From the NCBI GenBank assembly GCA_963809485.1, contig CAWEJX010000009.1, positions 64,001-128,000 of the forward strand: a stretch of DNA of 64,000 nt, in the 5' to 3' direction. Made by a program: the position numbers and the translations under genes. Below are positions 1 through 64,000 of the stretch, one piece after another. The notes under the pieces were generated by a model. It was not told the origin of the DNA. It saw nothing but the letters and a program-made list of their open reading frames with translations, and did not search any database. Position 1 is the stretch's first letter. Each line of letters opens with the position of its first letter. The stretch is from an uncultured Acidobacteriota bacterium (GTDB taxonomy: Bacteria > Acidobacteriota > UBA6911).

Positions 1-235
1 TCCCGACCGGGCAAAGATCGTTGCACGCCATGCAGGCAAAACAGCCGTACATCTGCTCAATGAGGTTCGGGCTGAGTTCCAGTTCACCTTCAAGGCCCTT
101 GCGGGTGAGCGCCACGCGGCCGCGCGGCGATGCGGTTTCCTTCAGATACTCGCGATAGGTCGGGCAGACCGCCAGGCACAATCCGCATCGAATACAACTG
201 TGATAAGAAGACTCCTCAGGCTTTTTCAGTTCCAA
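1..235 (-). CDS. GlcF-like (Fe-S)-binding oxidoreductase subunit, 5' part (continues beyond window start)
   Basis: Manual translation from TTG at 235 (GGAG RBS upstream) gives LELKKPEESSYHSCIRCGLCLAVCPTY...ASPRGR...CFACMACNDLCPVG. This has two CxxCxxCxxxCP ferredoxin motifs and the SPRGR motif typical of GlcF. Not in the ORF track. Confidence 0.8.
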   Translation of the reverse strand, partial: MELKKPEESSYHSCIRCGLCLAVCPTYREYLKETASPRGRVALTRKGLEGELELSPNLIEQMYGCFACMACNDLCPVG

Positions 236-251
236 AACCAAACTCCAATAA

Positions 252-312
252 GTTTCACATAACGAAACTCTGTTTCGTACAGCAGAATAGCTTGTTTTGT
301 CCGAGTTGTCAA
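252..312 (-). promoter_or_regulatory. sigma70 promoter with tandem IclR-type operator
   Basis: On the minus strand, TTGACA (307-312), 17 nt, TATTCT (284-289). It overlaps GTTTCACATAACGAAAC and GTTTCGTACAGCAGAAT, and a near-identical block occurs at 3973-4033. Confidence 0.65.
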
Positions 313-505
313 TCCGGGCAACTGCGAAAATAGTCTGCAATTGCTTGAATATTGCGATTTAATTGAAATAGAATAGGAATGCGTAAGGGCAATTTTTGAA
401 ACTCATTTCCATAGGTTGGAACCGGCAAGAAATCAGTGCATTTAGAGTGCTTTTCGCGAAGCCATAAGAAGGTTCTGGAGAGTCTGACTGGAACGAAGGA
501 GGAGT

Positions 506-1588
506 ATGAGCAGAGGCCTTGTCAAGTACGAAGAGCTGTTGTCCTACACCAAGAGGATCCTGAAAAAGCTGGGATATCCCGACAAGCAGGCGGACGTTAC
601 TGCGTGGATTCTTGCGGAGGCGGATGCGCGCGGCGTTAATTCCCACGGAGTCGGGCGGCTGGAATTCTATGAGTCCAATATCAAGAGTGGCTTCAACTTC
701 CCGGAGGTGGAACCTGAGATTGTCCACGAAACGCCTCTGTCTCTAGTCGTCGATGGACACAATGGCGTCGGCTCATATATCGCTCAATTCACCATGGAGC
801 GTGTCGTCGAAAAAGCGAAGAAATCGGGAGCCGGTTTCGGTGCGGTCCGCAACTCCAACCATTTTGGAATGGCGGCGCTCTGGGCGGAAATGGCGCTGGC
901 GGAAGGTTTCATAGGAATGTCTTTCTGCAACACGCGCATATGCTCCATTGTCACCTATGGGAAGGACCGCATTCTGGGCACGAATCCTTTGTGCTTCGCT
1001 TTCCCGTCCTCGGGCAAGGTCCCCTTTGTACTGGATATGGCAACGACCACGGTCGCCCATGGAAAGATCGAAGTCTATGAGCGCCTCAATAAAGCCATGC
1101 CGCTCGGCTGGGTGGTCGACGAGAACGGGATGGACACCACGGATGTGCATGCCTTCCAGAAAATTTATCGCGAGAAGAAAACCGGCGGGCATCTGTTCCT
1201 GGGCGGTGCCGGCGAAGAGCTCGGCGGGCACAAGGGCTACGGGCTCGGACTGTTCGTGGATATCCTGTGCGCCGGGATGTCGATGGGAGCCTGGAGCCGC
1301 GACACTTTCGTTAAAAACGGCGGCGCCAGAGTCGCGCACTTCTTCGGGGCCATGCGCACCGACCTTTTCGGGAAACCGTCGGAAATCGAGGCCCATGTCG
1401 AATCGATCCTGCAGGGAGTGCGTGAAAGCGCCAAAGCGGAAGACCACGACAGGATTTACATCCACGGGGAAAAAGAGATCGAGAGGCGGGCAAAGTCCAT
1501 GAAGGAAGGAGTCCTGCTGGACGACGGCGAATGGAAGATGCTCGACGAGTACGCCGAAAAGTTCGGCCTCGAAAAACTGTGTCCCTAG
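506..1588 (+). CDS. Ldh_2 (malate/L-lactate/ureidoglycolate dehydrogenase, AllD/ComC-like) family oxidoreductase
   Basis: Motifs ADARGVNSHG, VRNSNHFG, GTNPLCF, LDMATT and GHKGYGL; AGGAGGAG RBS. Confidence 0.9.
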   Translation: MSRGLVKYEELLSYTKRILKKLGYPDKQADVTAWILAEADARGVNSHGVGRLEFYESNIKSGFNFPEVEPEIVHETPLSLVVDGHNGVGSYIAQFTMERVVEKAKKSGAGFGAVRNSNHFGMAALWAEMALAEGFIGMSFCNTRICSIVTYGKDRILGTNPLCFAFPSSGKVPFVLDMATTTVAHGKIEVYERLNKAMPLGWVVDENGMDTTDVHAFQKIYREKKTGGHLFLGGAGEELGGHKGYGLGLFVDILCAGMSMGAWSRDTFVKNGGARVAHFFGAMRTDLFGKPSEIEAHVESILQGVRESAKAEDHDRIYIHGEKEIERRAKSMKEGVLLDDGEWKMLDEYAEKFGLEKLCP

Positions 1589-1614
1589 CGATACCGGGGT
1601 TTTGGGTTCTCAAG

Positions 1615-1652
1615 GGTTGAGCGTTGAACGTTCGAACGTTCAACGTTCAACC
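1615..1652. repeat. 38-bp near-perfect palindrome of heptamer units between convergent genes (possible bidirectional terminator or REP-like element)
   Basis: GGTTGAGCGTTGAACGTTC/GAACGTTCAACGTTCAACC, one mismatch. Confidence 0.6.
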
Positions 1653-1655
1653 TGA

Positions 1656-2642
1656 TTATCCCCATCTCCGCGCATCCAGTATTGCCTTTACGATGCCGTC
1701 TTCGTGACGTTCGAACATCTCAAAAGCTTTTGCCGCTTCCCGGATGGGCAGCCGGTGAGTCACAAGCCTCGACAGCTCTTCCGCATTCTCCAGGAAAAGG
1801 TCGCGCGCTCTTTCAAGATAGACTTTCCAGTCCGGGGTGACGGTCGCCATGAGCTGTGCGTTTTTGCGGAAAAAGACCTCATATTCCAGGGCATACACAT
1901 CCTGGTCGGGGACTCCAAAAGCGACTACGGTTCCGTATTTTCCCACCAGCATGAGGCAGTCGTTGACCGTCTCCATTTGATGCCCTGCAGCCTCGATGCA
2001 GATGTCCGGGAAGATCCACTGGTCCGGATTCAGCCGCGCCTCGTGGACCATTTCAATTCCGCGCCTGCAGAGCGTCCGCGCCGCGCCCAGGGATTCGGCC
2101 ATACGGCAGCGTCCCGGCACAGGATCGATGCCGACTACGGGGCTGGCGCCCGCCCGCCTCAGCAGCCAGCAGAACAGCAATCCTATGGAACCCAATCCGA
2201 GCACCGCAACCGGTCTTGCCCGCAGGTCCCCCAGACGGTCCACGGCGTTCATGACGGTCGAGAGCGGCTGCATGATGCAGGCCGCGCCCGGATCCCCGAT
2301 ATCGGCGCCGAGTGCCGTAGTCCTGGAGATGCGGGCGAGGAAATATTCCGCGAGTCCCTGGTCTCCGTCCGGTATGGCAAGAACCCTGTCTCCGGCTTGA
2401 AAAAGGTCCGAAGCGCTTTCCACCACTTCGCCGACGCATTCATGGATCGGGGCTCCGGGAGCCAGAGGATAGGATTTGAGGCGTTTGCTGCCGGTGAAAA
2501 ACGGGATATCGCTGCCGCACATCGATACAAAGGCAGTCCGCACCAGGATGCAGTCGTGCGCGCCGGACGGCAGCTTGGGGATGGGGACTTCTATCAAATC
2601 AAACGACCGGGGATGCGTGACCTGCAAAGCTTTCATGCGCAT
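1656..2642 (-). CDS. Zn-dependent medium-chain dehydrogenase (sorbitol/threonine dehydrogenase-like)
   Basis: CGSD, IHECVG (GHE-type) and GLGSIG Rossmann motifs, C-terminal VTHRLP...KAIL. The structural Zn Cys lobe is absent. Confidence 0.85.
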   Translation of the reverse strand: MRMKALQVTHPRSFDLIEVPIPKLPSGAHDCILVRTAFVSMCGSDIPFFTGSKRLKSYPLAPGAPIHECVGEVVESASDLFQAGDRVLAIPDGDQGLAEYFLARISRTTALGADIGDPGAACIMQPLSTVMNAVDRLGDLRARPVAVLGLGSIGLLFCWLLRRAGASPVVGIDPVPGRCRMAESLGAARTLCRRGIEMVHEARLNPDQWIFPDICIEAAGHQMETVNDCLMLVGKYGTVVAFGVPDQDVYALEYEVFFRKNAQLMATVTPDWKVYLERARDLFLENAEELSRLVTHRLPIREAAKAFEMFERHEDGIVKAILDARRWG

Positions 2643-2644
2643 GG

Positions 2645-3934
2645 CTATTTCCCCTGGACGACAGGCAGAGTCAAAAGCGCGTGCGGCACGATGAGAACAT
2701 CACAGGACGCTCCCACTTTTGCAGCCGCCATCCGGACAGCTTCGTCCATGGTCGCGGCAGGAGTCATTTTGCATGCGGCGACGATCTCGGGGCAATCGCT
2801 TCCCACGATAATTACGTGGGACTTTTCCAGGACTTTCGCCATCACGAATGCCCGCTGCTGCCCCGGCGGGAATCCGTTCCGGCGCCCGTCATCCAGGATG
2901 AAGGGAATGTCCGGAGCATCCCGCATCGCCGACAGGAAACGCTGTTCGCCCACGCCGCTGCCCGCTCCCTCTTCACAACGGGCCGGAATAATAAAAAAGC
3001 CGCCGGGCCGCACGACGCACGTCGGGGCGAAAAAAAGATAGGAAGGCGCGCGGCTTGCCTGGTACAGGTTGCAGTCCTTGGGAAATCCCACTCCGCCGAT
3101 TGCAATATCGTATTGATGGGGGATCGGAACTTCATACACCGAGCGCGCAAATGCGACCAGGTCCTGGAATGCCTCCTCGGGATGCCCCGCCGTCACGCGC
3201 AGCAGGCGCTTATCCTCATCAAGGACCACATTGAGGATAAAACGGAGGCCCTCGCGCCGCGCCGCTTCCGTGACGGCCTCGTGAAATGGATTCCCCTCGA
3301 TCTGTCCCAGACGCGTGCCCGGGTGATCCACGAAAGCAGGGCCGTGAGTGTGGGCAATCAGCGCTTCGCCCGCGGCTCCGACCGCCAGGGTCTTCCGTCC
3401 CCCCGAATAGCCGCCGTACTGATGGGGCTCGACGATGCCGGTGGCAATGACCAGGTCGGATTCGACAACTGCCCTGTGCGCAGAAACGGGAACACCGCCC
3501 TCGGTGATCCCGAGGTCGACAAGAGCGGCCGTGTTCTGGGGCTCATTGTCGATGACCCGGAAGCGGGCCACGATATCAGCACCAAGCTTTGCGACCTTCT
3601 CTTCATGGGTTGAAGGCCGGTGCATGCCGATGCCGCACAACAGGGTGATATCTTCGTCGCGCACGCCGGCCTGCTCCAACTCCGACAGCAGGGGAGGCAC
3701 GAGCAGCTGGTCCGGGCAGGAGCGCGTGATGTCCGTAAAAACGATACAGGCGCGCATGCCCGGACGCGCCATCTCGCTGAGAGGCGGCGTACCGAGCGGA
3801 TGAGCCAGGGCAGCCGCCACCGCTGCCTTTTCATCCCCAACAGGGCGGAATGGCTTCGAAACCGCCTGAGTAACTCTCATCGCAGGCGGGAGGGAGAATT
3901 GAATTGTCCCTTTACCATAAGGCACTGTGTACAT
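2645..3934 (-). CDS. larA: LarA-family nickel-pincer-dependent alpha-hydroxy acid racemase/epimerase
   Basis: Motifs DITR, GMHRP, EPHQYGGYSGGRK (cofactor-linked Lys), NPFH, NLYQA and CEEGAG. Confidence 0.85.
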   Translation of the reverse strand: MYTVPYGKGTIQFSLPPAMRVTQAVSKPFRPVGDEKAAVAAALAHPLGTPPLSEMARPGMRACIVFTDITRSCPDQLLVPPLLSELEQAGVRDEDITLLCGIGMHRPSTHEEKVAKLGADIVARFRVIDNEPQNTAALVDLGITEGGVPVSAHRAVVESDLVIATGIVEPHQYGGYSGGRKTLAVGAAGEALIAHTHGPAFVDHPGTRLGQIEGNPFHEAVTEAARREGLRFILNVVLDEDKRLLRVTAGHPEEAFQDLVAFARSVYEVPIPHQYDIAIGGVGFPKDCNLYQASRAPSYLFFAPTCVVRPGGFFIIPARCEEGAGSGVGEQRFLSAMRDAPDIPFILDDGRRNGFPPGQQRAFVMAKVLEKSHVIIVGSDCPEIVAACKMTPAATMDEAVRMAAAKVGASCDVLIVPHALLTLPVVQGK

Positions 3935-3972
3935 TTAAAGCTCCTTTTATTTATGAGCGGCAGTCGGTCACA

Positions 3973-4033
3973 GTTCCATGATACGAAATCTGATTCCGCA
4001 CAGCAGAATAGATCCCATTTTCACGCTTGTCAA
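3973..4033 (-). promoter_or_regulatory. sigma70 promoter with tandem IclR-type operator for larA-adh
   Basis: On the minus strand, TTGACA (4028-4033), 17 nt, TATTCT (4005-4010). Operator GTTCCATGATACGAAATCTGATTCCGCACAGCAGAATA. Confidence 0.65.
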
Positions 4034-4121
4034 GCCTCTCTCCGCCAATCCAATCATGCCTTAAAATTCTTGGATTCACAACACTTCGGCCGCCGCAAAA
4101 CTGCAACCGGATGCTTCTAAT

Positions 4122-4198
4122 TATTCCGATCTACGAAAATCATTGACATAGAGTGGAATCTGAATTACTATGAAACACGATTCCGCATAATGGAACAA
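4122..4198 (+). promoter_or_regulatory. sigma70 promoter with IclR-type operators for the cupin/U32-like/iolN operon
   Basis: TTGACA (4143-4148), 17 nt, TACTAT (4166-4171), flanked by TTCCGATCTACGAAA and TTCCGCATAATGGAA. Confidence 0.65.
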
Positions 4199-4213
4199 AT
4201 TGGAGGGTTTCTG

Positions 4214-4576
4214 ATGAGCAAAGTGCCATTTGTCAGGGCAGCCGATGTGGAAGGCGAGTTTCGGACTCCGCCTCGGACATCAAAACTTTTGCTGGCTCCC
4301 AAGTTCGGTGGAGTCACCAACGTCTCAATGGGCATGAACATCACTGAGGTCGGAAGCATGATCCCCGACCATGCCCACGACAAATCCGAAGAGGTTTTGT
4401 TTTTAATCAGCGGGCGTGCGCGGATTGTTATTGAGGGAGAGGGCTCATGGGAAATCGGCCCGGAGACCGCCTTCTACTCGCCGCTCGGAAAGAAACACAG
4501 GGTGGAAAACATCGGCGATGAACCGCTCAGGATCGTCTGGTGTTACTGCCCACCGTTGCCGTCTCATTGCAGCTAA
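4214..4576 (+). CDS. cupin domain protein
   Basis: PDHAHDKSEEVLFLISG and KHRVENIGDEPL cupin motifs. Start chosen after the GGAGG RBS. Confidence 0.85.
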   Translation: MSKVPFVRAADVEGEFRTPPRTSKLLLAPKFGGVTNVSMGMNITEVGSMIPDHAHDKSEEVLFLISGRARIVIEGEGSWEIGPETAFYSPLGKKHRVENIGDEPLRIVWCYCPPLPSHCS

Positions 4577-4606
4577 TTTCTGTAATTTTCCAAGGAGATG
4601 TTTGCC

Positions 4607-5524
4607 ATGATTTTTGATGCAACACGCAAGGCCATGAAAAGGCTTGGGCTCCCGGAAGGCGACGCCTTCGACATGCCCACTTCAACCAAAAGATTCCCCG
4701 ACGGTGCAGCCTTCCGCATTGAATGCCCGACGGTCAATTCTGCGGAAACCGTTGCCGCCCTTCTGGACACCGCCACGAAGACCGGAGTCACCATCAACCG
4801 CATCACCGAAACCTTCGGCATGTTCCGCCACACAGCCGCCGAGATCAAGCAGTACTGCAAACTATGCAATGAGTATGGCTGCGAGCTTCTGCTCTCTACC
4901 GGTCCGCGCGCTACCTATGATACCGGCGCAACGGTTCTGTCTCCCCAGGGCGTAAGAGTCAGCTATCGTCTTCGCGGCATGGAACAACTCCTGCGCGCCA
5001 TCGAAGACATCAAGCGCGGATATGAGCTCGGTTGCCGTGGTTTCCTGATCTATGACGAAGGCATGCTATGGGTGTGCAACGAGATGCGCAAGAATGGCGA
5101 CCTCCCGAAAGAGATCGTTTTCAAGGTCTCCGCTCATCTAGGCCACTGCAACCCCGCTTCCATCAAGCTCCTGGCCGACCTCGGCGCCGACAGCATCAAC
5201 CCGATCCGCGATCTGCAGATCCCGATGCATGCAGCCCTGCGCCAGACGATCGACACGCCACTGGATGTCCACACCGACAATCCTCCGGGATCCGGCGGAT
5301 TCATCCGCGTGTACGAAGCTCCCGAGATCGTTCGTGTGGCAGCTCCTGTGCACTGCAAGACCGGCAACTCCGTCATCGGCGGCCATGGCGAAATGACCAC
5401 TGCTGCCGAGGGAAAGAGAATGGCGGAACAGGCAACCATCGTTGTCGAAATGATCAACAGATTCGCTCCGGAATTGAAGCAGTCCGGCAAGCGTACCAAA
5501 GACATGCGTATCCCTGTTGTCTAA
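4607..5524 (+). CDS. U32-peptidase-like TIM-barrel protein of unknown function
   Basis: GLPEGDAFDMPTSTKRFPDGAAFRIECP, DEGML, LGADSIN and PLDVH resemble proteins usually labelled 'U32 family peptidase'. Function not assignable. Confidence 0.55.
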   Translation: MIFDATRKAMKRLGLPEGDAFDMPTSTKRFPDGAAFRIECPTVNSAETVAALLDTATKTGVTINRITETFGMFRHTAAEIKQYCKLCNEYGCELLLSTGPRATYDTGATVLSPQGVRVSYRLRGMEQLLRAIEDIKRGYELGCRGFLIYDEGMLWVCNEMRKNGDLPKEIVFKVSAHLGHCNPASIKLLADLGADSINPIRDLQIPMHAALRQTIDTPLDVHTDNPPGSGGFIRVYEAPEIVRVAAPVHCKTGNSVIGGHGEMTTAAEGKRMAEQATIVVEMINRFAPELKQSGKRTKDMRIPVV

Positions 5525-5573
5525 ATCCGAAATTTCTTCCGCGGGCAAAATTCCCCGCAGTTGAGGAGGAATC

Positions 5574-6536
5574 ATGGGAAATTGGGAACTGCCGCCGAAG
5601 GGTGGACTCATGGAGACCCCCGGCGTGTATCTCCAGACCATGAACATGACGCAAATCAATGAGCGGCTCAAGAAAAACGACCTGATCCTTATCCCGGTCG
5701 GAAGCACGGAGTGTCACGGGGCCGCTCAGCCTCTGGGCGAGGACACCTTTCTTGTAACACGCATGGCCGAACAGGTCGCGCAAAAGATGGGGTGCACGAT
5801 TGCCATGCCGGTTTGGTACGGTTCGCATCCGTATAACCATCTGGGCATGCCGGGAACAGTCGTGGTCCCGGAAGAGACATTTCTGGCCAATCTGCGAGCC
5901 ATCATTGCTGGCTTGTGGAATATGGGCTTCCGCAAGCAGATTTTCCTGAACGGCCATGGCCAGGAAGAAGTCATCCCCCTCGCGCTTCACCAGTGGGCAA
6001 AGAAGTACCAGGTGCCGTGCATGCTGATTTCGCTGCACTGGCCGACAGTGATTCACGACTATCTCAAGGACAAGGCTCACGGAGGCATATTCGATACGCG
6101 GTTCCAGCATGCGGACGAAGCGGAAGCCTCCTATTCTCTGGCGCTTTTCCCCGAATTCTGTGACATGAAGCTGGCTGTGGACAACAAGCCGGAGGGTTTC
6201 CTCCCTCCGGGTCACGTGGACGGGGGGGGAGAGGTGTATCATTCCCCGATCAAAGGGCATGAACATGTTGGATTGAGCGGCACAGAGGTCCTGGTCTATC
6301 CCGAAGGCGTGATCGGGAGTCCGACGCGCGCCAGCGCGGAAAAGGCTGTGAAGGGCCTGGACGTGCTGCTTGATTATATGTGCAAGCTGATCGACGACAT
6401 CATGACGCGCTTCCCTGCCGGGCAGCTTCCGCCGGCTTCGAAGACAACCATGCGCGATCCCGCAGAGATCGAAGCGCTGCTGAAGGGCCCCTTGAAGGGC
6501 GGCAAGCATCTGTACACGATCGCATACCCACCCTAA
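5574..6536 (+). CDS. iolN: creatininase-family hydrolase, IolN-like (3-dehydro-scyllo-inosose hydrolase-like)
   Basis: Metal-binding motifs PVGSTECHG, GEDT, NGHGQ and HADEAE. The N-terminus (WELPPKGG) and C-terminus (LYTIAYPP) resemble IolN as I recall it. Confidence 0.65.
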   Translation: MGNWELPPKGGLMETPGVYLQTMNMTQINERLKKNDLILIPVGSTECHGAAQPLGEDTFLVTRMAEQVAQKMGCTIAMPVWYGSHPYNHLGMPGTVVVPEETFLANLRAIIAGLWNMGFRKQIFLNGHGQEEVIPLALHQWAKKYQVPCMLISLHWPTVIHDYLKDKAHGGIFDTRFQHADEAEASYSLALFPEFCDMKLAVDNKPEGFLPPGHVDGGGEVYHSPIKGHEHVGLSGTEVLVYPEGVIGSPTRASAEKAVKGLDVLLDYMCKLIDDIMTRFPAGQLPPASKTTMRDPAEIEALLKGPLKGGKHLYTIAYPP

Positions 6537-6559
6537 AAGTCCTTAATTGTCAAACCCAG

Positions 6560-6601
6560 CAGGGGGGAGCCGTTTCCATGCGATCGGCGCCCCCCCTTTT
6601 T
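6560..6601 (+). terminator. putative intrinsic terminator
   Basis: AGGGGGGAGCCG...CGGCGCCCCCCCTTTTT hairpin after iolN. Confidence 0.55.
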
Positions 6602-6661
6602 AAAAGCGGGATTCGTCAGGACGGCTGTAATTTAGCCATCCACCCTAAGGGAGGATCTGCA

Positions 6662-7447
6662 TTGTCTCAATCCGTACGCGCCGTCGAGAGGGCACTGGAT
6701 ATCCTGCTGTGTTTCACCCATGAAGAGCCCACCCGCTCACTGACGCAGATCGCCGAATCCATCCACATGTCCAAGACGACGGTACACCGTCTGCTGGCGA
6801 CGCTTGAAAACAAGCGTTTCATCACCCGGGACAAAGCCACAGGCCTCTACCGCCTCGGTTTCCGCTTCATCGAAATGGCATCGCTCGTCCTGCAGGACGT
6901 CGATCTTCACCGCTGGGCCAAACCTTACCTGCAGCGTCTTTCGGCGGAGTATGGCGAGACGGTCGACCTGTCGATCCTGGACGGGGCCCATGTCATCTAT
7001 CTCGATGTCATCGAAAGTCCGCAGCGCGTCAAGCTGGCGGCTGCAGTCGGACAGAGGCTGCCTGCGCTCTACACAGCCTCGGGCAAGGCCCTGCTGGCAT
7101 ATCTGCCGGAAGATCTGGCCAAAAAGATAATCGCCGAGAATCTGTCGGAAGCCTCCAAAAACACCCCGATTTCGGAAATATTGGCTGATCTGCGCACAAC
7201 CGCCGAACGGGGCTATTCGATAGCGGAACAGGAATATGAGGACGCCATCAACGCCGTAGCCGCGCCCATTTTTGGAGAGGAGAGACAGCCGCTCGCCTCG
7301 ATCGCCATCGTCGGTCCGTCGTTCCGGCTCACCCGGGACCGTCTCCCGGCGATGGGAGAATCGCTCCGACAGATGACCCAGACGATCTCCAGCGAAATCG
7401 GGCTCGTGGCCCTATCCGCAATCGTCAGCAAAACACATACCCGCTAA
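6662..7447 (+). CDS. IclR family transcriptional regulator
   Basis: SVRAVERALDIL, HTH SKTTVHRLLATL, TASGKALLA and AVAAPIF. TTG start after GGAGG. Confidence 0.92.
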   Translation: MSQSVRAVERALDILLCFTHEEPTRSLTQIAESIHMSKTTVHRLLATLENKRFITRDKATGLYRLGFRFIEMASLVLQDVDLHRWAKPYLQRLSAEYGETVDLSILDGAHVIYLDVIESPQRVKLAAAVGQRLPALYTASGKALLAYLPEDLAKKIIAENLSEASKNTPISEILADLRTTAERGYSIAEQEYEDAINAVAAPIFGEERQPLASIAIVGPSFRLTRDRLPAMGESLRQMTQTISSEIGLVALSAIVSKTHTR

Positions 7448-7470
7448 GGGACAGTTCCCGGACTTCCCGG

Positions 7471-7530
7471 AAAAAAAATGCCACGGATACACCGGTTCAG
7501 GAACCGGTGTATCCGTGGCGTCTTTATTTT
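7471..7530. terminator. bidirectional intrinsic terminator
   Basis: Perfect inverted repeat GCCACGGATACACCGGTTC-AG-GAACCGGTGTATCCGTGGC, flanked by A and T tracts, between convergent genes. Confidence 0.8.
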
Positions 7531-7544
7531 GATGCCATACGAAA

Positions 7545-7769
7545 TTAGCCGCCGGAAACGTAGGGGAAAAAGCATAGCCTGGAGTCAACCTGCACGGGAT
7601 CATCCAGTTCGCTTTGCACGTTGTCCACGGTGACCAGGCCAATTTCCTCAGGGTCCAGCCCAAGAGCGTTCGCGATATCGCGGACTGCGGCTCTGCCTTG
7701 TATTTCGAAGGTCAGCCTCCGGGGCTTGCCCGGAAGCAGCTGGCCGAAAATTTCGATATCGACTGCCAA
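7545..7769 (-). CDS. MoaD/ThiS family sulfur carrier
   Basis: 74 aa with C-terminal FPYVSGG, directly downstream of the AOR gene. Confidence 0.85.
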   Translation of the reverse strand: MAVDIEIFGQLLPGKPRRLTFEIQGRAAVRDIANALGLDPEEIGLVTVDNVQSELDDPVQVDSRLCFFPYVSGG

Positions 7770-7777
7770 GGGTGCTC

Positions 7778-9490
7778 CTATAGGGTATCGAAAATCGAGT
7801 CCAGATCGGAATCCGGCACGTCAAAGACCGCGTTATGGGGCGGCAAAGGTTCTTCGCGCATGTACTCGGGAATTCTGTAATCGGCCTGGGTGATGCCTGC
7901 CCTGCGGTTGAATTCGAGTTCGGTGCGAAGCACATCGCGGTTAAATTTATCGTAATCCTCCAGTTTCCATCCCCAGCCGTAAATCCCGTTGATCATATCG
8001 ATCATGAGCTGAGGGTTGGCGATGATGGGAGGACGGGCGAAAAGGCACAGCCCCGTGCTGTCGAGCATCGCGGCGATGATCTGCAACCGCAGCGACAGCG
8101 CTTTCTGCCCCTCGACACCGAGCGGATTGACTTCTTTGCGCGCGCCGAAGGCGTTCCCTGCCGTGTGATCGGCTCCCTGTGGCGAAGTGGCATAGGTGAC
8201 GCCGTTGCCTTTGAGGGTGCGCGGATCATAGCCCGGCATTGCCTGTCCGAGCGCGGTAGGAACGCGCCGTATGCCCAGCACACGCCCCGTCGTCACGGCG
8301 CCGCATCCGATCATGCGCCCGATGACGGTCCCTTCGCCCACCTGTTTCAATAGTCCTATGATTCCGTCGAAATCGCCGAACTTCGCCAGGCCGGCTTCGA
8401 TCGCCACTCCCAGCGCCGCCCCGGTCTCGATTGTGTCGAGGCCGAAATCGTTGCACATGTAGTTGATCGCAGCGACATCGTCGAGCTTTCCCAGTCCGAG
8501 GTTGGAACCGACAAGCGCGATGGTTTCATATTGAACCGTGCCGACAACCGGCTTTCCGGATTCATCGACGAAGAGATTCCGGCACGCGATCACGCAGCCC
8601 GGCATGCAGCGAGTCCCCACCTTGCCTTCACGCGCCAGCATCAGTTCGCGCAGTTTCTCGCCGCGCAAATCGGCCGACTGCTCGAAGGTCCCCTCCGAGA
8701 AATTTCGCGTTGGCAGCGATCCCATCTCGTTGACGGCGCCGACGATCGATGCCGTGCCGTACAGATGCTGCGATCCCTTGGTCCCCAGCTTTGGATCGGT
8801 AATCAGCTTCTGTGCAAAGGCCTTTGCCGCTGTGCGGAAAAGCTGTTCGTCGTGCATTTTGACCGCTCTGCCGAGCGGTTTGCGAATAACGACGGCTTTG
8901 AGCCCTTTGCTCCCCATCACCGCTCCGAGGCCTCCGCGCGCAGCGTGATTGCTTCGCTGATCGCGATCGCCCGTCGTTGCGATTCCTGCGCCCGTCATCA
9001 GCTGCTCTCCCGCCTTCCCAATGCTCAGGACGGAGGAATCGGCGCCGAAACGCTCCTGGAGGCGGTCTCCCGTTGCGTAGGTGCCCAATCCCACCAGGTC
9101 ATCGGCAGGAATCAGTCCGGCTGAGTCCCCGTCAATCACGAGCACGTGAAATTGTTTCGGCTTCCCCTGATCCTCAATGACGACCGCCTTAATCGCCAGT
9201 TTACCGAGCGCATCGCCGGCAGTGCCTCCTGCATTGGCTTCCTTGGCACCGCGAGTCAAAGGGCTTTTAGCCCCCACCGACAGCCTGCCGGCAGTTGCAA
9301 CGGCAGCTCCTCCGAGCAATCCGGGCGTAAAAATCAGTTTGTTGTGCGGTCCAAGCGCATCGCAGGCTGGCGGAATTTCGTGGAGCAGGAGCCTGGCGAT
9401 GAGAGCTCTGCCTCCAAGTTGTTCATATTCCTCGGGAACGGGTTCCCATCGAACTGCAGACTCCTTTACGTTGACGCGCAATATTTTCAC
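7778..9490 (-). CDS. aor: tungsten/molybdopterin aldehyde:ferredoxin oxidoreductase (AOR family)
   Basis: Motifs KSPLT...EANAGG, AARGGLGAVMGSKGLKA, CMPGCVIAC, GLDTIETG, PGYDPR and TSPQGADH. GTG start after AGGAGG. Confidence 0.9.
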   Translation of the reverse strand: MKILRVNVKESAVRWEPVPEEYEQLGGRALIARLLLHEIPPACDALGPHNKLIFTPGLLGGAAVATAGRLSVGAKSPLTRGAKEANAGGTAGDALGKLAIKAVVIEDQGKPKQFHVLVIDGDSAGLIPADDLVGLGTYATGDRLQERFGADSSVLSIGKAGEQLMTGAGIATTGDRDQRSNHAARGGLGAVMGSKGLKAVVIRKPLGRAVKMHDEQLFRTAAKAFAQKLITDPKLGTKGSQHLYGTASIVGAVNEMGSLPTRNFSEGTFEQSADLRGEKLRELMLAREGKVGTRCMPGCVIACRNLFVDESGKPVVGTVQYETIALVGSNLGLGKLDDVAAINYMCNDFGLDTIETGAALGVAIEAGLAKFGDFDGIIGLLKQVGEGTVIGRMIGCGAVTTGRVLGIRRVPTALGQAMPGYDPRTLKGNGVTYATSPQGADHTAGNAFGARKEVNPLGVEGQKALSLRLQIIAAMLDSTGLCLFARPPIIANPQLMIDMINGIYGWGWKLEDYDKFNRDVLRTELEFNRRAGITQADYRIPEYMREEPLPPHNAVFDVPDSDLDSIFDTL

Positions 9491-9520
9491 GGGCGACCTC
9501 CTAAAAAACATGCAAAAACC

Positions 9521-9570
9521 ATATTAATGCCGTTTCCGCCCTGCGTCAATGATTTTCATTCTGCGGAAAC
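9521..9570 (-). promoter_or_regulatory. sigma70 promoter with IclR-type operator for aor
   Basis: On the minus strand, TTGACG (9544-9549), 17 nt, TAATAT (9521-9526). Operators GTTTCCGCCCTGCG and TTTCATTCTGCGGAAAC. Confidence 0.55.
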
Positions 9571-10033
9571 AGATAAAATTGGATGTCCTGCGAATAATTT
9601 AGGCCCACCCGGATCTCCTGCTGCTCGAGCCTGGCTGCAAACTGCTTAAAACAGGATCGCCAGCAACGCACGGGCTTTTGCCTCCTTATATATGATTATT
9701 GTAATGTCGGTGTTAGTCATCGCTATTTCAGCGTGTTTCAGCGTTCCCCGACCCCGGAGCGGTCCAACTCTGTGAGTGTCTCCCGGCAAAGCCTGAGAGT
9801 TGCCGATACATCAGAATTCGCATCCGGCATGGAGACAAATATGGTACAAAGGTATTTCGCAAGCAGGCTGATTAGTCCCCCGCGTTGGAAGACTCGTTGC
9901 ATGGATAACGGCACGCAGGGGGATTTGTATGCCACATAGGGTATTATCAAGTGGACTCAGAAACCTGCCATGCGGACGGATGGGCATAAAACAAACCGGG
10001 TGCTTTCTTTTTATGGAGTAAGGGAGAAGTTCG

Positions 10034-11659
10034 ATGATTGAAACAGAAATGGCCGATGCATCAAAATCTGGCGGATCCAAAGTAATCAGCTGCCGAACAG
10101 GCAGCGGCTCTGATTCAGGATGGCGTCACCATCAGTTCGCCCATTATCGGTTTGGCCGGTTGGCCCGAAGAGATCGGGCGGGCGATCGCGAAGCGATATG
10201 AGGAAACGGGACATCCGAAGGGACTCACGCTGGTTTGCGGATCCGCGATGGGCAACCACAAGGACAAAGGGCCTCATGTGATCGGCCTCGAAGGATTGAT
10301 CACAAAGTACATCGGAGCTCATACCCACGGATCTCCAAACATCGGAGCGCTCATCCAGAACAACAAGATGCTCGCCTATTGTTTCCCCCAGGGAGTGGTC
10401 GTGCAGCTCTACAGGGAAATCGCCGCAAAACGCGCGGGAATGCTCACCAAAGTCGGACTCGGAACATTCGTCGATCCCCGCATTGAAGGCGGCAAGATGA
10501 ACGATCTGACCCGGAAGGCGCCCGACCTGAACGAAGTCGTGACCTTCGGCGGCGAGGAATATCTGTGGTATAAGCCGTTTCCCATCCACGTCGGCCTGAT
10601 CCGCGGGACAAAGGCCGATGAACGGGGCAATATCTCCATGGAAAAAGAGGGCGCCAATCTTGAAGCCCTTCAGGTGGCCCAGGCAGCCAGAAACTCCGGA
10701 GGCATCATCATTGCCCAGGTGGAATATCTGGCGAAGGCCGGCACGCTCCATGCCAAGTCGATCCAGGTGCCGGGCGTTCTCGTCGATTATGTCGTCGTTG
10801 CCAAGAATCCCCAGGAATTCCACATGCAGAGCGAAGGCATTTACTATCAGCCTGCATTCAGCGGAGATGTCGTCATGCCTCTCGGCGCCCTCCCGAAGCT
10901 TCCATTCGACGACAGACTGTTCATCCTGCGCCGCGCCACGCTGGAGCTTACGGAAAAATCCGTGGTCAACCTGGGCATCGGAATACCCGACAGGCTGGCA
11001 ACCGTCGCGGCGCATGAAGGCGTGACGGACATGCTGACGCTCACGACCGAGGTCGGCGGCGTGGGCGGCGTACCCGCCGGCTGGCCCAATTTCGGGATGA
11101 CCTACAACGCCGAAGCCTTCGTTTGTCACCCGAACATGTTCGACTGGTATGACGGCGGCGGTATCGACCTGGCTTTCCTGGGAATGGGAGAAGTCGACAA
11201 GTTCGGCAACGTGAACGTGAGCAAGTTCAATGGCCGGCCCATCGGATGCGGCGGATTTATCAACATCACGACGTCCTCGAAAAAGGTCGTCTTTTGCGGC
11301 ACTTTTACAACCGGCGGCCTCAAAGTAACCGCCGAGGATGGGAAAGGTAAAAATCCTGCAGGAAGGCAATCACAAAAAATTTCTCGACCATGTCGAACAG
11401 ATCACATTCAGCGGCAAGTATGCGGCCAAAGCCCAACAAGCCCATCCTCTATGTCACTGAACGCGCAGTCTTCAGACTGATCGACGGAGAGGTTACGCTG
11501 ATCGAGATCGCTCCGGGCATCGATCTGGAGAAGGATATCCTGGCGCATATGGACTTCAAGCCCCGCATTGCTCCCGATCTCAAGCTGATGCCGGAAGAGA
11601 TCTTTTATCCGACATGGGGCAAGCTGAAACAGCATATCGAAGCGAAGAGGAATCAATAG
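10034..11659 (+). pseudogene. propionate/acyl-CoA:acetate CoA-transferase (Pct/YdiF family), split by three +1 frameshifts (probably sequencing errors)
   Basis: Motifs PQG, TKVGLGTFVDPR, VVNLGIGIP, TEVG (catalytic Glu), GCGGFINI, VEQITFSG and YVTERAVF are spread over shifting frames at about 10089, 11343 and 11432. Confidence 0.8.
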
Positions 11660-11703
11660 TCCCCGAGTCTTCCAAAAACCCGATCAGACCGGCCCATGCC
11701 AAG

Positions 11704-11750
11704 AAAGGCATCCCCGGCGTCCCGTTAGCCGGGGATGCCTTTTTGCTTTT
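11704..11750 (+). terminator. intrinsic terminator
   Basis: AAAGGCATCCCCGGC-loop-GCCGGGGATGCCTTTTTGCTTTT. Confidence 0.8.
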
Positions 11751-11836
11751 ACCGCGCGACTCCACAGTTGCGGTATCGTGTAAAGCAACTGGGTCGGTAG
11801 CGATTTAATAATTCCTATCCGCATGAATGGCAGCCT

Positions 11837-12601
11837 ATGACGGATCCGACACTGCGCTTTTCCAGCCGGGTTGAAAACTACGTCCAGTACCGTCCGCGAT
11901 ATCCGAGGGAAGTGATTGAGACCCTCCAAGAGGAGCGTGCGCTTAATGCTTCCTCGATAGTCGCCGATATCGGTTCCGGAGCCGGCGCCCTGACAGAACT
12001 TTTCCTTCAAAACGGGAACCGTGTATATGCCGTCGAGCCCAATCGGGAAATGCGAGAAGCTGCCGAGCTCCTCCTGCGGGATCATCCGGGTTTCCGCAGC
12101 GTTGAAGGCAGGGCGGAAGCTACGAACTTGGAACGCCAATGCGTGGATCTTGTCGCGGTAGGTCAGGCGTTCCACTGGTTCGATCCAGGGGAGACGCGCC
12201 GTGAGTTTTTGCGCATTCTCCACCCTCCCGCGTGGGTGATGGTGGTTTGGAATGAGCGGGAATTCCAGACGACACAATTCCTTATCGACTACGATCAGCT
12301 TCTTCAGCGCTATGCGCCGGACTATGCCCGGGTGGCGCATAAACGTGTTTACGATACCGCCCTGTCCGATTTCTTCGGACCCTCCGGCTTTACCTCAAGA
12401 ACGTTCAGATATCGTCAGGTGTTGGATTTTGCAGGTGTCCGGGGACGCATGCTTTCGTCATCCTATACGCCCGAGCCCGGTCATCCCAATCACGAGCCGA
12501 TGATGGCCGAGCTGTCAAGAATCTATAAAACCCATGAAGTAAATGGGCGTGTAACATTCGAGTACATCACCAGGATGTACTACGGCCGGTTGACAGACTA
12601 G
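11837..12601 (+). CDS. class I SAM-dependent methyltransferase
   Basis: Motifs RFSSRVENY..YRP.YP, VADIGSGAG, AVEPN and QAFHWF. Confidence 0.9.
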   Translation: MTDPTLRFSSRVENYVQYRPRYPREVIETLQEERALNASSIVADIGSGAGALTELFLQNGNRVYAVEPNREMREAAELLLRDHPGFRSVEGRAEATNLERQCVDLVAVGQAFHWFDPGETRREFLRILHPPAWVMVVWNEREFQTTQFLIDYDQLLQRYAPDYARVAHKRVYDTALSDFFGPSGFTSRTFRYRQVLDFAGVRGRMLSSSYTPEPGHPNHEPMMAELSRIYKTHEVNGRVTFEYITRMYYGRLTD

Positions 12602-12773
12602 CCCGCCTTTACCCCGGAAATCCTCTTATGGCTCCGATCCCGGCATGTCCCTCCAAAATGGTTGCAGATCATGGGTCACAGGCTAAAAAGCTGCTCACAG
12701 GGCAAGGGGAGCCAAAGAGAGACGTGGAGAAGATCGACTGCGGGGAAAGGTATCAGGCAAAGAGTGGTGTTGT

Positions 12774-12980
12774 TCAGGCGGTTTCTTCGTACCAGCTGCC
12801 ATACGGCTCGGATTCGAGCTCTGCGAATGACGCAATCCGGGATAGCTCCAATAAAGGATACGGCGGGATGGCATCAAACTGCAGCGACATGCGATGCTCG
12901 CATTCAGAGCAGCCGCGTATAAACAGCCACGCTATCATGAGAAGAAATAGATAAATCCCAAATCCGATAATCCACAACAT
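12774..12980 (-). CDS. small membrane-anchored hypothetical protein
   Basis: N-terminal hydrophobic helix MLWIIGFGIYLFLLMIAWLFIRG, with a sigma54 promoter upstream. Confidence 0.45.
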   Translation of the reverse strand: MLWIIGFGIYLFLLMIAWLFIRGCSECEHRMSLQFDAIPPYPLLELSRIASFAELESEPYGSWYEETA

Positions 12981-13054
12981 ATCTGCCCGTCCCTGGAAAA
13001 TTAGGATTGATGACAAATTTCCAACAAGCACTTGCTTTGGATAATGATCATGCA

Positions 13055-13070
13055 AGCAAAATCCGCGCCA
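13055..13070 (-). promoter_or_regulatory. sigma54 -24/-12 promoter
   Basis: Minus strand TGGCGC-GGATT-TTGCT with correct GG-N10-GC spacing, and an AT-rich IHF-like tract upstream. Confidence 0.55.
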
Positions 13071-13532
13071 ACCCGGAACAACTCGACCTGGTGCCATAAC
13101 CCTTTGATAATCATCACTTTATTGAATTTATTGGGCGATGCATCGTTTGTCGCAACCAAAGCCACTTCAGGGCATAAACGGACTGCCACAGGGCAATTAT
13201 TCCACATCTTATTGATAAATAATCATTTATCCCATAGGGGAAAATTTCCCGGATCCCGTTTGTATTTTGCAACCTCAACCGACTCTGCATTGCGGGAAAT
13301 TCCCTGCCCCGCGTCTATCGCAGGGTGTATACTCGGGTTTCGGAGCGCTGCATGCCTTCGGAATCCCGTGCAGCACAAACATTTCACTTGAGGATGCCAG
13401 TCGCAAAGGATTCTGCGCCGGCGGCTGGAAGAGTTGTTTCTAAAGTGCATCACCACGCTGTGAAGTTCTTCCTGATAGATAGGTGTCCGGCGGATGCGGC
13501 CCCGGAGAAGAACTGGTGATGGGAGGTAAATC

Positions 13533-15338
13533 ATGGAAAAGCGCCAAAAGTTCTCCGTCTGGTACGTCCTTCTGGGCATATGGGTGGTGCTGATCGTCCA
13601 GAGTTACATCGCCTCCATGCTCGCAGCCCAAATGATGCCGTACAGCCGTTTCCTGGACCTCCTTAAGAACGGAAAGATTGTCGAGGTAGCTGTTACGGCC
13701 AATCAGATCGAGGGCAAGATGAAAGTGGACGGAGGGGCGCCCGGAGAGACAAAGGCTTTCCACACCGTCCGTGTGGACCCGGAATTGTCCACCCTGCTCG
13801 ACCAGTACAAGGTTGTTTTCAAAGGGGAAATCGAGTCGACGTTTTTGCGCGACATTTTTTCATGGATTTTTCCCCTGCTGCTGTTTGTGGGCATCTGGTA
13901 CTTCTTCATAAAGAGGATGGGAGCCCAACAGGCCGGCTTCATGACGCTCGGCAAAAACAAAGCAAAGATTTATGTACAGGATGAATTGAACGTTACATTC
14001 AAGGACGTTGCCGGCGTGGATGAAGCCGAGCAGGAATTGGTCGAGGTCGTTGAATTCCTGAAATCCCCGGGGAAATTCACGGAACTGGGCGGGAGGATCC
14101 CCAAGGGCATTCTCCTCGTCGGTCCTCCGGGAGCCGGGAAAACCCTCCTGGCTAAAGCTGTGGCTGGGGAGAGCGGCGTCCCCTTCTTCAGTCTGTCCGG
14201 GTCGGAGTTCGTCGAAATGTTCGTGGGTCTTGGGGCGGCCCGCGTGCGCGACCTTTTCGCCCAGGCCAAAGAGAAAGCCCCGTGCATCATATTTATCGAT
14301 GAACTCGATGCCCTGGGAAAGGCCCGGGGAGTTGCTGCCATCGGCGGACACGACGAAAGGGAACAAACCCTCAATCAGCTCCTGGTGGAAATGGACGGCT
14401 TCGATCCGAACGCAGGAGTTATTCTCATGGCTGCAACCAACAGGCCGGAGATTCTGGATCCCGCCCTCCTGAGACCGGGCCGGTTCGATCGCCATGTCCT
14501 CGTAGACCGTCCGGATAAAGCAGGACGGGTGGAAATCCTCAAGGTGCACCTGAAAAAAATAAAAATGGTTTCGGATCTTGACGTGGAGAAGCTCGCCGGC
14601 ATGACATCCGGGATGGTAGGGGCGGACCTTGCCAACCTGGTCAATGAAGCCGCGCTACTTGCCGTCCGGCGGAACAGGAAAGAGGTGGGGATGGCGGACT
14701 TCGAGGAGGCTGTCGAGCGAATCGTGGCAGGGCTCGAAAAGAAGAACCGCCTGATAAATCCGGAGGAGAGGAAAGTCGTTGCGTATCACGAGATGGGCCA
14801 CGCCCTGATAGCCCTCTCTTTGCCCGGCACGGATCCCGTGCAAAAAATTTCCATCATTCCGCGCGGCATTGCGGCTTTGGGCTACACCATGCAGGTCCCG
14901 ACCGAGGATCGCTTCCTGATGAAGAAGACCGAGCTTCTCAACAAGATCGCATCACTGCTGGGAGGCAGGGCTGCGGAGGAGATCATATTCGGGGACATCT
15001 CCACCGGCGCTCATAACGATCTGGCCAGAGCTACAGATATAGCGAAAAGCATGATCAAGGAATACGGCATGAGCGACAAATTAGGTCAGGTGTACTTCTC
15101 CCGGGAAAAGCGCCAGCAGTTTCTCGACCTGGGCGTGCAGGAAACAGCCGATTACAGCAACGCCACGGCAGAGTCCATAGACCGGGAAATCAGCGCAATC
15201 ATCAACAGGGAATATGCCCGGGCGATGGAAATTCTCAAAAGCAGGAAAGGCATCCTCGAAAAAGGGGCTGCCCTGCTACTCGAAAAAGAAAAAATCGAGG
15301 GGCCGGAACTGCAGGCGCTTGTTGCCGCAAACCTGTGA
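13533..15338 (+). CDS. ftsH: ATP-dependent zinc metalloprotease FtsH
   Basis: Two TM segments, Walker A GPPGAGKT, Walker [20 protein letters not shown], and HEMGH zinc motif. Confidence 0.96.
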
Positions 15339-15366
15339 ATGTTCATTCATCCTGGAGCAAACTATC

Positions 15367-15678
15367 ATGAGTTCCAATCCTTTGCAGCGGACATCCGTTA
15401 TTGCCCAACTCCTGAGGCGTCTGAACCTGCGGTACCCGACGCTATTCCTCCTCATGGGCGGTCTGACGCTGATCGATTTCCTGGTGCCCGACTTCATCCC
15501 TTTTGTAGATGAAATCGGGCTCGCGTGTCTCACAATTTTGTTGGGATCATGGAAAGGCCGTAAGGTCCCGCCTCCGAGACGAAGCCTCCTGACACGCGAT
15601 CGCCGGCTCCTGCAAGCTGACCTGAATAACGAATCCCTGGTTTACCGCGACAGGATTCCGATGTTGCTCATCCTCTAA
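15367..15678 (+). CDS. small membrane protein (DUF6116-like)
   Basis: LRYPTLFLL...LIDFLVPDFIPFVDEI.L motif. The C-terminal tail may be read-through. Confidence 0.6.
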   Translation: MSSNPLQRTSVIAQLLRRLNLRYPTLFLLMGGLTLIDFLVPDFIPFVDEIGLACLTILLGSWKGRKVPPPRRSLLTRDRRLLQADLNNESLVYRDRIPMLLIL

Positions 15679-16370
15679 GCCTTCACGACTTCTTCGAAAT
15701 CAAAGCGCCCGCGCCGGACTTCCCCGTACTTTTCGAAACTGTCAATCCAGCCCTGAACCCTTTCCTCACCATAGGTTCTTTTGAATGCGGCCACAATTTC
15801 CAGTACCGGGATGTCCGCGTAACTGCCGTAAAACTCCACATATTCCATAAATCTTCTGTTGTCGGGGCTGTAAGGCTGAAAAATCGAGTCTTCCCGGCCG
15901 TTGAAGTCCAGCGGCTTGACCCCGTGCCGCTCGCACAGTTCCCTGTTGAATGCGGGCGTGGCTTTAATCCATTGGCCGTTCAGGAAAAATTCCGTAAAGG
16001 CATGGTAGACGAACAGGTCCGACCCCATGAATTCCAGCAGCTGCCGAGTGGCCAGATGGTTCCGCACCGTAGCGAAACCGATGCGGGACGGGATGCCGAC
16101 GGCTCTTCCGAGGGCGCACAGGAGCGACGCCTTGGGAATGCAGAATCCCCGCTTCCCTTTTAACACATTGCTGGCGCGGTAACGGTCGGAGCTATGGAAT
16201 GGATAGTAAGGGTCATACCAGATGCCGTCCCGTACGGCATAGTAGAGACACATGGCCCAGTCGACGGGATTCAGATCGTCCCCGATCTTCTCCCGGGCGA
16301 AGGCCCGGATTTCCGCATGATCACTGTCGATGATGGCTGTAGGTTCCAGATAGGGTGCCAACAAATCCAT
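15675..16370 (-). CDS. transglutaminase-like family protein
   Basis: YLEPTAIIDSDH, VRDGIWYDPY, GFCIPKA (catalytic Cys), YHA and WIKATP. Confidence 0.88.
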   Translation of the reverse strand: MDLLAPYLEPTAIIDSDHAEIRAFAREKIGDDLNPVDWAMCLYYAVRDGIWYDPYYPFHSSDRYRASNVLKGKRGFCIPKASLLCALGRAVGIPSRIGFATVRNHLATRQLLEFMGSDLFVYHAFTEFFLNGQWIKATPAFNRELCERHGVKPLDFNGREDSIFQPYSPDNRRFMEYVEFYGSYADIPVLEIVAAFKRTYGEERVQGWIDSFEKYGEVRRGRFDFEEVVKA

Positions 16371-16483
16371 AGTTCCGTTCTCCCTGTATCGCGGGCATTA
16401 TAAACCATTTGCGAACTCCGCCGCTGCCCCGAAAAATCCCGGATTTGAAAATTGGCGTTGCGGGACCCGTTTATTATATAGTT

Positions 16484-18535
16484 ATGGGCATGGATAATGT
16501 TTCGAAGCGTTATCACACGCTGCTCGAAATATCCGAAGCCATCGCTGCCCATTATCAGTTTTCAGATTTTTTTCAGTCTTTGAAAAGCAGCCTTGGGCGG
16601 ATTATTCGCTTTGACAGCTTCGGTATTTCCCTGTATGACCCGGAGCAGCAGACGAGCCGGCTGTACATGCTCGAACCCGACATGCCCGTGGAATTCCCCG
16701 TCGGAAGGATTTTTCGCGCGGATGAAACCCCGAATGCCTCGGTACTCCAAACGCTGCAGCCCTATTACGCCCCGGATGTTGAGCAGGACCATCGCTTTCC
16801 TGAAGTCTCCGGCTCCATGCGGCGCCAGGGAATCAGGAGCTGCTGCGTGCTGCCCCTTCACACGGCCCGGCGCAGGCTGGGAGTCCTGTTTTTCGGGGCT
16901 GCGGTAAAAAATGCTTATCCCAGCGGGGACATCGAGTTCATGCAGGATGCGGCCCGTCAGATCGGCGTGGCGCTGGAAAACCTGCTGAACCACGAAGCTG
17001 CTGCCGCGATGCAGGCAGAACTGGCCAATGAGCGCGACCATCTTCAGCTGCTGCTCGACGTGAGTGATGCGGTGGCTGCCGAACTGGACATCCGGAAGCT
17101 TTTCGTCTCCATCTCGACCTGCCTGAGGAAGCTGCTGAAAGCTGAGTTCGCAAGTCTCACCCTCATCGACGAGGACACAGGGCTCCTGCGGCGCCTGTCG
17201 CTTGATTTTCCGGGCAGCCGGGGCGTATTTGAAGAAAACGCGCTGCTGCCACGCGAAGGGACTCCAGCAGGCGAAGCGTTATCAAAACGGGCTCCGGCTC
17301 TGTGGCTCCGGGAGAAAATGGAAAGCGTCAACCAGCCCTGGGCCAGGAACCTGCTCCGGGAGGGATTGGTCGAGTTCTGCGCAGCCCCTCTTATATCACG
17401 GCAGCGAGAACTCGGCACGCTCAACCTTCTCAGCCGGCGCGAGGGCGCTTTCAGCGAATCCCACATCAAGCTGCTCCTGGAAGTTGCGGCGCATTTCGCG
17501 ATCGCGCTGGACAATGCCCTTGCATACCGCCGCATCGGGGAGCTGAATCAGAAACTGGCCAAGGAAAACCTTTACCTGACGGACGAGATCCGCAGCAATT
17601 ATTTATTCGAAGAAATTATCGGCGAAAGTAAAAGCCTGCAGAAAGCCCTGAAACAGGTTGATCTCGTAGCCCCTTCGGATTCGACGGTGCTGATATGCGG
17701 CGAGACAGGAACCGGCAAGGAACAAATCGCCCGCGCCATCCACAACCTCAGTGAGCGCCGGATGAGCACGTTCGTTAAACTCAACTGCGCAGCCATACCG
17801 ACCGGGCTGCTCGAAAGCGAAATGTTCGGACATGAAAAGGGAGCATTCACGGGCGCCATCGCTCAGCGCATCGGCCGCTTCGAGCTTGCGCATCGCGGCA
17901 CGCTGTTCCTGGATGAAATCGGCGACATCCCGCTCGAGCTCCAGTCAAAACTGTTGCGCGTGCTGCAGGAACAGGAATTCGAGCGGCTGGGGAGCGGAAG
18001 CACCATTCGGGTGGACGTTCGACTTGTCGCCGCTACCAACCGCAATCTTCCGGAAATGGTGGAAAAGGGAGAATTCCGGAATGACCTGTTTTATCGGCTG
18101 AATGTTTTCCCGATTGTTTTGCCGCCGTTGCGGCAGCGCAGCGATGATATTCCGCTGTTGGTCCGGTATTTTGCTCAGCAGGTCGCACGGCGCATGGGAA
18201 AGAAGATCCGCACAATCCCCGCAGAGACCATGGATAAGCTGGTTCGGTATCCCTGGCCGGGAAACGTGCGGGAACTGCAGAATCTGATTGAAAGGGCCGT
18301 AATCCTCTCTCCCGGGGACGTGCTGCAGGTACCGATCACCGAACTGAAAATTCCTTCCACACCAGCCGGGCACCCCGCGCAGACTCTTGAACAGGCCGAG
18401 CGCCTGCACGTCCTTGATGCATTGCGCGAGACCAACTGGGTTGTCAGCGGGCCGCGCGGAGCAGCCGCGCGGCTGGGCTTGAAACGCTCCACCCTTCAAT
18501 CCCGCATGAAAAAGCTTGGCATCCGCAAGGCATAG
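16484..18535 (+). CDS. FhlA-type sigma54 enhancer-binding protein (two GAF domains, AAA+, Fis HTH)
   Basis: GETGTGKE, GAFTGA, LFLDEIG, WPGNVREL and C-terminal GAAARLGLKRSTL, with two N-terminal GAF-like repeats. Confidence 0.92.
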   Translation: MGMDNVSKRYHTLLEISEAIAAHYQFSDFFQSLKSSLGRIIRFDSFGISLYDPEQQTSRLYMLEPDMPVEFPVGRIFRADETPNASVLQTLQPYYAPDVEQDHRFPEVSGSMRRQGIRSCCVLPLHTARRRLGVLFFGAAVKNAYPSGDIEFMQDAARQIGVALENLLNHEAAAAMQAELANERDHLQLLLDVSDAVAAELDIRKLFVSISTCLRKLLKAEFASLTLIDEDTGLLRRLSLDFPGSRGVFEENALLPREGTPAGEALSKRAPALWLREKMESVNQPWARNLLREGLVEFCAAPLISRQRELGTLNLLSRREGAFSESHIKLLLEVAAHFAIALDNALAYRRIGELNQKLAKENLYLTDEIRSNYLFEEIIGESKSLQKALKQVDLVAPSDSTVLICGETGTGKEQIARAIHNLSERRMSTFVKLNCAAIPTGLLESEMFGHEKGAFTGAIAQRIGRFELAHRGTLFLDEIGDIPLELQSKLLRVLQEQEFERLGSGSTIRVDVRLVAATNRNLPEMVEKGEFRNDLFYRLNVFPIVLPPLRQRSDDIPLLVRYFAQQVARRMGKKIRTIPAETMDKLVRYPWPGNVRELQNLIERAVILSPGDVLQVPITELKIPSTPAGHPAQTLEQAERLHVLDALRETNWVVSGPRGAAARLGLKRSTLQSRMKKLGIRKA

Positions 18536-18595
18536 ACTCCATCCGCGTAAATCATAGACCCATTTTAACCAGTGCTTCCCCGAATTGCCCGTGAA

Positions 18596-18629
18596 TGCCG
18601 AAAGCCCGGCATATGCCGATATATCGGCA
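18596..18629. promoter_or_regulatory. tandem palindromic upstream activator sequences
   Basis: TGCCG-AAAGCC-CGGCA (18596-18611) and the perfect palindrome TGCCGATATATCGGCA (18614-18629), 65-100 bp upstream of a sigma54 promoter. Confidence 0.65.
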
Positions 18630-18692
18630 CTGAAAAAGCGGCAATCTGTCCCAATAATTCTCTAAGTCATTCTTCTTCAACAGACAAGCAAT

Positions 18693-18708
18693 TGGCACGC
18701 AATTTGCA
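18693..18708 (+). promoter_or_regulatory. sigma54 -24/-12 promoter
   Basis: TGGCAC-GCAAT-TTGCA, a consensus match. Confidence 0.8.
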
Positions 18709-18737
18709 ATAGATAAAATCCGTGGGGGACGAACAAA

Positions 18738-19022
18738 ATGCTAAAAATTACCACCATCGATGCAAACGGTACCAGAAAGCTAAAGCTTGAAGGGAAGCTC
18801 AAAGAGGCATGGGTTCTCGAGCTTGAGCAGTGCTGGCGGAGTCTGGATGGGCGAAGGAGGATTGTCGTCGATCTGACGGACGTTGATTTTGTGGACACGG
18901 CCGGCAAATATCTGCTGGCTCTTATGTATGGCCGCGGCGCCCGCTTTGTTGCGGACAGCCCGATGATGAAGCAGTACCTGGCCAAGCTTGTGGCCACTTC
19001 CAAGCACCTGACAAACAATTGA
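18738..19022 (+). CDS. STAS-domain (anti-anti-sigma-like) protein
   Basis: LKLEGKL...WV.ELE.CW and VVDLTDVDFVDTAG STAS motif. Confidence 0.8.
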   Translation: MLKITTIDANGTRKLKLEGKLKEAWVLELEQCWRSLDGRRRIVVDLTDVDFVDTAGKYLLALMYGRGARFVADSPMMKQYLAKLVATSKHLTNN

Positions 19023-19112
19023 TGTCAGGCTGGCCTCTGGATCAATGAATCTGCGCAATCGAGGCTGCGCTATAGATCCTCTGCTGCGGCTGGATTCCTG
19101 AAAGGTGAAAGA

Positions 19113-19307
19113 ATGATCGGCAAAGAACGATGGGTTGAGATCATGCGGGCAGCGGGCATGGACGATCAGGATATGCACAGCTGGCATGAACAATTTGAAA
19201 AACTCGAACCCGGCGCGCACCAGGAATTTCTCGAATTCCTGGGTATTGAAACCTCCGAAATCAAAAAAATACGCGAATGGAGCCGCGGCGCCGGCCCATC
19301 CCGCTAA
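19113..19307 (+). CDS. small protein resembling the C-terminal domain of some MerR regulators
   Basis: KERWVEIMRAAGM...MHSWH..FEK..P.AHQEFLEFLGI...EI..IR.WS pattern (recalled similarity). Confidence 0.6.
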   Translation: MIGKERWVEIMRAAGMDDQDMHSWHEQFEKLEPGAHQEFLEFLGIETSEIKKIREWSRGAGPSR

Positions 19308-19600
19308 AAAATCCGGGAAGACGAAATAACCGGCGCGGCCGGCGCCATAATCTTGATGAAGTAAACTTCTGAGCCGGCCGCGCTGCGCATTCCGTGTTCC
19401 TTAAGGACGTAGTCCCCGCTTAGAGACCCCTCCTCCAGGTTTCCCTAAACAAAAAAATTCCTTTCCCCGTCTTCTGGCGTATAGTCGAAGCACTTGGTGA
19501 TTTCATTGGCAATTCGTGCAAAAGACCTGGCCAAGGGGCTTCGCTTCTTGAAATCCCCTCGCGCGCAACCCTTGATGGAATTCGAAGCGCTCAGGGATTT

Positions 19601-19637
19601 GGAACTGGAAACTGGAAACTCTGAACTGGGAACTGAA
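19601..19637. repeat. heptamer tandem tract (GAAACTG-like)
   Basis: GGAACTGGAAACTGGAAACTCTGAACTGGGAACTGAA. A reverse-complement-like tract occurs at 35593-35622. Confidence 0.5.
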
Positions 19638-19739
19638 TTTTCTAAACTATTTCGATACACAATTTTCTGAGTAAGCGCCTATTCTGCTGTAATGACAGAT
19701 TCATTGGGTCCTGCATGTTCGCAAAACGGGAGGGAACAA

Positions 19740-21479
19740 ATGAGCCAAAACTGGCGGGAACTCATCAGTCAACCCAAGCACAACATCAAAACCGAGAAGG
19801 ATGTTTTTGCACCGATGCGGGATGGGACTCGCTTGTGCGTGAATATCTACCGTCCGGAGGCAGCCGGGAGATTTCCTGCGTTACTGGCCATGGGCGGATA
19901 CGGCAAGGAGTTGCAGGAACTTCTGATCCCGCCGCAGCCGCTTCATAAAAGCGCGGTCTGGGATGGGAACATCGAGGCCGGGGATACACCGGACATAGTG
20001 CCCCGCGGATATGTGCATGTGATCGCGGACGCGCGCGGGACGGGCAAATCCGAGGGAGAATTTCCCGGCATGTGGTCTTCGCAGGAAGGCCGGGACGGTC
20101 ACGACCTGGTCGAGTGGATCGCGCAGCAGCCGTGGTGCGACGGGAACGTGGGAATGATCGGCTACTCTTACTATGGCTGCATCCAGCTGAAAGTGGCGAT
20201 TGAACAGCCGCCGCATCTGAAGGCAATTTTCGTTTCCCATCTGGTCAACGATTTCTACCGGGACGGCGTATACGGCGGAGGTGTGCTCGGCCTGTTTTAC
20301 TACGGGATCTGGGACGGCCGGCACGGCACGAGCGGCTTTGCTCCCAAAAACGCTCCCGTACTATCGATGAAGGAATTTTCCGGGGAGGAGTTCGAGCGCA
20401 GGCGCCAGGCGCTGTTGAACGATCCGGATATCCGGCACTATCCCAATATCTACCACTTGTTGAACTACCCCCAAAAGAATCCATGGGTCTTCGACATGCT
20501 CATGCATCCCTTTGACGGCCCCTTCTGGCAGGACCGGTCCATTTATCCTCATTTTGACAAAATCAGGATTCCCGTGTACGTGGTCGGCAAGGCCGCGCAC
20601 GGCGCCGGAGCTTTCTGGGATATTTACAGCGGCATTCAATCGGCCAAGAGACTGCTGGTCAAACCTTTCGGGCCGGAGGAGAGGCCGTGGCGCGAGGATA
20701 CCGAACTCATCATCCGCTGGTACGACCATTGGCTGAAGGGCTTGGACACCGGAATAATGAACGGACCGCCCATTCACATGTTTGTCCAGGGAATCAACCG
20801 GTGGCGCGATGAGACGGAGTGGCCCCTCCCGGGAACCGAGTGGGTAAAATGCTACCTCCGCCGATGGGAGAACCTGTCTTTCGCCCCTGAGCGTTATCAG
20901 CATCACCCGGACTGCTTCCTTCAGCAACCGCTTTACCTGTCCAACAAGCGAGACTCCGTCAAGTATGTCAGCGCACCCATGCCCGAGAACATAACGGTTA
21001 TCGGGCCTTCCGCATTCAACTTTTACGCTTCCATCGACACGGACGATACCAACTGGATCGTCAAATTGAGCGATGTGGCCCCGGGCGGCGCGGAGACGCC
21101 ACTGGCCAAGGGCATCCTGAAAGCCTCGCACCGTGCCCTGGACCGGGAAAAATCGAGGCCCTATGCCCCCTATCACACACACGTCCAATCGGATCCGGTC
21201 GTGCCAGACGAAATCAACGAGTACAATGTAAGTCTGGGCAAGATAACCAATGTCTTCAGGGGGGGCCACCGCATTAAACTCGAAATACTGAGTCTGGAGT
21301 CTCCCAGGGATCCTGAGATGCAGATTCATTATCACCCGACGCTGCCCAGCAGCAGGACCACTCTGCACAAGATTTACCGCAATAAGGAGTACCCTTCGCA
21401 CCTTGTGCTCCCTATCGTGGGCAGGAAGGACAGCGTGATGGAATACCTGAGCGACGAGAATATGGTGGGGGCGCTTTAG
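19740..21479 (+). CDS. CocE/NonD family hydrolase (peptidase S15-like)
   Basis: PMRDGTRL, DARGTGKSEG, WCDGNVGMIGYSYYG nucleophile elbow, RWYDHWLKG, and a C-terminal jelly-roll (FRGGHRI). Confidence 0.9.
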   Translation: MSQNWRELISQPKHNIKTEKDVFAPMRDGTRLCVNIYRPEAAGRFPALLAMGGYGKELQELLIPPQPLHKSAVWDGNIEAGDTPDIVPRGYVHVIADARGTGKSEGEFPGMWSSQEGRDGHDLVEWIAQQPWCDGNVGMIGYSYYGCIQLKVAIEQPPHLKAIFVSHLVNDFYRDGVYGGGVLGLFYYGIWDGRHGTSGFAPKNAPVLSMKEFSGEEFERRRQALLNDPDIRHYPNIYHLLNYPQKNPWVFDMLMHPFDGPFWQDRSIYPHFDKIRIPVYVVGKAAHGAGAFWDIYSGIQSAKRLLVKPFGPEERPWREDTELIIRWYDHWLKGLDTGIMNGPPIHMFVQGINRWRDETEWPLPGTEWVKCYLRRWENLSFAPERYQHHPDCFLQQPLYLSNKRDSVKYVSAPMPENITVIGPSAFNFYASIDTDDTNWIVKLSDVAPGGAETPLAKGILKASHRALDREKSRPYAPYHTHVQSDPVVPDEINEYNVSLGKITNVFRGGHRIKLEILSLESPRDPEMQIHYHPTLPSSRTTLHKIYRNKEYPSHLVLPIVGRKDSVMEYLSDENMVGAL

Positions 21480-21697
21480 GAGATTTGATATGAGGGATTT
21501 CCGGGCGGCCGCCGGGCCGCCCGCCAAAATCCCCGCGATCTCAGATGCGGTTTCCGGCCAGTCCCTGCCAAGGCGTCCGCATCCTCCAGGTAAGCCCTAG
21601 ACACCACGGTTGCGGGCCCCTCGAAGGAGCCCGATCGCTACCTATAAAAGATAGGGGCCGTTTCCAGTGCCCTAAATCCCTTTGCAGCTTTTGGAGG

Positions 21698-21788
21698 CGC
21701 AGAATATCGAATCACGAATGATGCATTTCGGAATCCCGCCCAAAATTCTGCGGTTCGACATTCGAAATTCTATATCCGGTATTCTGCC
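21698..21788. repeat. heptamer-unit imperfect inverted repeat (GAATATC/GATATTC type)
   Basis: CGCAGAATATCGAATCACGAATG...TTCTGCGGTTCGACATTCGAAATTC...TATTCTGC, homologous to 30696-30765. Confidence 0.55.
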
Positions 21789-21907
21789 GTACCTATGCTC
21801 CCGGTTGCCGCTATAGCACCGGGAAAAAGGCCTGCTTCCGTATTTGCCAAACAGATCCTGCCTCGCCGGCAGAGTCGGTGAACCTCGCGACGGCTCCGAA
21901 CACCGGA

Positions 21908-22624
21908 TTATTTCGATGGCGGCGGTATCCTCTTGGGCTTGGGTTTTCCCTTTTCCGACGAGCCATCGGAATCGATCCAGATATATTTATTCCTCATGTC
22001 CGCCGGTACCATGTCCTTGAAGGAAGTCTCAACATCCTTGGGCGAATACTGGGCTTCTATAAATATGAAGGGTCGCGTGACCTTCGTGACGGTAAAGGGA
22101 CAATGAATGAACCCGCCGTGGTATGAACACCAGGGACGGCTTCGAAATGACATGCTTTTCCATCTCCGGCCCCATATAGACGAATGTATTCAGCTCCCAG
22201 CTCCTGTGGATGTTCGATATCGGTGCCCAGCGCCACCAAAACCTCCGGATCCCTGTGCTTGTGCGGACCATGCCCAGCTATCTTGGTTGCGGACTCGCCC
22301 ATCAGCATGGCGGAAAAGAAGTGGCATCCCTCGATGATGTCACCGTCGCAAAAGACGAGGAACATATTCTTGGCCGCGCCGATATCCTATTTCCAGTTCC
22401 TCAGGCCTCAGCTCGGTCGTGAAGTATTTTCGATACTTCAGTTCCCCCGCCTGCGGGACAGCGGGCTGGACAAGCGGGCCGGGCGCTGCGATCAACTGGC
22501 CGCTTGGGGGCTGGAGGGCTGCGCTCAAGGCGCCGGCAAACGCTGCGCCGGCCGCGCCGACAGCCACATCCTTGACAAACCCTCTCCGCGATGTGCTTCT
22601 CTTATCAATCCTGATGAGACTCAT
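21908..22624 (-). pseudogene. Tat-exported cupin-like protein, split by three +1 frameshifts (probably sequencing errors)
   Basis: SRRGFVK twin-Arg signal. The reconstructed protein reads GPHKHRDPEVLVALGTD..HPQELGAE..YMGPEMEKHVISKPSLVFIP.GFIHCPF, with shifts near 22382, 22188 and 22118. Confidence 0.65.
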
Positions 22625-23340
22625 TGATTTTCTCCTTTACCGATGGATACGTGAGTTCCCTTCCTGGTGTTTCGCGCGAATTCCCTGATGATGACGGCAT
22701 GATATCCCATCTTCCCGCGCTATTCACCCATTATCGAATTCCGGGATATACAAAAGCTCGCCTCCTTACAGGATACAGAGAGACCAAAGGCAGTAAGCCG
22801 GGAGGCATCGGTCCGCTTCGGGTGCCCAAACGGAAAGACTCTTCTATGCTTTGAGACTCTTCCACACCTGAGGCTTTCTCCGGCTTTCAAGGCCGGTTTT
22901 GGCTGCCAGGGGCGGCCGCAGGATCGAGCCCGCAGTTTTGCCTGAATCCCGATGGTTTTGCATTGACAACGTTTGCCCGCTAGATTATCAAACTAATACC
23001 CGGCGCCATGCGCCCGGATGGCATGACTCACTGTTCATTTCTGGATTGGCTGGGCTTCTGTTGCGGATCATTGATGATTTTCCCAAATTTCAATCATCAG
23101 GCATTCAATCAGGCAGGCAGTGTTTGGCAGGAGCCCGTGCAGTCGGGAGGCTCGCGGATTGATTAATTCTGCAATCGCCTCGATCCATGAACCGCGCATC
23201 GAGAGCCCCTGCCGGGACAAGGCTCATGGCCTATGCAGCGCTCGGCAGCGGCGCGAGATGGGTCCATCGGGGCCGTCCCATCAATCCCGGATATTTGCCG
23301 GATCCGCCGGCGCAAAGCCCGATCGAGGGAGGCGTAGTCC

Positions 23341-24627
23341 ATGTCCATAGCTATTGTCGGAATGCTGGACGAGAGAGAAGAAGCTCTCGGAATCATCAGA
23401 GATTGCATTGCGCAGCGCGGCCACAAGCCCCTCTTGATGGATATCAGCGTCGGAACTGGCGCCATTGTCCCCTCGCTCCAGGCGGATGTTCGTTGCGATG
23501 AGTTGCTCGAATTGGGCAGAAAAAGCGCAGAGCCGGGTCCAGGGGGCAAAAGCACCGTGACATCTGTCATGGCCCAGGGGCTGGTGGCGAAGATCCTGGA
23601 GCTCCAGAGGTCGGGAGAACTGCAGGGCATCATCGCCATCACCGGGATGACGGGCGCGCTCATATCGCTGACCGCAATGAAAGCATTGCCTTTCGGCGTC
23701 CCCAAGCTTCTCGTATCCGGCGCCACCGCCCAGCCCGCACACGCAAGCCAGTTCGCCGATTATTTTGCGGTCCGCGATATAACGGTAATGAACACCGTGG
23801 TCGACACCGTAGGAATGAATGCGCTGGTCCGGACACTCGCTGTCAACGGAGCCAACGCCATTTCCGGGATGGTGGAAGGGGCCCGGGGCCTCCGGCATGA
23901 GAGCCGGCCCTCCATTGCCATCACCGAATTCGGCTTTTGCGAGAAGGGGGCGCATCACATCCGGGCAATTCTGGAGAAGGAATACGATCTGGTCTCATTT
24001 CATGCAACGGGTCTGGGCGACAAAGCCGTGATGGATCTGTTGCCCCAGGGGATCTTCCAAGCATTTGTCGATCTTGTCCCGGGGGCTTTCAGCGAACACC
24101 TCCTCGGAGGCAACAGAGGCTTCGTGGGACCGAACCGCCTGGATGCGGCTTCCGCTTTGCCTCTGCCTTACATTTTTTGTCCGGGCGGTTTTGACATCAT
24201 AAGCTGCGGGCCCATGGAAAGGAGGGACAGGAATGATCCGCTCTGGACATCGCGCAGGCTTGCGGAGAGAAAACTGTTCGTGCAGGACCCTCCCAGGGTC
24301 CAGGCCAGGATGAATCCCGAAGAAACGGAATATGTAGCCGCAGCCGCCGCAGAAAGGCTGAATCAATACAGCCTCAAGGCAAGGGTCAAGGCCGTAATCC
24401 CGCGCAGAGGCTTTTCCTCCATCAGCATGGAAGGGGGCCCGCTTCACGATCCTGCGGCCGACAGGGTTTTTGCGGCCGCTTTCAAAGAGCATCTGGATCG
24501 CGAAATAGAAATCATTGAAGTGGACTCGGACATAAACAGCCCCGCTTTCGCAGAGGCCGTGGCGGGGGCGTTGGCGCGCGCCATGACAGGAGAAACCGGA
24601 AAGGGAGGTTCATCGCAGCATGGATAA
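23341..24627 (+). CDS. UPF0261 / Tm-1-like ATP-binding protein (divergent copy)
   Basis: MKALPFGVPKLLVS, DITVMNTVVD..GMN, NGANAISGM, FHATGLG, NRLDAA, PGGFD and DINSPAFA. Confidence 0.85.
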   Translation: MSIAIVGMLDEREEALGIIRDCIAQRGHKPLLMDISVGTGAIVPSLQADVRCDELLELGRKSAEPGPGGKSTVTSVMAQGLVAKILELQRSGELQGIIAITGMTGALISLTAMKALPFGVPKLLVSGATAQPAHASQFADYFAVRDITVMNTVVDTVGMNALVRTLAVNGANAISGMVEGARGLRHESRPSIAITEFGFCEKGAHHIRAILEKEYDLVSFHATGLGDKAVMDLLPQGIFQAFVDLVPGAFSEHLLGGNRGFVGPNRLDAASALPLPYIFCPGGFDIISCGPMERRDRNDPLWTSRRLAERKLFVQDPPRVQARMNPEETEYVAAAAAERLNQYSLKARVKAVIPRRGFSSISMEGGPLHDPAADRVFAAAFKEHLDREIEIIEVDSDINSPAFAEAVAGALARAMTGETGKGGSSQHG

Positions 24628-26356
24628 GATCGAATTCGTCGATCAAACCATCCGGGATGCTCAACAGAGCCTCTGGGGCCTGATGATGCGGACCGACCAC
24701 ATAGTCCCGATTGCGGAAACCATGGGCAAAGTGGGATACCGGGCGATCGCGACCGTCGGTTCCCAGGCGTTCACCGTGCAGGTTCGAAAACACAATGAAG
24801 ATCCGTGGGAGAGGATCCGGACTCTCTCTCAACTTATGCCCCGGACCTGCCTGCGCGGGTCCTACCAGACGGCCAGCCTTTCCGCATTCGACCTCAGCAC
24901 TCCTCGAAATATCATTGTTCTCTGGATAAAGCGGTCCGTGGCCAACGGCATCAGAAGCTTCTGGATCTGCGACTACCAGGAAAACATGGAGAGGTTCCGA
25001 TATTTCGCCCACATAGCCCGGAACGAGGGAGCCGAGATCGTCACGGCGCTGATGTACACGCAAAGCCCGGCCCATACCGATGAGCATTGGGCGCAAAAAG
25101 TCCGGCTGATAGCGGACTCGAAGGACTGCATCGACCGCATCATGATCGAGGACGCCTCCGGCATCCTGACGCCGGAGCGAACGCGCAAGCTGGTCTCCAC
25201 GGTTCAGAAAAATTGCGGCGGCATTCCGCTCGAGTTCCACGGTCACTGCAATTCCGGGCTGGCGCCTCTCTGCTACCTGGAAGCCATTGAATCAGGCGTC
25301 ACGACCGTCCATACCGCGGTTGCGCCTCTTGCCAACGGCACTTCCATGCCTTCGACAGAGAACATATTGAGAAACGCGCGCCGCCTGGGCTATGAATCCG
25401 ATTTGAACGAGGATGCTCTTTCCGCCGTATCCGCCCATTTCAGGGCGATTGCCCAAAAGGAAGGATTGCCCGTCGGCGCGCCCGTGGAATATGACCTCTT
25501 CCATTTTGAGCACCAGGTTCCCGGGGGGATGATGACAAACCTGACGCGGCAGCTCCGGGAGGTGGGAATGGAGCACCGTTTGAGTGAAATCCTTCCCGAG
25601 GTCGCAAAAGTGCGCAAGGAATTCGGATATCCCGTGATGGCGACCCCTTATTCCCAGATCGTCGGATCGCAGGCTGTCGAGAACATTGTCTCGGGCGAAC
25701 GATATAAAAAGATCACGGACGAGACCATTAAATATGCCCTGGGCTACTATGGCCAGCCCGTCGTTCCACTGGATCCGAATCTGATGGACAAAATCCTGAG
25801 CTTGCCCAGGACAAGGGAATTTCAGGACTGGGAGCCGGAAGGGTACCACAAATCCATTGAACAGCTGCGCGAGGAAATCGGGCCCGGGCTTTCCGACGAC
25901 GACCTGCTGCTCCAGGTTCTGATTCCCGGCAAACCGCTTCGGCGCGGCGAGCATAAGGCCCGGGCCCATGCGCCGATCGCGGCCGCTGAAGCAACCGGCG
26001 GATCCCCCATCGGATTCAGGAGCGTTGCGGGGAGGTTCAGCGTGGAGGTGGACGGAGAGATATTCAATGTAAAAATCTCGCCCGTCCCGGAAGAATCCGA
26101 TAAAACCGTTGAAAATGGCCAATCGCGGCCTGCGGAATTGCCCCAAGGATCGGTGGTCTGCGACATCGCGGGACTGGTGCTCTCGATTGAGGTGAAAGTC
26201 GGGGACCGCGTGCATGAGGGAGACCCGGTCGCGGTGATCGAGGCGATGAAAATGAGAAGGCAGATTCACTCGCCCCTCGAAGGGGTGGTCCGCGGTATTT
26301 TGGCAAGAGAGGGCGAAATCGTCGACATCAACGATGTTCTGATGGTGGTATCCTGA
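24620..26356 (+). CDS. carboxyltransferase plus biotin carrier (pyruvate carboxylase subunit B / OadA-like), non-canonical active site
   Basis: TIRDAQQSL, EDPWERIR, FHGHCNSG, HQVPGGMMTNL, ATPYSQIVG and C-terminal EAMKM biotinylation motif. Confidence 0.88.
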   Translation: MDKIEFVDQTIRDAQQSLWGLMMRTDHIVPIAETMGKVGYRAIATVGSQAFTVQVRKHNEDPWERIRTLSQLMPRTCLRGSYQTASLSAFDLSTPRNIIVLWIKRSVANGIRSFWICDYQENMERFRYFAHIARNEGAEIVTALMYTQSPAHTDEHWAQKVRLIADSKDCIDRIMIEDASGILTPERTRKLVSTVQKNCGGIPLEFHGHCNSGLAPLCYLEAIESGVTTVHTAVAPLANGTSMPSTENILRNARRLGYESDLNEDALSAVSAHFRAIAQKEGLPVGAPVEYDLFHFEHQVPGGMMTNLTRQLREVGMEHRLSEILPEVAKVRKEFGYPVMATPYSQIVGSQAVENIVSGERYKKITDETIKYALGYYGQPVVPLDPNLMDKILSLPRTREFQDWEPEGYHKSIEQLREEIGPGLSDDDLLLQVLIPGKPLRRGEHKARAHAPIAAAEATGGSPIGFRSVAGRFSVEVDGEIFNVKISPVPEESDKTVENGQSRPAELPQGSVVCDIAGLVLSIEVKVGDRVHEGDPVAVIEAMKMRRQIHSPLEGVVRGILAREGEIVDINDVLMVVS

Positions 26357-26357
26357 A

Positions 26358-27833
26358 ATGATCAAGAAGATTCTCATAGCCAATCGCGGCGAGATCGCAA
26401 TCCGTGTTATGAGGGCATGCCGCGAAATGGGAATCCCTTCCGTCGCCGTATTTTCGGAAGCGGACAGGGATGCGCTTTTTACCAGGTACGCGGACGAAGC
26501 TTACGGGATCGGCCCGGCGCCGGCATCCCGGAGCTATCTCAATATCCCCAAAATCATCCAAACCGCCAGAGAATGCGGGGCTGATGCAATCCATCCCGGA
26601 TACGGATTCCTGGCGGAAAATCCGGAATTTGCCCTGGCCTGTGAGAAGGAAGGGATCCGCTTTATCGGGCCATCCAGCGGCGTGCTCAGGCTCCTGGGCG
26701 ACAAGCTGGCTGCAAGGCGCGAGATGATTAAGGCAAGCATCCCTGTTGTGCCGGGAACGGTTGAGCGCGTGGAGAACTTCGAGCATGCCCGCAGCGCGGC
26801 CGGAGCCATCGGATATCCCGTGATGATCAAGCCGTCGGGAGGCGGCGGGGGGATCGGGATGACGGTGGTCGGGAACGAAAGCGAGCTGGCGGATGCGCTG
26901 GAATCCGCGAGCGCGATCGCCAGGACGACTTTCGGCCTCGGAGACGTTTACATCGAGAAGTATCTGTTTCACCCGCGCCACATTGAGTTCCAGATACTGG
27001 GGGATTCCGGGGGCCATGTCATCCATCTGGGAGAACGGGAATGCTCCATTCAGCGAAGGCATCAAAAGCTGATCGAGGAATCGCCGTCCACGGCGCTCAC
27101 TCCTGAGCTGCGTGAAGCCATGGGCGCGACCGCGGTGAAAGCCGCCCGGTGTGTCGGGTATGAAGGGGCGGGCACCGTGGAGTTTCTCTTTTCGAATGGA
27201 AGCTTCTATTTCCTCGAAGTGAACGCCAGGGTTCAAGTGGAGCATCCGGTTACGGAGATGGTGACCGGCACGGATATCGTGAAGGAACAGATTCGGATTG
27301 CCGCGGGACTGCCTCTTCGTTACAGGCAGGAGGACGTGAGGATCAGGGGGAGCGCCATCGAGTGCCGTATCAATGCGGAAGATCCGCTGAATGGCTTTGT
27401 CCCGGCACCTGGAAAGATTCAGACCTATCATGCTCCCGGCGGCACAGGCATCCGGGTAGACAGCGGAGTCTGCAGCTCCTGCTCCATCCCGCCTTTCTAC
27501 GATCCGCTGATATCAAAGCTCATCGTCTGGGGCACGGACAGGGATGAGGCGATCGCAAAAATGCAAAGAGCCCTTTACGAATATGTGATCCTCGGAGTCG
27601 CAAGCAACATTCCGTTCCACCAGGCGGTGATGGAGAATCCGCGGTTCAGGGCCGGGGAACTGGAGACTGGATTCATCGACCGGGAAGTTTCACTGAACGC
27701 TGACATAAGACGTATTGTGGAGACTGGAGGGCGATTGCAGGATAGATTTCCCCGCCAGGCTGAAAACAGGAAAAAGGTCGTCGCAATGGCGGTTGCCGCC
27801 GCTTTGTCCGGTGCGCTCGAACCGAGGCAATGA
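26358..27833 (+). CDS. biotin carboxylase (PycA/AccC-like)
   Basis: KILIANRGEIA, HPGYGFLAEN, ERECSIQRRHQKLIEE, EVNARVQVEHPVTE, RINAED and YDPLISKL. Confidence 0.95.
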   Translation: MIKKILIANRGEIAIRVMRACREMGIPSVAVFSEADRDALFTRYADEAYGIGPAPASRSYLNIPKIIQTARECGADAIHPGYGFLAENPEFALACEKEGIRFIGPSSGVLRLLGDKLAARREMIKASIPVVPGTVERVENFEHARSAAGAIGYPVMIKPSGGGGGIGMTVVGNESELADALESASAIARTTFGLGDVYIEKYLFHPRHIEFQILGDSGGHVIHLGERECSIQRRHQKLIEESPSTALTPELREAMGATAVKAARCVGYEGAGTVEFLFSNGSFYFLEVNARVQVEHPVTEMVTGTDIVKEQIRIAAGLPLRYRQEDVRIRGSAIECRINAEDPLNGFVPAPGKIQTYHAPGGTGIRVDSGVCSSCSIPPFYDPLISKLIVWGTDRDEAIAKMQRALYEYVILGVASNIPFHQAVMENPRFRAGELETGFIDREVSLNADIRRIVETGGRLQDRFPRQAENRKKVVAMAVAAALSGALEPRQ

Positions 27834-27910
27834 AGCTGCAGCCCTGTCCGGGGCGCCATGGAATCGATCCATCGGAGTTTGATGCCATTCGGAATCTTCG
27901 GAGGTTTTCT

Positions 27911-29143
27911 ATGAGTAGCAAGCCGAAAGTCATGATGATTGTTACGATGGACACCAAAGAGGCTGAGGCCCGCTTTATGCGAAAGTGCCTGGAAGACAAT
28001 GGCCTCGAGGTTTACCACCTCGACGCCAGCATACTCCGGACGATTGATTGCGGGGCTGCCATCACTCCAGATCAGATCGCTGCGGCGGCCGGCAAAACCA
28101 TGCCCGAGGTCCGGGCTCTCAACCACGAAGCCAAATGTCTGGCCATTATGATCGAGGGAGCCATCCCGTGCGCCCAAGAGCTCCACCGGCAGGTCGGGCT
28201 CAGCGGAATCCTTGCTGCGGGAGGTTCGCTGGGGACTGTTCTCGGCTCGGCGGTTATGCGGACATTCCCGTTCGGCCTTCCCAAGATGATGATCTCGACC
28301 ATGGCGTCCGGAAATACACTGCCCTACGTCGGCACCCGCGATATCGTCATGGTTCCCTCGATATGCGACATTGCCGGCTTAAACACCGTGACACGATGCG
28401 TGTTTCAAAATGCGTCTCGCGCCCTCGCCGGAATGGCTCATGGCTACAAGCCTCTTCCGGCTTCCGACAAACCCCTGATCGCGATTTCAACCCTCAGCAC
28501 CACCGAAAAATGCTGCACCGCGATTCGCGAAGCTCTGGAGCAGCGAGGCTTTGAAGTGATGGTCTTCCACACGCAGGGGACCGGCGGCGTCGCCATGGAT
28601 GTAACCGTCCGCGAGCAGGACGTCTCCATCGCCGTGAATCTGTCGCTGATTGAAGTCAGTGACTTTCTGGTCCAGGGCCTGTTCAGCGGAGGCCCCGACA
28701 GGTGCAAGGCATCGCTTGAAAAGGGTATCCCGACGATCTTTGTGCCGGGCAACATCGACTTCATGGTTGCAGGCCCGATTGAAGACGCGAAGGTCCGCTT
28801 TCCCGGCAGGCGTTATCACGTCCACAACGAAGTGCTGACGGCGGTTCGAGCGGAGGCTGGGGAGTTCAAGCGTGTGGCGGATCATATGGCAGGGCTGATC
28901 CGAGAGGCGAAGGGGTCCGTGGCGTTCCTTGTCCCGCTGCTCGGATTTTCCAATCATGACAGTCCGCAAGGCTATTTGTACGATCCGTCCCTTCCTCCTG
29001 TTTTCGCCGAATATATACAGCAGGCAATGCCCGAAGGTGTGCCGATGGTGTTTCTCCCCCATCACATCAACGACAAGCCTTTTGCCGAGGCCATTATTCA
29101 GCAGGTCCTCGCTTTTCAGAAAAACACTGGATCAGCGGGCTGA
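27911..29143 (+). CDS. UPF0261 / Tm-1-like ATP-binding protein
   Basis: TMDTKEAE, GGSLGT, PFGLPKMMISTMASG, DIAGLN, VFHTQGTGG, GPDR and HINDKPFA. Confidence 0.9.
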   Translation: MSSKPKVMMIVTMDTKEAEARFMRKCLEDNGLEVYHLDASILRTIDCGAAITPDQIAAAAGKTMPEVRALNHEAKCLAIMIEGAIPCAQELHRQVGLSGILAAGGSLGTVLGSAVMRTFPFGLPKMMISTMASGNTLPYVGTRDIVMVPSICDIAGLNTVTRCVFQNASRALAGMAHGYKPLPASDKPLIAISTLSTTEKCCTAIREALEQRGFEVMVFHTQGTGGVAMDVTVREQDVSIAVNLSLIEVSDFLVQGLFSGGPDRCKASLEKGIPTIFVPGNIDFMVAGPIEDAKVRFPGRRYHVHNEVLTAVRAEAGEFKRVADHMAGLIREAKGSVAFLVPLLGFSNHDSPQGYLYDPSLPPVFAEYIQQAMPEGVPMVFLPHHINDKPFAEAIIQQVLAFQKNTGSAG

Positions 29144-29443
29144 GCTGCATGAAAACATAATCGGATTGCGCGTTTCCGCATTGACGCGACCCATGATGGA
29201 GTTTCGTCTGGCACGACGGTTCCGGCATGCTCCGGCATTACTCGCAGGCTCTTCGCAAGCGTGCGTAAAGGTCGGGAAGTTCCAAAAATTGAGAAGCCCC
29301 TCGCCCATCGTCTTCGTGCAACTATGAGGTTGCAGCGCCATTCGATGAAGGTTTACAATCCGCATCAAGAACGGGGACGTTCATAGATTTCCGAGTGATT
29401 CCCCGTCGCGCAAATAACCTGGAAGCCATCGGAGGAGATTTTT

Positions 29444-30538
29444 ATGGGAAAGATAAGAATTGTCTGCGCCCCTGCATTCCTGCTTTTTGCTGTTGCGGCC
29501 TTTGGCCAGATCAACCAGCCGAACCATCTGCCGTACAAAGACCTTATTTTCGCTCAGCTCGCCACGGGCGGAATCTGGGAAACACAGATAACGGTTACCA
29601 ACCGCGGCACTCAGCCATGGGAGGGAGATTTTCATTTCTATACCGGCGAGGGATCGGCGTGGAATCCCTATGTGAACGGCGTCCAATTGATCGGCGGCAG
29701 CCTCGCGGTAACGCTTAGTCCCAAAAGAACTGCGACCTATAAAATAACCATGCCCGGCTCCGTGATTGTGCCGGGATTCGTGATGGCCATAGCCGACAAC
29801 ACCGATCTGGACAATTTCATTGAAGGCAATTTGACGTGGTTCGTTAAAGACGCAGACAAGGTCACGGATAGTATCGGAGTACTCCCTTCAAATCCCATCA
29901 TGGCAACGACCCTTCCATTTGAGAATTTCAACTCGGTCAGCGTGGCATTCGCCAACACCGATGCTCAGGGACGACCCGCCCATTTGAAATTGAAGCTGTA
30001 TTCGGAATCGGGTAGCCGTGTGGGCGACATTTTTGAGTGGACCCTCGACGCCCGGGAACACCTTCCCCGCTATCTTCGGGAATTATTTACAGGGGTGACG
30101 CTCGGCCGGGGCCGTGTCGATATTTCATCCGATGTCCCCATCAGCGGCGTGGCCCTGATCCAGACAGAATCCCAGTTCGCCTCTCTTCCCTTCAATTCCA
30201 CTGTCCGAACTTATCAGGTCGATGCCTATGGTTCGGAGGTGAACTTCGCGCGGATGACTCTGTGGACCGAGGGCCTTTTCATAAGCGGCTATGTTGCCAT
30301 GGAACGCGAAAGCGTCCTGAGCCTGTTTGCCATAACCGGAAGCATCAAGGACGGGAAAGCGCTGTTGCATTTTGACGGCGACAACGAGACGACAAGCGAC
30401 TATGGCGTCTATGGCTTCATCATTCCTAATGAAGTTTTTGATCCCGACAAAACATCTTTCAGCGGCACGTATTCTGTGGCCATCCCATCCGAGTATGAAT
30501 TCGAAAACGGGTGGTTCGATGCCACTCTGGTTCCGTGA
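29444..30538 (+). CDS. secreted beta-rich hypothetical protein
   Basis: Sec signal, FAQLATGGIWETQITVTN and VAFANT repeats, similar in style to 59916-61574. Confidence 0.7.
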   Translation: MGKIRIVCAPAFLLFAVAAFGQINQPNHLPYKDLIFAQLATGGIWETQITVTNRGTQPWEGDFHFYTGEGSAWNPYVNGVQLIGGSLAVTLSPKRTATYKITMPGSVIVPGFVMAIADNTDLDNFIEGNLTWFVKDADKVTDSIGVLPSNPIMATTLPFENFNSVSVAFANTDAQGRPAHLKLKLYSESGSRVGDIFEWTLDAREHLPRYLRELFTGVTLGRGRVDISSDVPISGVALIQTESQFASLPFNSTVRTYQVDAYGSEVNFARMTLWTEGLFISGYVAMERESVLSLFAITGSIKDGKALLHFDGDNETTSDYGVYGFIIPNEVFDPDKTSFSGTYSVAIPSEYEFENGWFDATLVP

Positions 30539-30695
30539 CAGATTCTACGGCAGCCTTCCGGCGATGCCGGGAATAGGCATCCTCCGGCAGAGCCGGAAGC
30601 TTTATATTCGCCGGCCTCTCAAATAGGCCTGATCGCAACCCATGAAATATCACGGAAGTTTGGTGCGCCGTGGATATCTTTAAGGCTTTTTGAAA

Positions 30696-30765
30696 CGCAG
30701 AATGTCGAATGAAGAATTTCGAAGTCCTTCTGCAGTTCGATATTCGAAATTCGATATTCGATATT
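30696..30765. repeat. heptamer-unit imperfect inverted repeat
   Basis: CGCAGAATGTCGAATGAAGAATTTCGAAG...TTCGATATTCGAAATTCGATATTCGATATTC. Confidence 0.6.
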
Positions 30766-30978
30766 CAGCATTTCGCGTTTCCCGGGTCCCTGGTCGCTGT
30801 CAGAACACCGGAGAAAAGGCATGCTCCGGCATTCCTCAAACGCATGCTTCCTTACCGACAGAGCCGGTGGGGCTCGCATTGGATTCGCATTGCTGAAACT
30901 GGCGTTCACGGTGCAAAGCCGCTATGGGGGTCCGCTTTCCTTATAGGAAACTGCGGCGACTCCGCATACTATGAGTCC

Positions 30979-33090
30979 ATGATTTTTTACGCTGGAACCA
31001 TTTTTGTCAGTGCTTTTCTGCTGTTTCTGGTACAGCCGCTTTTGGCCAAATACATCCTGCCCTGGTTTGGCGGCAGCCCCGGAGTCTGGACAACCTGCCT
31101 GTTGTTTTTCCAGGTTCTGCTGCTGGCCGGGTACGGTTTCGCTCATTTCCTAACCCGAAGATTCCGTCCTCGAATGCAGGCAGGAATCATTGTGGCTCTT
31201 CTGCTGCTTACTCTGGCCTTCCTGCCCATAACCCCATCCAGGACATGGTTGCCGGAAAACATTTCCGCGCCCGCGTGGCACATCCTCAGGCTTCTTGCAG
31301 CAAGCGTCGGCGCATGCTATTTCCTTCTGTCTTCCATGAGCCCTTTGATTCAATCCTGGTTGAGCCGTTCGTTGCCCAACGCTTCCCCCTATCGCCTGTA
31401 TACGCTTTCGAATCTTGGCTCGCTGATGGCCATCGTCAGTTACCCGTTTCTGATCGAGCCCAACCTGGGTCTGGGATTTCAAACAAAGCTCTGGTCGCTT
31501 TCATACGCTTGTTTTGCGGCCCTCTGCATCGGGAGCGCATTCCGGATGTGGAAACTGGGATCCCAATCCGGGGGTTTTCCCATCCCTATGGCCGAAGGAG
31601 ACCAAGCCGATCGGGAGGTTCCCCCTTCCAGAGCAGATCGGTCCCTGTGGCTGATCTTGACCGCCCTCAGTTCGACCATGCTGCTTGCCACGACCAATCA
31701 GATGTGCCTGGATGTAGCGGTGATCCCGCTTTTGTGGCTGCTTCCTATGGCTCTTTACCTGCTCTCGTTCATTCTTTGCTTTGAAAGCGACCGGTGGTAT
31801 TCGCGCACGGGATTCGGCATGGCCCTGGCGGTGGCGCTGGCGCAGAACTGTTTCGTTCTGTATCGAGGCATTTACATAGGGATTCCGGCTCAAATAGCTT
31901 CCTACTGTTTTACTCTTTTCGTCTGCTGCATGGTTTGCCACGGCGAACTGGTGCGTTTGAAACCCCGGCCCCGCCATCTGACGTCCTTCTATCTGATGAT
32001 TTCGGCAGGAGGAGCTTTGGGTGGAGTTTTTGTGAACCTGATTGCGCCTTATGTTTTCAAGGGCTATTGGGAATTTCATCTTGCGCTCGCAGGAACCGCC
32101 CTGGCTTTCCTCATCGTCCTGTTCCATGGCCGCGGAGGGCGCCTCCGCGGCGGCCGGCCTTTCTGGGCATGGGCCCTTCTGGATCTGGCCTTCCTCGCGC
32201 TGGTTCTGGCCCTGGGAGCACAGATACACGACACCCTCAAAGACGTCCTCACACTGAAGCGCAATTTTTTCGGGGTGCTTAAGGTGCTGGAAGAGGGTAA
32301 ACAGGATGCTTCCCAACAGCGCCTGGTCCTTATGCACGGGCGCATCGAGCACGGCTATCAGTTTGCCGATCAGGAGAAGCGCTATTGGCCGACCTCGTAC
32401 TTCGGCCCGACCAGCGGCGTGGGAATCGCGATACAGTTCCACCCTCGGCGTCTCGATCCCGCCCGGCGGCACCTGAGAATCGGCGTGGTTGGCCTGGGGA
32501 CAGGCACTCTGGCGGCGTATGGAGAGGAGGGAGATTATTTCCGTTTTTATGAGATCAATCCCGAGGTCCTGCGTTTATGCGAAAACTATTTTACATACCG
32601 CAAAGACAGCTCGGCCAGGGTGGATGTCGTTTTGGGGGATGCGCGCATATCGATGGAACGAGAGCGGAGCCTGCATCAGCCGGGAGACTATGACGTCCTC
32701 GCGGTGGATGCATTCAGCAGCGATGCCATCCCAATACACCTGCTGACCCGCGAATGCTACCGGAGTTACCGGTATCACCTGAAAAAGGACGGGATTCTTG
32801 CCCTGCATGTCAGCAGCCGGTATTTCAATCTCGGGCCCGTGGCCCGCAGCCTGGCGGAACTCGATTCGGGGCGTGGCACGAAAGCGCTGCTCGTTCAGGA
32901 TGGCGGCAGCAAAATGCAGGGGACGGATGCAACGCGCTGGATTCTGCTGACCTCCAACAAAGCGTTTCTCGAAGACCGCAAGGTCAAGGATGCCGTCAGT
33001 CCGTGGGCGCCCGACGATTACCCCTCCCTCCTCTTCACCGACGATTACAGCAACCTCTTCCGCCTCCTCCGAAAAAAAACCTTCTTCTAG
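30979..33090 (+). CDS. fused multi-pass membrane protein / spermidine synthase-like methyltransferase
   Basis: FVSAFLLFLVQP..AKYILPWFGG, CHGELVRLKP, VVGLGTGTLA, YEINP, VDAFSSDAIPIHLLT and FTDDYSNL. Confidence 0.88.
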   Translation: MIFYAGTIFVSAFLLFLVQPLLAKYILPWFGGSPGVWTTCLLFFQVLLLAGYGFAHFLTRRFRPRMQAGIIVALLLLTLAFLPITPSRTWLPENISAPAWHILRLLAASVGACYFLLSSMSPLIQSWLSRSLPNASPYRLYTLSNLGSLMAIVSYPFLIEPNLGLGFQTKLWSLSYACFAALCIGSAFRMWKLGSQSGGFPIPMAEGDQADREVPPSRADRSLWLILTALSSTMLLATTNQMCLDVAVIPLLWLLPMALYLLSFILCFESDRWYSRTGFGMALAVALAQNCFVLYRGIYIGIPAQIASYCFTLFVCCMVCHGELVRLKPRPRHLTSFYLMISAGGALGGVFVNLIAPYVFKGYWEFHLALAGTALAFLIVLFHGRGGRLRGGRPFWAWALLDLAFLALVLALGAQIHDTLKDVLTLKRNFFGVLKVLEEGKQDASQQRLVLMHGRIEHGYQFADQEKRYWPTSYFGPTSGVGIAIQFHPRRLDPARRHLRIGVVGLGTGTLAAYGEEGDYFRFYEINPEVLRLCENYFTYRKDSSARVDVVLGDARISMERERSLHQPGDYDVLAVDAFSSDAIPIHLLTRECYRSYRYHLKKDGILALHVSSRYFNLGPVARSLAELDSGRGTKALLVQDGGSKMQGTDATRWILLTSNKAFLEDRKVKDAVSPWAPDDYPSLLFTDDYSNLFRLLRKKTFF

Positions 33091-33266
33091 CCCGCCGGCC
33101 TCACGGGGTTTGGCTGCGCGACCCAAGCCTTGCATATCCGCGCGGAATGCATGTCACCGGCCTCAGGCCACAAATCGCCCTGCGCAGACTGCGCCCCGTT
33201 AGCACAAACTGCCTTTGCAGCTATCGATGACTGACAGAAATATTGATCAGGAACCCTTAACGGAAC

Positions 33267-33402
33267 GTATGTTTCAATTCGTCATTCGTCAATACGTTCT
33301 ACCCCTAAGACTTAATCGGACTGAGGGAAAACCCGCAGAAGAGCGCCCAGTGGAGAGTATGTTTCAATTCGTAATTCGCAATTCGTCATTCGTCAATACG
33401 TT
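33267..33402. repeat. two-copy direct repeat built of heptamers
   Basis: GTATGTTTCAATTCGTCATTCGTCAATACGTT at 33267, and an internally expanded copy at 33357. Confidence 0.6.
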
Positions 33403-33403
33403 G

Positions 33404-35464
33404 TTACACCCAGGATTTGGCAGGCTGATAATCGTAGGGTTCCATGGAAAAACTGCCGCGCCCCTGGGTGAGCGACCGGACCTGCGTGGAGTAGCCGAAC
33501 ATCTCGGCCAACGGCACATATCCCCGGACCACGGCGACGCCGGCAAGCAATTCCGTGTCATGGATCTCCGCTCTCCGGGAACCCAGATCCTTCATCACAG
33601 GGCCGAGGCAATCGTCCGGGGTGCGGACCTCGAGGTTCATGACCGGTTCGAGCACGATGGTCTGGGCTTGCGCGACAGCCTCTCTCAGGGCCAGCGTGAG
33701 AGTTCCCATCAATGGAACGGCAATGTCCGGAGGGTCGTTGTGGCGGAATTCAAGGATACGCACTGTGAGATCCACCACGGGGTAGCCATGGGAACCTCCG
33801 GAATCACAGCCTCTCAGAAGTATTTCTTCCGCCTCACGCTGGAGGGCAGACGACAGTTGTCTTGAAATGCGGGAAATGTCTACCTCCACGGGCGGCAGAC
33901 TTCGATCCCCGGGAGTTCTCGGCCGGGGCTGGACTTCTACCGCGGCGCGGCCGCTGACCAGCACATCGCCGATGCGTTTTTCGAATTCTCCCTTGCCGAT
34001 GCTGCGTGCCGTTATGGTCTCGCGATAGGAAACACGCGGCCGTCCAAAAAAGGCAGCCACGTTGAACTCCCGCTGCATGCGGTTTCGGGTCACCTCCAGG
34101 TGCAGTTCGCCCATGCCCGACAGGATCATCTGGCCGGTTTCTTCATCCGTTCCGACACGAAGCGTGGGATCTTCCCGCAACAGCCGGTTCACAATTTCAA
34201 ACAACCGGTCGCGGTCCGCTGAGGTTTGCGTCTCCACTGCCATGGAGACAACGGTCTGTGGAAAGTGAATCGGTTCGTAAGTGATCGGGTGCTGCGGATC
34301 ACACAGGGTGTCTCCGGTCACAATATCTTTCAGCCCGTGAACCGCAACAATATCTCCGCAGCGAGCTTCGTCCACAGGCTCCGTCCGGTCCGCATGGAGG
34401 CGAAGGATTCGCCGGAGCCGGAGACGGGTCTTCGAGCGAGGATGATAGCAGCGTTCCTCCGTCGTCAAAGAGCCGGAATAAACGCGCAGCCACAGAAAAT
34501 CCGTGCTCGAGGTCGCCACAACTTTGAAAACCAGGGCGGAAAACGGCGTATCCAGCGTCAGCGGGCGCTCGAGCGGGGCGCTGGTTGCGGGGTCCATGCC
34601 CTGAGCCGGTGGGCGGTCCAGAGGGGACGGGAGGTAGTCGCAAATTGCATCCAGAACCGGCTGAACGCCTGTGTCCCGCAATGCGGCGCCGCACAAAACA
34701 GGTATCAGGCCGCCGCTTAGGGTAGCTTCCCGTATGGCTCGTCGGAGGTCTTTGGCATCCACGGGCTGGCCGGCCAGATAGATGTCGGCAAGCCAATCCA
34801 CACAGTTGGCGGCGTTCTCGACAAGATGATTGCGCGCCTCTTCCACAAGGGTCTTGAACTCATCCGGAATTTCCTGGACCTCGAGTTCGCGTCCGTGCGT
34901 CATCGCATTGAAAAGGACAAGACGCCGGTCAACAAGATCGATGATTCCGTCCAGTCGGTTCTCGAGGCCGTGCGGGAGGTTGATGAATGCCGCCCGAGTC
35001 CGGAGCCGCGATTCAATCTGCTTGAGAACGCGCTCATGATCGGCGCCGGCCCGGTCCAGCTTATTAATGAATGCCAGCCGGGGGACCTGATAACGATCGG
35101 CCTGCCGCCAGACGGTTTCGCTCTGCGGTTCCACCCCCTCGACACCGGAAAAGATGACCACGGCACCATCCAGGACTCGCAGGCTGCGCTCCACTTCGGC
35201 CGTGAAGTCCACATGCCCGGGGGTATCTATCAGATTGACCTGGTGGCTCCTCCAGGGAAAGGTGGTTGCGGCGGCAGAGATGGTGATCCCTCTCTCCCGT
35301 TCGTCCGCCCGGAAATCCATGACGGCCTGGCCATCATGAACCTCTCCCATCTTGTGGGTTTTCCCGGAGTAAAAAAGAAAGCGCTCGGTGACGGTTGTCT
35401 TCCCTGCGTCAATGTGCGCGATAATTCCGACATTCCGCACGCGCCCGAGCGGTGTTGAGGCCAT
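33404..35464 (-). CDS. fusA: elongation factor G paralog (orphan, divergent domain IV)
   Basis: AHIDAGKTT, ERGITI, DTPGHVDF, NKLD, GMGELHL and LAEMFGY; no rpsL/rpsG/tuf neighbours. Confidence 0.88.
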   Translation of the reverse strand: MASTPLGRVRNVGIIAHIDAGKTTVTERFLFYSGKTHKMGEVHDGQAVMDFRADERERGITISAAATTFPWRSHQVNLIDTPGHVDFTAEVERSLRVLDGAVVIFSGVEGVEPQSETVWRQADRYQVPRLAFINKLDRAGADHERVLKQIESRLRTRAAFINLPHGLENRLDGIIDLVDRRLVLFNAMTHGRELEVQEIPDEFKTLVEEARNHLVENAANCVDWLADIYLAGQPVDAKDLRRAIREATLSGGLIPVLCGAALRDTGVQPVLDAICDYLPSPLDRPPAQGMDPATSAPLERPLTLDTPFSALVFKVVATSSTDFLWLRVYSGSLTTEERCYHPRSKTRLRLRRILRLHADRTEPVDEARCGDIVAVHGLKDIVTGDTLCDPQHPITYEPIHFPQTVVSMAVETQTSADRDRLFEIVNRLLREDPTLRVGTDEETGQMILSGMGELHLEVTRNRMQREFNVAAFFGRPRVSYRETITARSIGKGEFEKRIGDVLVSGRAAVEVQPRPRTPGDRSLPPVEVDISRISRQLSSALQREAEEILLRGCDSGGSHGYPVVDLTVRILEFRHNDPPDIAVPLMGTLTLALREAVAQAQTIVLEPVMNLEVRTPDDCLGPVMKDLGSRRAEIHDTELLAGVAVVRGYVPLAEMFGYSTQVRSLTQGRGSFSMEPYDYQPAKSWV

Positions 35465-35735
35465 CGGGTCCTCCGAACCCGGTTCTTTTCATCCTGGGGC
35501 GGCATCACCGGGCTTGCTATCGTTCCGCCCAAAACACAGAAAGCAGTACTTTTGCAGTTAGATGTGATTTCGTCAAGCAAATCGATGAAAAGAGTTTCCA
35601 GTTCCCAGTCTCCAGTTCTAGGTTCCCGGGCCTGAGGGATAAAAGCCGGGTCGGGAATGGGAACATAAAATTGGGTTTGCCAGTTTGGCTATTTTCAATG
35701 CAAAATCTATAATGTGCGGCAGTTGAGTGAGGTAT

Positions 35736-36479
35736 ATGAGAAAAATCATAGAAATTGCAGTACACGAGGTCACGCCGAGCCGCGCCGAGGTCCTGGAAAG
35801 CCAGGGAATGGCTGGCCGGGAAAATCTGCCCGCCCGAATCGGCGCGCTCCTCGATTCGGCCCTGGAATTGTTCGGGCAGCTTGCCGAGCCTCGTGGGCTG
35901 CTTCAGGATTGGCCGATTGGGGAGTTTCGGTCGATTTACAACGGAAATGGGCTGAATTCGCCGGAAGGCCCGGTTCCGCTCATCGTTCCAAAAGCCGATG
36001 GACTGGCTCTTTTTGCAGCGACCCTGGGCGGGGCCCTGATTGCCAAGAGCAGCGAGCTATTCGCGAAGGGAGGCCCTGCGCTTGGTTTTATGCTGGATGC
36101 GGTTAATTCCTCCGGGGCTGAAAGGCTGGGGATGCTCATGGGGCAGCGTTTTCTTGAGCTTTTGCCTGAAGAGTTGCGCCGGCCCAGGAAACTGAAGGCC
36201 CAATACTACTGCCCTGGCCACTGCGGCTGGCACATCTCGGGGCAGGCGAAGCTGTTCGAGATCCTGCGCCCGGAAGAAATAGGCATCACGCTGAACGCGA
36301 GATGGGTCATGCAGCCAACCAAATCAATTTCAGGCATACTTGCTGTTGGAGACATGGAAATACACAGGTTCAGGCCGAATTACCCTTTCTGCAAAGATTG
36401 TAAAGAACACAAATGCATTAAAAGGCTGGCGATCCTGGAGAACACCAGTCAGGTACCTCCGGCAAAGCCGGAGGCTTGA
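35736..36479 (+). CDS. methionine synthase activation-domain-like protein
   Basis: FAATLG, LDAVNS..AE, YCPGHCGW..GQ..LF, IGITLN...MQPTKSISG and a C-terminal CxxCxxxxC. Confidence 0.7.
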   Translation: MRKIIEIAVHEVTPSRAEVLESQGMAGRENLPARIGALLDSALELFGQLAEPRGLLQDWPIGEFRSIYNGNGLNSPEGPVPLIVPKADGLALFAATLGGALIAKSSELFAKGGPALGFMLDAVNSSGAERLGMLMGQRFLELLPEELRRPRKLKAQYYCPGHCGWHISGQAKLFEILRPEEIGITLNARWVMQPTKSISGILAVGDMEIHRFRPNYPFCKDCKEHKCIKRLAILENTSQVPPAKPEA

Positions 36480-36849
36480 AAGATTTGAACCGCTCAAAGC
36501 GGTTGGACTAGTTACGCCGGTCTTGAACGCTGACTTACGCGGGCAAAAGCCGATGAGGCGCTTCCGATCCCCGCAGGGGCCAACGCTCCGCGCTGGACAG
36601 TTTTCTGCGGCGGCACTGTGGCAAGCGCCGTGCGGCAAGGAGATGAAGGGTATGAGAAACCGGGCGTTTGCCACAGTGCCGCCGCAGAAAACTCCATCGG
36701 AAGCGCCTCATCGGCTTTTGCTCGCCGACCCTCGCCGAACAAATCGGCGTTTGTCAGCGCTTTTATCAGCGTTTCTCAGCGTTTCAAAATACGGAGCTGT
36801 CAAACTCTTTGAGTCCCCCGGCAGAGCCGTGGGTTTACCAATGTAATTA
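36447..36849 (+). mobile_element. non-autonomous IS200/IS605-like palindromic element, copy 1
   Basis: Left hairpin CCTCCGGCAAAGCCGGAGG plus CCGCTCAAAGCGG, right hairpin CCCCCGGCAGAGCCG(T/G)GGG-TTTACC, two nested 26-bp inverted repeats, no transposase. Repeated five times in the window. Confidence 0.7.
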
Positions 36850-36931
36850 GCGGGTTCCTCAAAAAATGAGCCGCAAACCAACACGAATCCTTGCGGGCGT
36901 GTTCCTTTGTGGCTGAATCGGACGGGGTCTT

Positions 36932-37831
36932 ATGCAAAACATCTTGGAACGTTTGAGCCGGGGCGATGTGATCGTCGGGGACGGTGCGCTCGGCACACAG
37001 CTTATGAAGCGCGGCCTGAAACACGGTGATCCCCCGGAATCCTTCAATCTCACAAAACCTCAGGTCCTCGAGGAAATCGCGTCTCTATACCTGGAAGCCG
37101 GGGCGGAAATCGTCACGACCAACACCTTCGGAGCCTCCTCCCTGAGGCTGAAACAGTTCTCTTTGGAGAAGGATGTCGAAAGGATCAACCAAGGCGCTGT
37201 GCATGCCGCGCGCAGAGCAGTCGGTGGCAAAGCTTATGTTTCCGCTTCGGTAGGCCCTACGGCTCAGATGATCAAGCCTTTCGGCGACACCGAACCCGAT
37301 ACGGTATATTCCAGCTTTCAGCAGCAGGTGCGGGCGCTCCTGGGCGCGGGTGCGGACATGATCTGCATCGAAACCATGTCGGACCTGACTGAGGCCACGC
37401 TGGCGATTCAGGCAGTCCGCTCGATCGATCCAAGAGTTCCGATAATGGCGACCATGACCTTCAGCAGGACCGCCCAGGGATTTTTCACATTGATGGGATC
37501 CTCGGTCGCGAACGCAGCAGCGGCACTGGAAAAGGCCGGAGCGAATATTGTCGGTTCCAACTGCGGCGACGGGACGGAGAGTATGGTTGGAATTGCCGGA
37601 GAGTTCCGTAAACACTCCCGGCTACCCATAGCCATACAGGGCAATGCGGGGCTCCCGACAGCTTCGGACACTGGCCTGGTGTACCCTGAAACGCCCGATT
37701 TCGTTGCAGGCAAAGCCGTTGAAATGCTGAATCTGGGCGTCCAGATCATTGGCGGATGTTGCGGTACGGGCCCCGAACACATTCGTGCCATACGTAAGGT
37801 TGTGGATAATCAGCGGCAGGCAGCGCCTTGA
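36932..37831 (+). CDS. homocysteine S-methyltransferase family protein (stand-alone MetH N-terminal module)
   Basis: DGALGT, TTNTFGA, IETMSDL, GSNC, NAGLP and IIGGCCGTGPEHI. Confidence 0.9.
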   Translation: MQNILERLSRGDVIVGDGALGTQLMKRGLKHGDPPESFNLTKPQVLEEIASLYLEAGAEIVTTNTFGASSLRLKQFSLEKDVERINQGAVHAARRAVGGKAYVSASVGPTAQMIKPFGDTEPDTVYSSFQQQVRALLGAGADMICIETMSDLTEATLAIQAVRSIDPRVPIMATMTFSRTAQGFFTLMGSSVANAAAALEKAGANIVGSNCGDGTESMVGIAGEFRKHSRLPIAIQGNAGLPTASDTGLVYPETPDFVAGKAVEMLNLGVQIIGGCCGTGPEHIRAIRKVVDNQRQAAP

Positions 37832-37877
37832 TTGCCGTTTCGAGGAAACAGCTTTCTGCCCGTCAACCCGCCATTCG

Positions 37878-38087
37878 TCAATCGACGGCAATCATCACAT
37901 TGGAAGCCTTGATCACCGCATAGGCTTCTTTGCCTGGAGCCAACTGCAGCTTTTCCGCGGATTCTTTTGTGATAATGGAGACAATTTCCACACCCTTCAT
38001 CACTTCCAAAACCACTTCCGAATTGACGGCGCCTGGTTTGACCTGCTTGACGGTTCCCTTTAGAACATTTCGGGCACTCAGCCTCAT
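37878..38087 (-). CDS. mop: molybdate/tungstate-binding TOBE protein (molbindin)
   Basis: MRLSARN.L.G.V...SIIT.ES...L.L..G....A.IKAS.V. Confidence 0.92.
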   Translation of the reverse strand: MRLSARNVLKGTVKQVKPGAVNSEVVLEVMKGVEIVSIITKESAEKLQLAPGKEAYAVIKASNVMIAVD

Positions 38088-38179
38088 ACTCTGCCTCCTT
38101 GGATAGCAAATTATACCATACCGGCTTCGTCACCCTCGACGATCGTGATAGCATGGACGGCCGGAAAGGAAGGCGAAAA

Positions 38180-38827
38180 ATGGGATCCGGCTTCTTGGGG
38201 GAATTCCGCCGGGATCGGGTGGTGGCATCGCGGATCCGGGGCACTGCAGATGATGATGGATTGCCCGAACTCTCGGACTGGAAGAGCGCTGCACCCGTCT
38301 GCTTTTGCTCCGATTGGCGGGACGAGAATCAGGATCCGCAGCGCGAAACCGAGGCCCGCCTTTTATGGTCCGCCGATCGGCTGTTCATACGCTTCCGGTG
38401 CCGCTACCGGGAAATATTTGATTACGATGAGCATAACCAGCGGCGCGACCGGCTCTGGCTCCGGGACGTGGCCGAGGTGTTTATACGCCCGTGCGGCGAT
38501 GAACTCCGGCACTACAAAGAATTCGAAATAAGCCCGCATGGAAATTTTCTGGATTTGAAAATAGCCGCGGGAACCAAATCCATACTATCCTGCGACCTTA
38601 AGAGCAGGGTTGTTTTGGACCCTGCCGCCCGCGTCTGGATTGCAGAAATGGGTATACCCATGACCTGCCTCACCGCTCGCTTCAATCCTTTGGAAACCTG
38701 GCACATCAATCTTTTCCGCATCGAGGGAAAAGAGCCGTACCGTTTTTATTCCGCGTGGCGATCGACGATGACGCCTCAACCGAACTTCCATGTCCCGGAG
38801 TTGTTCGGGGAACTGCATTTTTCCTGA
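38180..38827 (+). CDS. carbohydrate-binding family 9-like (DOMON-like) protein
   Basis: LLWS..RLFIRF.C, LW..DVAEVFI, YKEFEISP.G, W.INLFR and PNFHVP..FG. Confidence 0.75.
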   Translation: MGSGFLGEFRRDRVVASRIRGTADDDGLPELSDWKSAAPVCFCSDWRDENQDPQRETEARLLWSADRLFIRFRCRYREIFDYDEHNQRRDRLWLRDVAEVFIRPCGDELRHYKEFEISPHGNFLDLKIAAGTKSILSCDLKSRVVLDPAARVWIAEMGIPMTCLTARFNPLETWHINLFRIEGKEPYRFYSAWRSTMTPQPNFHVPELFGELHFS

Positions 38828-38841
38828 AATCAGCGGGTTTC

Positions 38842-38869
38842 AGTAAGTATCCCCCGGCAGAGCCGTGGG
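38842..38869 (+). repeat. solo terminal hairpin of the IS200-like element family
   Basis: AGTAAGTATCCCCCGGCAGAGCCGTGGG matches the element end hairpin. Confidence 0.5.
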
Positions 38870-39177
38870 ATCTCCCAACGGATTATTTGTCACTCTTGCC
38901 TATCGGGAGCGGCGCCCGGCGGAACGGACTCCCCGCCCTCGCTCCAAATACTTCATTTAAAAGTGTCGTAGATCACATCCGCACCCCCTGAAAGCCATAA
39001 TCAAAAAACCCTCAAAAGCCGAATAGTTCTCCATGTCCCATAAAGAAATCTGGCTATGTTATGGGGCAAAGTAACAAATTCACGATATTGGTCTGCTTTT
39101 TCGTATTCACAGCAGAGCATCCGGTTGAAGCGCATTCTCTGCTCCAAAAATCGCGGCAGAGATAACGAGGCACGTCC

Positions 39178-41343
39178 ATGATCCTGGGTCCCGACTCGCT
39201 GCTGGTGGTGGACAATGATGATGCAAACCGTGATCATACGGTCCAGTGTTTACTGAAATGCGGAATTGACGCAAAAGCGGCCGCCAATGCCGGAGAGGCA
39301 TTAGCATGGATCGATTCCCGACGGATCGATCTGGTGCTCCTCAGCCTCTCAACGCCCGGCATGAAGGGGATAGACGTCCTCTCAATCCTCCGCAAAACAC
39401 ATACGCCCGAAAAACTCCCCGTCCTGCTGATCATGGACAAGGCCGGAGCCGAAGAGGAGGCTGCGGTGCTGGCGGCGGGCGCAAACGATTTCATTCCCAG
39501 GCCCGTCGTCTTCCCCGTAATGCTTGCCCGCGTGCATGCGCATCTGTCGCGCAAGCGCGCCGAGGATGCGCTGCGTGATAGTACCGAACGCTATTCCCTG
39601 GCGGCCCGCGTCGCCAACGACGGCCTCTGGGACTGGGACCTCGTCACGGATAAGATCTATTATTCCACCCGATGGAAGCTGATGCTCGGCTGGGAAGAAC
39701 ATGAAATCAGCACGGATCCCGACGAGTGGTTCCGGCGCATCCATCCCGATGATGTCGACCGGGTCCGGGCGGATATCACGTCGCATCTCGAGGAGCAAAC
39801 ACCCATTTTTGAAAACGAATACCGGGTGCTTCACAGGGATGGGAATTACCTCTGGATGCTCTGCCGTGGGCTTGCCGTCCGAAGCTCCGAGGGGAAACCT
39901 TTGAGGATGGCCGGATCTCAGACAGATATTACACGGGGAAAAGTGGTGGACATCCTGACTGGGTTGCCCAACCGCGTCCTCTTTATGGACAGGCTGGGCC
40001 GCTCTTTTGAGCGGGCCAAGAGACAGAAGGATAAAACCCTTGCCGTGATCTTCCTGGACCTGGACAGCTTCAAACTGATCAACGACAACCACGGACACCT
40101 TATGGGCGATCAGCTGCTTGTCGCTATTGCGGGCCGGCTCGAAGCGACGGTGAGATCCAGCGACAGTGTCGTCCGGTTCGGGCGCAACCACACAATCGCG
40201 CGGCTCGGCGGGGACGAATTTACCATACTGCTGGAGGATATCTGGAACGCACAGGACGCGACACAGGTTGCGGAACGCCTTGCCAAAGAACTGTCGATAC
40301 CGTTTGTTGTCGGCGGCCAGGAACTGTTCCCCACCGCCAGTATGGGTGTTGCCCTATACAGCCCTTCCTACAGCACTCCGGACGAAATGCTGCGCGATGC
40401 GGACACGGCCATGTACAGCGCCAAGGCTCTCGGCAAAGGGCGTTACGAAGTTTTCGACGCGGGCATGCGCGCTCACACCATAGCCCGCCAACAGCTGGTC
40501 ACAGAACTTCGGCGAGCGCTGGAACATAAGGAGTTCGAGCTTCATTATCAATCGCTGGTATCGCTGGAAACAGGCAGGATCTGGGGGGTTGAAGCATTGG
40601 TCCGGTGGCGCCATGCCACCCGGGGGCTCGTTTCGCCCAAAGAATTCATACCCGTCGCGGAAGAGAGCGGACTCATAGTCGGGCTTGGCCAGTGGGTCCT
40701 CGAAACGGCTTGCCAGCAGATGCGCACCTGGCAGTCGCGTTTCCCAGACGATCCGCCGCTGTTCATCAGCGTCAACCTCTCCGCCAGGCAGTTGCTTCAG
40801 ACCGACCTTGTTCAACAATGCCGCGCAGTTCTTGAAGAAACCCAACTGATGCGCAACAGCCTCAGCCTGGAGTTCACCGAAAGCGCGATGATGCCGGATC
40901 CGGAATCCGCAATCAAATTGATGTGCCAGCTCAAAACTCTGGGCATCAAGATCGCCCTTGATGATTTCGGTACCGGCTATTCATCGCTCGGCTACCTGCA
41001 TCGCTTCCCGATCGACAGCCTCAAGATCGACTGTTCATTCGTATCCCGGATGATGAAGGATGACGAAACCGTCCGCACCATTATCAGCCTGGGACAAAAT
41101 CTGGGATTGAGGGTGATCGCCGAGGGAGTTGAAACGGCTGATCAGGCCGCAAAGCTGCGGGAACTGGGATGCGAGCTCGCTCAAGGCTATTACTTCTCGG
41201 TACCGGTCAGCGCCCAGGAAGCCACGGATATGCTGGCCGCCAATCGCCATTGGGCCACATCCATCAAATCCGCAAAATTCATGCGCGGTGACCGCCGGCA
41301 GGGAACCGTCATCGCGCCGCGCCGCTATGTCCGCTCCGGCTGA
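39178..41343 (+). CDS. REC-PAS-GGDEF-EAL c-di-GMP signalling protein
   Basis: REC-like N-terminus, PAS (DGLWDWD, IHPDD), RLGGDEF, EALVRW and DDFGTGYSS. Confidence 0.93.
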   Translation: MILGPDSLLVVDNDDANRDHTVQCLLKCGIDAKAAANAGEALAWIDSRRIDLVLLSLSTPGMKGIDVLSILRKTHTPEKLPVLLIMDKAGAEEEAAVLAAGANDFIPRPVVFPVMLARVHAHLSRKRAEDALRDSTERYSLAARVANDGLWDWDLVTDKIYYSTRWKLMLGWEEHEISTDPDEWFRRIHPDDVDRVRADITSHLEEQTPIFENEYRVLHRDGNYLWMLCRGLAVRSSEGKPLRMAGSQTDITRGKVVDILTGLPNRVLFMDRLGRSFERAKRQKDKTLAVIFLDLDSFKLINDNHGHLMGDQLLVAIAGRLEATVRSSDSVVRFGRNHTIARLGGDEFTILLEDIWNAQDATQVAERLAKELSIPFVVGGQELFPTASMGVALYSPSYSTPDEMLRDADTAMYSAKALGKGRYEVFDAGMRAHTIARQQLVTELRRALEHKEFELHYQSLVSLETGRIWGVEALVRWRHATRGLVSPKEFIPVAEESGLIVGLGQWVLETACQQMRTWQSRFPDDPPLFISVNLSARQLLQTDLVQQCRAVLEETQLMRNSLSLEFTESAMMPDPESAIKLMCQLKTLGIKIALDDFGTGYSSLGYLHRFPIDSLKIDCSFVSRMMKDDETVRTIISLGQNLGLRVIAEGVETADQAAKLRELGCELAQGYYFSVPVSAQEATDMLAANRHWATSIKSAKFMRGDRRQGTVIAPRRYVRSG

Positions 41344-41369
41344 CCCTATCTACCGGAGATTCGGCAGAC

Positions 41370-43034
41370 CTACCATGGCAGACTGCGCTCTTTAGGATCA
41401 GGGCAATAGTCCCGCTCCCTGTAGAAGAAAGCATCAAAATCAGCCGGGCGGCCGCTCCCCGTCATGTCCTGGCAGCACATTCCGATAAAGGATCCCGTAA
41501 AATTCGGATTTCCGGGAGGCCCGGCTTCATCGGAAAGAATGCTGGCGTCGAGGGGTCCGGTAAGCCAATTCCATTCCGCGTTTCGGACACGATAAGCAAA
41601 ATAGAGACGTTCCTTGTCGACCTCAACCCTGAGTGAGACCGGGGAACCGGCCGGGATAGGAACCGGAGGCGTGAAAACGTCCGATTGAGGCTGATCGGGA
41701 AGACAGGACATGATCCTGATATGCTTGCCCAATTCCGCGTCATGGGAAATGAACAGGTAATGAAATTTGCTCTCGTTATAGTAGCAGACCAGGCCCGCCG
41801 TCTGCTGAAAACACTCCGGCTCGAATTCCATGACGGCGCCGGCGCTGAAACAGTGAGCCTGCTGTCTGCGTGCCACGAGGGCTTGCCGGAACAGGCTGCC
41901 CAGCGATTCACAGCCATACAGGCGCAGGTAGCCGGGCCTTTCCGTAAGGCTGAAAAGCTCTCCGGGCCAGGGGGACCGCAGCCACTGAAAACTCAGGGGC
42001 AGCTTCGGATCGTCGAAGCTTTCATATGCAGGTTCCTCCGGGAAAACGTGAGGATTCAGCGCGGGAGCATCGACCTCAACGTATGGGACCCCCTCTCCGT
42101 CAAAGGTGCGCAGCCAGCCGTCTGCAGACCATTTCATGCGCTGGATGGCTGTTTCACGGCCCAGCGTACAGCGTCCCCGGTTGCGAAGAGGCCTGCCGCA
42201 GAGGTGCACCATGTAGGTTTCCCCGGTTTGTGTCTCGACAATATCGGCGTGCCCGGCGCGCTGCAGTCTCATATCGGGACGATCCCGGGAGGTTAAAATA
42301 TGGACATCGGGGTGGAGTTCGTAAGGCCCGAACAGATGGCGGGCCCTTGCCAGAGTGACGGCATGCCCCCATCCCGTCCCTCCCTCCGCCGTGATCAGAT
42401 AGTAATATCCGTTGCGCTTGTAGAGGTGCGGCCCTTCGGTGAATCCCAGCTCCGTTCCCTTGAAGATGATGGCCGTGCGGCCGATAAGACGGCATATTTC
42501 AGGGGAATATTCCTGCAGCGCAATCCCGGCGAAACGATTGTTCCCCGGGCGATAATCCCAAACCATATTCAGGAGGTATTTCCTGCCGTCTTCATCGTGG
42601 AACAGCGAAGGATCAAAACCGATGCTGTTGAGGAATACCGGGTCGGACCATTCTCCCTCAATCGATGGGCTGGTGACGAGATAATTGTGAAAATCCCTGA
42701 GTGAGACTCCGGCACTCCCTCCCTGCGTCGTCCGGCCATACCGCTTTACATCGGTGTAAACAAGAAAATAGAGGCCGCCAGCGTAACTGAGACAGGGGGC
42801 CCAGATTCCGCACGAATCGGGATTGCCCAGCATGTTGAGCTGGCTCGCCCGGTTCAGCGGGCGGGTCAACAGGCGCCAGTGAATCAGGTCCCGGGAATGA
42901 TGGATCTGCACCCCCGGGTACCATTCGAAGGTCGAGGTGGCGATGTAATAATCGTCCCCGACCCTCACGATTGAAGGATCGGGATTGAATCCCCTTAAAA
43001 TCGGATTTTGGATTTTTGCATCACTCCCCGACAT
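41370..43034 (-). CDS. GH43 beta-xylosidase/arabinofuranosidase
   Basis: NPILRGFNPDPSI, STFEWYPG, WAP, GFDPSLFHD, TEGPH and LGRET. Confidence 0.93.
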   Translation of the reverse strand: MSGSDAKIQNPILRGFNPDPSIVRVGDDYYIATSTFEWYPGVQIHHSRDLIHWRLLTRPLNRASQLNMLGNPDSCGIWAPCLSYAGGLYFLVYTDVKRYGRTTQGGSAGVSLRDFHNYLVTSPSIEGEWSDPVFLNSIGFDPSLFHDEDGRKYLLNMVWDYRPGNNRFAGIALQEYSPEICRLIGRTAIIFKGTELGFTEGPHLYKRNGYYYLITAEGGTGWGHAVTLARARHLFGPYELHPDVHILTSRDRPDMRLQRAGHADIVETQTGETYMVHLCGRPLRNRGRCTLGRETAIQRMKWSADGWLRTFDGEGVPYVEVDAPALNPHVFPEEPAYESFDDPKLPLSFQWLRSPWPGELFSLTERPGYLRLYGCESLGSLFRQALVARRQQAHCFSAGAVMEFEPECFQQTAGLVCYYNESKFHYLFISHDAELGKHIRIMSCLPDQPQSDVFTPPVPIPAGSPVSLRVEVDKERLYFAYRVRNAEWNWLTGPLDASILSDEAGPPGNPNFTGSFIGMCCQDMTGSGRPADFDAFFYRERDYCPDPKERSLPW

Positions 43035-43068
43035 ACACACCTCCGAGCAACCACGGAAGGAGGCTCAA

Positions 43069-43809
43069 TCAATAGGCCGTCAGACCCCCGTCTACCGGTA
43101 TGGCGGCGCCGTTGATGAAGGCTGCCTGATCGCTGGCCAGAAAAACGAACACATTCGCCACCTCGGCAGCTGTCGCAAGCCTGCCCAGCGGAACCTCCTG
43201 GAAGCGCTCGGCGCGCCGCTCGGGATCCGTCAGCACTGCCTTCAGCATCGGGGTATCCACGGTACTGGGATGGACGGAGACGCAGCGTATGTTTTCTTTG
43301 CCGTAGCGCGCAGCCACGGACTTGGTGAGCAGCGTCAAGGCTCCTTTTGTCGTGGTGTAGGCTTCGTTGGTGTACTTGTGACCGACAATGCCGCAGATAG
43401 AGGACATGTTGAGAATTATTCCGCCGCCCGCCGCCCGCATAATCGGCAGGGCATGCTTGATGCCCAGAAAAGGGCCTTTGACATTGACGGCAAGCATGGA
43501 GTCAAGTCCGTCCTCCGGCATCTCCTCGATATTTTTCCGGATGTTGATGCCCGCATTATTCACCAGAATATCGAGCCGGAGTTTCGCGGCAAGGATAGAG
43601 GCGAACGCGGCTTTCCAGCTCTCCTCGGATGTGACATCGAGCCGAAGAAACACGGAGCCTTTAAGCTCAGCGGCGGTTTTTTCCCCGGCTTCCACGTTGA
43701 TATCCCCAAGAAAAACCGAAGCGCCTTCCTCGTGGAACCTGCGTGCAATCTCCGCTCCCAGTCCCTGGGCTGCTCCGGAAATCAAAGCAATCTTGTCGGG
43801 CAAACGCAT
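43069..43809 (-). CDS. short-chain dehydrogenase/reductase
   Basis: SGAAQGLG, NNAG, YTTTK catalytic motif and VDGG. Confidence 0.93.
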   Translation of the reverse strand: MRLPDKIALISGAAQGLGAEIARRFHEEGASVFLGDINVEAGEKTAAELKGSVFLRLDVTSEESWKAAFASILAAKLRLDILVNNAGINIRKNIEEMPEDGLDSMLAVNVKGPFLGIKHALPIMRAAGGGIILNMSSICGIVGHKYTNEAYTTTKGALTLLTKSVAARYGKENIRCVSVHPSTVDTPMLKAVLTDPERRAERFQEVPLGRLATAAEVANVFVFLASDQAAFINGAAIPVDGGLTAY

Positions 43810-43823
43810 GATCGGCACTCCTG

Positions 43824-44753
43824 CTATTTTGCGGCCTGACGGACGGCGGCAGCGATGTGCGCCGGGGTCAGGCCATAGGCTTGAAGCAAATCCTCATAGC
43901 TGTGGGCGGATTGACCGAAACGGTCGTTGATCCCTATGGCCCTCACCGGCACGACACGGCCTTGCAGGGCTTCGCGGATCAGCGAGGCCAGGCCCCCTAT
44001 GAGCGTATGCTCTTCGGCGCAAACGACACCCTTCATACCGTCCGCCAGCGCTGCGAGGGCAGCCATGTCCACCGGCTTCATCGAGCTGACGTTGACGACC
44101 CGTGTGGAAATTGCCGCATCCGAAAGGATCCCGGCTGCCTCGAGGGCAAGGCTGACCATCTGGCCGTTGGCAAAAACCACGGCATCGCTTCCCTGCCGGA
44201 TCAGATATGGCTTGCCGGCCACAAAAGGCTCATCCGCGGGCATCACGTCCGGGACATCGTTCCTGGTAATGCGCATATAGACCGGTCCTGTATACTCTAT
44301 CAGCGCCCGGGTCATCGAGCGGGTTTCATTGCCGTCGGCCGGCACCAGGACAGTCATGTTGGGGATTGCCCGCATTATGGCGACATCCTCGACGGATTGA
44401 TGCGTTGAGCCGTCGCCGAAATCGCTCAATCCGCAGCTCGAACCGACAATCCTGACATTGAGTCCGGGTATGCAAATGCCCTGGCGGATTTGATCGAAGG
44501 CGCGGCCTGCGGCGAACACTGCAAAAGAATTGGTAAAGGGGATCTTTCCGGTCAGCGCCAGGCCGGCGGCGAATGAGGTCATGTTGGCCTCGGCGATGCC
44601 CATTTCAAAGAATCGTTCAGGGAAAGCCTGCTCGAAATAGCAGGACATCGTGGATTTGCCCAGGTCTGCCTCAAGGACCACGACATCACGATTTTCGCTG
44701 CCCAACTCAACCAGGGTTCTGCCATAAACTTCCCGCGGATTCTGAATTCTCAT
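43824..44753 (-). CDS. transketolase, C-terminal (pyrimidine-binding) subunit
   Basis: EADLGKST, MGIAEANM, DGSTHQ, GPVYMR and EEH. Confidence 0.92.
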   Translation of the reverse strand: MRIQNPREVYGRTLVELGSENRDVVVLEADLGKSTMSCYFEQAFPERFFEMGIAEANMTSFAAGLALTGKIPFTNSFAVFAAGRAFDQIRQGICIPGLNVRIVGSSCGLSDFGDGSTHQSVEDVAIMRAIPNMTVLVPADGNETRSMTRALIEYTGPVYMRITRNDVPDVMPADEPFVAGKPYLIRQGSDAVVFANGQMVSLALEAAGILSDAAISTRVVNVSSMKPVDMAALAALADGMKGVVCAEEHTLIGGLASLIREALQGRVVPVRAIGINDRFGQSAHSYEDLLQAYGLTPAHIAAAVRQAAK

Positions 44754-45601
44754 CAATCTCCGGTCCTTTCGGAGCCAAGGGCTGCGCAGGCGGCATCAAA
44801 CTGCTGCTTGTCCAGCAATCCGTTGTGAAATTCGACCCGGTTCTCCGCAAAAGGGATTCCTGCTCCTTTGATCGTCCGGGCAATAATCATCTTGGGCTTT
44901 TCCGCAACTCCGTCGGCTTCATCCAGCGCGTCCAGGATTTCACGCATATCATGCCCGTTGATTTCGCGGACATGCCAGCCGAAGGCGCGCCATTTGTCGG
45001 CCAGCGGATTCGTGTTGAAGCGCTGTTCCACCGGTCCCATAGCCTGTAGTCCGTTCCGGTCCAGCACCGCCACAAGATGGTCCAGTCTGAAAAACGAGGC
45101 GGCCATCGCCGCCTCCCAGATCTGGCCTTCAGCCAGTTCCCCGTCGCCCACAACGCAATAAACGCGGCTTTGGCGTCCTTCAATCCTCAATCCGGCGGCC
45201 ATTCCACAGGCGATAGAGAGCCCCTGGCCAAGCGAACCGGTATTGGCTTCGATGCCAGGCGTGCTTTTCAAATCGGGATGGCCCTGCAGCATCGATCCGC
45301 ACTGTTTGACCGTATACAATTCTTCCCTGGGAAAATACCCGCATTCGGCCAGGGCGGCGTACTGAACCAATGCGGCATGCCCCTTGCTGAGCAGAAAACG
45401 ATCGCGGTCAGGCCAGGATGGGTTGGCAGGATCGTGGCGCAATTTGTAAAAATAGAGGGCGGCAACCACGTCCGCGATCGAGCACGATCCTCCGAGATGG
45501 CCCCGCTGGCCAACGCCTATCATATGAACGATATCGAGGCGCATCGCTCGCGCCATGCGTTCAAGTCTTTCAATATCCGGTTGTTCCTTGATTGTTCCCA
45601 C
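44753..45601 (-). CDS. transketolase, N-terminal (ThDP-binding) subunit
   Basis: GHLGGSCS, DRFLLSKGH, LQGHP, TGSLGQG and GDGE...EGQIWEA. Confidence 0.92.
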   Translation of the reverse strand: MGTIKEQPDIERLERMARAMRLDIVHMIGVGQRGHLGGSCSIADVVAALYFYKLRHDPANPSWPDRDRFLLSKGHAALVQYAALAECGYFPREELYTVKQCGSMLQGHPDLKSTPGIEANTGSLGQGLSIACGMAAGLRIEGRQSRVYCVVGDGELAEGQIWEAAMAASFFRLDHLVAVLDRNGLQAMGPVEQRFNTNPLADKWRAFGWHVREINGHDMREILDALDEADGVAEKPKMIIARTIKGAGIPFAENRVEFHNGLLDKQQFDAACAALGSERTGD

Positions 45602-45626
45602 CTTCGGATCTTTTCTCCATGAAGGT

Positions 45627-46166
45627 CTATTTCTTTTCCGCGTCAATACCGAAATCGAATCCCCGATCGGCATAACCAAAAACGAGCAGATACTCTCCGG
45701 CCTTCAGATCCCGCTCCGGTGTGAGAGAAAAGAAGTCGTCGGAATAGGCAACGGTCGCCGTCTTGGAGATATCCTTCTCTTTGAATCCGCCCTTGTTTCC
45801 CGTTGTGGCATCTGCCGAGGACGTTTCGAAATTGCGGCTGCTCTGTTTTTGATCAAGGCGGATGATCATTGCGTCGTCCGGGGAAACGGCGCCCCGTACA
45901 TAGAAAACCGGACGGCGTTCCGGGATACGAGCGGGGGATTTTGCACCTTTGAGCACGCCTTTCGCTCCCAGGCTTGTATATCCGCCGGTGTCCACGAACA
46001 ACTCCAGACCCTTCGCCGTCATATCCGCCACGACAGCGGGCTTGAGGCTCATCCACCCGCCGCTGTTTAAACGAAAGTAGACTCCCGGGCCGGCCGGCAT
46101 GCCCGTTGGAGGCCCAGGCCTGGCAGTCTGCGCCAGTAACAACACAGCCAACGCTATAACACGCAT
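45627..46166 (-). CDS. secreted hypothetical protein
   Basis: Signal peptide MRVIALAVLLLA and a C-terminal L.P...L..GEY...FDFGI pattern. Confidence 0.65.
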   Translation of the reverse strand: MRVIALAVLLLAQTARPGPPTGMPAGPGVYFRLNSGGWMSLKPAVVADMTAKGLELFVDTGGYTSLGAKGVLKGAKSPARIPERRPVFYVRGAVSPDDAMIIRLDQKQSSRNFETSSADATTGNKGGFKEKDISKTATVAYSDDFFSLTPERDLKAGEYLLVFGYADRGFDFGIDAEKK

Positions 46167-46391
46167 TTTTTAATCCTATCACAATCCTTTTTGGGGAAAA
46201 GAATGGAAGCAGCCCCCGGCCTGCAAATGCAGTCCCAACCCCGTTATGTTGGGATCGGCGGTCCGCTGCACACCGCCATATCGGATCCGGTCCATCGGGG
46301 GATCCGCCGGCTCCGGCGGGCGATGAAGTATCAATTTGCAGCATACTGGAGCAAGCCCCTACCCCGGCGGTTCTGACCCCAACCAAGAAGA

Positions 46392-46767
46392 AGTCAGGCA
46401 CCTCCGGCAAAGCCGGAGGCTTGAAAGATTGGAACCGCTCAAAGCGGTTGGAGGAATTACGCCGGTCTTGAACGCTGACTTACGCGGGCAAAAGCCGATG
46501 AGGAGCTTCCGATCTCCGCAGGGGCCAGCGCTCCGCGCTGGACAGTTTTCTGCGGCGGCACTGTGGCAAGCGCCGTGCGGCAAGGACATGAAGAGTATGA
46601 GAAACCGGGCGTTTGCCACAGTGCCGCCGCAGAAAACTCCATCGGAAGCGCCTCATCGGCTTTTGCTCGCCGACCCTCGCTGAACAAATCGGCGTTTGTC
46701 AGCGCTTTTATCAGCGTTTCTCAGCGTTTCAAAATACGGAGCTGTCAAACGCTTTGAGTCCTCCGGC
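46392..46767 (+). mobile_element. non-autonomous IS200/IS605-like palindromic element, copy 2 (right hairpin truncated)
   Basis: Near-identical to 36447-36849 until GAGTCCTCCGGC. Confidence 0.7.
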
Positions 46768-46784
46768 TCCAGCGAGCATTCCTA

Positions 46785-47417
46785 CTATGCCGTCGTTTTC
46801 GGGGGCTGTGCCGGGGGAGGCGGGGGACCGCCGGAAAGCGACCACGATTCGGTCTCGAGCGGCTTGCAGATGATCTCGGCGATGTGGAGTTCATGAAGCC
46901 GGTTGGAAGGAGCTGCGACAGCCACCACAGCCGTATCTGCGCCCCGCCCCGTTCCCGTAACCACGACGACTCTTTCACCTGCGGCCACACAGCCGCCATT
47001 GGTGGCCATGAGCAGTATTTCATGGACAACTTTCATGCCCTGGCAGAACGTGCGCAGCATCATGGCCAGTATCGAGGGGACCCTCGATCCGTACAGATCG
47101 TCCGTATGGAAAAGCATCGTCCCGAAGTACACTCGATGCCCTTGCTGTTCTAGCTCGGGAACAAGTTCTGCCGGGAAACGCTGCCCGTCGCGAAGGAAGC
47201 CGTACTGATGCGGGATCACGACCATCTGGATATCCGTACCGGCCAGAAGCCTGGCTGCCAGAAGCGCCGTCGTCCCTCTGGTGGAAGCTATCACAATTTT
47301 TCGAATGCCGCGCGCCTTCGCGCGTTCCAGCGCCAGGCTCAGCGTCATCTCGGTATTCTGCTGTCCCGGCTCCTCAAAATAGACGATTTTTTCCTCTATC
47401 CATTTCCCTTTTTCCAC
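46785..47417 (-). CDS. stand-alone pyruvate kinase alpha/beta-domain protein
   Basis: YFEEPG..NT..TL, IVIASTRGTTA, LRTFCQGMKV..EI..MA and GTGRGADTA. Confidence 0.8.
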   Translation of the reverse strand: MEKGKWIEEKIVYFEEPGQQNTEMTLSLALERAKARGIRKIVIASTRGTTALLAARLLAGTDIQMVVIPHQYGFLRDGQRFPAELVPELEQQGHRVYFGTMLFHTDDLYGSRVPSILAMMLRTFCQGMKVVHEILLMATNGGCVAAGERVVVVTGTGRGADTAVVAVAAPSNRLHELHIAEIICKPLETESWSLSGGPPPPPAQPPKTTA

Positions 47418-47513
47418 TGCAGTATCCTCCCGGCCTGTGCGCAAATAGACTCCAGCCGCTTTCGCTTCTCCAGGACGCTCCTAAGCCCGGCTCGACAGTA
47501 ATTATCCGCTCAT

Positions 47514-48068
47514 TCATTGTCTATTGAAAAGTATCAGTCCTACGTACGCGACTGTGTTTTTTCCATGGTAAATAGGGATGCCGGCGCTTTTCTCCATCGC
47601 GATAACGTTCATGCCGTACGCTTCAACGGATGAGACCGCCTGGTCCGGATGGCGGCAAAGCGCTCCGTCGACATAGGCGCATTTTTCACAGATGCTGCAG
47701 CACCCGGCATTGAGAGGCAAAATATCTTCCGAAGGATACCGCATGCGTATCCCGGCCACCAAATCCCTGAAGACTTTTTCGTGGATTTTTGCCTTTTCCA
47801 GCATCCCTTTCATATCGAAATTGCTGGCGATGGCGTGAACCGTTTGAAACAGCAGGCCGCACTTGTAGCGCGTAGCCCGGTCCATCAGTGCGTGGATCGG
47901 ACCGATAGCCGGAGGGCCCATCCAGTTGGTATCGTATTTTCCGCAGAAGTTCTTCTCGCAAGCCTTGCGGAAATCCTCATGAAACTGAATTTGGGATGCA
48001 TCCAGAATCGCCGCATGCGTTGCGTTGGATTCCAGAGCCATTTGCACCAGGTTCTCGCCATCGAGCAT
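47514..48068 (-). CDS. DUF2284 Cys-rich predicted metal-binding protein
   Basis: C..N.CG.Y..NW..PP, AGCCSICEKC, CRHP and SVEAYGMNV. Confidence 0.8.
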   Translation of the reverse strand: MLDGENLVQMALESNATHAAILDASQIQFHEDFRKACEKNFCGKYDTNWMGPPAIGPIHALMDRATRYKCGLLFQTVHAIASNFDMKGMLEKAKIHEKVFRDLVAGIRMRYPSEDILPLNAGCCSICEKCAYVDGALCRHPDQAVSSVEAYGMNVIAMEKSAGIPIYHGKNTVAYVGLILFNRQ

Positions 48069-48170
48069 AAAAATCGACCCGCTACTCTCAGATTCCAATG
48101 TTTTAGTGTACCTTGAAGCTTCGAGGACTCAAAGGGCGAGACCCGCTATTCCTTCCGTTATCCCCCGTTT

Positions 48171-48617
48171 CAACCACCTCCGGCAGATCCGGAGGCTTGA
48201 TTGTATGCCGCTCAAAGCGGTTGGAGGAGTTACGCCGGTCCTGAACGCTGACTTACGCGGGCAAAAGCCGATGAGGCGCTTCCGATCCCCGCAGGGGCCA
48301 GCGCTCCGCGCTGGACAGTTTTCTGCGGCGGCACTGTGGCAAGCGCCGTGCGGCAAGGACATGAAGAGTATGAGAAACCGGGCGTTTGCCACAGTGCCGC
48401 CGCAGAAAACTCCATCGGAAGCGCCTCATCGGCTTTTGCTCGCCGACCCTCGCCGAACAAATCAGCGTTTGTCAGCGCTTTTATCAGCGTTTCTCAGCGT
48501 TTCAAAATACGTAACTGTCAAACTCTCTGAGCTCCCCGGCAGAGTCGGGGGTTTACCAATGTAATTATTCCAGAACTGTAAAACTCTGGGAGTCTCCCAG
48601 CAGAGCCGGGTTTACCA
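48171..48617 (+). mobile_element. non-autonomous IS200/IS605-like palindromic element, copy 3, plus a duplicated right end
   Basis: Full copy 48171-48567, followed by a degenerate second right end CTGTAAAACTCTGGGAGTCTCCCAGCAGAGCCGGGTTTACCA. Confidence 0.7.
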
Positions 48618-48636
48618 GTTTGTCTCAGGCAGCCGG

Positions 48637-50272
48637 CTAGACCGCTGCCTCTTTCGCTGCCGCGGGCTGAGGAGCTTTTTTATCCTGAACCACGGCATCC
48701 ATCGACACCTCGGGAACGGTGAGGATCAGCAGAAATGCTATCACCATGGTCACGCTGCCCAGGAGAAAAACGCTTCGCAAGCCGGCCATGATGGAAACGC
48801 GGATAGCCTCAACGGTCTGCCGGAACAGTTCCGGCCCGCTGCCACCGGCACTGCTGAACGTCTCTTGCAGGCCTTTCATTGCTGTGGGAGATAGGAGCGC
48901 TCTGGGGTCGCCCAGCGTTTTCACAGTCGCTTCATCGGCAAACTGACGCAATCCGGCAGGCGCAGAAGCTTCAAGAGATGTGGCATAGGAAGCGTTCATT
49001 ACCGAGCCGAGGACGGCAGGGGAAATCGCCATGCCCATCGTGATACTGAAAAAGATGGCGCCCATCGCCGATCCGAGCAGCCTTCTGGGCACTGCCCACT
49101 GAACGACAAGCGTATTTACGGTGGGGATCGCGCCCAGGCCGAGGCCGGCCAGGGTGACGGCCACAACGCTCCAGATAACCGGGGTTTCCGCATGGAATAA
49201 CATGATGCCGGTAATGACAGCCGCCATAAGGGCGTAACCCGCGATGTACATCCACTTGTAGCGTTTTGTCCTGGCGAGGATGAATCCGGTGGGCACACCG
49301 ACAAATGCCATCAGGACGCTGTAGGGAGTTATGATCTGACCGCTGCGCATGACGCTGATTCCCTGAACCCCCTGGAGGAAGATCGGGAAATACATCATGA
49401 TCGCCATCAAACCGAAATTGGACAGCAGGCCGGCCACGGCGACGGTCAGAAAAGTCCGGTTGCGGAAAACCTGCGGATCCATGATGGGTTCGTCAGCACG
49501 CGACTCAGCCCAGAAGAAAAGCACCCAAAAGAGCAGCGCAATCCCCAGCAGGCCGATGATCTGGACTGAAGCCCACGGGTAGGGTGATCCGGCATAGGAA
49601 AAGCCAAGGATTGTCGCCGAGGAGGCCACGGCAACCAGCAGGGCCCCTCGTACTATCGAGCTTGCGGCTGACTTTTTTGGTGACTGGCGGCACGCCGATC
49701 GGCACCATCACCAGACAAAGTATGAGGAGGGGCACCCCCGCCCAATATAGATGGCGCCAGCTCATGTTATCCACAAACCATCCCCCCAGCGTGGGTCCGA
49801 AGAGGGCAAGACAACCTCCGGGAATATTCAGCAGCCCAACCCATTTGCTGCGTTCTGCCGGCGGGAACATATCCCCCAGCACCGCGAAACAAAGAGGCGC
49901 CAGAGCCCCCGAGCCCAGACGAGCCAGTGTATTGGCGGCAATCAGGAGCGGAAAAGTCGGGCTGACCGCACTCAGGATCGTGCCCGCCAGGTAGGGAACC
50001 ATGCAGATGATGAGCATGATACGCCGCCCGTAATTGTCGGACAACTTGCTGAAAAGCAATGTCACGAAGGCAGCTGCCAGGGATGGTATGGAAATCGACC
50101 AGGAATATAGGGACATGCCGTTCAGATCGGCCGCCATCCTGGGTCTGGCAATGCCAAGCGTATGCACAAAGAAAAACACTGCAAAATAGATCAGAAAGAT
50201 CGTGACCAATCCCAGCGTAATCTGCCTCCTGGAGTAATCGCTTCCTGAGGACGGCGGCTGCAGTTGTGCCAT
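48637..50272 (-). pseudogene. MFS (DHA2/EmrB-like) transporter split by one +1 frameshift
   Basis: SKLSDNYGRR motif A and GPTLGGW. The frames join as ...RKLD/VRGALLVAVAS near 49654. Confidence 0.8.
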
Positions 50273-50458
50273 AGGGTTCTCCCGGCTAATGTTGGACGTG
50301 GTCTTTGTCTCATCAGAAGCACCCGGGATGCAAGCTTTTTATTGCCGTGGGGAGGGAAATCTGTGCGGCGCGCAGGCAGGGGATGGGATTCGGATCTTCG
50401 GGACTTGGAGGCATCAAAGCGTCTCTCCAAGTCCCAAAGGCCCTGTTCTTGCAGAAGA

Positions 50459-51841
50459 TTATTTTTTATAGACGCCGTATTCCTTTACGGCGGCCACCAT
50501 GGCACGCAGATTCTCGAGTTTAGGATTCTCCGCAACCGCGCCGGCGCATAGAAGGTATCCACCTCCCCGGCCGCAGGTTTCTATCAGTTTACGGCAGTAT
50601 TCCTTTGTGTCTTCCGGAGTGCCGGTAACGAGAAGCGAAGAGGGCACGTTGCCCTGAATGGCGCATTTGGCGCCCAGGATTTTCTTGGCCCTGGCCATAT
50701 CTGTCTTGTCGAAATACCAGACAACCTGGCCTTTCTCGAATTCGTTGACGGTTTCCAGCCGCGTATTGTAGCCGCCTTCGGCAAACATGCTCTGGATGAG
50801 GCCTTCCTTGATAAGGGCGTCCATGACCTTTTTCAGCGAAGGCCAGTAGAAGGTTTCGAACTGCTTCTGGGACATCCATCCGTCCGCCCCTTTATGCAAC
50901 GGGTAGGTCACCATGAAAATGTTCGCGGCATTGGGAGCACCCAGAAGCGAGCGGATTGTGAAGTCGGCCACCACATCCAGGGCCTCCAAAAGTTTTTCGG
51001 GCCGACGATACATATCCTTCAGGATCGGCTGCGTCCCGCGGAGGGTGTCACCAAGAGTATCGAAGGGCGCTTTGCAAAAGGCGCCGAAAGCAACCGGGAA
51101 TCCCTGTGCAGCCCCCGACGGGCCGGCAGCCATCATCGCCTTCATCATTTTCTGATATTCCTTGCCCACATCCATCAGCTTCTGCAGCAAGGCCTGCATT
51201 TCAGGGCTCGCCAGCGGCATGAACTGGCCCAGGTTGACGATTTCCACCATATCGGTGGCGGGCCGGAACATCCGGAGAGGCTCAAACGCTCCAAATACGC
51301 GGGGCAGATAAGTCCTGAACCAGAAATCGGACGGGTCCAGAATCAGCGCGTCATACTCCTCCGCCGTCATGTATTCGGCTTCCATGAACTGGACGATACC
51401 CGCATCCTCACCCAGTCTGTGCCCGGGCCAGGAATAGAGCTTATAGTCGAGCATATCGAGTATTTTGCCGGGGGTGATCCACGGGCTGGCGAAGTATTCC
51501 AGTTCCCCTGAGAAATCCTCATTGAACTTCCTGCACGCCTTCACGGCCAGATCGTAATCATACATGGCTGTGCGCAGGTTGATGCCGTAATGGGTATAAG
51601 GGAGATTGCCCACGGGAAGGGTGACGGGAACTCTGTCCGGTTCCCGGACATTGTAGTAGTCCACCAGCCTCTGGGCTCTGATCTTATAGTCATTTTTGGC
51701 CTTCTCACTGACGAAAGTCAGGTTGGGCGGATTGAGAAAATTATCCAGCCTGCGCTGACGCTTTTGCGCCGGGGTAAGCTGCGCCCAATCTGCAGGCAGA
51801 GCGCCCGTCTGATTCGCTATGCTGCCTAGAATTGTTGCCAT
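50459..51841 (-). CDS. uroporphyrinogen decarboxylase / cobalamin methyltransferase (UroD/MtaA-like) family protein
   Basis: EPDRVPV, APFDTLGDTLRG, DMYRRPE, FETFYWPSL, IQGNVP, GGGYLL and ENLRAM. Confidence 0.82.
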   Translation of the reverse strand: MATILGSIANQTGALPADWAQLTPAQKRQRRLDNFLNPPNLTFVSEKAKNDYKIRAQRLVDYYNVREPDRVPVTLPVGNLPYTHYGINLRTAMYDYDLAVKACRKFNEDFSGELEYFASPWITPGKILDMLDYKLYSWPGHRLGEDAGIVQFMEAEYMTAEEYDALILDPSDFWFRTYLPRVFGAFEPLRMFRPATDMVEIVNLGQFMPLASPEMQALLQKLMDVGKEYQKMMKAMMAAGPSGAAQGFPVAFGAFCKAPFDTLGDTLRGTQPILKDMYRRPEKLLEALDVVADFTIRSLLGAPNAANIFMVTYPLHKGADGWMSQKQFETFYWPSLKKVMDALIKEGLIQSMFAEGGYNTRLETVNEFEKGQVVWYFDKTDMARAKKILGAKCAIQGNVPSSLLVTGTPEDTKEYCRKLIETCGRGGGYLLCAGAVAENPKLENLRAMVAAVKEYGVYKK

Positions 51842-52100
51842 AACTTTTTGTCTCCTGTTTGATGTTTGCAACGATTAAGAAATGCCCGGGACGGCGAAGA
51901 GCTCCGCGGCCGATACAGAACCCCGCAGATCCATGATTGCCTGATGAGTCAACCCATTGCTATGCCCTAACCATGCTTTTCCGGCTTTCAAATCGGGGAC
52001 CATCATAGCTTGAGTCCAAAGCCCGGGCAACTGCTCATAATCCATCCACGAGTGCCGCTGCAAAAAAGCATCCCCAATTCGTGCGCAGGCAGGCCTCGCT

Positions 52101-53420
52101 TCACTGAATGCAATACAGATGTTTGAGCGTGCGCACGAACATCCGGCCCCCGGAAACCGCCGGCGAGGCCATGATCGCCTCCCCGACGGCGTTCTTCGCA
52201 AGGAGTTCATATTCCGGCCCGGCTTTGAGGACAAAGACATCTCCGTCTTCGCTCATCAAATAAAGCTTCCCTTCTATAGCTACCGGCGATGCGGAAAAAT
52301 TGGCGCCGACGTCGATTCTTCTTCGCCCGTAGACTTCCTTTCCCGTTTTCGCCTCGTAGCAGGCGATGAATCCCTGGTCGAGCAGAACAAAAATATAATC
52401 CCCATAGGCTGTCGGGGACGGGATGTAAGGCGCCGCTGCCATTTGCCTCCATGCAATGGCATCAGACCGCATCTCTCCCTCCTTGAGAGTGAGGTTTCCG
52501 CTAAAGCCCGGACGGAATGCGGTCACCGGGCGCACTTCTTCACGAATAAATCCCGAGGAGACAACGATCAATCCGTGCGTCGAAGTCGGCGTGGGCACCG
52601 TAATCGAGGTGGCGGGTCCACGACATTCCCAAAGGAGCTTGCCGGTCTCGGGCTCATAGCTCCGTATGGCGCGCGTTGCATTAACGATCAGTTCAGCTCG
52701 CGGCCCGTCAAGATAGAGGTACGGCGTGCTCCAGGACGAGAGTTCGTCGCGGTCCGTCTTCCATACGGTCTTCCCGTTTTTCTTATCCAGGGCGATGATG
52801 AACGACTGCCCGGTTTCCTGGTCGCAGGTTTGAATCACAAGGTTTTTGTAGAGCACCGGCGAACTTCCCAAACCCCATCCGTTGCGCATGTTGAAGACAC
52901 CGAGGTCCCGGCTCCAGATCAGTTTCCCGCTGAAGTCATAGCAGTACATCCCCTGATCCCCGAAGAAGGCGTAGACATAGGCTCCGTCCGTTACCGGAGT
53001 CTGGGATGCATAACTGTTTTTAGTATGGCGCGCGGCGGCGGGAAGCTTGCGCACTGCCGTCTGTTGCCAGAGCCGCTTGCCTGTGTCGCGGTCGTAGCAG
53101 AGGACCGCCCAGGCAATTTCAGCTTTGTCCGGCTTGCGCTCCCCGGAAAAAAAGCCCTTTTGCCAGTTATCCTCCTTGGGATCGCTGCTGACAGCGGTGG
53201 TCACGAATATCCGATTGCCATAGACAATGGGCGACGAGTGGCCCAGGCCCGGCACTTCGACTTTCCACCGGACGTTTTTCGACAAATCCCACTGAGCGGG
53301 AATTCCATTTTCAGCCGAAATTCCACGTCCCCCGGGGCCGCGCCATCCGGGCCAATCTTCCGCCTGGGCGGATGCCACAAATAGTGCAATCAACGACGCC
53401 ATAGCCAGTTTTCTCATCAC
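52101..53420 (-). CDS. secreted PQQ-binding-like beta-propeller protein
   Basis: Signal peptide, DWPGWRGP, PGLGHSSP, repeated G..W propeller motifs, and ASPA. Confidence 0.88.
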   Translation of the reverse strand: MMRKLAMASLIALFVASAQAEDWPGWRGPGGRGISAENGIPAQWDLSKNVRWKVEVPGLGHSSPIVYGNRIFVTTAVSSDPKEDNWQKGFFSGERKPDKAEIAWAVLCYDRDTGKRLWQQTAVRKLPAAARHTKNSYASQTPVTDGAYVYAFFGDQGMYCYDFSGKLIWSRDLGVFNMRNGWGLGSSPVLYKNLVIQTCDQETGQSFIIALDKKNGKTVWKTDRDELSSWSTPYLYLDGPRAELIVNATRAIRSYEPETGKLLWECRGPATSITVPTPTSTHGLIVVSSGFIREEVRPVTAFRPGFSGNLTLKEGEMRSDAIAWRQMAAAPYIPSPTAYGDYIFVLLDQGFIACYEAKTGKEVYGRRRIDVGANFSASPVAIEGKLYLMSEDGDVFVLKAGPEYELLAKNAVGEAIMASPAVSGGRMFVRTLKHLYCIQ

Positions 53421-53588
53421 CGCAACCTCCTGCTCTTATTTGCATCCTAGCATAGGGTGATCTCCCGGTTTTTCCAAGCATTTCCGATAATCGGCCGGAG
53501 AAGGCCCTCCGGCTTTTTTTGCGGCAAAATGCCGATTTGTCTTTCGGGAATTCCAATGTATGCTGATGGTTTGCAGGGAGGAGTCCCA

Positions 53589-53951
53589 ATGAGATTTTGT
53601 GTTATGGCAGTTGCACTGTGTTTGCTTATGGCCGGGTTGTCTTTGGGCGCCGATGTCGACGGCAAATGGACCGGCACGGTTCAGACCCCCGGTGGAGAGA
53701 TGCCCGTAACCTTCATGTTCAAAGCCGAAGGAGGCACCCTGACCGGCGCCATGTTGAGCCAGGAGAACAAACAAATCCCGATCAAGGACGGGAAAATAGA
53801 CGGCAGCAATATATCCTTTGCGGTCTCCATCGAAATGGGCGGGGATTCCATGCAGCTGTCGTATAAAGGCGTTGTTTCCGCCGGCCAGATCAAGCTGACA
53901 GGCGAGGCCATGGGCCAGCCTTTTGAATTGGTCGTCAAGAAAGCCCCGTAA
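53589..53951 (+). CDS. small secreted beta-barrel protein
   Basis: Signal peptide then ADVDGKW.G...F.FK.EG..LTG; GGAGGAG RBS. Confidence 0.75.
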   Translation: MRFCVMAVALCLLMAGLSLGADVDGKWTGTVQTPGGEMPVTFMFKAEGGTLTGAMLSQENKQIPIKDGKIDGSNISFAVSIEMGGDSMQLSYKGVVSAGQIKLTGEAMGQPFELVVKKAP

Positions 53952-54112
53952 CGCTGCCCGTCCCTTGAAGCGTAGCCGCACAAACCTCCGGGAACTCCGC
54001 GTCCCCGGGGGACCCGACTTTGAGTTGGGGTGCGAAGCGCCGCACTATCGGTGGCGTCTTTGGCGTTGCTGAGATGGGATTCGGAAGCTGCCGGAACCTC
54101 CGCCTTTTGAAT

Positions 54113-55930
54113 ATGACCACGAGCAGGCAACACAATTACGACGAAGACAAGATCAAATCCCTGTCCTCCCTGGAACATATCCGCAAACGGACCGGGATGT
54201 ACATCGGCCGTGTAGGAGACGGAGCCGACTACGACGATGGAATCTACATCCTGCTGAAGGAGATCGTGGACAACGCCGTCGACGAATACATCATGGGCTA
54301 CGGGGACCGCATATGCATCTCACTGGAAGGGTCCCGGGTTACGGTGCGCGATTATGGCCGAGGCATTCCGCTGGGCAAGGTCGTCGAATGCGTCTCGCGC
54401 ATCAATACGGGCGCCAAATACAGTGACGAGGTTTTTCAGTTCAGCGTCGGATTGAACGGCATCGGCACCAAGGCCGTCAACGCGCTGTCGCGGACATTTA
54501 CCGTGCGCAGCCACCGGGGCGGCGAGTTCGCGGGAGCTGTTTTCGAAAGAGGGAAGCTGCTCGAGCAACCCAGGGGAAAGATGCTCGACGAACCCGACGG
54601 CACCCTGGTCACTTTTGAGCCGGATCCTGAAATCTTCGGCAATGCGGCATTCGCGGCCGATCACGTCGAGCGCCGTCTGCGGCTCTATGCGTTCCTCAAC
54701 GCAGGATTGCGCATCGAGCATAACAACCAGGTTTTTTTCTCCCGAAACGGTTTGCTGGACCTGCTGCGCGACGAGGTGGCCGATGAAGCCCTCTACCCGC
54801 CGCTTTATTACCGGTCCAAAACCCTGGAAATCGCGATGACTCACACGCAGCGTTTCGAAGAGACTTTCCTGTCTTTTGTCAACGGCCAGTTCACCGCTGA
54901 CGGGGGCACGCATCTGAGCGCATTCCGCGAAGGCCTGGTCAAGGGATTCAACGAATTTTCCAGGAATAAATTGGACGGGGACGACATACGCGAAGGAATG
55001 GCGGGAGCCATCGCGGTCCGCCTGAAGGAGCCCGTATTTGAATCCCAGACAAAAAACAAGCTCGGCAACACCGAACTGCGCGGCGAACTGGTTTCACAGG
55101 TGCGGGAAATCGTCGCCGACCTGTTGCACCGGAATCCCAAAGCCGCGGAGACCGCCCTCGCCAAGATCGAGGAAACCGTCAAGCTGCGCAAGGAACTGCA
55201 GTCCATAAAAAAAATGGCTCGCGAACGCGCCAAAGCCACATCGATCCGGGTCCCGCAACTCAAGGACTGCAAGGTCCACTATCACAAGCGCTCCGGGCGC
55301 GGCGCCGACTCGATGATTTTCATCACGGAAGGACAGTCGGCCGCCGGTTCCATCGTCAGCTGCCGCGACGTCAACTACCAGGCGATTTTTACTATGCGCG
55401 GCAAGCCGCTGAACGTGTGTGATCTGCAGCGCGATGTAATGTACAAGAATGAGGAATTGTACAACCTGATGCGCAGCCTGGACATCGAGGAATCGTCCGA
55501 ACACCTGCGCTACAACAAAATAATTCTGGCTACCGACGCCGACGTCGACGGTCTCCATATCCGCAACCTGCTTCTAACTTTCTTCCTGCGGTTTTTCGAG
55601 CCCGTTGTTGCGGAAGGCCATGTTCATATACTGGAAACCCCGCTCTTCCGGGTGCGCAATTCAAAAAAAACCGAGTACTGCTATTCGGAAAGCGAGCGCG
55701 ATGCGGCCGTCAAGGAGCTGCGCGGGTCGGAAGTGACGCGCTTCAAGGGTCTCGGTGAAATTTCGCCCGCGGAATTCAGCCGTTTCATCAGCCGGGAAAT
55801 GCGTCTGACGCCCGTGAAGCTGGCAAACCGCCACAGTGTCCCCGCGATTCTGGGCTTCTATATGGGACGCAACACTCCGGAACGCCGGCAGTACATCATG
55901 AATCATCTTGTTGTCGAGGCGGCGCCATGA
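54113..55930 (+). CDS. parE: DNA topoisomerase IV subunit B (short type)
   Basis: LEHIRKRTGMYIG, EIVDNAVDE, DYGRGIP, TEGQSA, RGKPLN, DADVDG and RFKGLGE. Confidence 0.9.
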   Translation: MTTSRQHNYDEDKIKSLSSLEHIRKRTGMYIGRVGDGADYDDGIYILLKEIVDNAVDEYIMGYGDRICISLEGSRVTVRDYGRGIPLGKVVECVSRINTGAKYSDEVFQFSVGLNGIGTKAVNALSRTFTVRSHRGGEFAGAVFERGKLLEQPRGKMLDEPDGTLVTFEPDPEIFGNAAFAADHVERRLRLYAFLNAGLRIEHNNQVFFSRNGLLDLLRDEVADEALYPPLYYRSKTLEIAMTHTQRFEETFLSFVNGQFTADGGTHLSAFREGLVKGFNEFSRNKLDGDDIREGMAGAIAVRLKEPVFESQTKNKLGNTELRGELVSQVREIVADLLHRNPKAAETALAKIEETVKLRKELQSIKKMARERAKATSIRVPQLKDCKVHYHKRSGRGADSMIFITEGQSAAGSIVSCRDVNYQAIFTMRGKPLNVCDLQRDVMYKNEELYNLMRSLDIEESSEHLRYNKIILATDADVDGLHIRNLLLTFFLRFFEPVVAEGHVHILETPLFRVRNSKKTEYCYSESERDAAVKELRGSEVTRFKGLGEISPAEFSRFISREMRLTPVKLANRHSVPAILGFYMGRNTPERRQYIMNHLVVEAAP

Positions 55931-57984
55931 CCGACGGGCAGAAAGAATTGCCGCTTTTCGGCGGCCTGCAACCCGAGGGCGAAGCGGAAATTCCCGCTCC
56001 GGCGAAGGGCAGCCCCGGCAGCGGGCTTCAGGCTACAGGCGAAGGGCCGCTGAAGCAGCTGATGGATCAGAATTTCCTTCAGTATGCGGCCTACGTCATT
56101 CGCGATCGTGCCATCCCGGACCTGGAGGACGGACTGAAACCCGTTCAGCGCAGGATCCTGTTTTCACTTCATGAGAACGACGACGGCAAGTTCATCAAGG
56201 TGGCCAACATCGTCGGGTACTGCATGCAGTTCCATCCCCACGGCGACGCCTCGATCGGGGAAGCGCTGGTCACGCTGGCGAACCGGCAGTTTCTAATTGA
56301 GCGCCAGGGCAACTTCGGCAATATGCTCACGGGCGATCCGCCTGCCGCCGCACGCTACATTGAATGCCGGCTGACCGAACTGGCCCGGACAGAGCTTTTC
56401 AACGACGATCTGACGGAATTCGTCCCGACCTATGACGGAAGGAAAGAGGAGCCGGCCGTTCTGCCGGCCAAAATCCCGCTGCTTCTGATGCTCGGCGCGG
56501 AAGGTATCGCGGTCGGCATCTCCACGCGCATCCTCCCGCACAATTTTGCCGAATTGCTGGAGGCGCAGATCGCCATACTAGGCAAAAAGCCCTTCAAGCT
56601 GAATCCCGATTTTCCGCACGGCGGACTGATGGATGCAAGGTCATACGAAGACGGCAACGGACACGTGCTCGTGAGGGCGCTCATCGAGAAGAGGGATGCG
56701 CGCACCCTGGTCATACGCGAACTGCCGGCCGGCTCGACGACCGATTCGCTGACCGCCTCGATCGAGGAAGCGGCCCGCAGAGGCAAGATCAAAATCAAAA
56801 GCATCGACGATTTCACGGCCGAAAAGGCGGAGATTGAAATCCAGCTGCCGCCGGAGCAAGACCTGGACCGCGCAATAGAAGCGCTCTACGCTTTTACCCA
56901 ATGCCAGGTGCAGATCGCAAGCCGCATCATCGTCATCCGGGACAATAAGCCGGTTGAAATGGATGGTCCTTCCGTCCTGCGGCACAACACGAAGCGCCTG
57001 GTGGAGATACTCCGCCGTGAACTGCAGTACAGGCGCCGCCGGCTATTGGAGGAAATTCACCACAAAACGTTGGTTCGGCTGTTTGTGGAGCACCGCATAT
57101 ACAAGCGGATCGAAAGCTGCACGACAGCGCCGGCAGTTCAGGAAGCGGTGATGGAGGGCCTATTGCCCTTCCGTAGCGAGCTCGAGAGGGAGATCACCCA
57201 CGACGATGTGGAGGAGCTTTTGGGCATCCCCGTCCGCCGCATCTCACTTCTGGACCTGGATAGGAATCGCAGGGACATCGAGCGGCTACGTGTAGAGCTC
57301 GTGGAAGTCGAACAGAATCTCTCCGAAATCGTGCCTTATACAATCCGCTACCTGCGGGGGATCCTGCGAAAATACGGGGCGGAATTCCCCCGGCGCACCC
57401 GAGTCGCCACATTCGGGGAGATTTCGGAGCGCGAACTGACCGCTACGGAACTTTCGATCCATCAGGACCGGGAAAAAGGCTATATCGGATACAGGATCGG
57501 CGGAGATCCGTTGATCTCGTGCTCACCTCTGGACAGGCTTCTGCTCGTCTGGAAAGACGGCCGGTGCAAAGTCGTCCCGCCGCCCGAAAAACTCTTTGTG
57601 GATACCACGCTTCTGTATTGTCAAATCCTTGACCGGGAGCGTGTTCTGATGGCCGTATATGAGCTGGATTTTTTTACTTATTACAAGAAGTTTACTCTTG
57701 GAGGCCTCATCACTAATAGAGAATCAAGGATTGCTCCCAGGGGTGCTCATCTGCGCTTTTTCGCGGACGACAATCCGTCCGAACTCTATGTGCGTTACGC
57801 GGCCGATGCGCGCATAAAGATCCGGCAGCAGAAATTTGCAGTGGAAAGACAGCCGGTTCGCGGGCGCGACGCAAAGGGTCTGGTGATGACGGCAAACACC
57901 ATTGAGTACATAGGCTCAAAAAAGGCTGCCGACTGGAATGACGCCTTGACCGGCCCGCCGGGCAAATTCATTGACTCTCCCTGA
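55927..57984 (+). CDS. parC: DNA topoisomerase IV subunit A (short type)
   Basis: DRAIP...DGLKPVQRR, HPHGD, QGNFG, AAARY (catalytic Tyr) and GIAVG. ATGA overlap with parE. Confidence 0.9.
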   Translation: MTDGQKELPLFGGLQPEGEAEIPAPAKGSPGSGLQATGEGPLKQLMDQNFLQYAAYVIRDRAIPDLEDGLKPVQRRILFSLHENDDGKFIKVANIVGYCMQFHPHGDASIGEALVTLANRQFLIERQGNFGNMLTGDPPAAARYIECRLTELARTELFNDDLTEFVPTYDGRKEEPAVLPAKIPLLLMLGAEGIAVGISTRILPHNFAELLEAQIAILGKKPFKLNPDFPHGGLMDARSYEDGNGHVLVRALIEKRDARTLVIRELPAGSTTDSLTASIEEAARRGKIKIKSIDDFTAEKAEIEIQLPPEQDLDRAIEALYAFTQCQVQIASRIIVIRDNKPVEMDGPSVLRHNTKRLVEILRRELQYRRRRLLEEIHHKTLVRLFVEHRIYKRIESCTTAPAVQEAVMEGLLPFRSELEREITHDDVEELLGIPVRRISLLDLDRNRRDIERLRVELVEVEQNLSEIVPYTIRYLRGILRKYGAEFPRRTRVATFGEISERELTATELSIHQDREKGYIGYRIGGDPLISCSPLDRLLLVWKDGRCKVVPPPEKLFVDTTLLYCQILDRERVLMAVYELDFFTYYKKFTLGGLITNRESRIAPRGAHLRFFADDNPSELYVRYAADARIKIRQQKFAVERQPVRGRDAKGLVMTANTIEYIGSKKAADWNDALTGPPGKFIDSP

Positions 57985-58255
57985 TCCGGATCTCACAAAC
58001 GAATGCCCGGAATCCGGAATAGGGAAGCCGGGCAAATGGAATCCGAAGTCCTCAAAGGTTTTTGCCGAACCGGCGCATTCCCGGTTTTCGCATCATGTCG
58101 GAGGTCGCCCTTTGCAGCTTTTGAACCTTCAATCTGTAACCCTCAACGAGTGACGAATCCCCGCTCATATCGCCGCAGCAGGAAGGCCTTGAAAAAACAA
58201 TTTGGAGTCAAGATTTGACGAAATAAAAAGCCTTCGGGCGAAACAATACGGATGG

Positions 58256-58658
58256 AGCCAGGCACCTCTGGCAAAGCTGGAAGCTTGAAAGATTTGAACC
58301 GCTCAAAGCGGTTGGAGAAGTTACGCCGGTCTTGAACGCTGACTTACGCGGGCAAAAGCCGATGAGGCGCTTCCGATCCCCGCAGGGGCCAGCGCTCTGC
58401 GCTGGACAGTTTTCTGCGGCGGCACTTTGGCAAGCGCCGTGCGGCAAGGAGATGAAGGGTATGAGAAACCGGGCGTTTGCCACAGTGCCGCCGCAGAAAA
58501 CTCCATCGGAAGCGCCTCATCGGCTTTTGCTCGCCGACCCTCGCCGAACAAATCGGCGTTTGTCAGCGCTTTTATCAGCGTTTCTCAGCGTTTCAAAATA
58601 TGGAGCTGTCAAACTCTTTGAGTCCCCCGGCAGAGCCGGGGGTTTACCAATGGAATTA
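58256..58658 (+). mobile_element. non-autonomous IS200/IS605-like palindromic element, copy 4
   Basis: Near-identical to copy 1, with a slightly degenerate left hairpin. Confidence 0.7.
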
Positions 58659-58683
58659 CATCTATCCCCGAAGGAGGAATCCC

Positions 58684-59247
58684 ATGTCCGTCATGGCGCT
58701 GAAGGCCGCTGACTATCGACCCAGGTACAGACGCTATCCTTCGCCTGCAGAATTAAGACGTTTTGAAATGCTCGATGGAGTCCTATGCATGATTCCGGTC
58801 CCGGACACAAGACACCAGGCGGTTGCGCTGAGAATGGCTTCCGCCTTGTTTGAACGTATTGAAGCCGGAAACCTGGGACTGGTGTTGCAGGCGCCTTACA
58901 GCGTCATGCTATCCGGCAATACCGTTGTTCAGCCGGACATTCTATATGTGCGGAAAGAGCGCCGAGGCATGGTCGGCAGGATGAATTTGCATGGCGCGCC
59001 TGATCTCGTCATAGAGGTACTATCCGAAGGAACACGGCTAAGAGACCTTACCCTGAAGCGAAAAATATATGCCCGCTTCGAGATACCGGAATACTGGATT
59101 GTGGATCCCGAAGCGGAAAACGTTGAGGTGCTGATCTGGAGCGAGTGGGGATACGCCACTGCCGGTGTCCCGGGAAAATCCGGCCGGCTGTCCTCGCCCA
59201 TGCTTCCCCTTGGCATTCCTCTTTCCGGAATATTCAAAACAGGGTGA
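58684..59247 (+). CDS. Uma2 family (PD-(D/E)XK) endonuclease-like protein
   Basis: FEMLDG, P...HQ, VQPDI, GAPDLVIEVLS and K..IY....IPEYWIVDP; AAGGAGG RBS. Confidence 0.9.
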   Translation: MSVMALKAADYRPRYRRYPSPAELRRFEMLDGVLCMIPVPDTRHQAVALRMASALFERIEAGNLGLVLQAPYSVMLSGNTVVQPDILYVRKERRGMVGRMNLHGAPDLVIEVLSEGTRLRDLTLKRKIYARFEIPEYWIVDPEAENVEVLIWSEWGYATAGVPGKSGRLSSPMLPLGIPLSGIFKTG

Positions 59248-59293
59248 AGTCTGCCCAGGACTGCATCCGTCAAAACTTCAGCCAGCCCCCAAC

Positions 59294-59536
59294 AGTCAGG
59301 TGCCTCCGGCAAAGCCGGAGGCTTGAAAGATTTGAACCGCTCAAAGCGGTTGGACTAGTTACGCCGGTCTTGAACGCTGACTTACGCGGGCAAAAGCCGA
59401 TGAGGCGCTTCCCGATCCCCGCCGAACAAATCGGCGTTTGTCAGCGTTTTTATCAGCGTTTATCAGCGTTTCAAAATACGGAGCTGTCAAACTCTTTGAG
59501 TCTCCCGGCAGAGCCGGGGGTTTACCAATGTAATTA
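59294..59536 (+). mobile_element. non-autonomous IS200/IS605-like element, copy 5, internally deleted
   Basis: Both ends intact; the nested hairpin core is lost at the junction CCGATCCCC|GCCGAACAAA. Confidence 0.7.
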
Positions 59537-59849
59537 CATACTTTGTATACGGTCGAAGTTGGTCAAAGCCTTTTCCGGCACATCCTGGCGTTCCTCGTTC
59601 CCACTCTGCAGGTTCCCCAATAAGGCGGTGAGGATTATGGCCGCCTTTATGCCCCTTGGGAAAATGCGCGATTTCCGTTAAAATACAGTCAGCTTTTGTG
59701 GCAATGAAAGCGTGCAGGGCTTACCCGCCTGCGGTATGATCGAACCAGACTATGGATTCCGGGTATCTTCCCTCAAAAGCGGATCCTGTCCGCAATTCTT
59801 CGGCCCGGAACCATTCACCAGGAGGAGGGAAAAGCGCTTAGTTTGGTGT

Positions 59850-59865
59850 AGTGACAGACGTCACA
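59850..59865. promoter_or_regulatory. possible CRP/FNR-family box
   Basis: AGTGA-CAGACG-TCACA, one mismatch from TGTGA-N6-TCACA, 50 bp upstream of the next gene. Confidence 0.35.
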
Positions 59866-59915
59866 GGTTTCGAGGCCATGGTGACCCGATACTGTAGCCT
59901 CGAGAGGAATGTTCC

Positions 59916-61574
59916 ATGGTGCACCGCTTTCAACCATTCCCCTCCGCAATTATTTGCATTTTCATGCTCCTTAATATGTGCAGCGTGGCGCCAGCATCCG
60001 ACGTCACGCTTGCATGGGATCCAAGCCCTTCGGGAAGTGTCGCCGGCTATAGGCTTTATATGGGAAACACTTCAGGGGTTTACCAAACATCCATCCTCGT
60101 GGGGAGCCAGACCTGGTACAAGCTGACGGGTCTGTCATCTGATCCATATTACTTCGTTGTGACCGCGATCGATGCCTATGGAAATGAAAGCAGCTTTTCC
60201 AACGAAGTATCCATTAACGCCACCCCGGCCAAGACCTCGCCAAGCGTGTTCCTGCTGCCGCGCTTTCAAGCCGGACCGCATTCTTTCCTGCCCGACGAAG
60301 AAACCCGGACTGGAATTGCCATAACGAATACGGGCCTGGGGTCCGCCGACCTCACCTTCACGGCACTGGATTCCGGGGGAAACGCCCTGGCAGGTCCCGA
60401 CATTGTCAATCCGGCAACCCTCCAGATTTATGGCGGCCATCAGCTCGCAAGACTTGATACGGAGATCTTTGGAACAGGCATTTTGCAGTCCGACCCGAAC
60501 AGCTGGATCCGGGTGGAAAGCTCCAACCCCGGCATCAGCGGTTTCTACCTCATGCTCAACGATGATGTCACTCTAATGGACGGATCCTATTTTTCCAGCG
60601 CACCCCTGGCGGACTTTGTCCTGACCGACATAGAGGACTCGGGCAGCACACGGATAAGCGTTGCCAATGATAATTCTGTGGCCGCCCGGGTTGATTTCGA
60701 ACTGGTCACAGCCGGCGGATCCGTGTTGAAATCCGTAGTCCGCGACGTAAACGCTCACGGATCGATGGCTGCGGATCTGTTCGGCGATCTATTCACGGGA
60801 GCCGCTCCTGATCCCACGAACTACGTCCGTGCATACTCCAATCCGGCCGTCCATGCGTCTGAACTGATGCTGCAGGAAACCGACTCGATCGCGGTCCTTG
60901 CGGGTCAGCAGGCGGGCGCCGGCAGTCCGGTGCTTTTCTCGCCCCAGTATGTCGCCGATGAAACCTACCGGACGAGCCTTTCCATTATCAATCTGGACTC
61001 TAGAGCCGGGAGCATCCGACTCCGGCTCAGGGGGGACGATGGATCCCAGATCGGGACAGTCCAAACGGCTGCGCTGGCGCCGAACGGGAAGCTTTACATT
61101 GAGGATCAGGGATTTTTTCAGGCGGCGCAATCCTCAGGCGGATATGTGGAGATTGCCAGCGACGGCATTAAACTAACGGGGAGCGTCCTGTTCGGCGATA
61201 TCCATCGCCGTGCTTTTTTATCGGCGCTTCCGCTCGTATCAAGCCTGCAAACATCAGCGGTTTTCAGCCACGTGGCTTCAAACGATCTGTATTTCACGGG
61301 TATAGCCATTGTCAATCCGAACGCAACAGAGGCGAGCGTGGAACTGCAGGTTTATTCTGACGAAGGCAACCGGATCGATTCAACCCGGATTCGCATCCCG
61401 GCCGGCCAGCGGCGATGCCGTTTGCTGACGGAATTCCTGCCCGCAATGGCCGGGATCAGCCGGTTGAAAGGATACATCAGGCTGAATTCCGATATTCCGG
61501 TCGCTTCTTTCTGCCTGTTCGGCACCCATGACCTGTCTATGTTGTCCGCCATACCGGGGCAGGCTCCGCCTTAG
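59916..61574 (+). CDS. secreted fibronectin type III domain protein with repeated beta-sandwich modules
   Basis: Signal peptide, FN3 (VTLAWDPS..VAGYRLY.G...YYFVVTA.D..GNES.FSNEV) and repeated TGIAI.N modules. Confidence 0.82.
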   Translation: MVHRFQPFPSAIICIFMLLNMCSVAPASDVTLAWDPSPSGSVAGYRLYMGNTSGVYQTSILVGSQTWYKLTGLSSDPYYFVVTAIDAYGNESSFSNEVSINATPAKTSPSVFLLPRFQAGPHSFLPDEETRTGIAITNTGLGSADLTFTALDSGGNALAGPDIVNPATLQIYGGHQLARLDTEIFGTGILQSDPNSWIRVESSNPGISGFYLMLNDDVTLMDGSYFSSAPLADFVLTDIEDSGSTRISVANDNSVAARVDFELVTAGGSVLKSVVRDVNAHGSMAADLFGDLFTGAAPDPTNYVRAYSNPAVHASELMLQETDSIAVLAGQQAGAGSPVLFSPQYVADETYRTSLSIINLDSRAGSIRLRLRGDDGSQIGTVQTAALAPNGKLYIEDQGFFQAAQSSGGYVEIASDGIKLTGSVLFGDIHRRAFLSALPLVSSLQTSAVFSHVASNDLYFTGIAIVNPNATEASVELQVYSDEGNRIDSTRIRIPAGQRRCRLLTEFLPAMAGISRLKGYIRLNSDIPVASFCLFGTHDLSMLSAIPGQAPP

Positions 61575-61790
61575 GCGGAAAAAGCACTGGCTGTAAGGGG
61601 ACAGCCTGATCGCGCAATTCCTGAAGGCAGGCTTCAAAAGGGATTCCGGTATTGAGTTCGCGGCAGGAAATCACAGGGATTTTGTTGAAAAGGCACACCG
61701 GGCAACGCTTTTGATATGAAGAACCGGACCACATTTTTTTCGGGAAGCTATGTCCTGGTTTCCCTGATTTAGGAGCGGGGCTTAGAAAGC

Positions 61791-62348
61791 ATGGGAATAT
61801 GTCCGGCATCGACAAGCAGCTTTGCAAAGAAAATCAAACTTTTTTCCGGGCCCAGCACGCGGCGATGGCCCCGCTTCAATATTGACAGCCTTCCCGCATT
61901 GAACAGCATTTGTTCCGGTTCCGGGTCGGAGATGCAGATCAGCAATGTTTCCCGTGGAGGCGCGCTGCTGAAAACCAGGGAACGCCTTATGCCCGGCGCA
62001 AAAATTCAATTTCGATTTTTTGTCTCCGGAGATGAAATTCGGCTTGCCGGCTTCGTGCTCCGCTCTGCCCTGGCCGTTCCCAGAACCCTGCCGCGATACC
62101 AGACCGCAGTGGTTTTCGATCGCCCCTTTCATATCCCCGAGGGCCGGCCCGCTGCAAGGACCTGTGCTGCGCAAACGGTATGGATCGAACCTTCTTCGCC
62201 TGCCGCGATTTCCCCGGTTATCGCCGATCCGGCATCCATATCTTCCGAGGAACAGGCGGCTGCTTTGAGCCTGACGATCCTCTCCTATAGTATCTGTAAT
62301 ACACCGTCTCGGGTGTTATACGAGATGCTCAGTAGAAACAGCTGGTAA
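61791..62348 (+). CDS. PilZ-domain protein
   Basis: RRWPR (RxxxR) and NVSRGG ([D/N]xSxxG) c-di-GMP-binding motifs. Start uncertain. Confidence 0.6.
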   Translation: MGICPASTSSFAKKIKLFSGPSTRRWPRFNIDSLPALNSICSGSGSEMQISNVSRGGALLKTRERLMPGAKIQFRFFVSGDEIRLAGFVLRSALAVPRTLPRYQTAVVFDRPFHIPEGRPAARTCAAQTVWIEPSSPAAISPVIADPASISSEEQAAALSLTILSYSICNTPSRVLYEMLSRNSW

Positions 62349-62541
62349 CTCGCAGCCGTCTCCCGGCCGGGACGGAATCCTCGATTCGATCCCGCCTTCA
62401 TCCGGACCATTCTCCCGCAAACTGCATCTTCGATCCCATTTCACGCCGCAACGCCGCCAGCGGTGGCGGATAGATATTTCAGGCAATCCCGAACAGAGCC
62501 GGACTGTTTTTTTGTTTCAGCATCCTGCGTCGACATTTTTC

Positions 62542-62608
62542 TTGACAAGGCATTTGCGGGGACTAGAATAGTCTCATTAAGGTTATTATAGTCTCTTATA
62601 GGAGACTA
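62542..62608 (+). promoter_or_regulatory. sigma70 promoter with downstream palindromic operator
   Basis: TTGACA, 16 nt, TAGAAT; TAGTCTC-TTATAG-GAGACTA at 62589-62608, plus an extra TAGTCTC half-site at 62569. Confidence 0.5.
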
Positions 62609-63038
62609 ATACTTGTTTTCGGATAAACGACATCGCGGGGTTCGCAGGCACGGCGGGGGCCCGAGAAAGGGCTCCTCGGGAGGACAGGCCGGTATTGGGA
62701 GCAGTCCGTCACTTCCTTCGAAAGACACGCAATGAACCGGTGAATCATCGGGATCAACGGCGGACGATCCACCCGTCCCGAATCCGGCGGCAGAAAGGAT
62801 GCATCCCGGCACCATGGTTGAAGCTTTTCCCTGCCCGGGCATTCAAGAGCAGCACCCCTGCCGGAATTTTTATCCGGTCATCCGCCGGGTTCCATGCGCG
62901 AAGCCATGGGGCGCGGATGCAGCCGTACCCGTTTCGGATGGGCAGAGCTCAGAGAGCCATTTGCATGACGCCGGGCGCCGCAATCCCGACCTTTGTTTAC
63001 CGAAAGCAGAGCCAATGATTTGAAAGGAGCGGTGCACT

Positions 63039-64000
63039 ATGGGAAGGATCTATCGATATATCGGATGCGCCGTGCTGCTCGCGCTTCTGACCCTTGTTTC
63101 CTCATCCCTGCCGGCCGGGCAGGCGGGCGGAGGAAGCCAAGGCGCAGAAAGCAAGTACGGGAAATACCTCTTCTACGATGCTGCACCGTTTCAGATTCCT
63201 CCCGAGATGGCGGCAAAAATGAAGGAAGCCCAAAAGAAAGAACCCTCCACCGTCGAGGCAACCCGCCTGATAAACATCGACGGCACGAGGATGCAGGGCG
63301 CCCCTTACATGGATTTTGTATGGCTGTGGAAAGGTTCTTCCCAGGGTTATGTCGAGGAGGAGCATATCCACAATTTCGACGAGTTCATCGGGTTCATAGG
63401 CACGCGGGGCCAGCAGGATCCCCACGGCCTGGGCGGCGAAATGGAGGTCTGGCTGGGCGGCGAAAAATACCTGATCACCAAAAACTGCCTCATCTATGTG
63501 CCCAAGGGCGTCAGGCATTGCCCCATCCGATTCAACCGGATCGACACCCCCTTACTCTTCTTTACCGGATCTTTCAGCAGCCAGGAGGCCAAGTACACCC
63601 GCACGCCGACTCAGTTCAGCGATGCCAAGGCTTCGGAGCGGAATTACGCCAAGTACATCTCCTATGGCGTCAATCCCAAAAAAGCTCCTCCCAAGGATGA
63701 TTCCCCTGAGGCCAAAAAGAAATTCGCCGAAATGCGCGCGAAAAGCGGCTCAACCATAGAGTCCACCCGCATCCTGGATCTCGACCTGGTAGAGGGGGCT
63801 CCCTATATAGATTTTGTGTGGATGTACAAAGGGTATGAGAAACAGGTCACCCACCCGGAGCATGCCCATGACTGGGGCGAAATTTTCGGTTACATCGGTT
63901 CCGTCGGCCAGCAGGACCCGCACAGCATGGGCGGAGAGGTTGAATTCTGGATCGATGGAGAAAAGCACGTCCTGAACAAAAGCTGCCTGGCATGGATTCC
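63039..64000 (+). CDS. secreted tandem cupin-like protein (3' truncated by window end)
   Basis: Manual translation from ATG 63039 (AAGGAG RBS) gives a signal peptide, then two repeats: EEHIHNFDEFIGFIG...DPHGLGGEMEVWLGGEKY...YVPKGVRHCP and PEHAHDWGEIFGYIG...DPHSMGGEVEFWIDGEKH. Not in the ORF track. Confidence 0.75.
   Translation, partial: MGRIYRYIGCAVLLALLTLVSSSLPAGQAGGGSQGAESKYGKYLFYDAAPFQIPPEMAAKMKEAQKKEPSTVEATRLINIDGTRMQGAPYMDFVWLWKGSSQGYVEEEHIHNFDEFIGFIGTRGQQDPHGLGGEMEVWLGGEKYLITKNCLIYVPKGVRHCPIRFNRIDTPLLFFTGSFSSQEAKYTRTPTQFSDAKASERNYAKYISYGVNPKKAPPKDDSPEAKKKFAEMRAKSGSTIESTRILDLDLVEGAPYIDFVWMYKGYEKQVTHPEHAHDWGEIFGYIGSVGQQDPHSMGGEVEFWIDGEKHVLNKSCLAWI

Follow-up and report, generated by a model that had tools for sequence, protein, structure and literature searches.

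What is a biotin-dependent carboxylase doing between two proteins of the UPF0261 family? The question is raised by an operon in the window that was analysed, a stretch of 64,000 nucleotides from an uncultured Acidobacteriota bacterium (GenBank assembly GCA_963809485.1, contig CAWEJX010000009.1), in which four co-directional open reading frames encode, in this order, a first UPF0261 protein (UPF0261a), a carboxyltransferase (CT) fused to a BCCP, a biotin carboxylase (BC) and a second UPF0261 protein (UPF0261b).

Layout of the operon

The following features were distinguished:

22630-23340, + strand: upstream non-coding stretch, expected promoter site of the operon
23341-24627, + strand: ORF1, UPF0261a, 428 aa
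24620-26356, + strand: ORF2, CT fused to BCCP, 578 aa
24626-25942, + strand: PycB/AcvE-like TIM-barrel CT (residues 3-441 of ORF2; Pfam, NCBIfam)
26171-26347, + strand: biotinyl domain with EAMKM (residues 518-576 of ORF2)
26358-27833, + strand: ORF3, BC, ATP-grasp subunit, 491 aa
27830-29143, + strand: ORF4, open frame of UPF0261b, 437 aa
27911-29143, + strand: likely gene of UPF0261b, 410 aa (start of MarK similarity and ribosome-binding site)

The original prediction had described a tight operon, and the reading frames indeed sit as it placed them, with an overlap of 8 nt between the genes for UPF0261a and CT-BCCP and a gap of 1 nt between those for CT-BCCP and BC. Similarity to the kinase MarK begins at residue 28 of ORF4 and a GGAGG lies 8 nt 5' of the ATG at 27911, so that the gene of UPF0261b likely spans 27911-29143 and likely begins 77 nt past the end of the BC gene. 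Sigma-70-like sites were not more frequent in 22600-29600 than in shuffled sequences and none lay inside 22630-23340, nor did this upstream stretch hold a strict sigma-54 -24/-12 match.

Linkage and spread of the four genes

The linkage of the genes exceeds chance. Of the 80 related loci that were fetched, 29 contain all four genes; these are labelled as Acidobacteriota (18), Actinomycetota (10) and a delta-type MAG (1). An orthologue of UPF0261a (65-93% identity) was found in 17 of the 24 other genomes of the genus, and 15 of these 17 have a second UPF0261 gene at a distance of about 4-5 kb, on the same strand of the same contig. The flanking genes vary widely: some loci have genes for CoA-transferase A/B, thiolase, SDR and AMP-ligase proteins, two (L049 and L053) have URO-D/B12 methyltransferase genes immediately 3' of UPF0261b, and in the window no CoA-transferase or thiolase gene adjoins the operon. 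UPF0261a and UPF0261b are the only two PF06792 matches in the whole genome. Neither the PF09370 TIM barrel with which UPF0261 proteins are normally paired nor OadB was found in the assembly (95.7% complete), so both absences noted earlier for the operon extend to the assembly.

A MarK-like kinase and its divergent relative

UPF0261 had been taken for a family of unknown function, a view that is outdated, as the UPF0261 protein MarK is a proven acetovanillone kinase, whose gene stands next to the biotin carboxylase genes (AcvCDE) and to a gene for a HAD phosphatase (PMC12624787; JBC 2025). UPF0261b (PF06792, 2e-55; PF23189, 2.1e-60) matches MarK (PDB 9MPY) over 397 residues with 435 bits (E 1.6e-129) and is 55.5% identical to a MarK-like protein encoded on a plasmid of P. 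putida. Of the ten ATP-motif and pocket positions named in the MarK paper (PMC12624787), UPF0261b keeps eight (residue pattern DTKSTHFVHH, with D-T-K retained), including, in the aromatic pocket, His304, which stacks, and His348, which binds the ketone; the changes are Ile285 to Val and Gly195 to Ser, a glycine described as making its contact via the backbone. From this we infer that UPF0261b is an aromatic kinase of the MarK type with the acetovanillone pocket kept.

The two proteins had been regarded as an equal pair, which does not hold. UPF0261a (PF06792, 4.8e-33; PF23189, 4.6e-51) reaches only 120 bits against PDB 9MPY, and falls in a separate, UbiD-associated clade of 66 rows (SH-aLRT 99) that has D-E-R where MarK has D-T-K, and an altered pocket. 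UPF0261a itself has D10-E11-R12-E13 near the N-terminus and the residue pattern DERGFHISQI; the equivalents of MarK Gly195 and His219 are retained and the other five pocket residues differ. The N-domain is strongly conserved and the positive charge at the ATP-site position is kept, with Arg for Lys.

A probable phosphorylation-dependent carboxylation

We consider it probable that the module encodes a version of the Acv/Hpe/Xcc pathway: a 4-hydroxyaryl methyl ketone, a substrate deduced from sequence, would be phosphorylated and then carboxylated; this estimate concerns the identity of the module and excludes the removal of the phosphate by UPF0261a. The most likely candidate substrates are of the type of 4-hydroxyacetophenone or acetovanillone, lignin-type phenolic ketones, and the host, an uncultured acidobacterium, is probably anaerobic. 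UPF0261b, as an ADP-forming kinase of the MarK type, would phosphorylate the phenolic hydroxyl, as homology and the kept residues suggest, and BC, as is usual in its family, would consume ATP and bicarbonate in carboxylating the biotin that the CT protein carries on its C-terminal BCCP. The phospho-aryl ketone would then receive the CO2 from the CT barrel at the methyl group of its acetyl side chain and become a phospho-aroylacetate, from which UPF0261a, replacing the HAD phosphatase (AcvF/HpeD), might take the phosphate by hydrolysis or transfer, a role suggested by comparative genomics. The resulting beta-keto acid would be converted to a CoA ester and cleaved to aroyl-CoA and acetyl-CoA, steps that are proposed because CoA-transferase, ligase and thiolase genes lie near some loci and because the genome has a bamA-type ring-cleavage marker, a hydrolase of the dearomatising pathway (TIGR03200, 541 bits against a curated cut-off of 464). 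No protein of the genome reached the curated cut-off for 4-hydroxybenzoyl-CoA reductase (best 669 against 994.55 bits). HpeCBA, described as the homologue of biotin-dependent carboxylases of this kind, is reported to carboxylate the phosphorylated ketone only (PMC9618137).

The proposal that UPF0261 prepares the substrate of the carboxylase thus fits the evidence, but MarK and AcvCDEF had already established this principle, and in view of that precedent the term candidate new carboxylation system was too strong (PMC12624787).

The role of UPF0261a

That UPF0261a handles the removal of the phosphate is a tentative assignment, and a somewhat doubtful one. In its favour, an AcvF-like HAD is absent from the window and from all 80 loci. 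UbiD is present in 27 of the 80 loci, and in other anaerobes genes of the UPF0261a clade stand between those of UbiD and UbiX, with a phenylphosphate-synthase-like dikinase nearby; in the printed gene orders UPF0261a is the constant member, while the phosphorylating enzyme is either this dikinase or a kinase of the UPF0261b type. The phe and ani clusters of D. anilini are described as encoding one UPF0261-family protein each, detected in proteomes, and the score given for the PpcD homologue of this species is below average; both were counted for the same role. Against it, UPF0261a, with its conserved N-domain and the charge kept at the ATP site, may be a working kinase for a different substrate, refolded Ppc-beta and beta2 of D. 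anilini are reported to carboxylate phenylphosphoamidate without a UPF0261 protein, a weak NagD-like HAD is encoded elsewhere in the genome (E 1.2e-6), and in one UbiD-type locus (L063) a HAD gene adjoins the dikinase gene. HpeCBA is reportedly not accelerated by HpeD, and therefore linkage between phosphatase and carboxylase is not required.

Rather unlikely is an arrangement in which UPF0261a and UPF0261b associate into a single hetero-oligomeric kinase, with UPF0261a as substrate-binding, regulatory or half-site partner, and an unlinked phosphatase dephosphorylates; the module would still be Acv-like. Such a complex would recall MarK, a homodimer joined via its N-domains in which some 25 A separate the ATP site from the substrate site, and for which inter-dimer contacts are invoked (PMC12624787). 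Genes of both types are directly adjacent in three delta-type loci (L040, L044 and L045), and about half of the long-flanked UbiD-type loci encode another UPF0261 protein, whose motif is D-[TS]-K. However, MarK and the plasmid clusters operate without a partner of the UPF0261a type, and in the printed gene orders several long UbiD-type loci (for instance L062, L065, L073, L078 and L085) have UPF0261a and no second UPF0261 within 10 kb, so UPF0261a can function without a MarK-type partner.

It had further been suggested that the CT barrel physically replaces the usual TIM-barrel partner. We regard the CT as a substitute for PF09370, an obligate UPF0261 partner in a channelling complex, as improbable, even though the overlap of its gene with that of UPF0261a suggests translational coupling, PF09370 is missing from the genome, and two delta-type loci, L048 and L051, have CT homologues without a BCCP in the vicinity of UPF0261a. 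The MarK homodimer is active without a TIM-barrel partner (PMC12624787), and the UPF0261a clade has UbiD, an enzyme of non-TIM-barrel fold, as its neighbour more often than a CT. Weak evidence in the same direction is that none of the 14 matches among longer proteins is a fusion of the UPF0261a clade, all being distant UPF0261-ABC ATPase fusions.

The substrate and the carboxylase

A non-aromatic substrate, such as a small hydroxy-ketone or methyl ketone (e.g. acetone, giving acetoacetate), is likewise improbable. The CoA-transferase, thiolase and SDR genes flanking several loci and an acetoacetate-CoA ligase gene upstream of the P. putida plasmid cluster would suit it, but the Hpe pathway, as described, proposes or uses similar downstream enzymes for aroylacetates, UPF0261b retains His304 and His348 of the aromatic pocket, and in L049 and L053 the methyltransferase genes next to the module are of the methoxy-aromatic type.

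The domains of the carboxylase itself are HMGL-like, PYC_OADA and Biotin_lipoyl in ORF2 and the three biotin-carboxylase domains in ORF3 (NF006406, 768 bits, cut-off 739). In a MAFFT alignment the CT is 39% identical to its counterpart in P. putida and 33% to that in S. yanoikuyae, and so is closer to these plasmid AcvE-type proteins than to the pyruvate-type 5S transcarboxylase subunit encoded in its own genome (29%); identities of 55% for the kinase, 47% for the BC (AcvD-type) and 40% for the CT refer to the P. putida plasmid cluster. The CT clade shares QSLWG with AcvE-type proteins, and is altered, in a clade-wide conserved manner, at ExWGGATFD, LLRGQN, FRxFD, KDM and the His of RDxHQS, five motifs common to PycB, OadA and 5S and unaltered in the genome's own 5S subunit. 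The CT retains the Asp and His-x-His ligands of the metal and a Thr-Pro motif, and its predicted metal site consists of Asp13, His207, His209 and Glu177. The Lys of the KD motif is replaced by Glu (or Ser-x-Glu); we take this Lys to be the carbamylated Lys of pyruvate-type enzymes, in which the other changed residues presumably have catalytic roles as well. An identity of only 33-40% with AcvE-type proteins and the differences from them at the Lys/Glu position and in the BCCP fusion speak against the identity of the module proposed above, as do the lack of CoA-transferase and thiolase genes beside the operon in the window, the wide variation of the flanks and the sub-threshold score for 4-hydroxybenzoyl-CoA reductase.

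Least probable of all is an ordinary two-subunit anaplerotic pyruvate (or 2-oxoglutarate) carboxylase with UPF0261 proteins as regulators or unrelated neighbours, since ORF2, although barely over the cut-off of the domain-level NCBIfam model PRK09282 'pyruvate carboxylase subunit B' (419 against 402 bits) and with PycB, OadA and 5S as best solved relatives in the PDB, stays far under the cut-offs of all equivalog models for these three (e.g. 304 bits at a cut-off of 734 and 383 bits at one of 756.5), has its five motifs altered, is nearest, among the proteins compared, to CTs from marK-acvCDEF-type clusters, and belongs to a four-gene set that moves jointly between phyla. With these motifs changed and OadB missing, the operon is, as had been predicted, neither a plain pyruvate carboxylase nor an oxaloacetate decarboxylase sodium pump.

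Comparison with known systems

With Tm-1 and the bacterial pairs of UPF0261 and PF09370 the operon shares the two-domain UPF0261 fold, Tm-1 chains in the PDB matching both UPF0261a and UPF0261b, but its genome has no PF09370 and its context is catabolic. PycA/PycB, OadA and 5S have the same fold as the CT, which has the HMGL-like barrel and PYC_OADA followed by a C-terminal BCCP as in PycB, and which differs in the five motifs and the equivalog scores.

Orthologues of UPF0261a (49-63% identity) lie inside clusters of the Pps/Ppc type with dikinase, UbiD, UbiX and CoA ligase genes, for which Thauera aromatica and the phe and ani clusters of Desulfatiglans anilini are the reference systems; the latter list UPF0261-family proteins (02057 and 03869). 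Unlike these, the genome analysed here has no UbiD match, and its carboxylase is biotin-dependent and predicted to carboxylate the side chain instead of the ring.

The logic of HpeHI-HpeCBA-HpeD (Rhodococcus rhodochrous GD02), AcvABCDEF (Sphingobium sp. SYK-6) and XccABC (Aromatoleum aromaticum EbN1), described as phosphorylation of the phenol, carboxylation of the acetyl group by a biotin enzyme, removal of the phosphate, formation of a CoA ester and cleavage, would be shared, although those systems use an AMP-forming phenylphosphate-synthase-like dikinase, a carboxylase made of three separate subunits and a phosphatase of the HAD type.

As in MarK-AcvCDEF of Novosphingobium aromaticivorans (PMC12624787), a probable UPF0261 kinase directly adjoins a biotin-dependent carboxylase whose CT is PycB-like, and the plasmid clusters of P. 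putida YC-AE1 and Sphingobium yanoikuyae YC-JY1 likewise encode, in this order, a MarK-like protein, BCCP, BC, CT and HAD. In the window, however, the BCCP is fused to the CT whereas AcvC is separate, the CT clade has Glu (or Ser-x-Glu) for the Lys of the KD motif, and a divergent UPF0261a heads an operon that lacks an AcvF-type HAD phosphatase. The module is found in MAGs of uncultured Acidobacteriota and Actinomycetota instead of in aerobic proteobacteria, and the main text of the MarK paper makes no mention of anaerobes, Acidobacteria or paralogues (PMC12624787). The new element with respect to the known pathway is UPF0261a, a kinase-like protein where a phosphatase normally stands.

Operon structure and genome

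The four open reading frames (ORFs) lie on the forward strand exactly where the original prediction had placed them, with an overlap of 8 nt between ORF 1 and ORF 2 and a gap of 1 nt between ORF 2 and ORF 3, and Pfam returned the predicted domains for all four:

23341-24627, + strand: ORF 1, UPF0261a, 428 aa, UPF0261 N- and C-domains
24620-26356, + strand: ORF 2, carboxyltransferase fused to BCCP (CT-BCCP), 578 aa, HMGL-like, PYC_OADA and Biotin_lipoyl domains
26358-27833, + strand: ORF 3, biotin carboxylase (BC), 491 aa, three biotin-carboxylase domains
27830-29143, + strand: ORF 4, UPF0261b, 437 aa open frame, UPF0261 N- and C-domains

Because ORF 4 resembles its relatives only from residue 28 on and a GGAGG stands 8 nt 5' of the ATG at 27911, we place the UPF0261b gene at 27911-29143. 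Both UPF0261a (115 and 173.6 bits for PF06792 and PF23189, respectively) and UPF0261b (187.9 and 204.1 bits) are members of the UPF0261 family, with both domains above the gathering cut-off, which is 27 bits for either profile. The assembly comprises 6.04 Mb in 21 contigs (completeness 95.7%, contamination 7.3%), and no PF06792 match beyond these two was found in this 95.7% complete genome. The absence of a PEP-hydrolase-like TIM barrel, originally noted for the operon, extends to the genome, which has no PF09370 match and thus no Tm-1-like pair. Similarly, the sodium-pump subunit OadB (PF03977) gave no match in the genome, and a BC gene is present instead.

Promoters and other features of the window

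The other genes of the window form a mixed set. A gene for a GAF/sigma-54 activator (16409-18535) lies 5 kb upstream of the module, and just after it we found a good match to a sigma-54 site:

18693-18707, + strand: -24/-12-like site, TGGCACGCAATTTGC

This site precedes an ORF of 94 aa with weak similarity to STAS (18738-19022) and a CocE/NonD hydrolase gene (19692-21479). Sigma-54 control of the module was therefore rejected, the only strong nearby site preceding other genes and not the operon. The window holds 7 matches to the sigma-54 pattern against a shuffle mean of 2.87, a number reached in 3 of 100 shuffles. Scans of 22600-29600 for sigma-70 promoters and terminators gave sites no commoner than in shuffled sequence. 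No RNA sequencing runs matching the genome were found; wetland and soil metagenome DNA runs matched 15-28% of sampled words.

Several further observations concern the window and its genome. A repeat of at least 181 bp occurs in four copies, all on the + strand (36540-36720, 46485-46665, 48258-48438 and 58349-58529; mean column identity 99%), with perfect terminal inverted repeats, a long internal palindrome and conservation up to both ends of the alignment, and resembles a MITE or a large REP element. On the - strand, three short ORFs in differing frames (94, 102 and 81 aa) follow one another at 21908-22624 after a good ribosome-binding site at about 22630; none has a Pfam match, and the stretch may be a broken gene. 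An MFS transporter at 48637-50272 (-) is present as two overlapping ORFs that cover positions 1-210 and 142-347 of the MFS_1 profile, which suggests a frameshift or an assembly error. In the genome as a whole we found no UbiD match and no 4-hydroxybenzoyl-CoA reductase at the curated cut-off; the xanthine-dehydrogenase/4-hydroxybenzoyl-CoA-reductase alpha family has 78 matches spread over many contigs, so many molybdenum hydroxylase genes being unusual for one genome.

Two kinds of UPF0261 protein

The operon had been put forward as a candidate new carboxylation system around a family of unknown function. The latter premise is outdated because a UPF0261 protein, MarK, has been characterised next to acvCDEF. 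PMC12624787 (J Biol Chem 2025) describes MarK (Saro_1862) of Novosphingobium aromaticivorans as a UPF0261 protein that uses ATP to phosphorylate acetovanillone and leaves ADP. Its gene heads an operon with acvCDEF (biotin-dependent carboxylase and phosphatase), and the authors counted 27 genomes in which marK colocalises with homologues of acvCDEF/hpeCBAD. The pairing of a UPF0261 gene with a PycB-like biotin carboxylase is therefore already known. In a full-text literature search for "UPF0261" this was the only paper treating bacterial catabolism, and a search for "Tm-1-like" with "UbiD" found no paper. By tblastn we also found two plasmid clusters annotated in the order MarK-like, BCCP, BC, CT, HAD, in P. 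putida YC-AE1 and Sphingobium yanoikuyae YC-JY1, which we call marK-acvCDEF-type (and their CT AcvE-type) from gene order and annotation only. Identities to the P. putida cluster are 55.5% for UPF0261b, 47% for BC and 40% for CT, and UPF0261a is 26% identical to its MarK-like protein.

UPF0261b matches the MarK structure (PDB 9MPY) with E 1.6e-129 (435 bits, residues 28-424 on 1-396), and UPF0261a with E 1.1e-33. According to PMC12624787, the ATP site of MarK is Asp14-Thr15-Lys16, and acetovanillone is surrounded by Gly195, Thr196, His219, Phe283, Ile285, His304 and His348. We scored these ten positions across an alignment of 107 rows, made from the UPF0261 proteins of the loci described below.

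Residues at the ten MarK positions
UPF0261b: DTK-S-T-H-F-V-H-H
Two plasmid MarK-like proteins: DTK-G-T-H-F-I-H-H
UPF0261a: DER-G-F-H-I-S-Q-I

UPF0261b shares five of the seven pocket residues with MarK, the changes being Gly to Ser, at a backbone contact, and Ile to Val. With the MarK-type ATP motif D-T-K and the acetovanillone pocket in place, it is a predicted aromatic kinase. UPF0261a has D-E-R for D-T-K and keeps only the equivalents of Gly195 and His219, so that the MarK-type features were not found in it. Of the 107 rows, 64 have [DE]-E-R and 24 a MarK-type pocket, the remaining 19 belonging to other types. A quick maximum-likelihood tree, with SH-aLRT as its only measure of support, places UPF0261a in a clade of 66 rows (the "a" clade, support 99) and UPF0261b in a group of 25 that includes the two plasmid MarK-like proteins (support 94); 28 "a" proteins linked to biotin modules (support 96) are nested among "a" proteins of other contexts. 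The two proteins of the operon are thus of different kinds. UPF0261a is not a decaying copy, since the motif residues of its clade (D10, E11, R12, E13, the Gly-rich loop G102-M-T-G-A106 and H221) are invariant in an alignment of 19 sequences with a mean column identity of 74%. Among longer proteins we found no fused forms of the "a" clade; all 14 matches were distant fusions of UPF0261 to an ABC-transporter ATPase (P0121-P0134, 750-840 aa, 25-33% identity), named branched-chain amino-acid transport ATPases by one source.

The carboxyltransferase

Aligned with MAFFT, the CT shows 39% and 33% identity to the CTs of the two plasmids versus 29% to the 5S subunit of its own genome, and it gives 340 bits against the P. 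putida plasmid CT (tblastn). Motifs were compared with those of four pyruvate-type proteins, PycB (5ks8), OadA (2nx9), 5S (1rqb) and the genome's own 5S.

Pyruvate-type motifs and their counterparts in the clade of the window CT
RD[AG]HQS: RDAQQSLWG
ExWGGATFD: ATVGSQAFT
LLRGQN: RGSYQT
FR[IV]FD: FWICD
KDM: IEDAS in Acidobacteriota-labelled loci, ISDES in Actinomycetota-labelled loci
HxH: kept (HGH in the window)
TP[TS]SQ: TPYSQ

The biotin motif EAMKM is retained in CT-BCCP. The plasmid AcvE-type CTs have QSLWG in common with the window CT and have likewise lost ExWGG, LLRGQN and FRxFD, but they retain the Lys (IKDPSG) where the window CT has Glu. Pairwise identities and the shared QSLWG would place the CT closer to the AcvE-type, a label taken from gene order and annotation, than to the pyruvate-type enzymes. 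In the latter, Arg and Gln residues hold pyruvate. The metal ligands of the family we take to be two His, the Asp in RD and, in carbamylated form, the Lys in KDM; a literature search for residue roles in the CT domain of pyruvate carboxylase returned nothing. If this assignment of the Lys as a carbamylated ligand is right, the carboxylate of a Glu at its position, or two residues on in Actinomycetota-labelled loci, would replace the carbamate, and the exchange (Glu or Ser-x-Glu) would be a natural experiment in metal-site design.

The NCBIfam scores agree with a non-canonical enzyme. The CT fell far below the cut-offs of all equivalog models, among them PRK14041 (304 versus 734), oadA TIGR01108 (383 versus 756.5) and the 5S model (231 versus 827) and passed only the domain-level model PRK09282 (419 versus 402 bits). 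As judged by sequence, the CT is thus not a pyruvate enzyme.

The canonical pyruvate-type CT of the genome is the 5S transcarboxylase subunit in a block (G000 contig C8, L097:8758-17738) that holds a full methylmalonyl-CoA pathway, with 5S, the 12S carboxyltransferase, a glyoxalase-fold protein, two mutase subunits and MeaB. CT homologues without BCCP, 40-43% identical to the window CT, with the Lys kept and a Trp in the FRxFD motif, were seen at L048:13159-14619 (-) and L051:5142-6491 (+); these lie near UPF0261a and dikinase genes in delta-type metagenome-assembled genomes (MAGs) and may represent a third arrangement.

Spread of the module

Of 24 other genomes of the genus, 17 carry an orthologue of UPF0261a (65-93% identity), and 15 of these have a second UPF0261 gene about 4-5 kb off, with contig and strand shared between the two. 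Among 300 further genomes drawn evenly from the phylum, only one yielded an orthologue (E <= 1e-100), and it is of the same genus. When species-representative genomes were scanned with the "a" alignment, 98 stretches were confirmed, and we retained 80 of them as loci. The co-localisation that the original prediction had proposed to search for is there: UPF0261a, CT, BC and UPF0261b occur together in 29 of the 80 loci (tblastn), 18 labelled Acidobacteriota, 10 Actinomycetota and one a delta-type MAG with another gene order (L044), and four more Acidobacteriota-labelled loci are interrupted by contig ends. In 43 loci, under other labels and mostly Thermodesulfobacteriota, UPF0261a stands alone, and in two the UPF0261a and UPF0261b genes are side by side. 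The module is thus patchy in its distribution, and it moves as a unit between phyla; its flanks show no conservation beyond the nearest relative, L015. One Acidobacteriota-labelled locus (L026:11172-18649) reads UPF0261a, CT, a second 5S-like CT, a thiolase-like/OB-fold protein, a thiolase and UPF0261b; it has no BC gene, and the second CT and the thiolase-type genes stand at the place of BC.

UPF0261a in UbiD-type loci

We clustered 1,052 ORFs from the 80 loci and searched the cluster representatives with Pfam. In delta-type and some other loci UPF0261a belongs to a recurrent set with a UbiD-family protein (27 of 80 loci), a UbiX flavoprotein (21) and the two parts of a dikinase (21 and 20), a PEP-utilizers protein of about 618 aa and a PPDK_N protein of about 358 aa that together are phenylphosphate-synthase-like. 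A PAC_bac protein, a phenylacetate-CoA-ligase-like enzyme and a LysR regulator are often present as well, and one locus (L086) runs on into XdhC and xanthine-dehydrogenase-family subunits of the 4-hydroxybenzoyl-CoA-reductase kind. These loci are anaerobic phenol-type clusters. A stand-alone receiver-like (Response_reg) ORF of 174 aa was seen in 12 loci (e.g. L082:6884-7408), in several of them (e.g. L072, L078, L085 and L092) between the UbiD gene and UPF0261a, and the PAC_bac gene lies 3' of UPF0261a in eight; we know of no role for either in phenol carboxylation.

In D. anilini, according to PMC6114531 and PMC7500099, such clusters are phe (02049-02059) and ani (around 03868-03876), and the gamma subunit of phenylphosphate carboxylase (Ppc) is lacking, as it is in Geobacter according to the D. 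anilini paper. In the same sources a homologue of the delta (HAD) subunit lies elsewhere in the genome, undetected in one study and with a below-average Z-score in the other, and refolded Ppc-beta plus beta2 carboxylated phenylphosphoamidate and not phenylphosphate. The main texts of both papers make no mention of UPF0261, and the supplementary proteome table of PMC7500099 lists H567DRAFT_02057 and 03869 as "Uncharacterized protein, UPF0261 family", both detected, with values of 0, 5.0e7, 5.3e7 and 2.5e9 for 02057 and of 5.4e9, 6.5e8, 0 and 0 for 03869, quoted here unassigned to growth substrates.

Phosphate removal and a possible role of UPF0261a

The Rhodococcus paper (PMC9618137) gives the 4-phosphorylated ketone as the sole form accepted by the carboxylase HpeCBA, and HpeD and AcvF are described as NagD-like HAD phosphatases there and in the SYK-6 preprint (10.1101/2022.04.28.489975). 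With two plasmid queries, tblastn found no AcvF-type HAD, either across the window at E <= 1e-3 or across the 80 loci at E <= 1e-5, and the best match in the genome (E 1.2e-6) is on another contig. The flanks of the UbiD-type loci, sampled by 97 representative ORFs, contain two HAD proteins, one adjoining the dikinase (L063) and one within a block of haem-synthesis genes (L066). The gene orders of the biotin-module loci contain no dikinase, and the b-type kinase is present in all 29 complete modules; the UbiD-type loci have the dikinase, to which some add another UPF0261 with D-[TS]-K. What recurs is UPF0261a together with one or the other kind of phenol kinase and one or the other kind of carboxylase, with no conserved HAD, where the studied systems hold AcvF, HpeD or PpcD.

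Because of this recurrence, gene context alone makes UPF0261a a possible, though still rather doubtful, candidate for the phosphate-removal step. Of the pocket residues, those equivalent to Gly195 and His219, which contact the phenolic oxygen in MarK, are the ones it keeps. A wider proposal, which we consider improbable, is that the D-E-R clade is the general phosphate-exit enzyme of anaerobic aromatic carboxylation, which would remove the phosphoryl group of the aryl phosphate, possibly to ADP with recovery of ATP, and would serve UbiD-type and biotin-type carboxylases instead of PpcD, AcvF or HpeD. The latter HAD subunits belong to the studied nitrate-reducing and aerobic bacteria. If true, the proposal would explain how strict anaerobes carboxylate phenylphosphate without Ppc gamma and delta, and why the refolded D. 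anilini subunits failed on phenylphosphate. UPF0261a represents a large, well-conserved and unstudied clade, and since it accompanies two unrelated kinds of carboxylase where textbook systems have the HAD protein, it is a concrete candidate for a gap in the present picture of how phenol is degraded anaerobically.

Comparison with known systems

The observation of the module is real and conserved, but the work on MarK has superseded the main interpretation first given to it; the module is a different cast of a known chemistry and not a new carboxylation system. As far as our literature searches reach, four features are new: a UPF0261 "a" clade that accompanies carboxylases of two unrelated types; a HAD phosphatase that appears to have been replaced; a CT joined to BCCP and bearing Glu in place of the Lys; and the occurrence in uncultured Acidobacteriota and Actinomycetota. 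An automatic pipeline would label the genes "pyruvate carboxylase subunit B", "acetyl-CoA carboxylase biotin carboxylase" and "hypothetical protein". A correct reading indicates instead that these uncultured bacteria turn over phenolic ketones of the lignin-derived or bisphenol type.

The SYK-6 preprint (10.1101/2022.04.28.489975) describes a PycB-like CT subunit for the carboxylase, and a KipI/KipA-like nature of AcvDE was dropped on that ground. Compared with the Acv/Hpe/Xcc type, which has an adjacent NagD-like HAD (AcvF/HpeD), the window module has none beside it. In the window the CT and the BCCP form one polypeptide; the plasmid clusters encode the BCCP separately. In line with the Acv/Hpe/Xcc type, the window encodes BC, a BCCP with the biotinyl-Lys and a PycB-like CT beside a gene of the aryl-kinase type.
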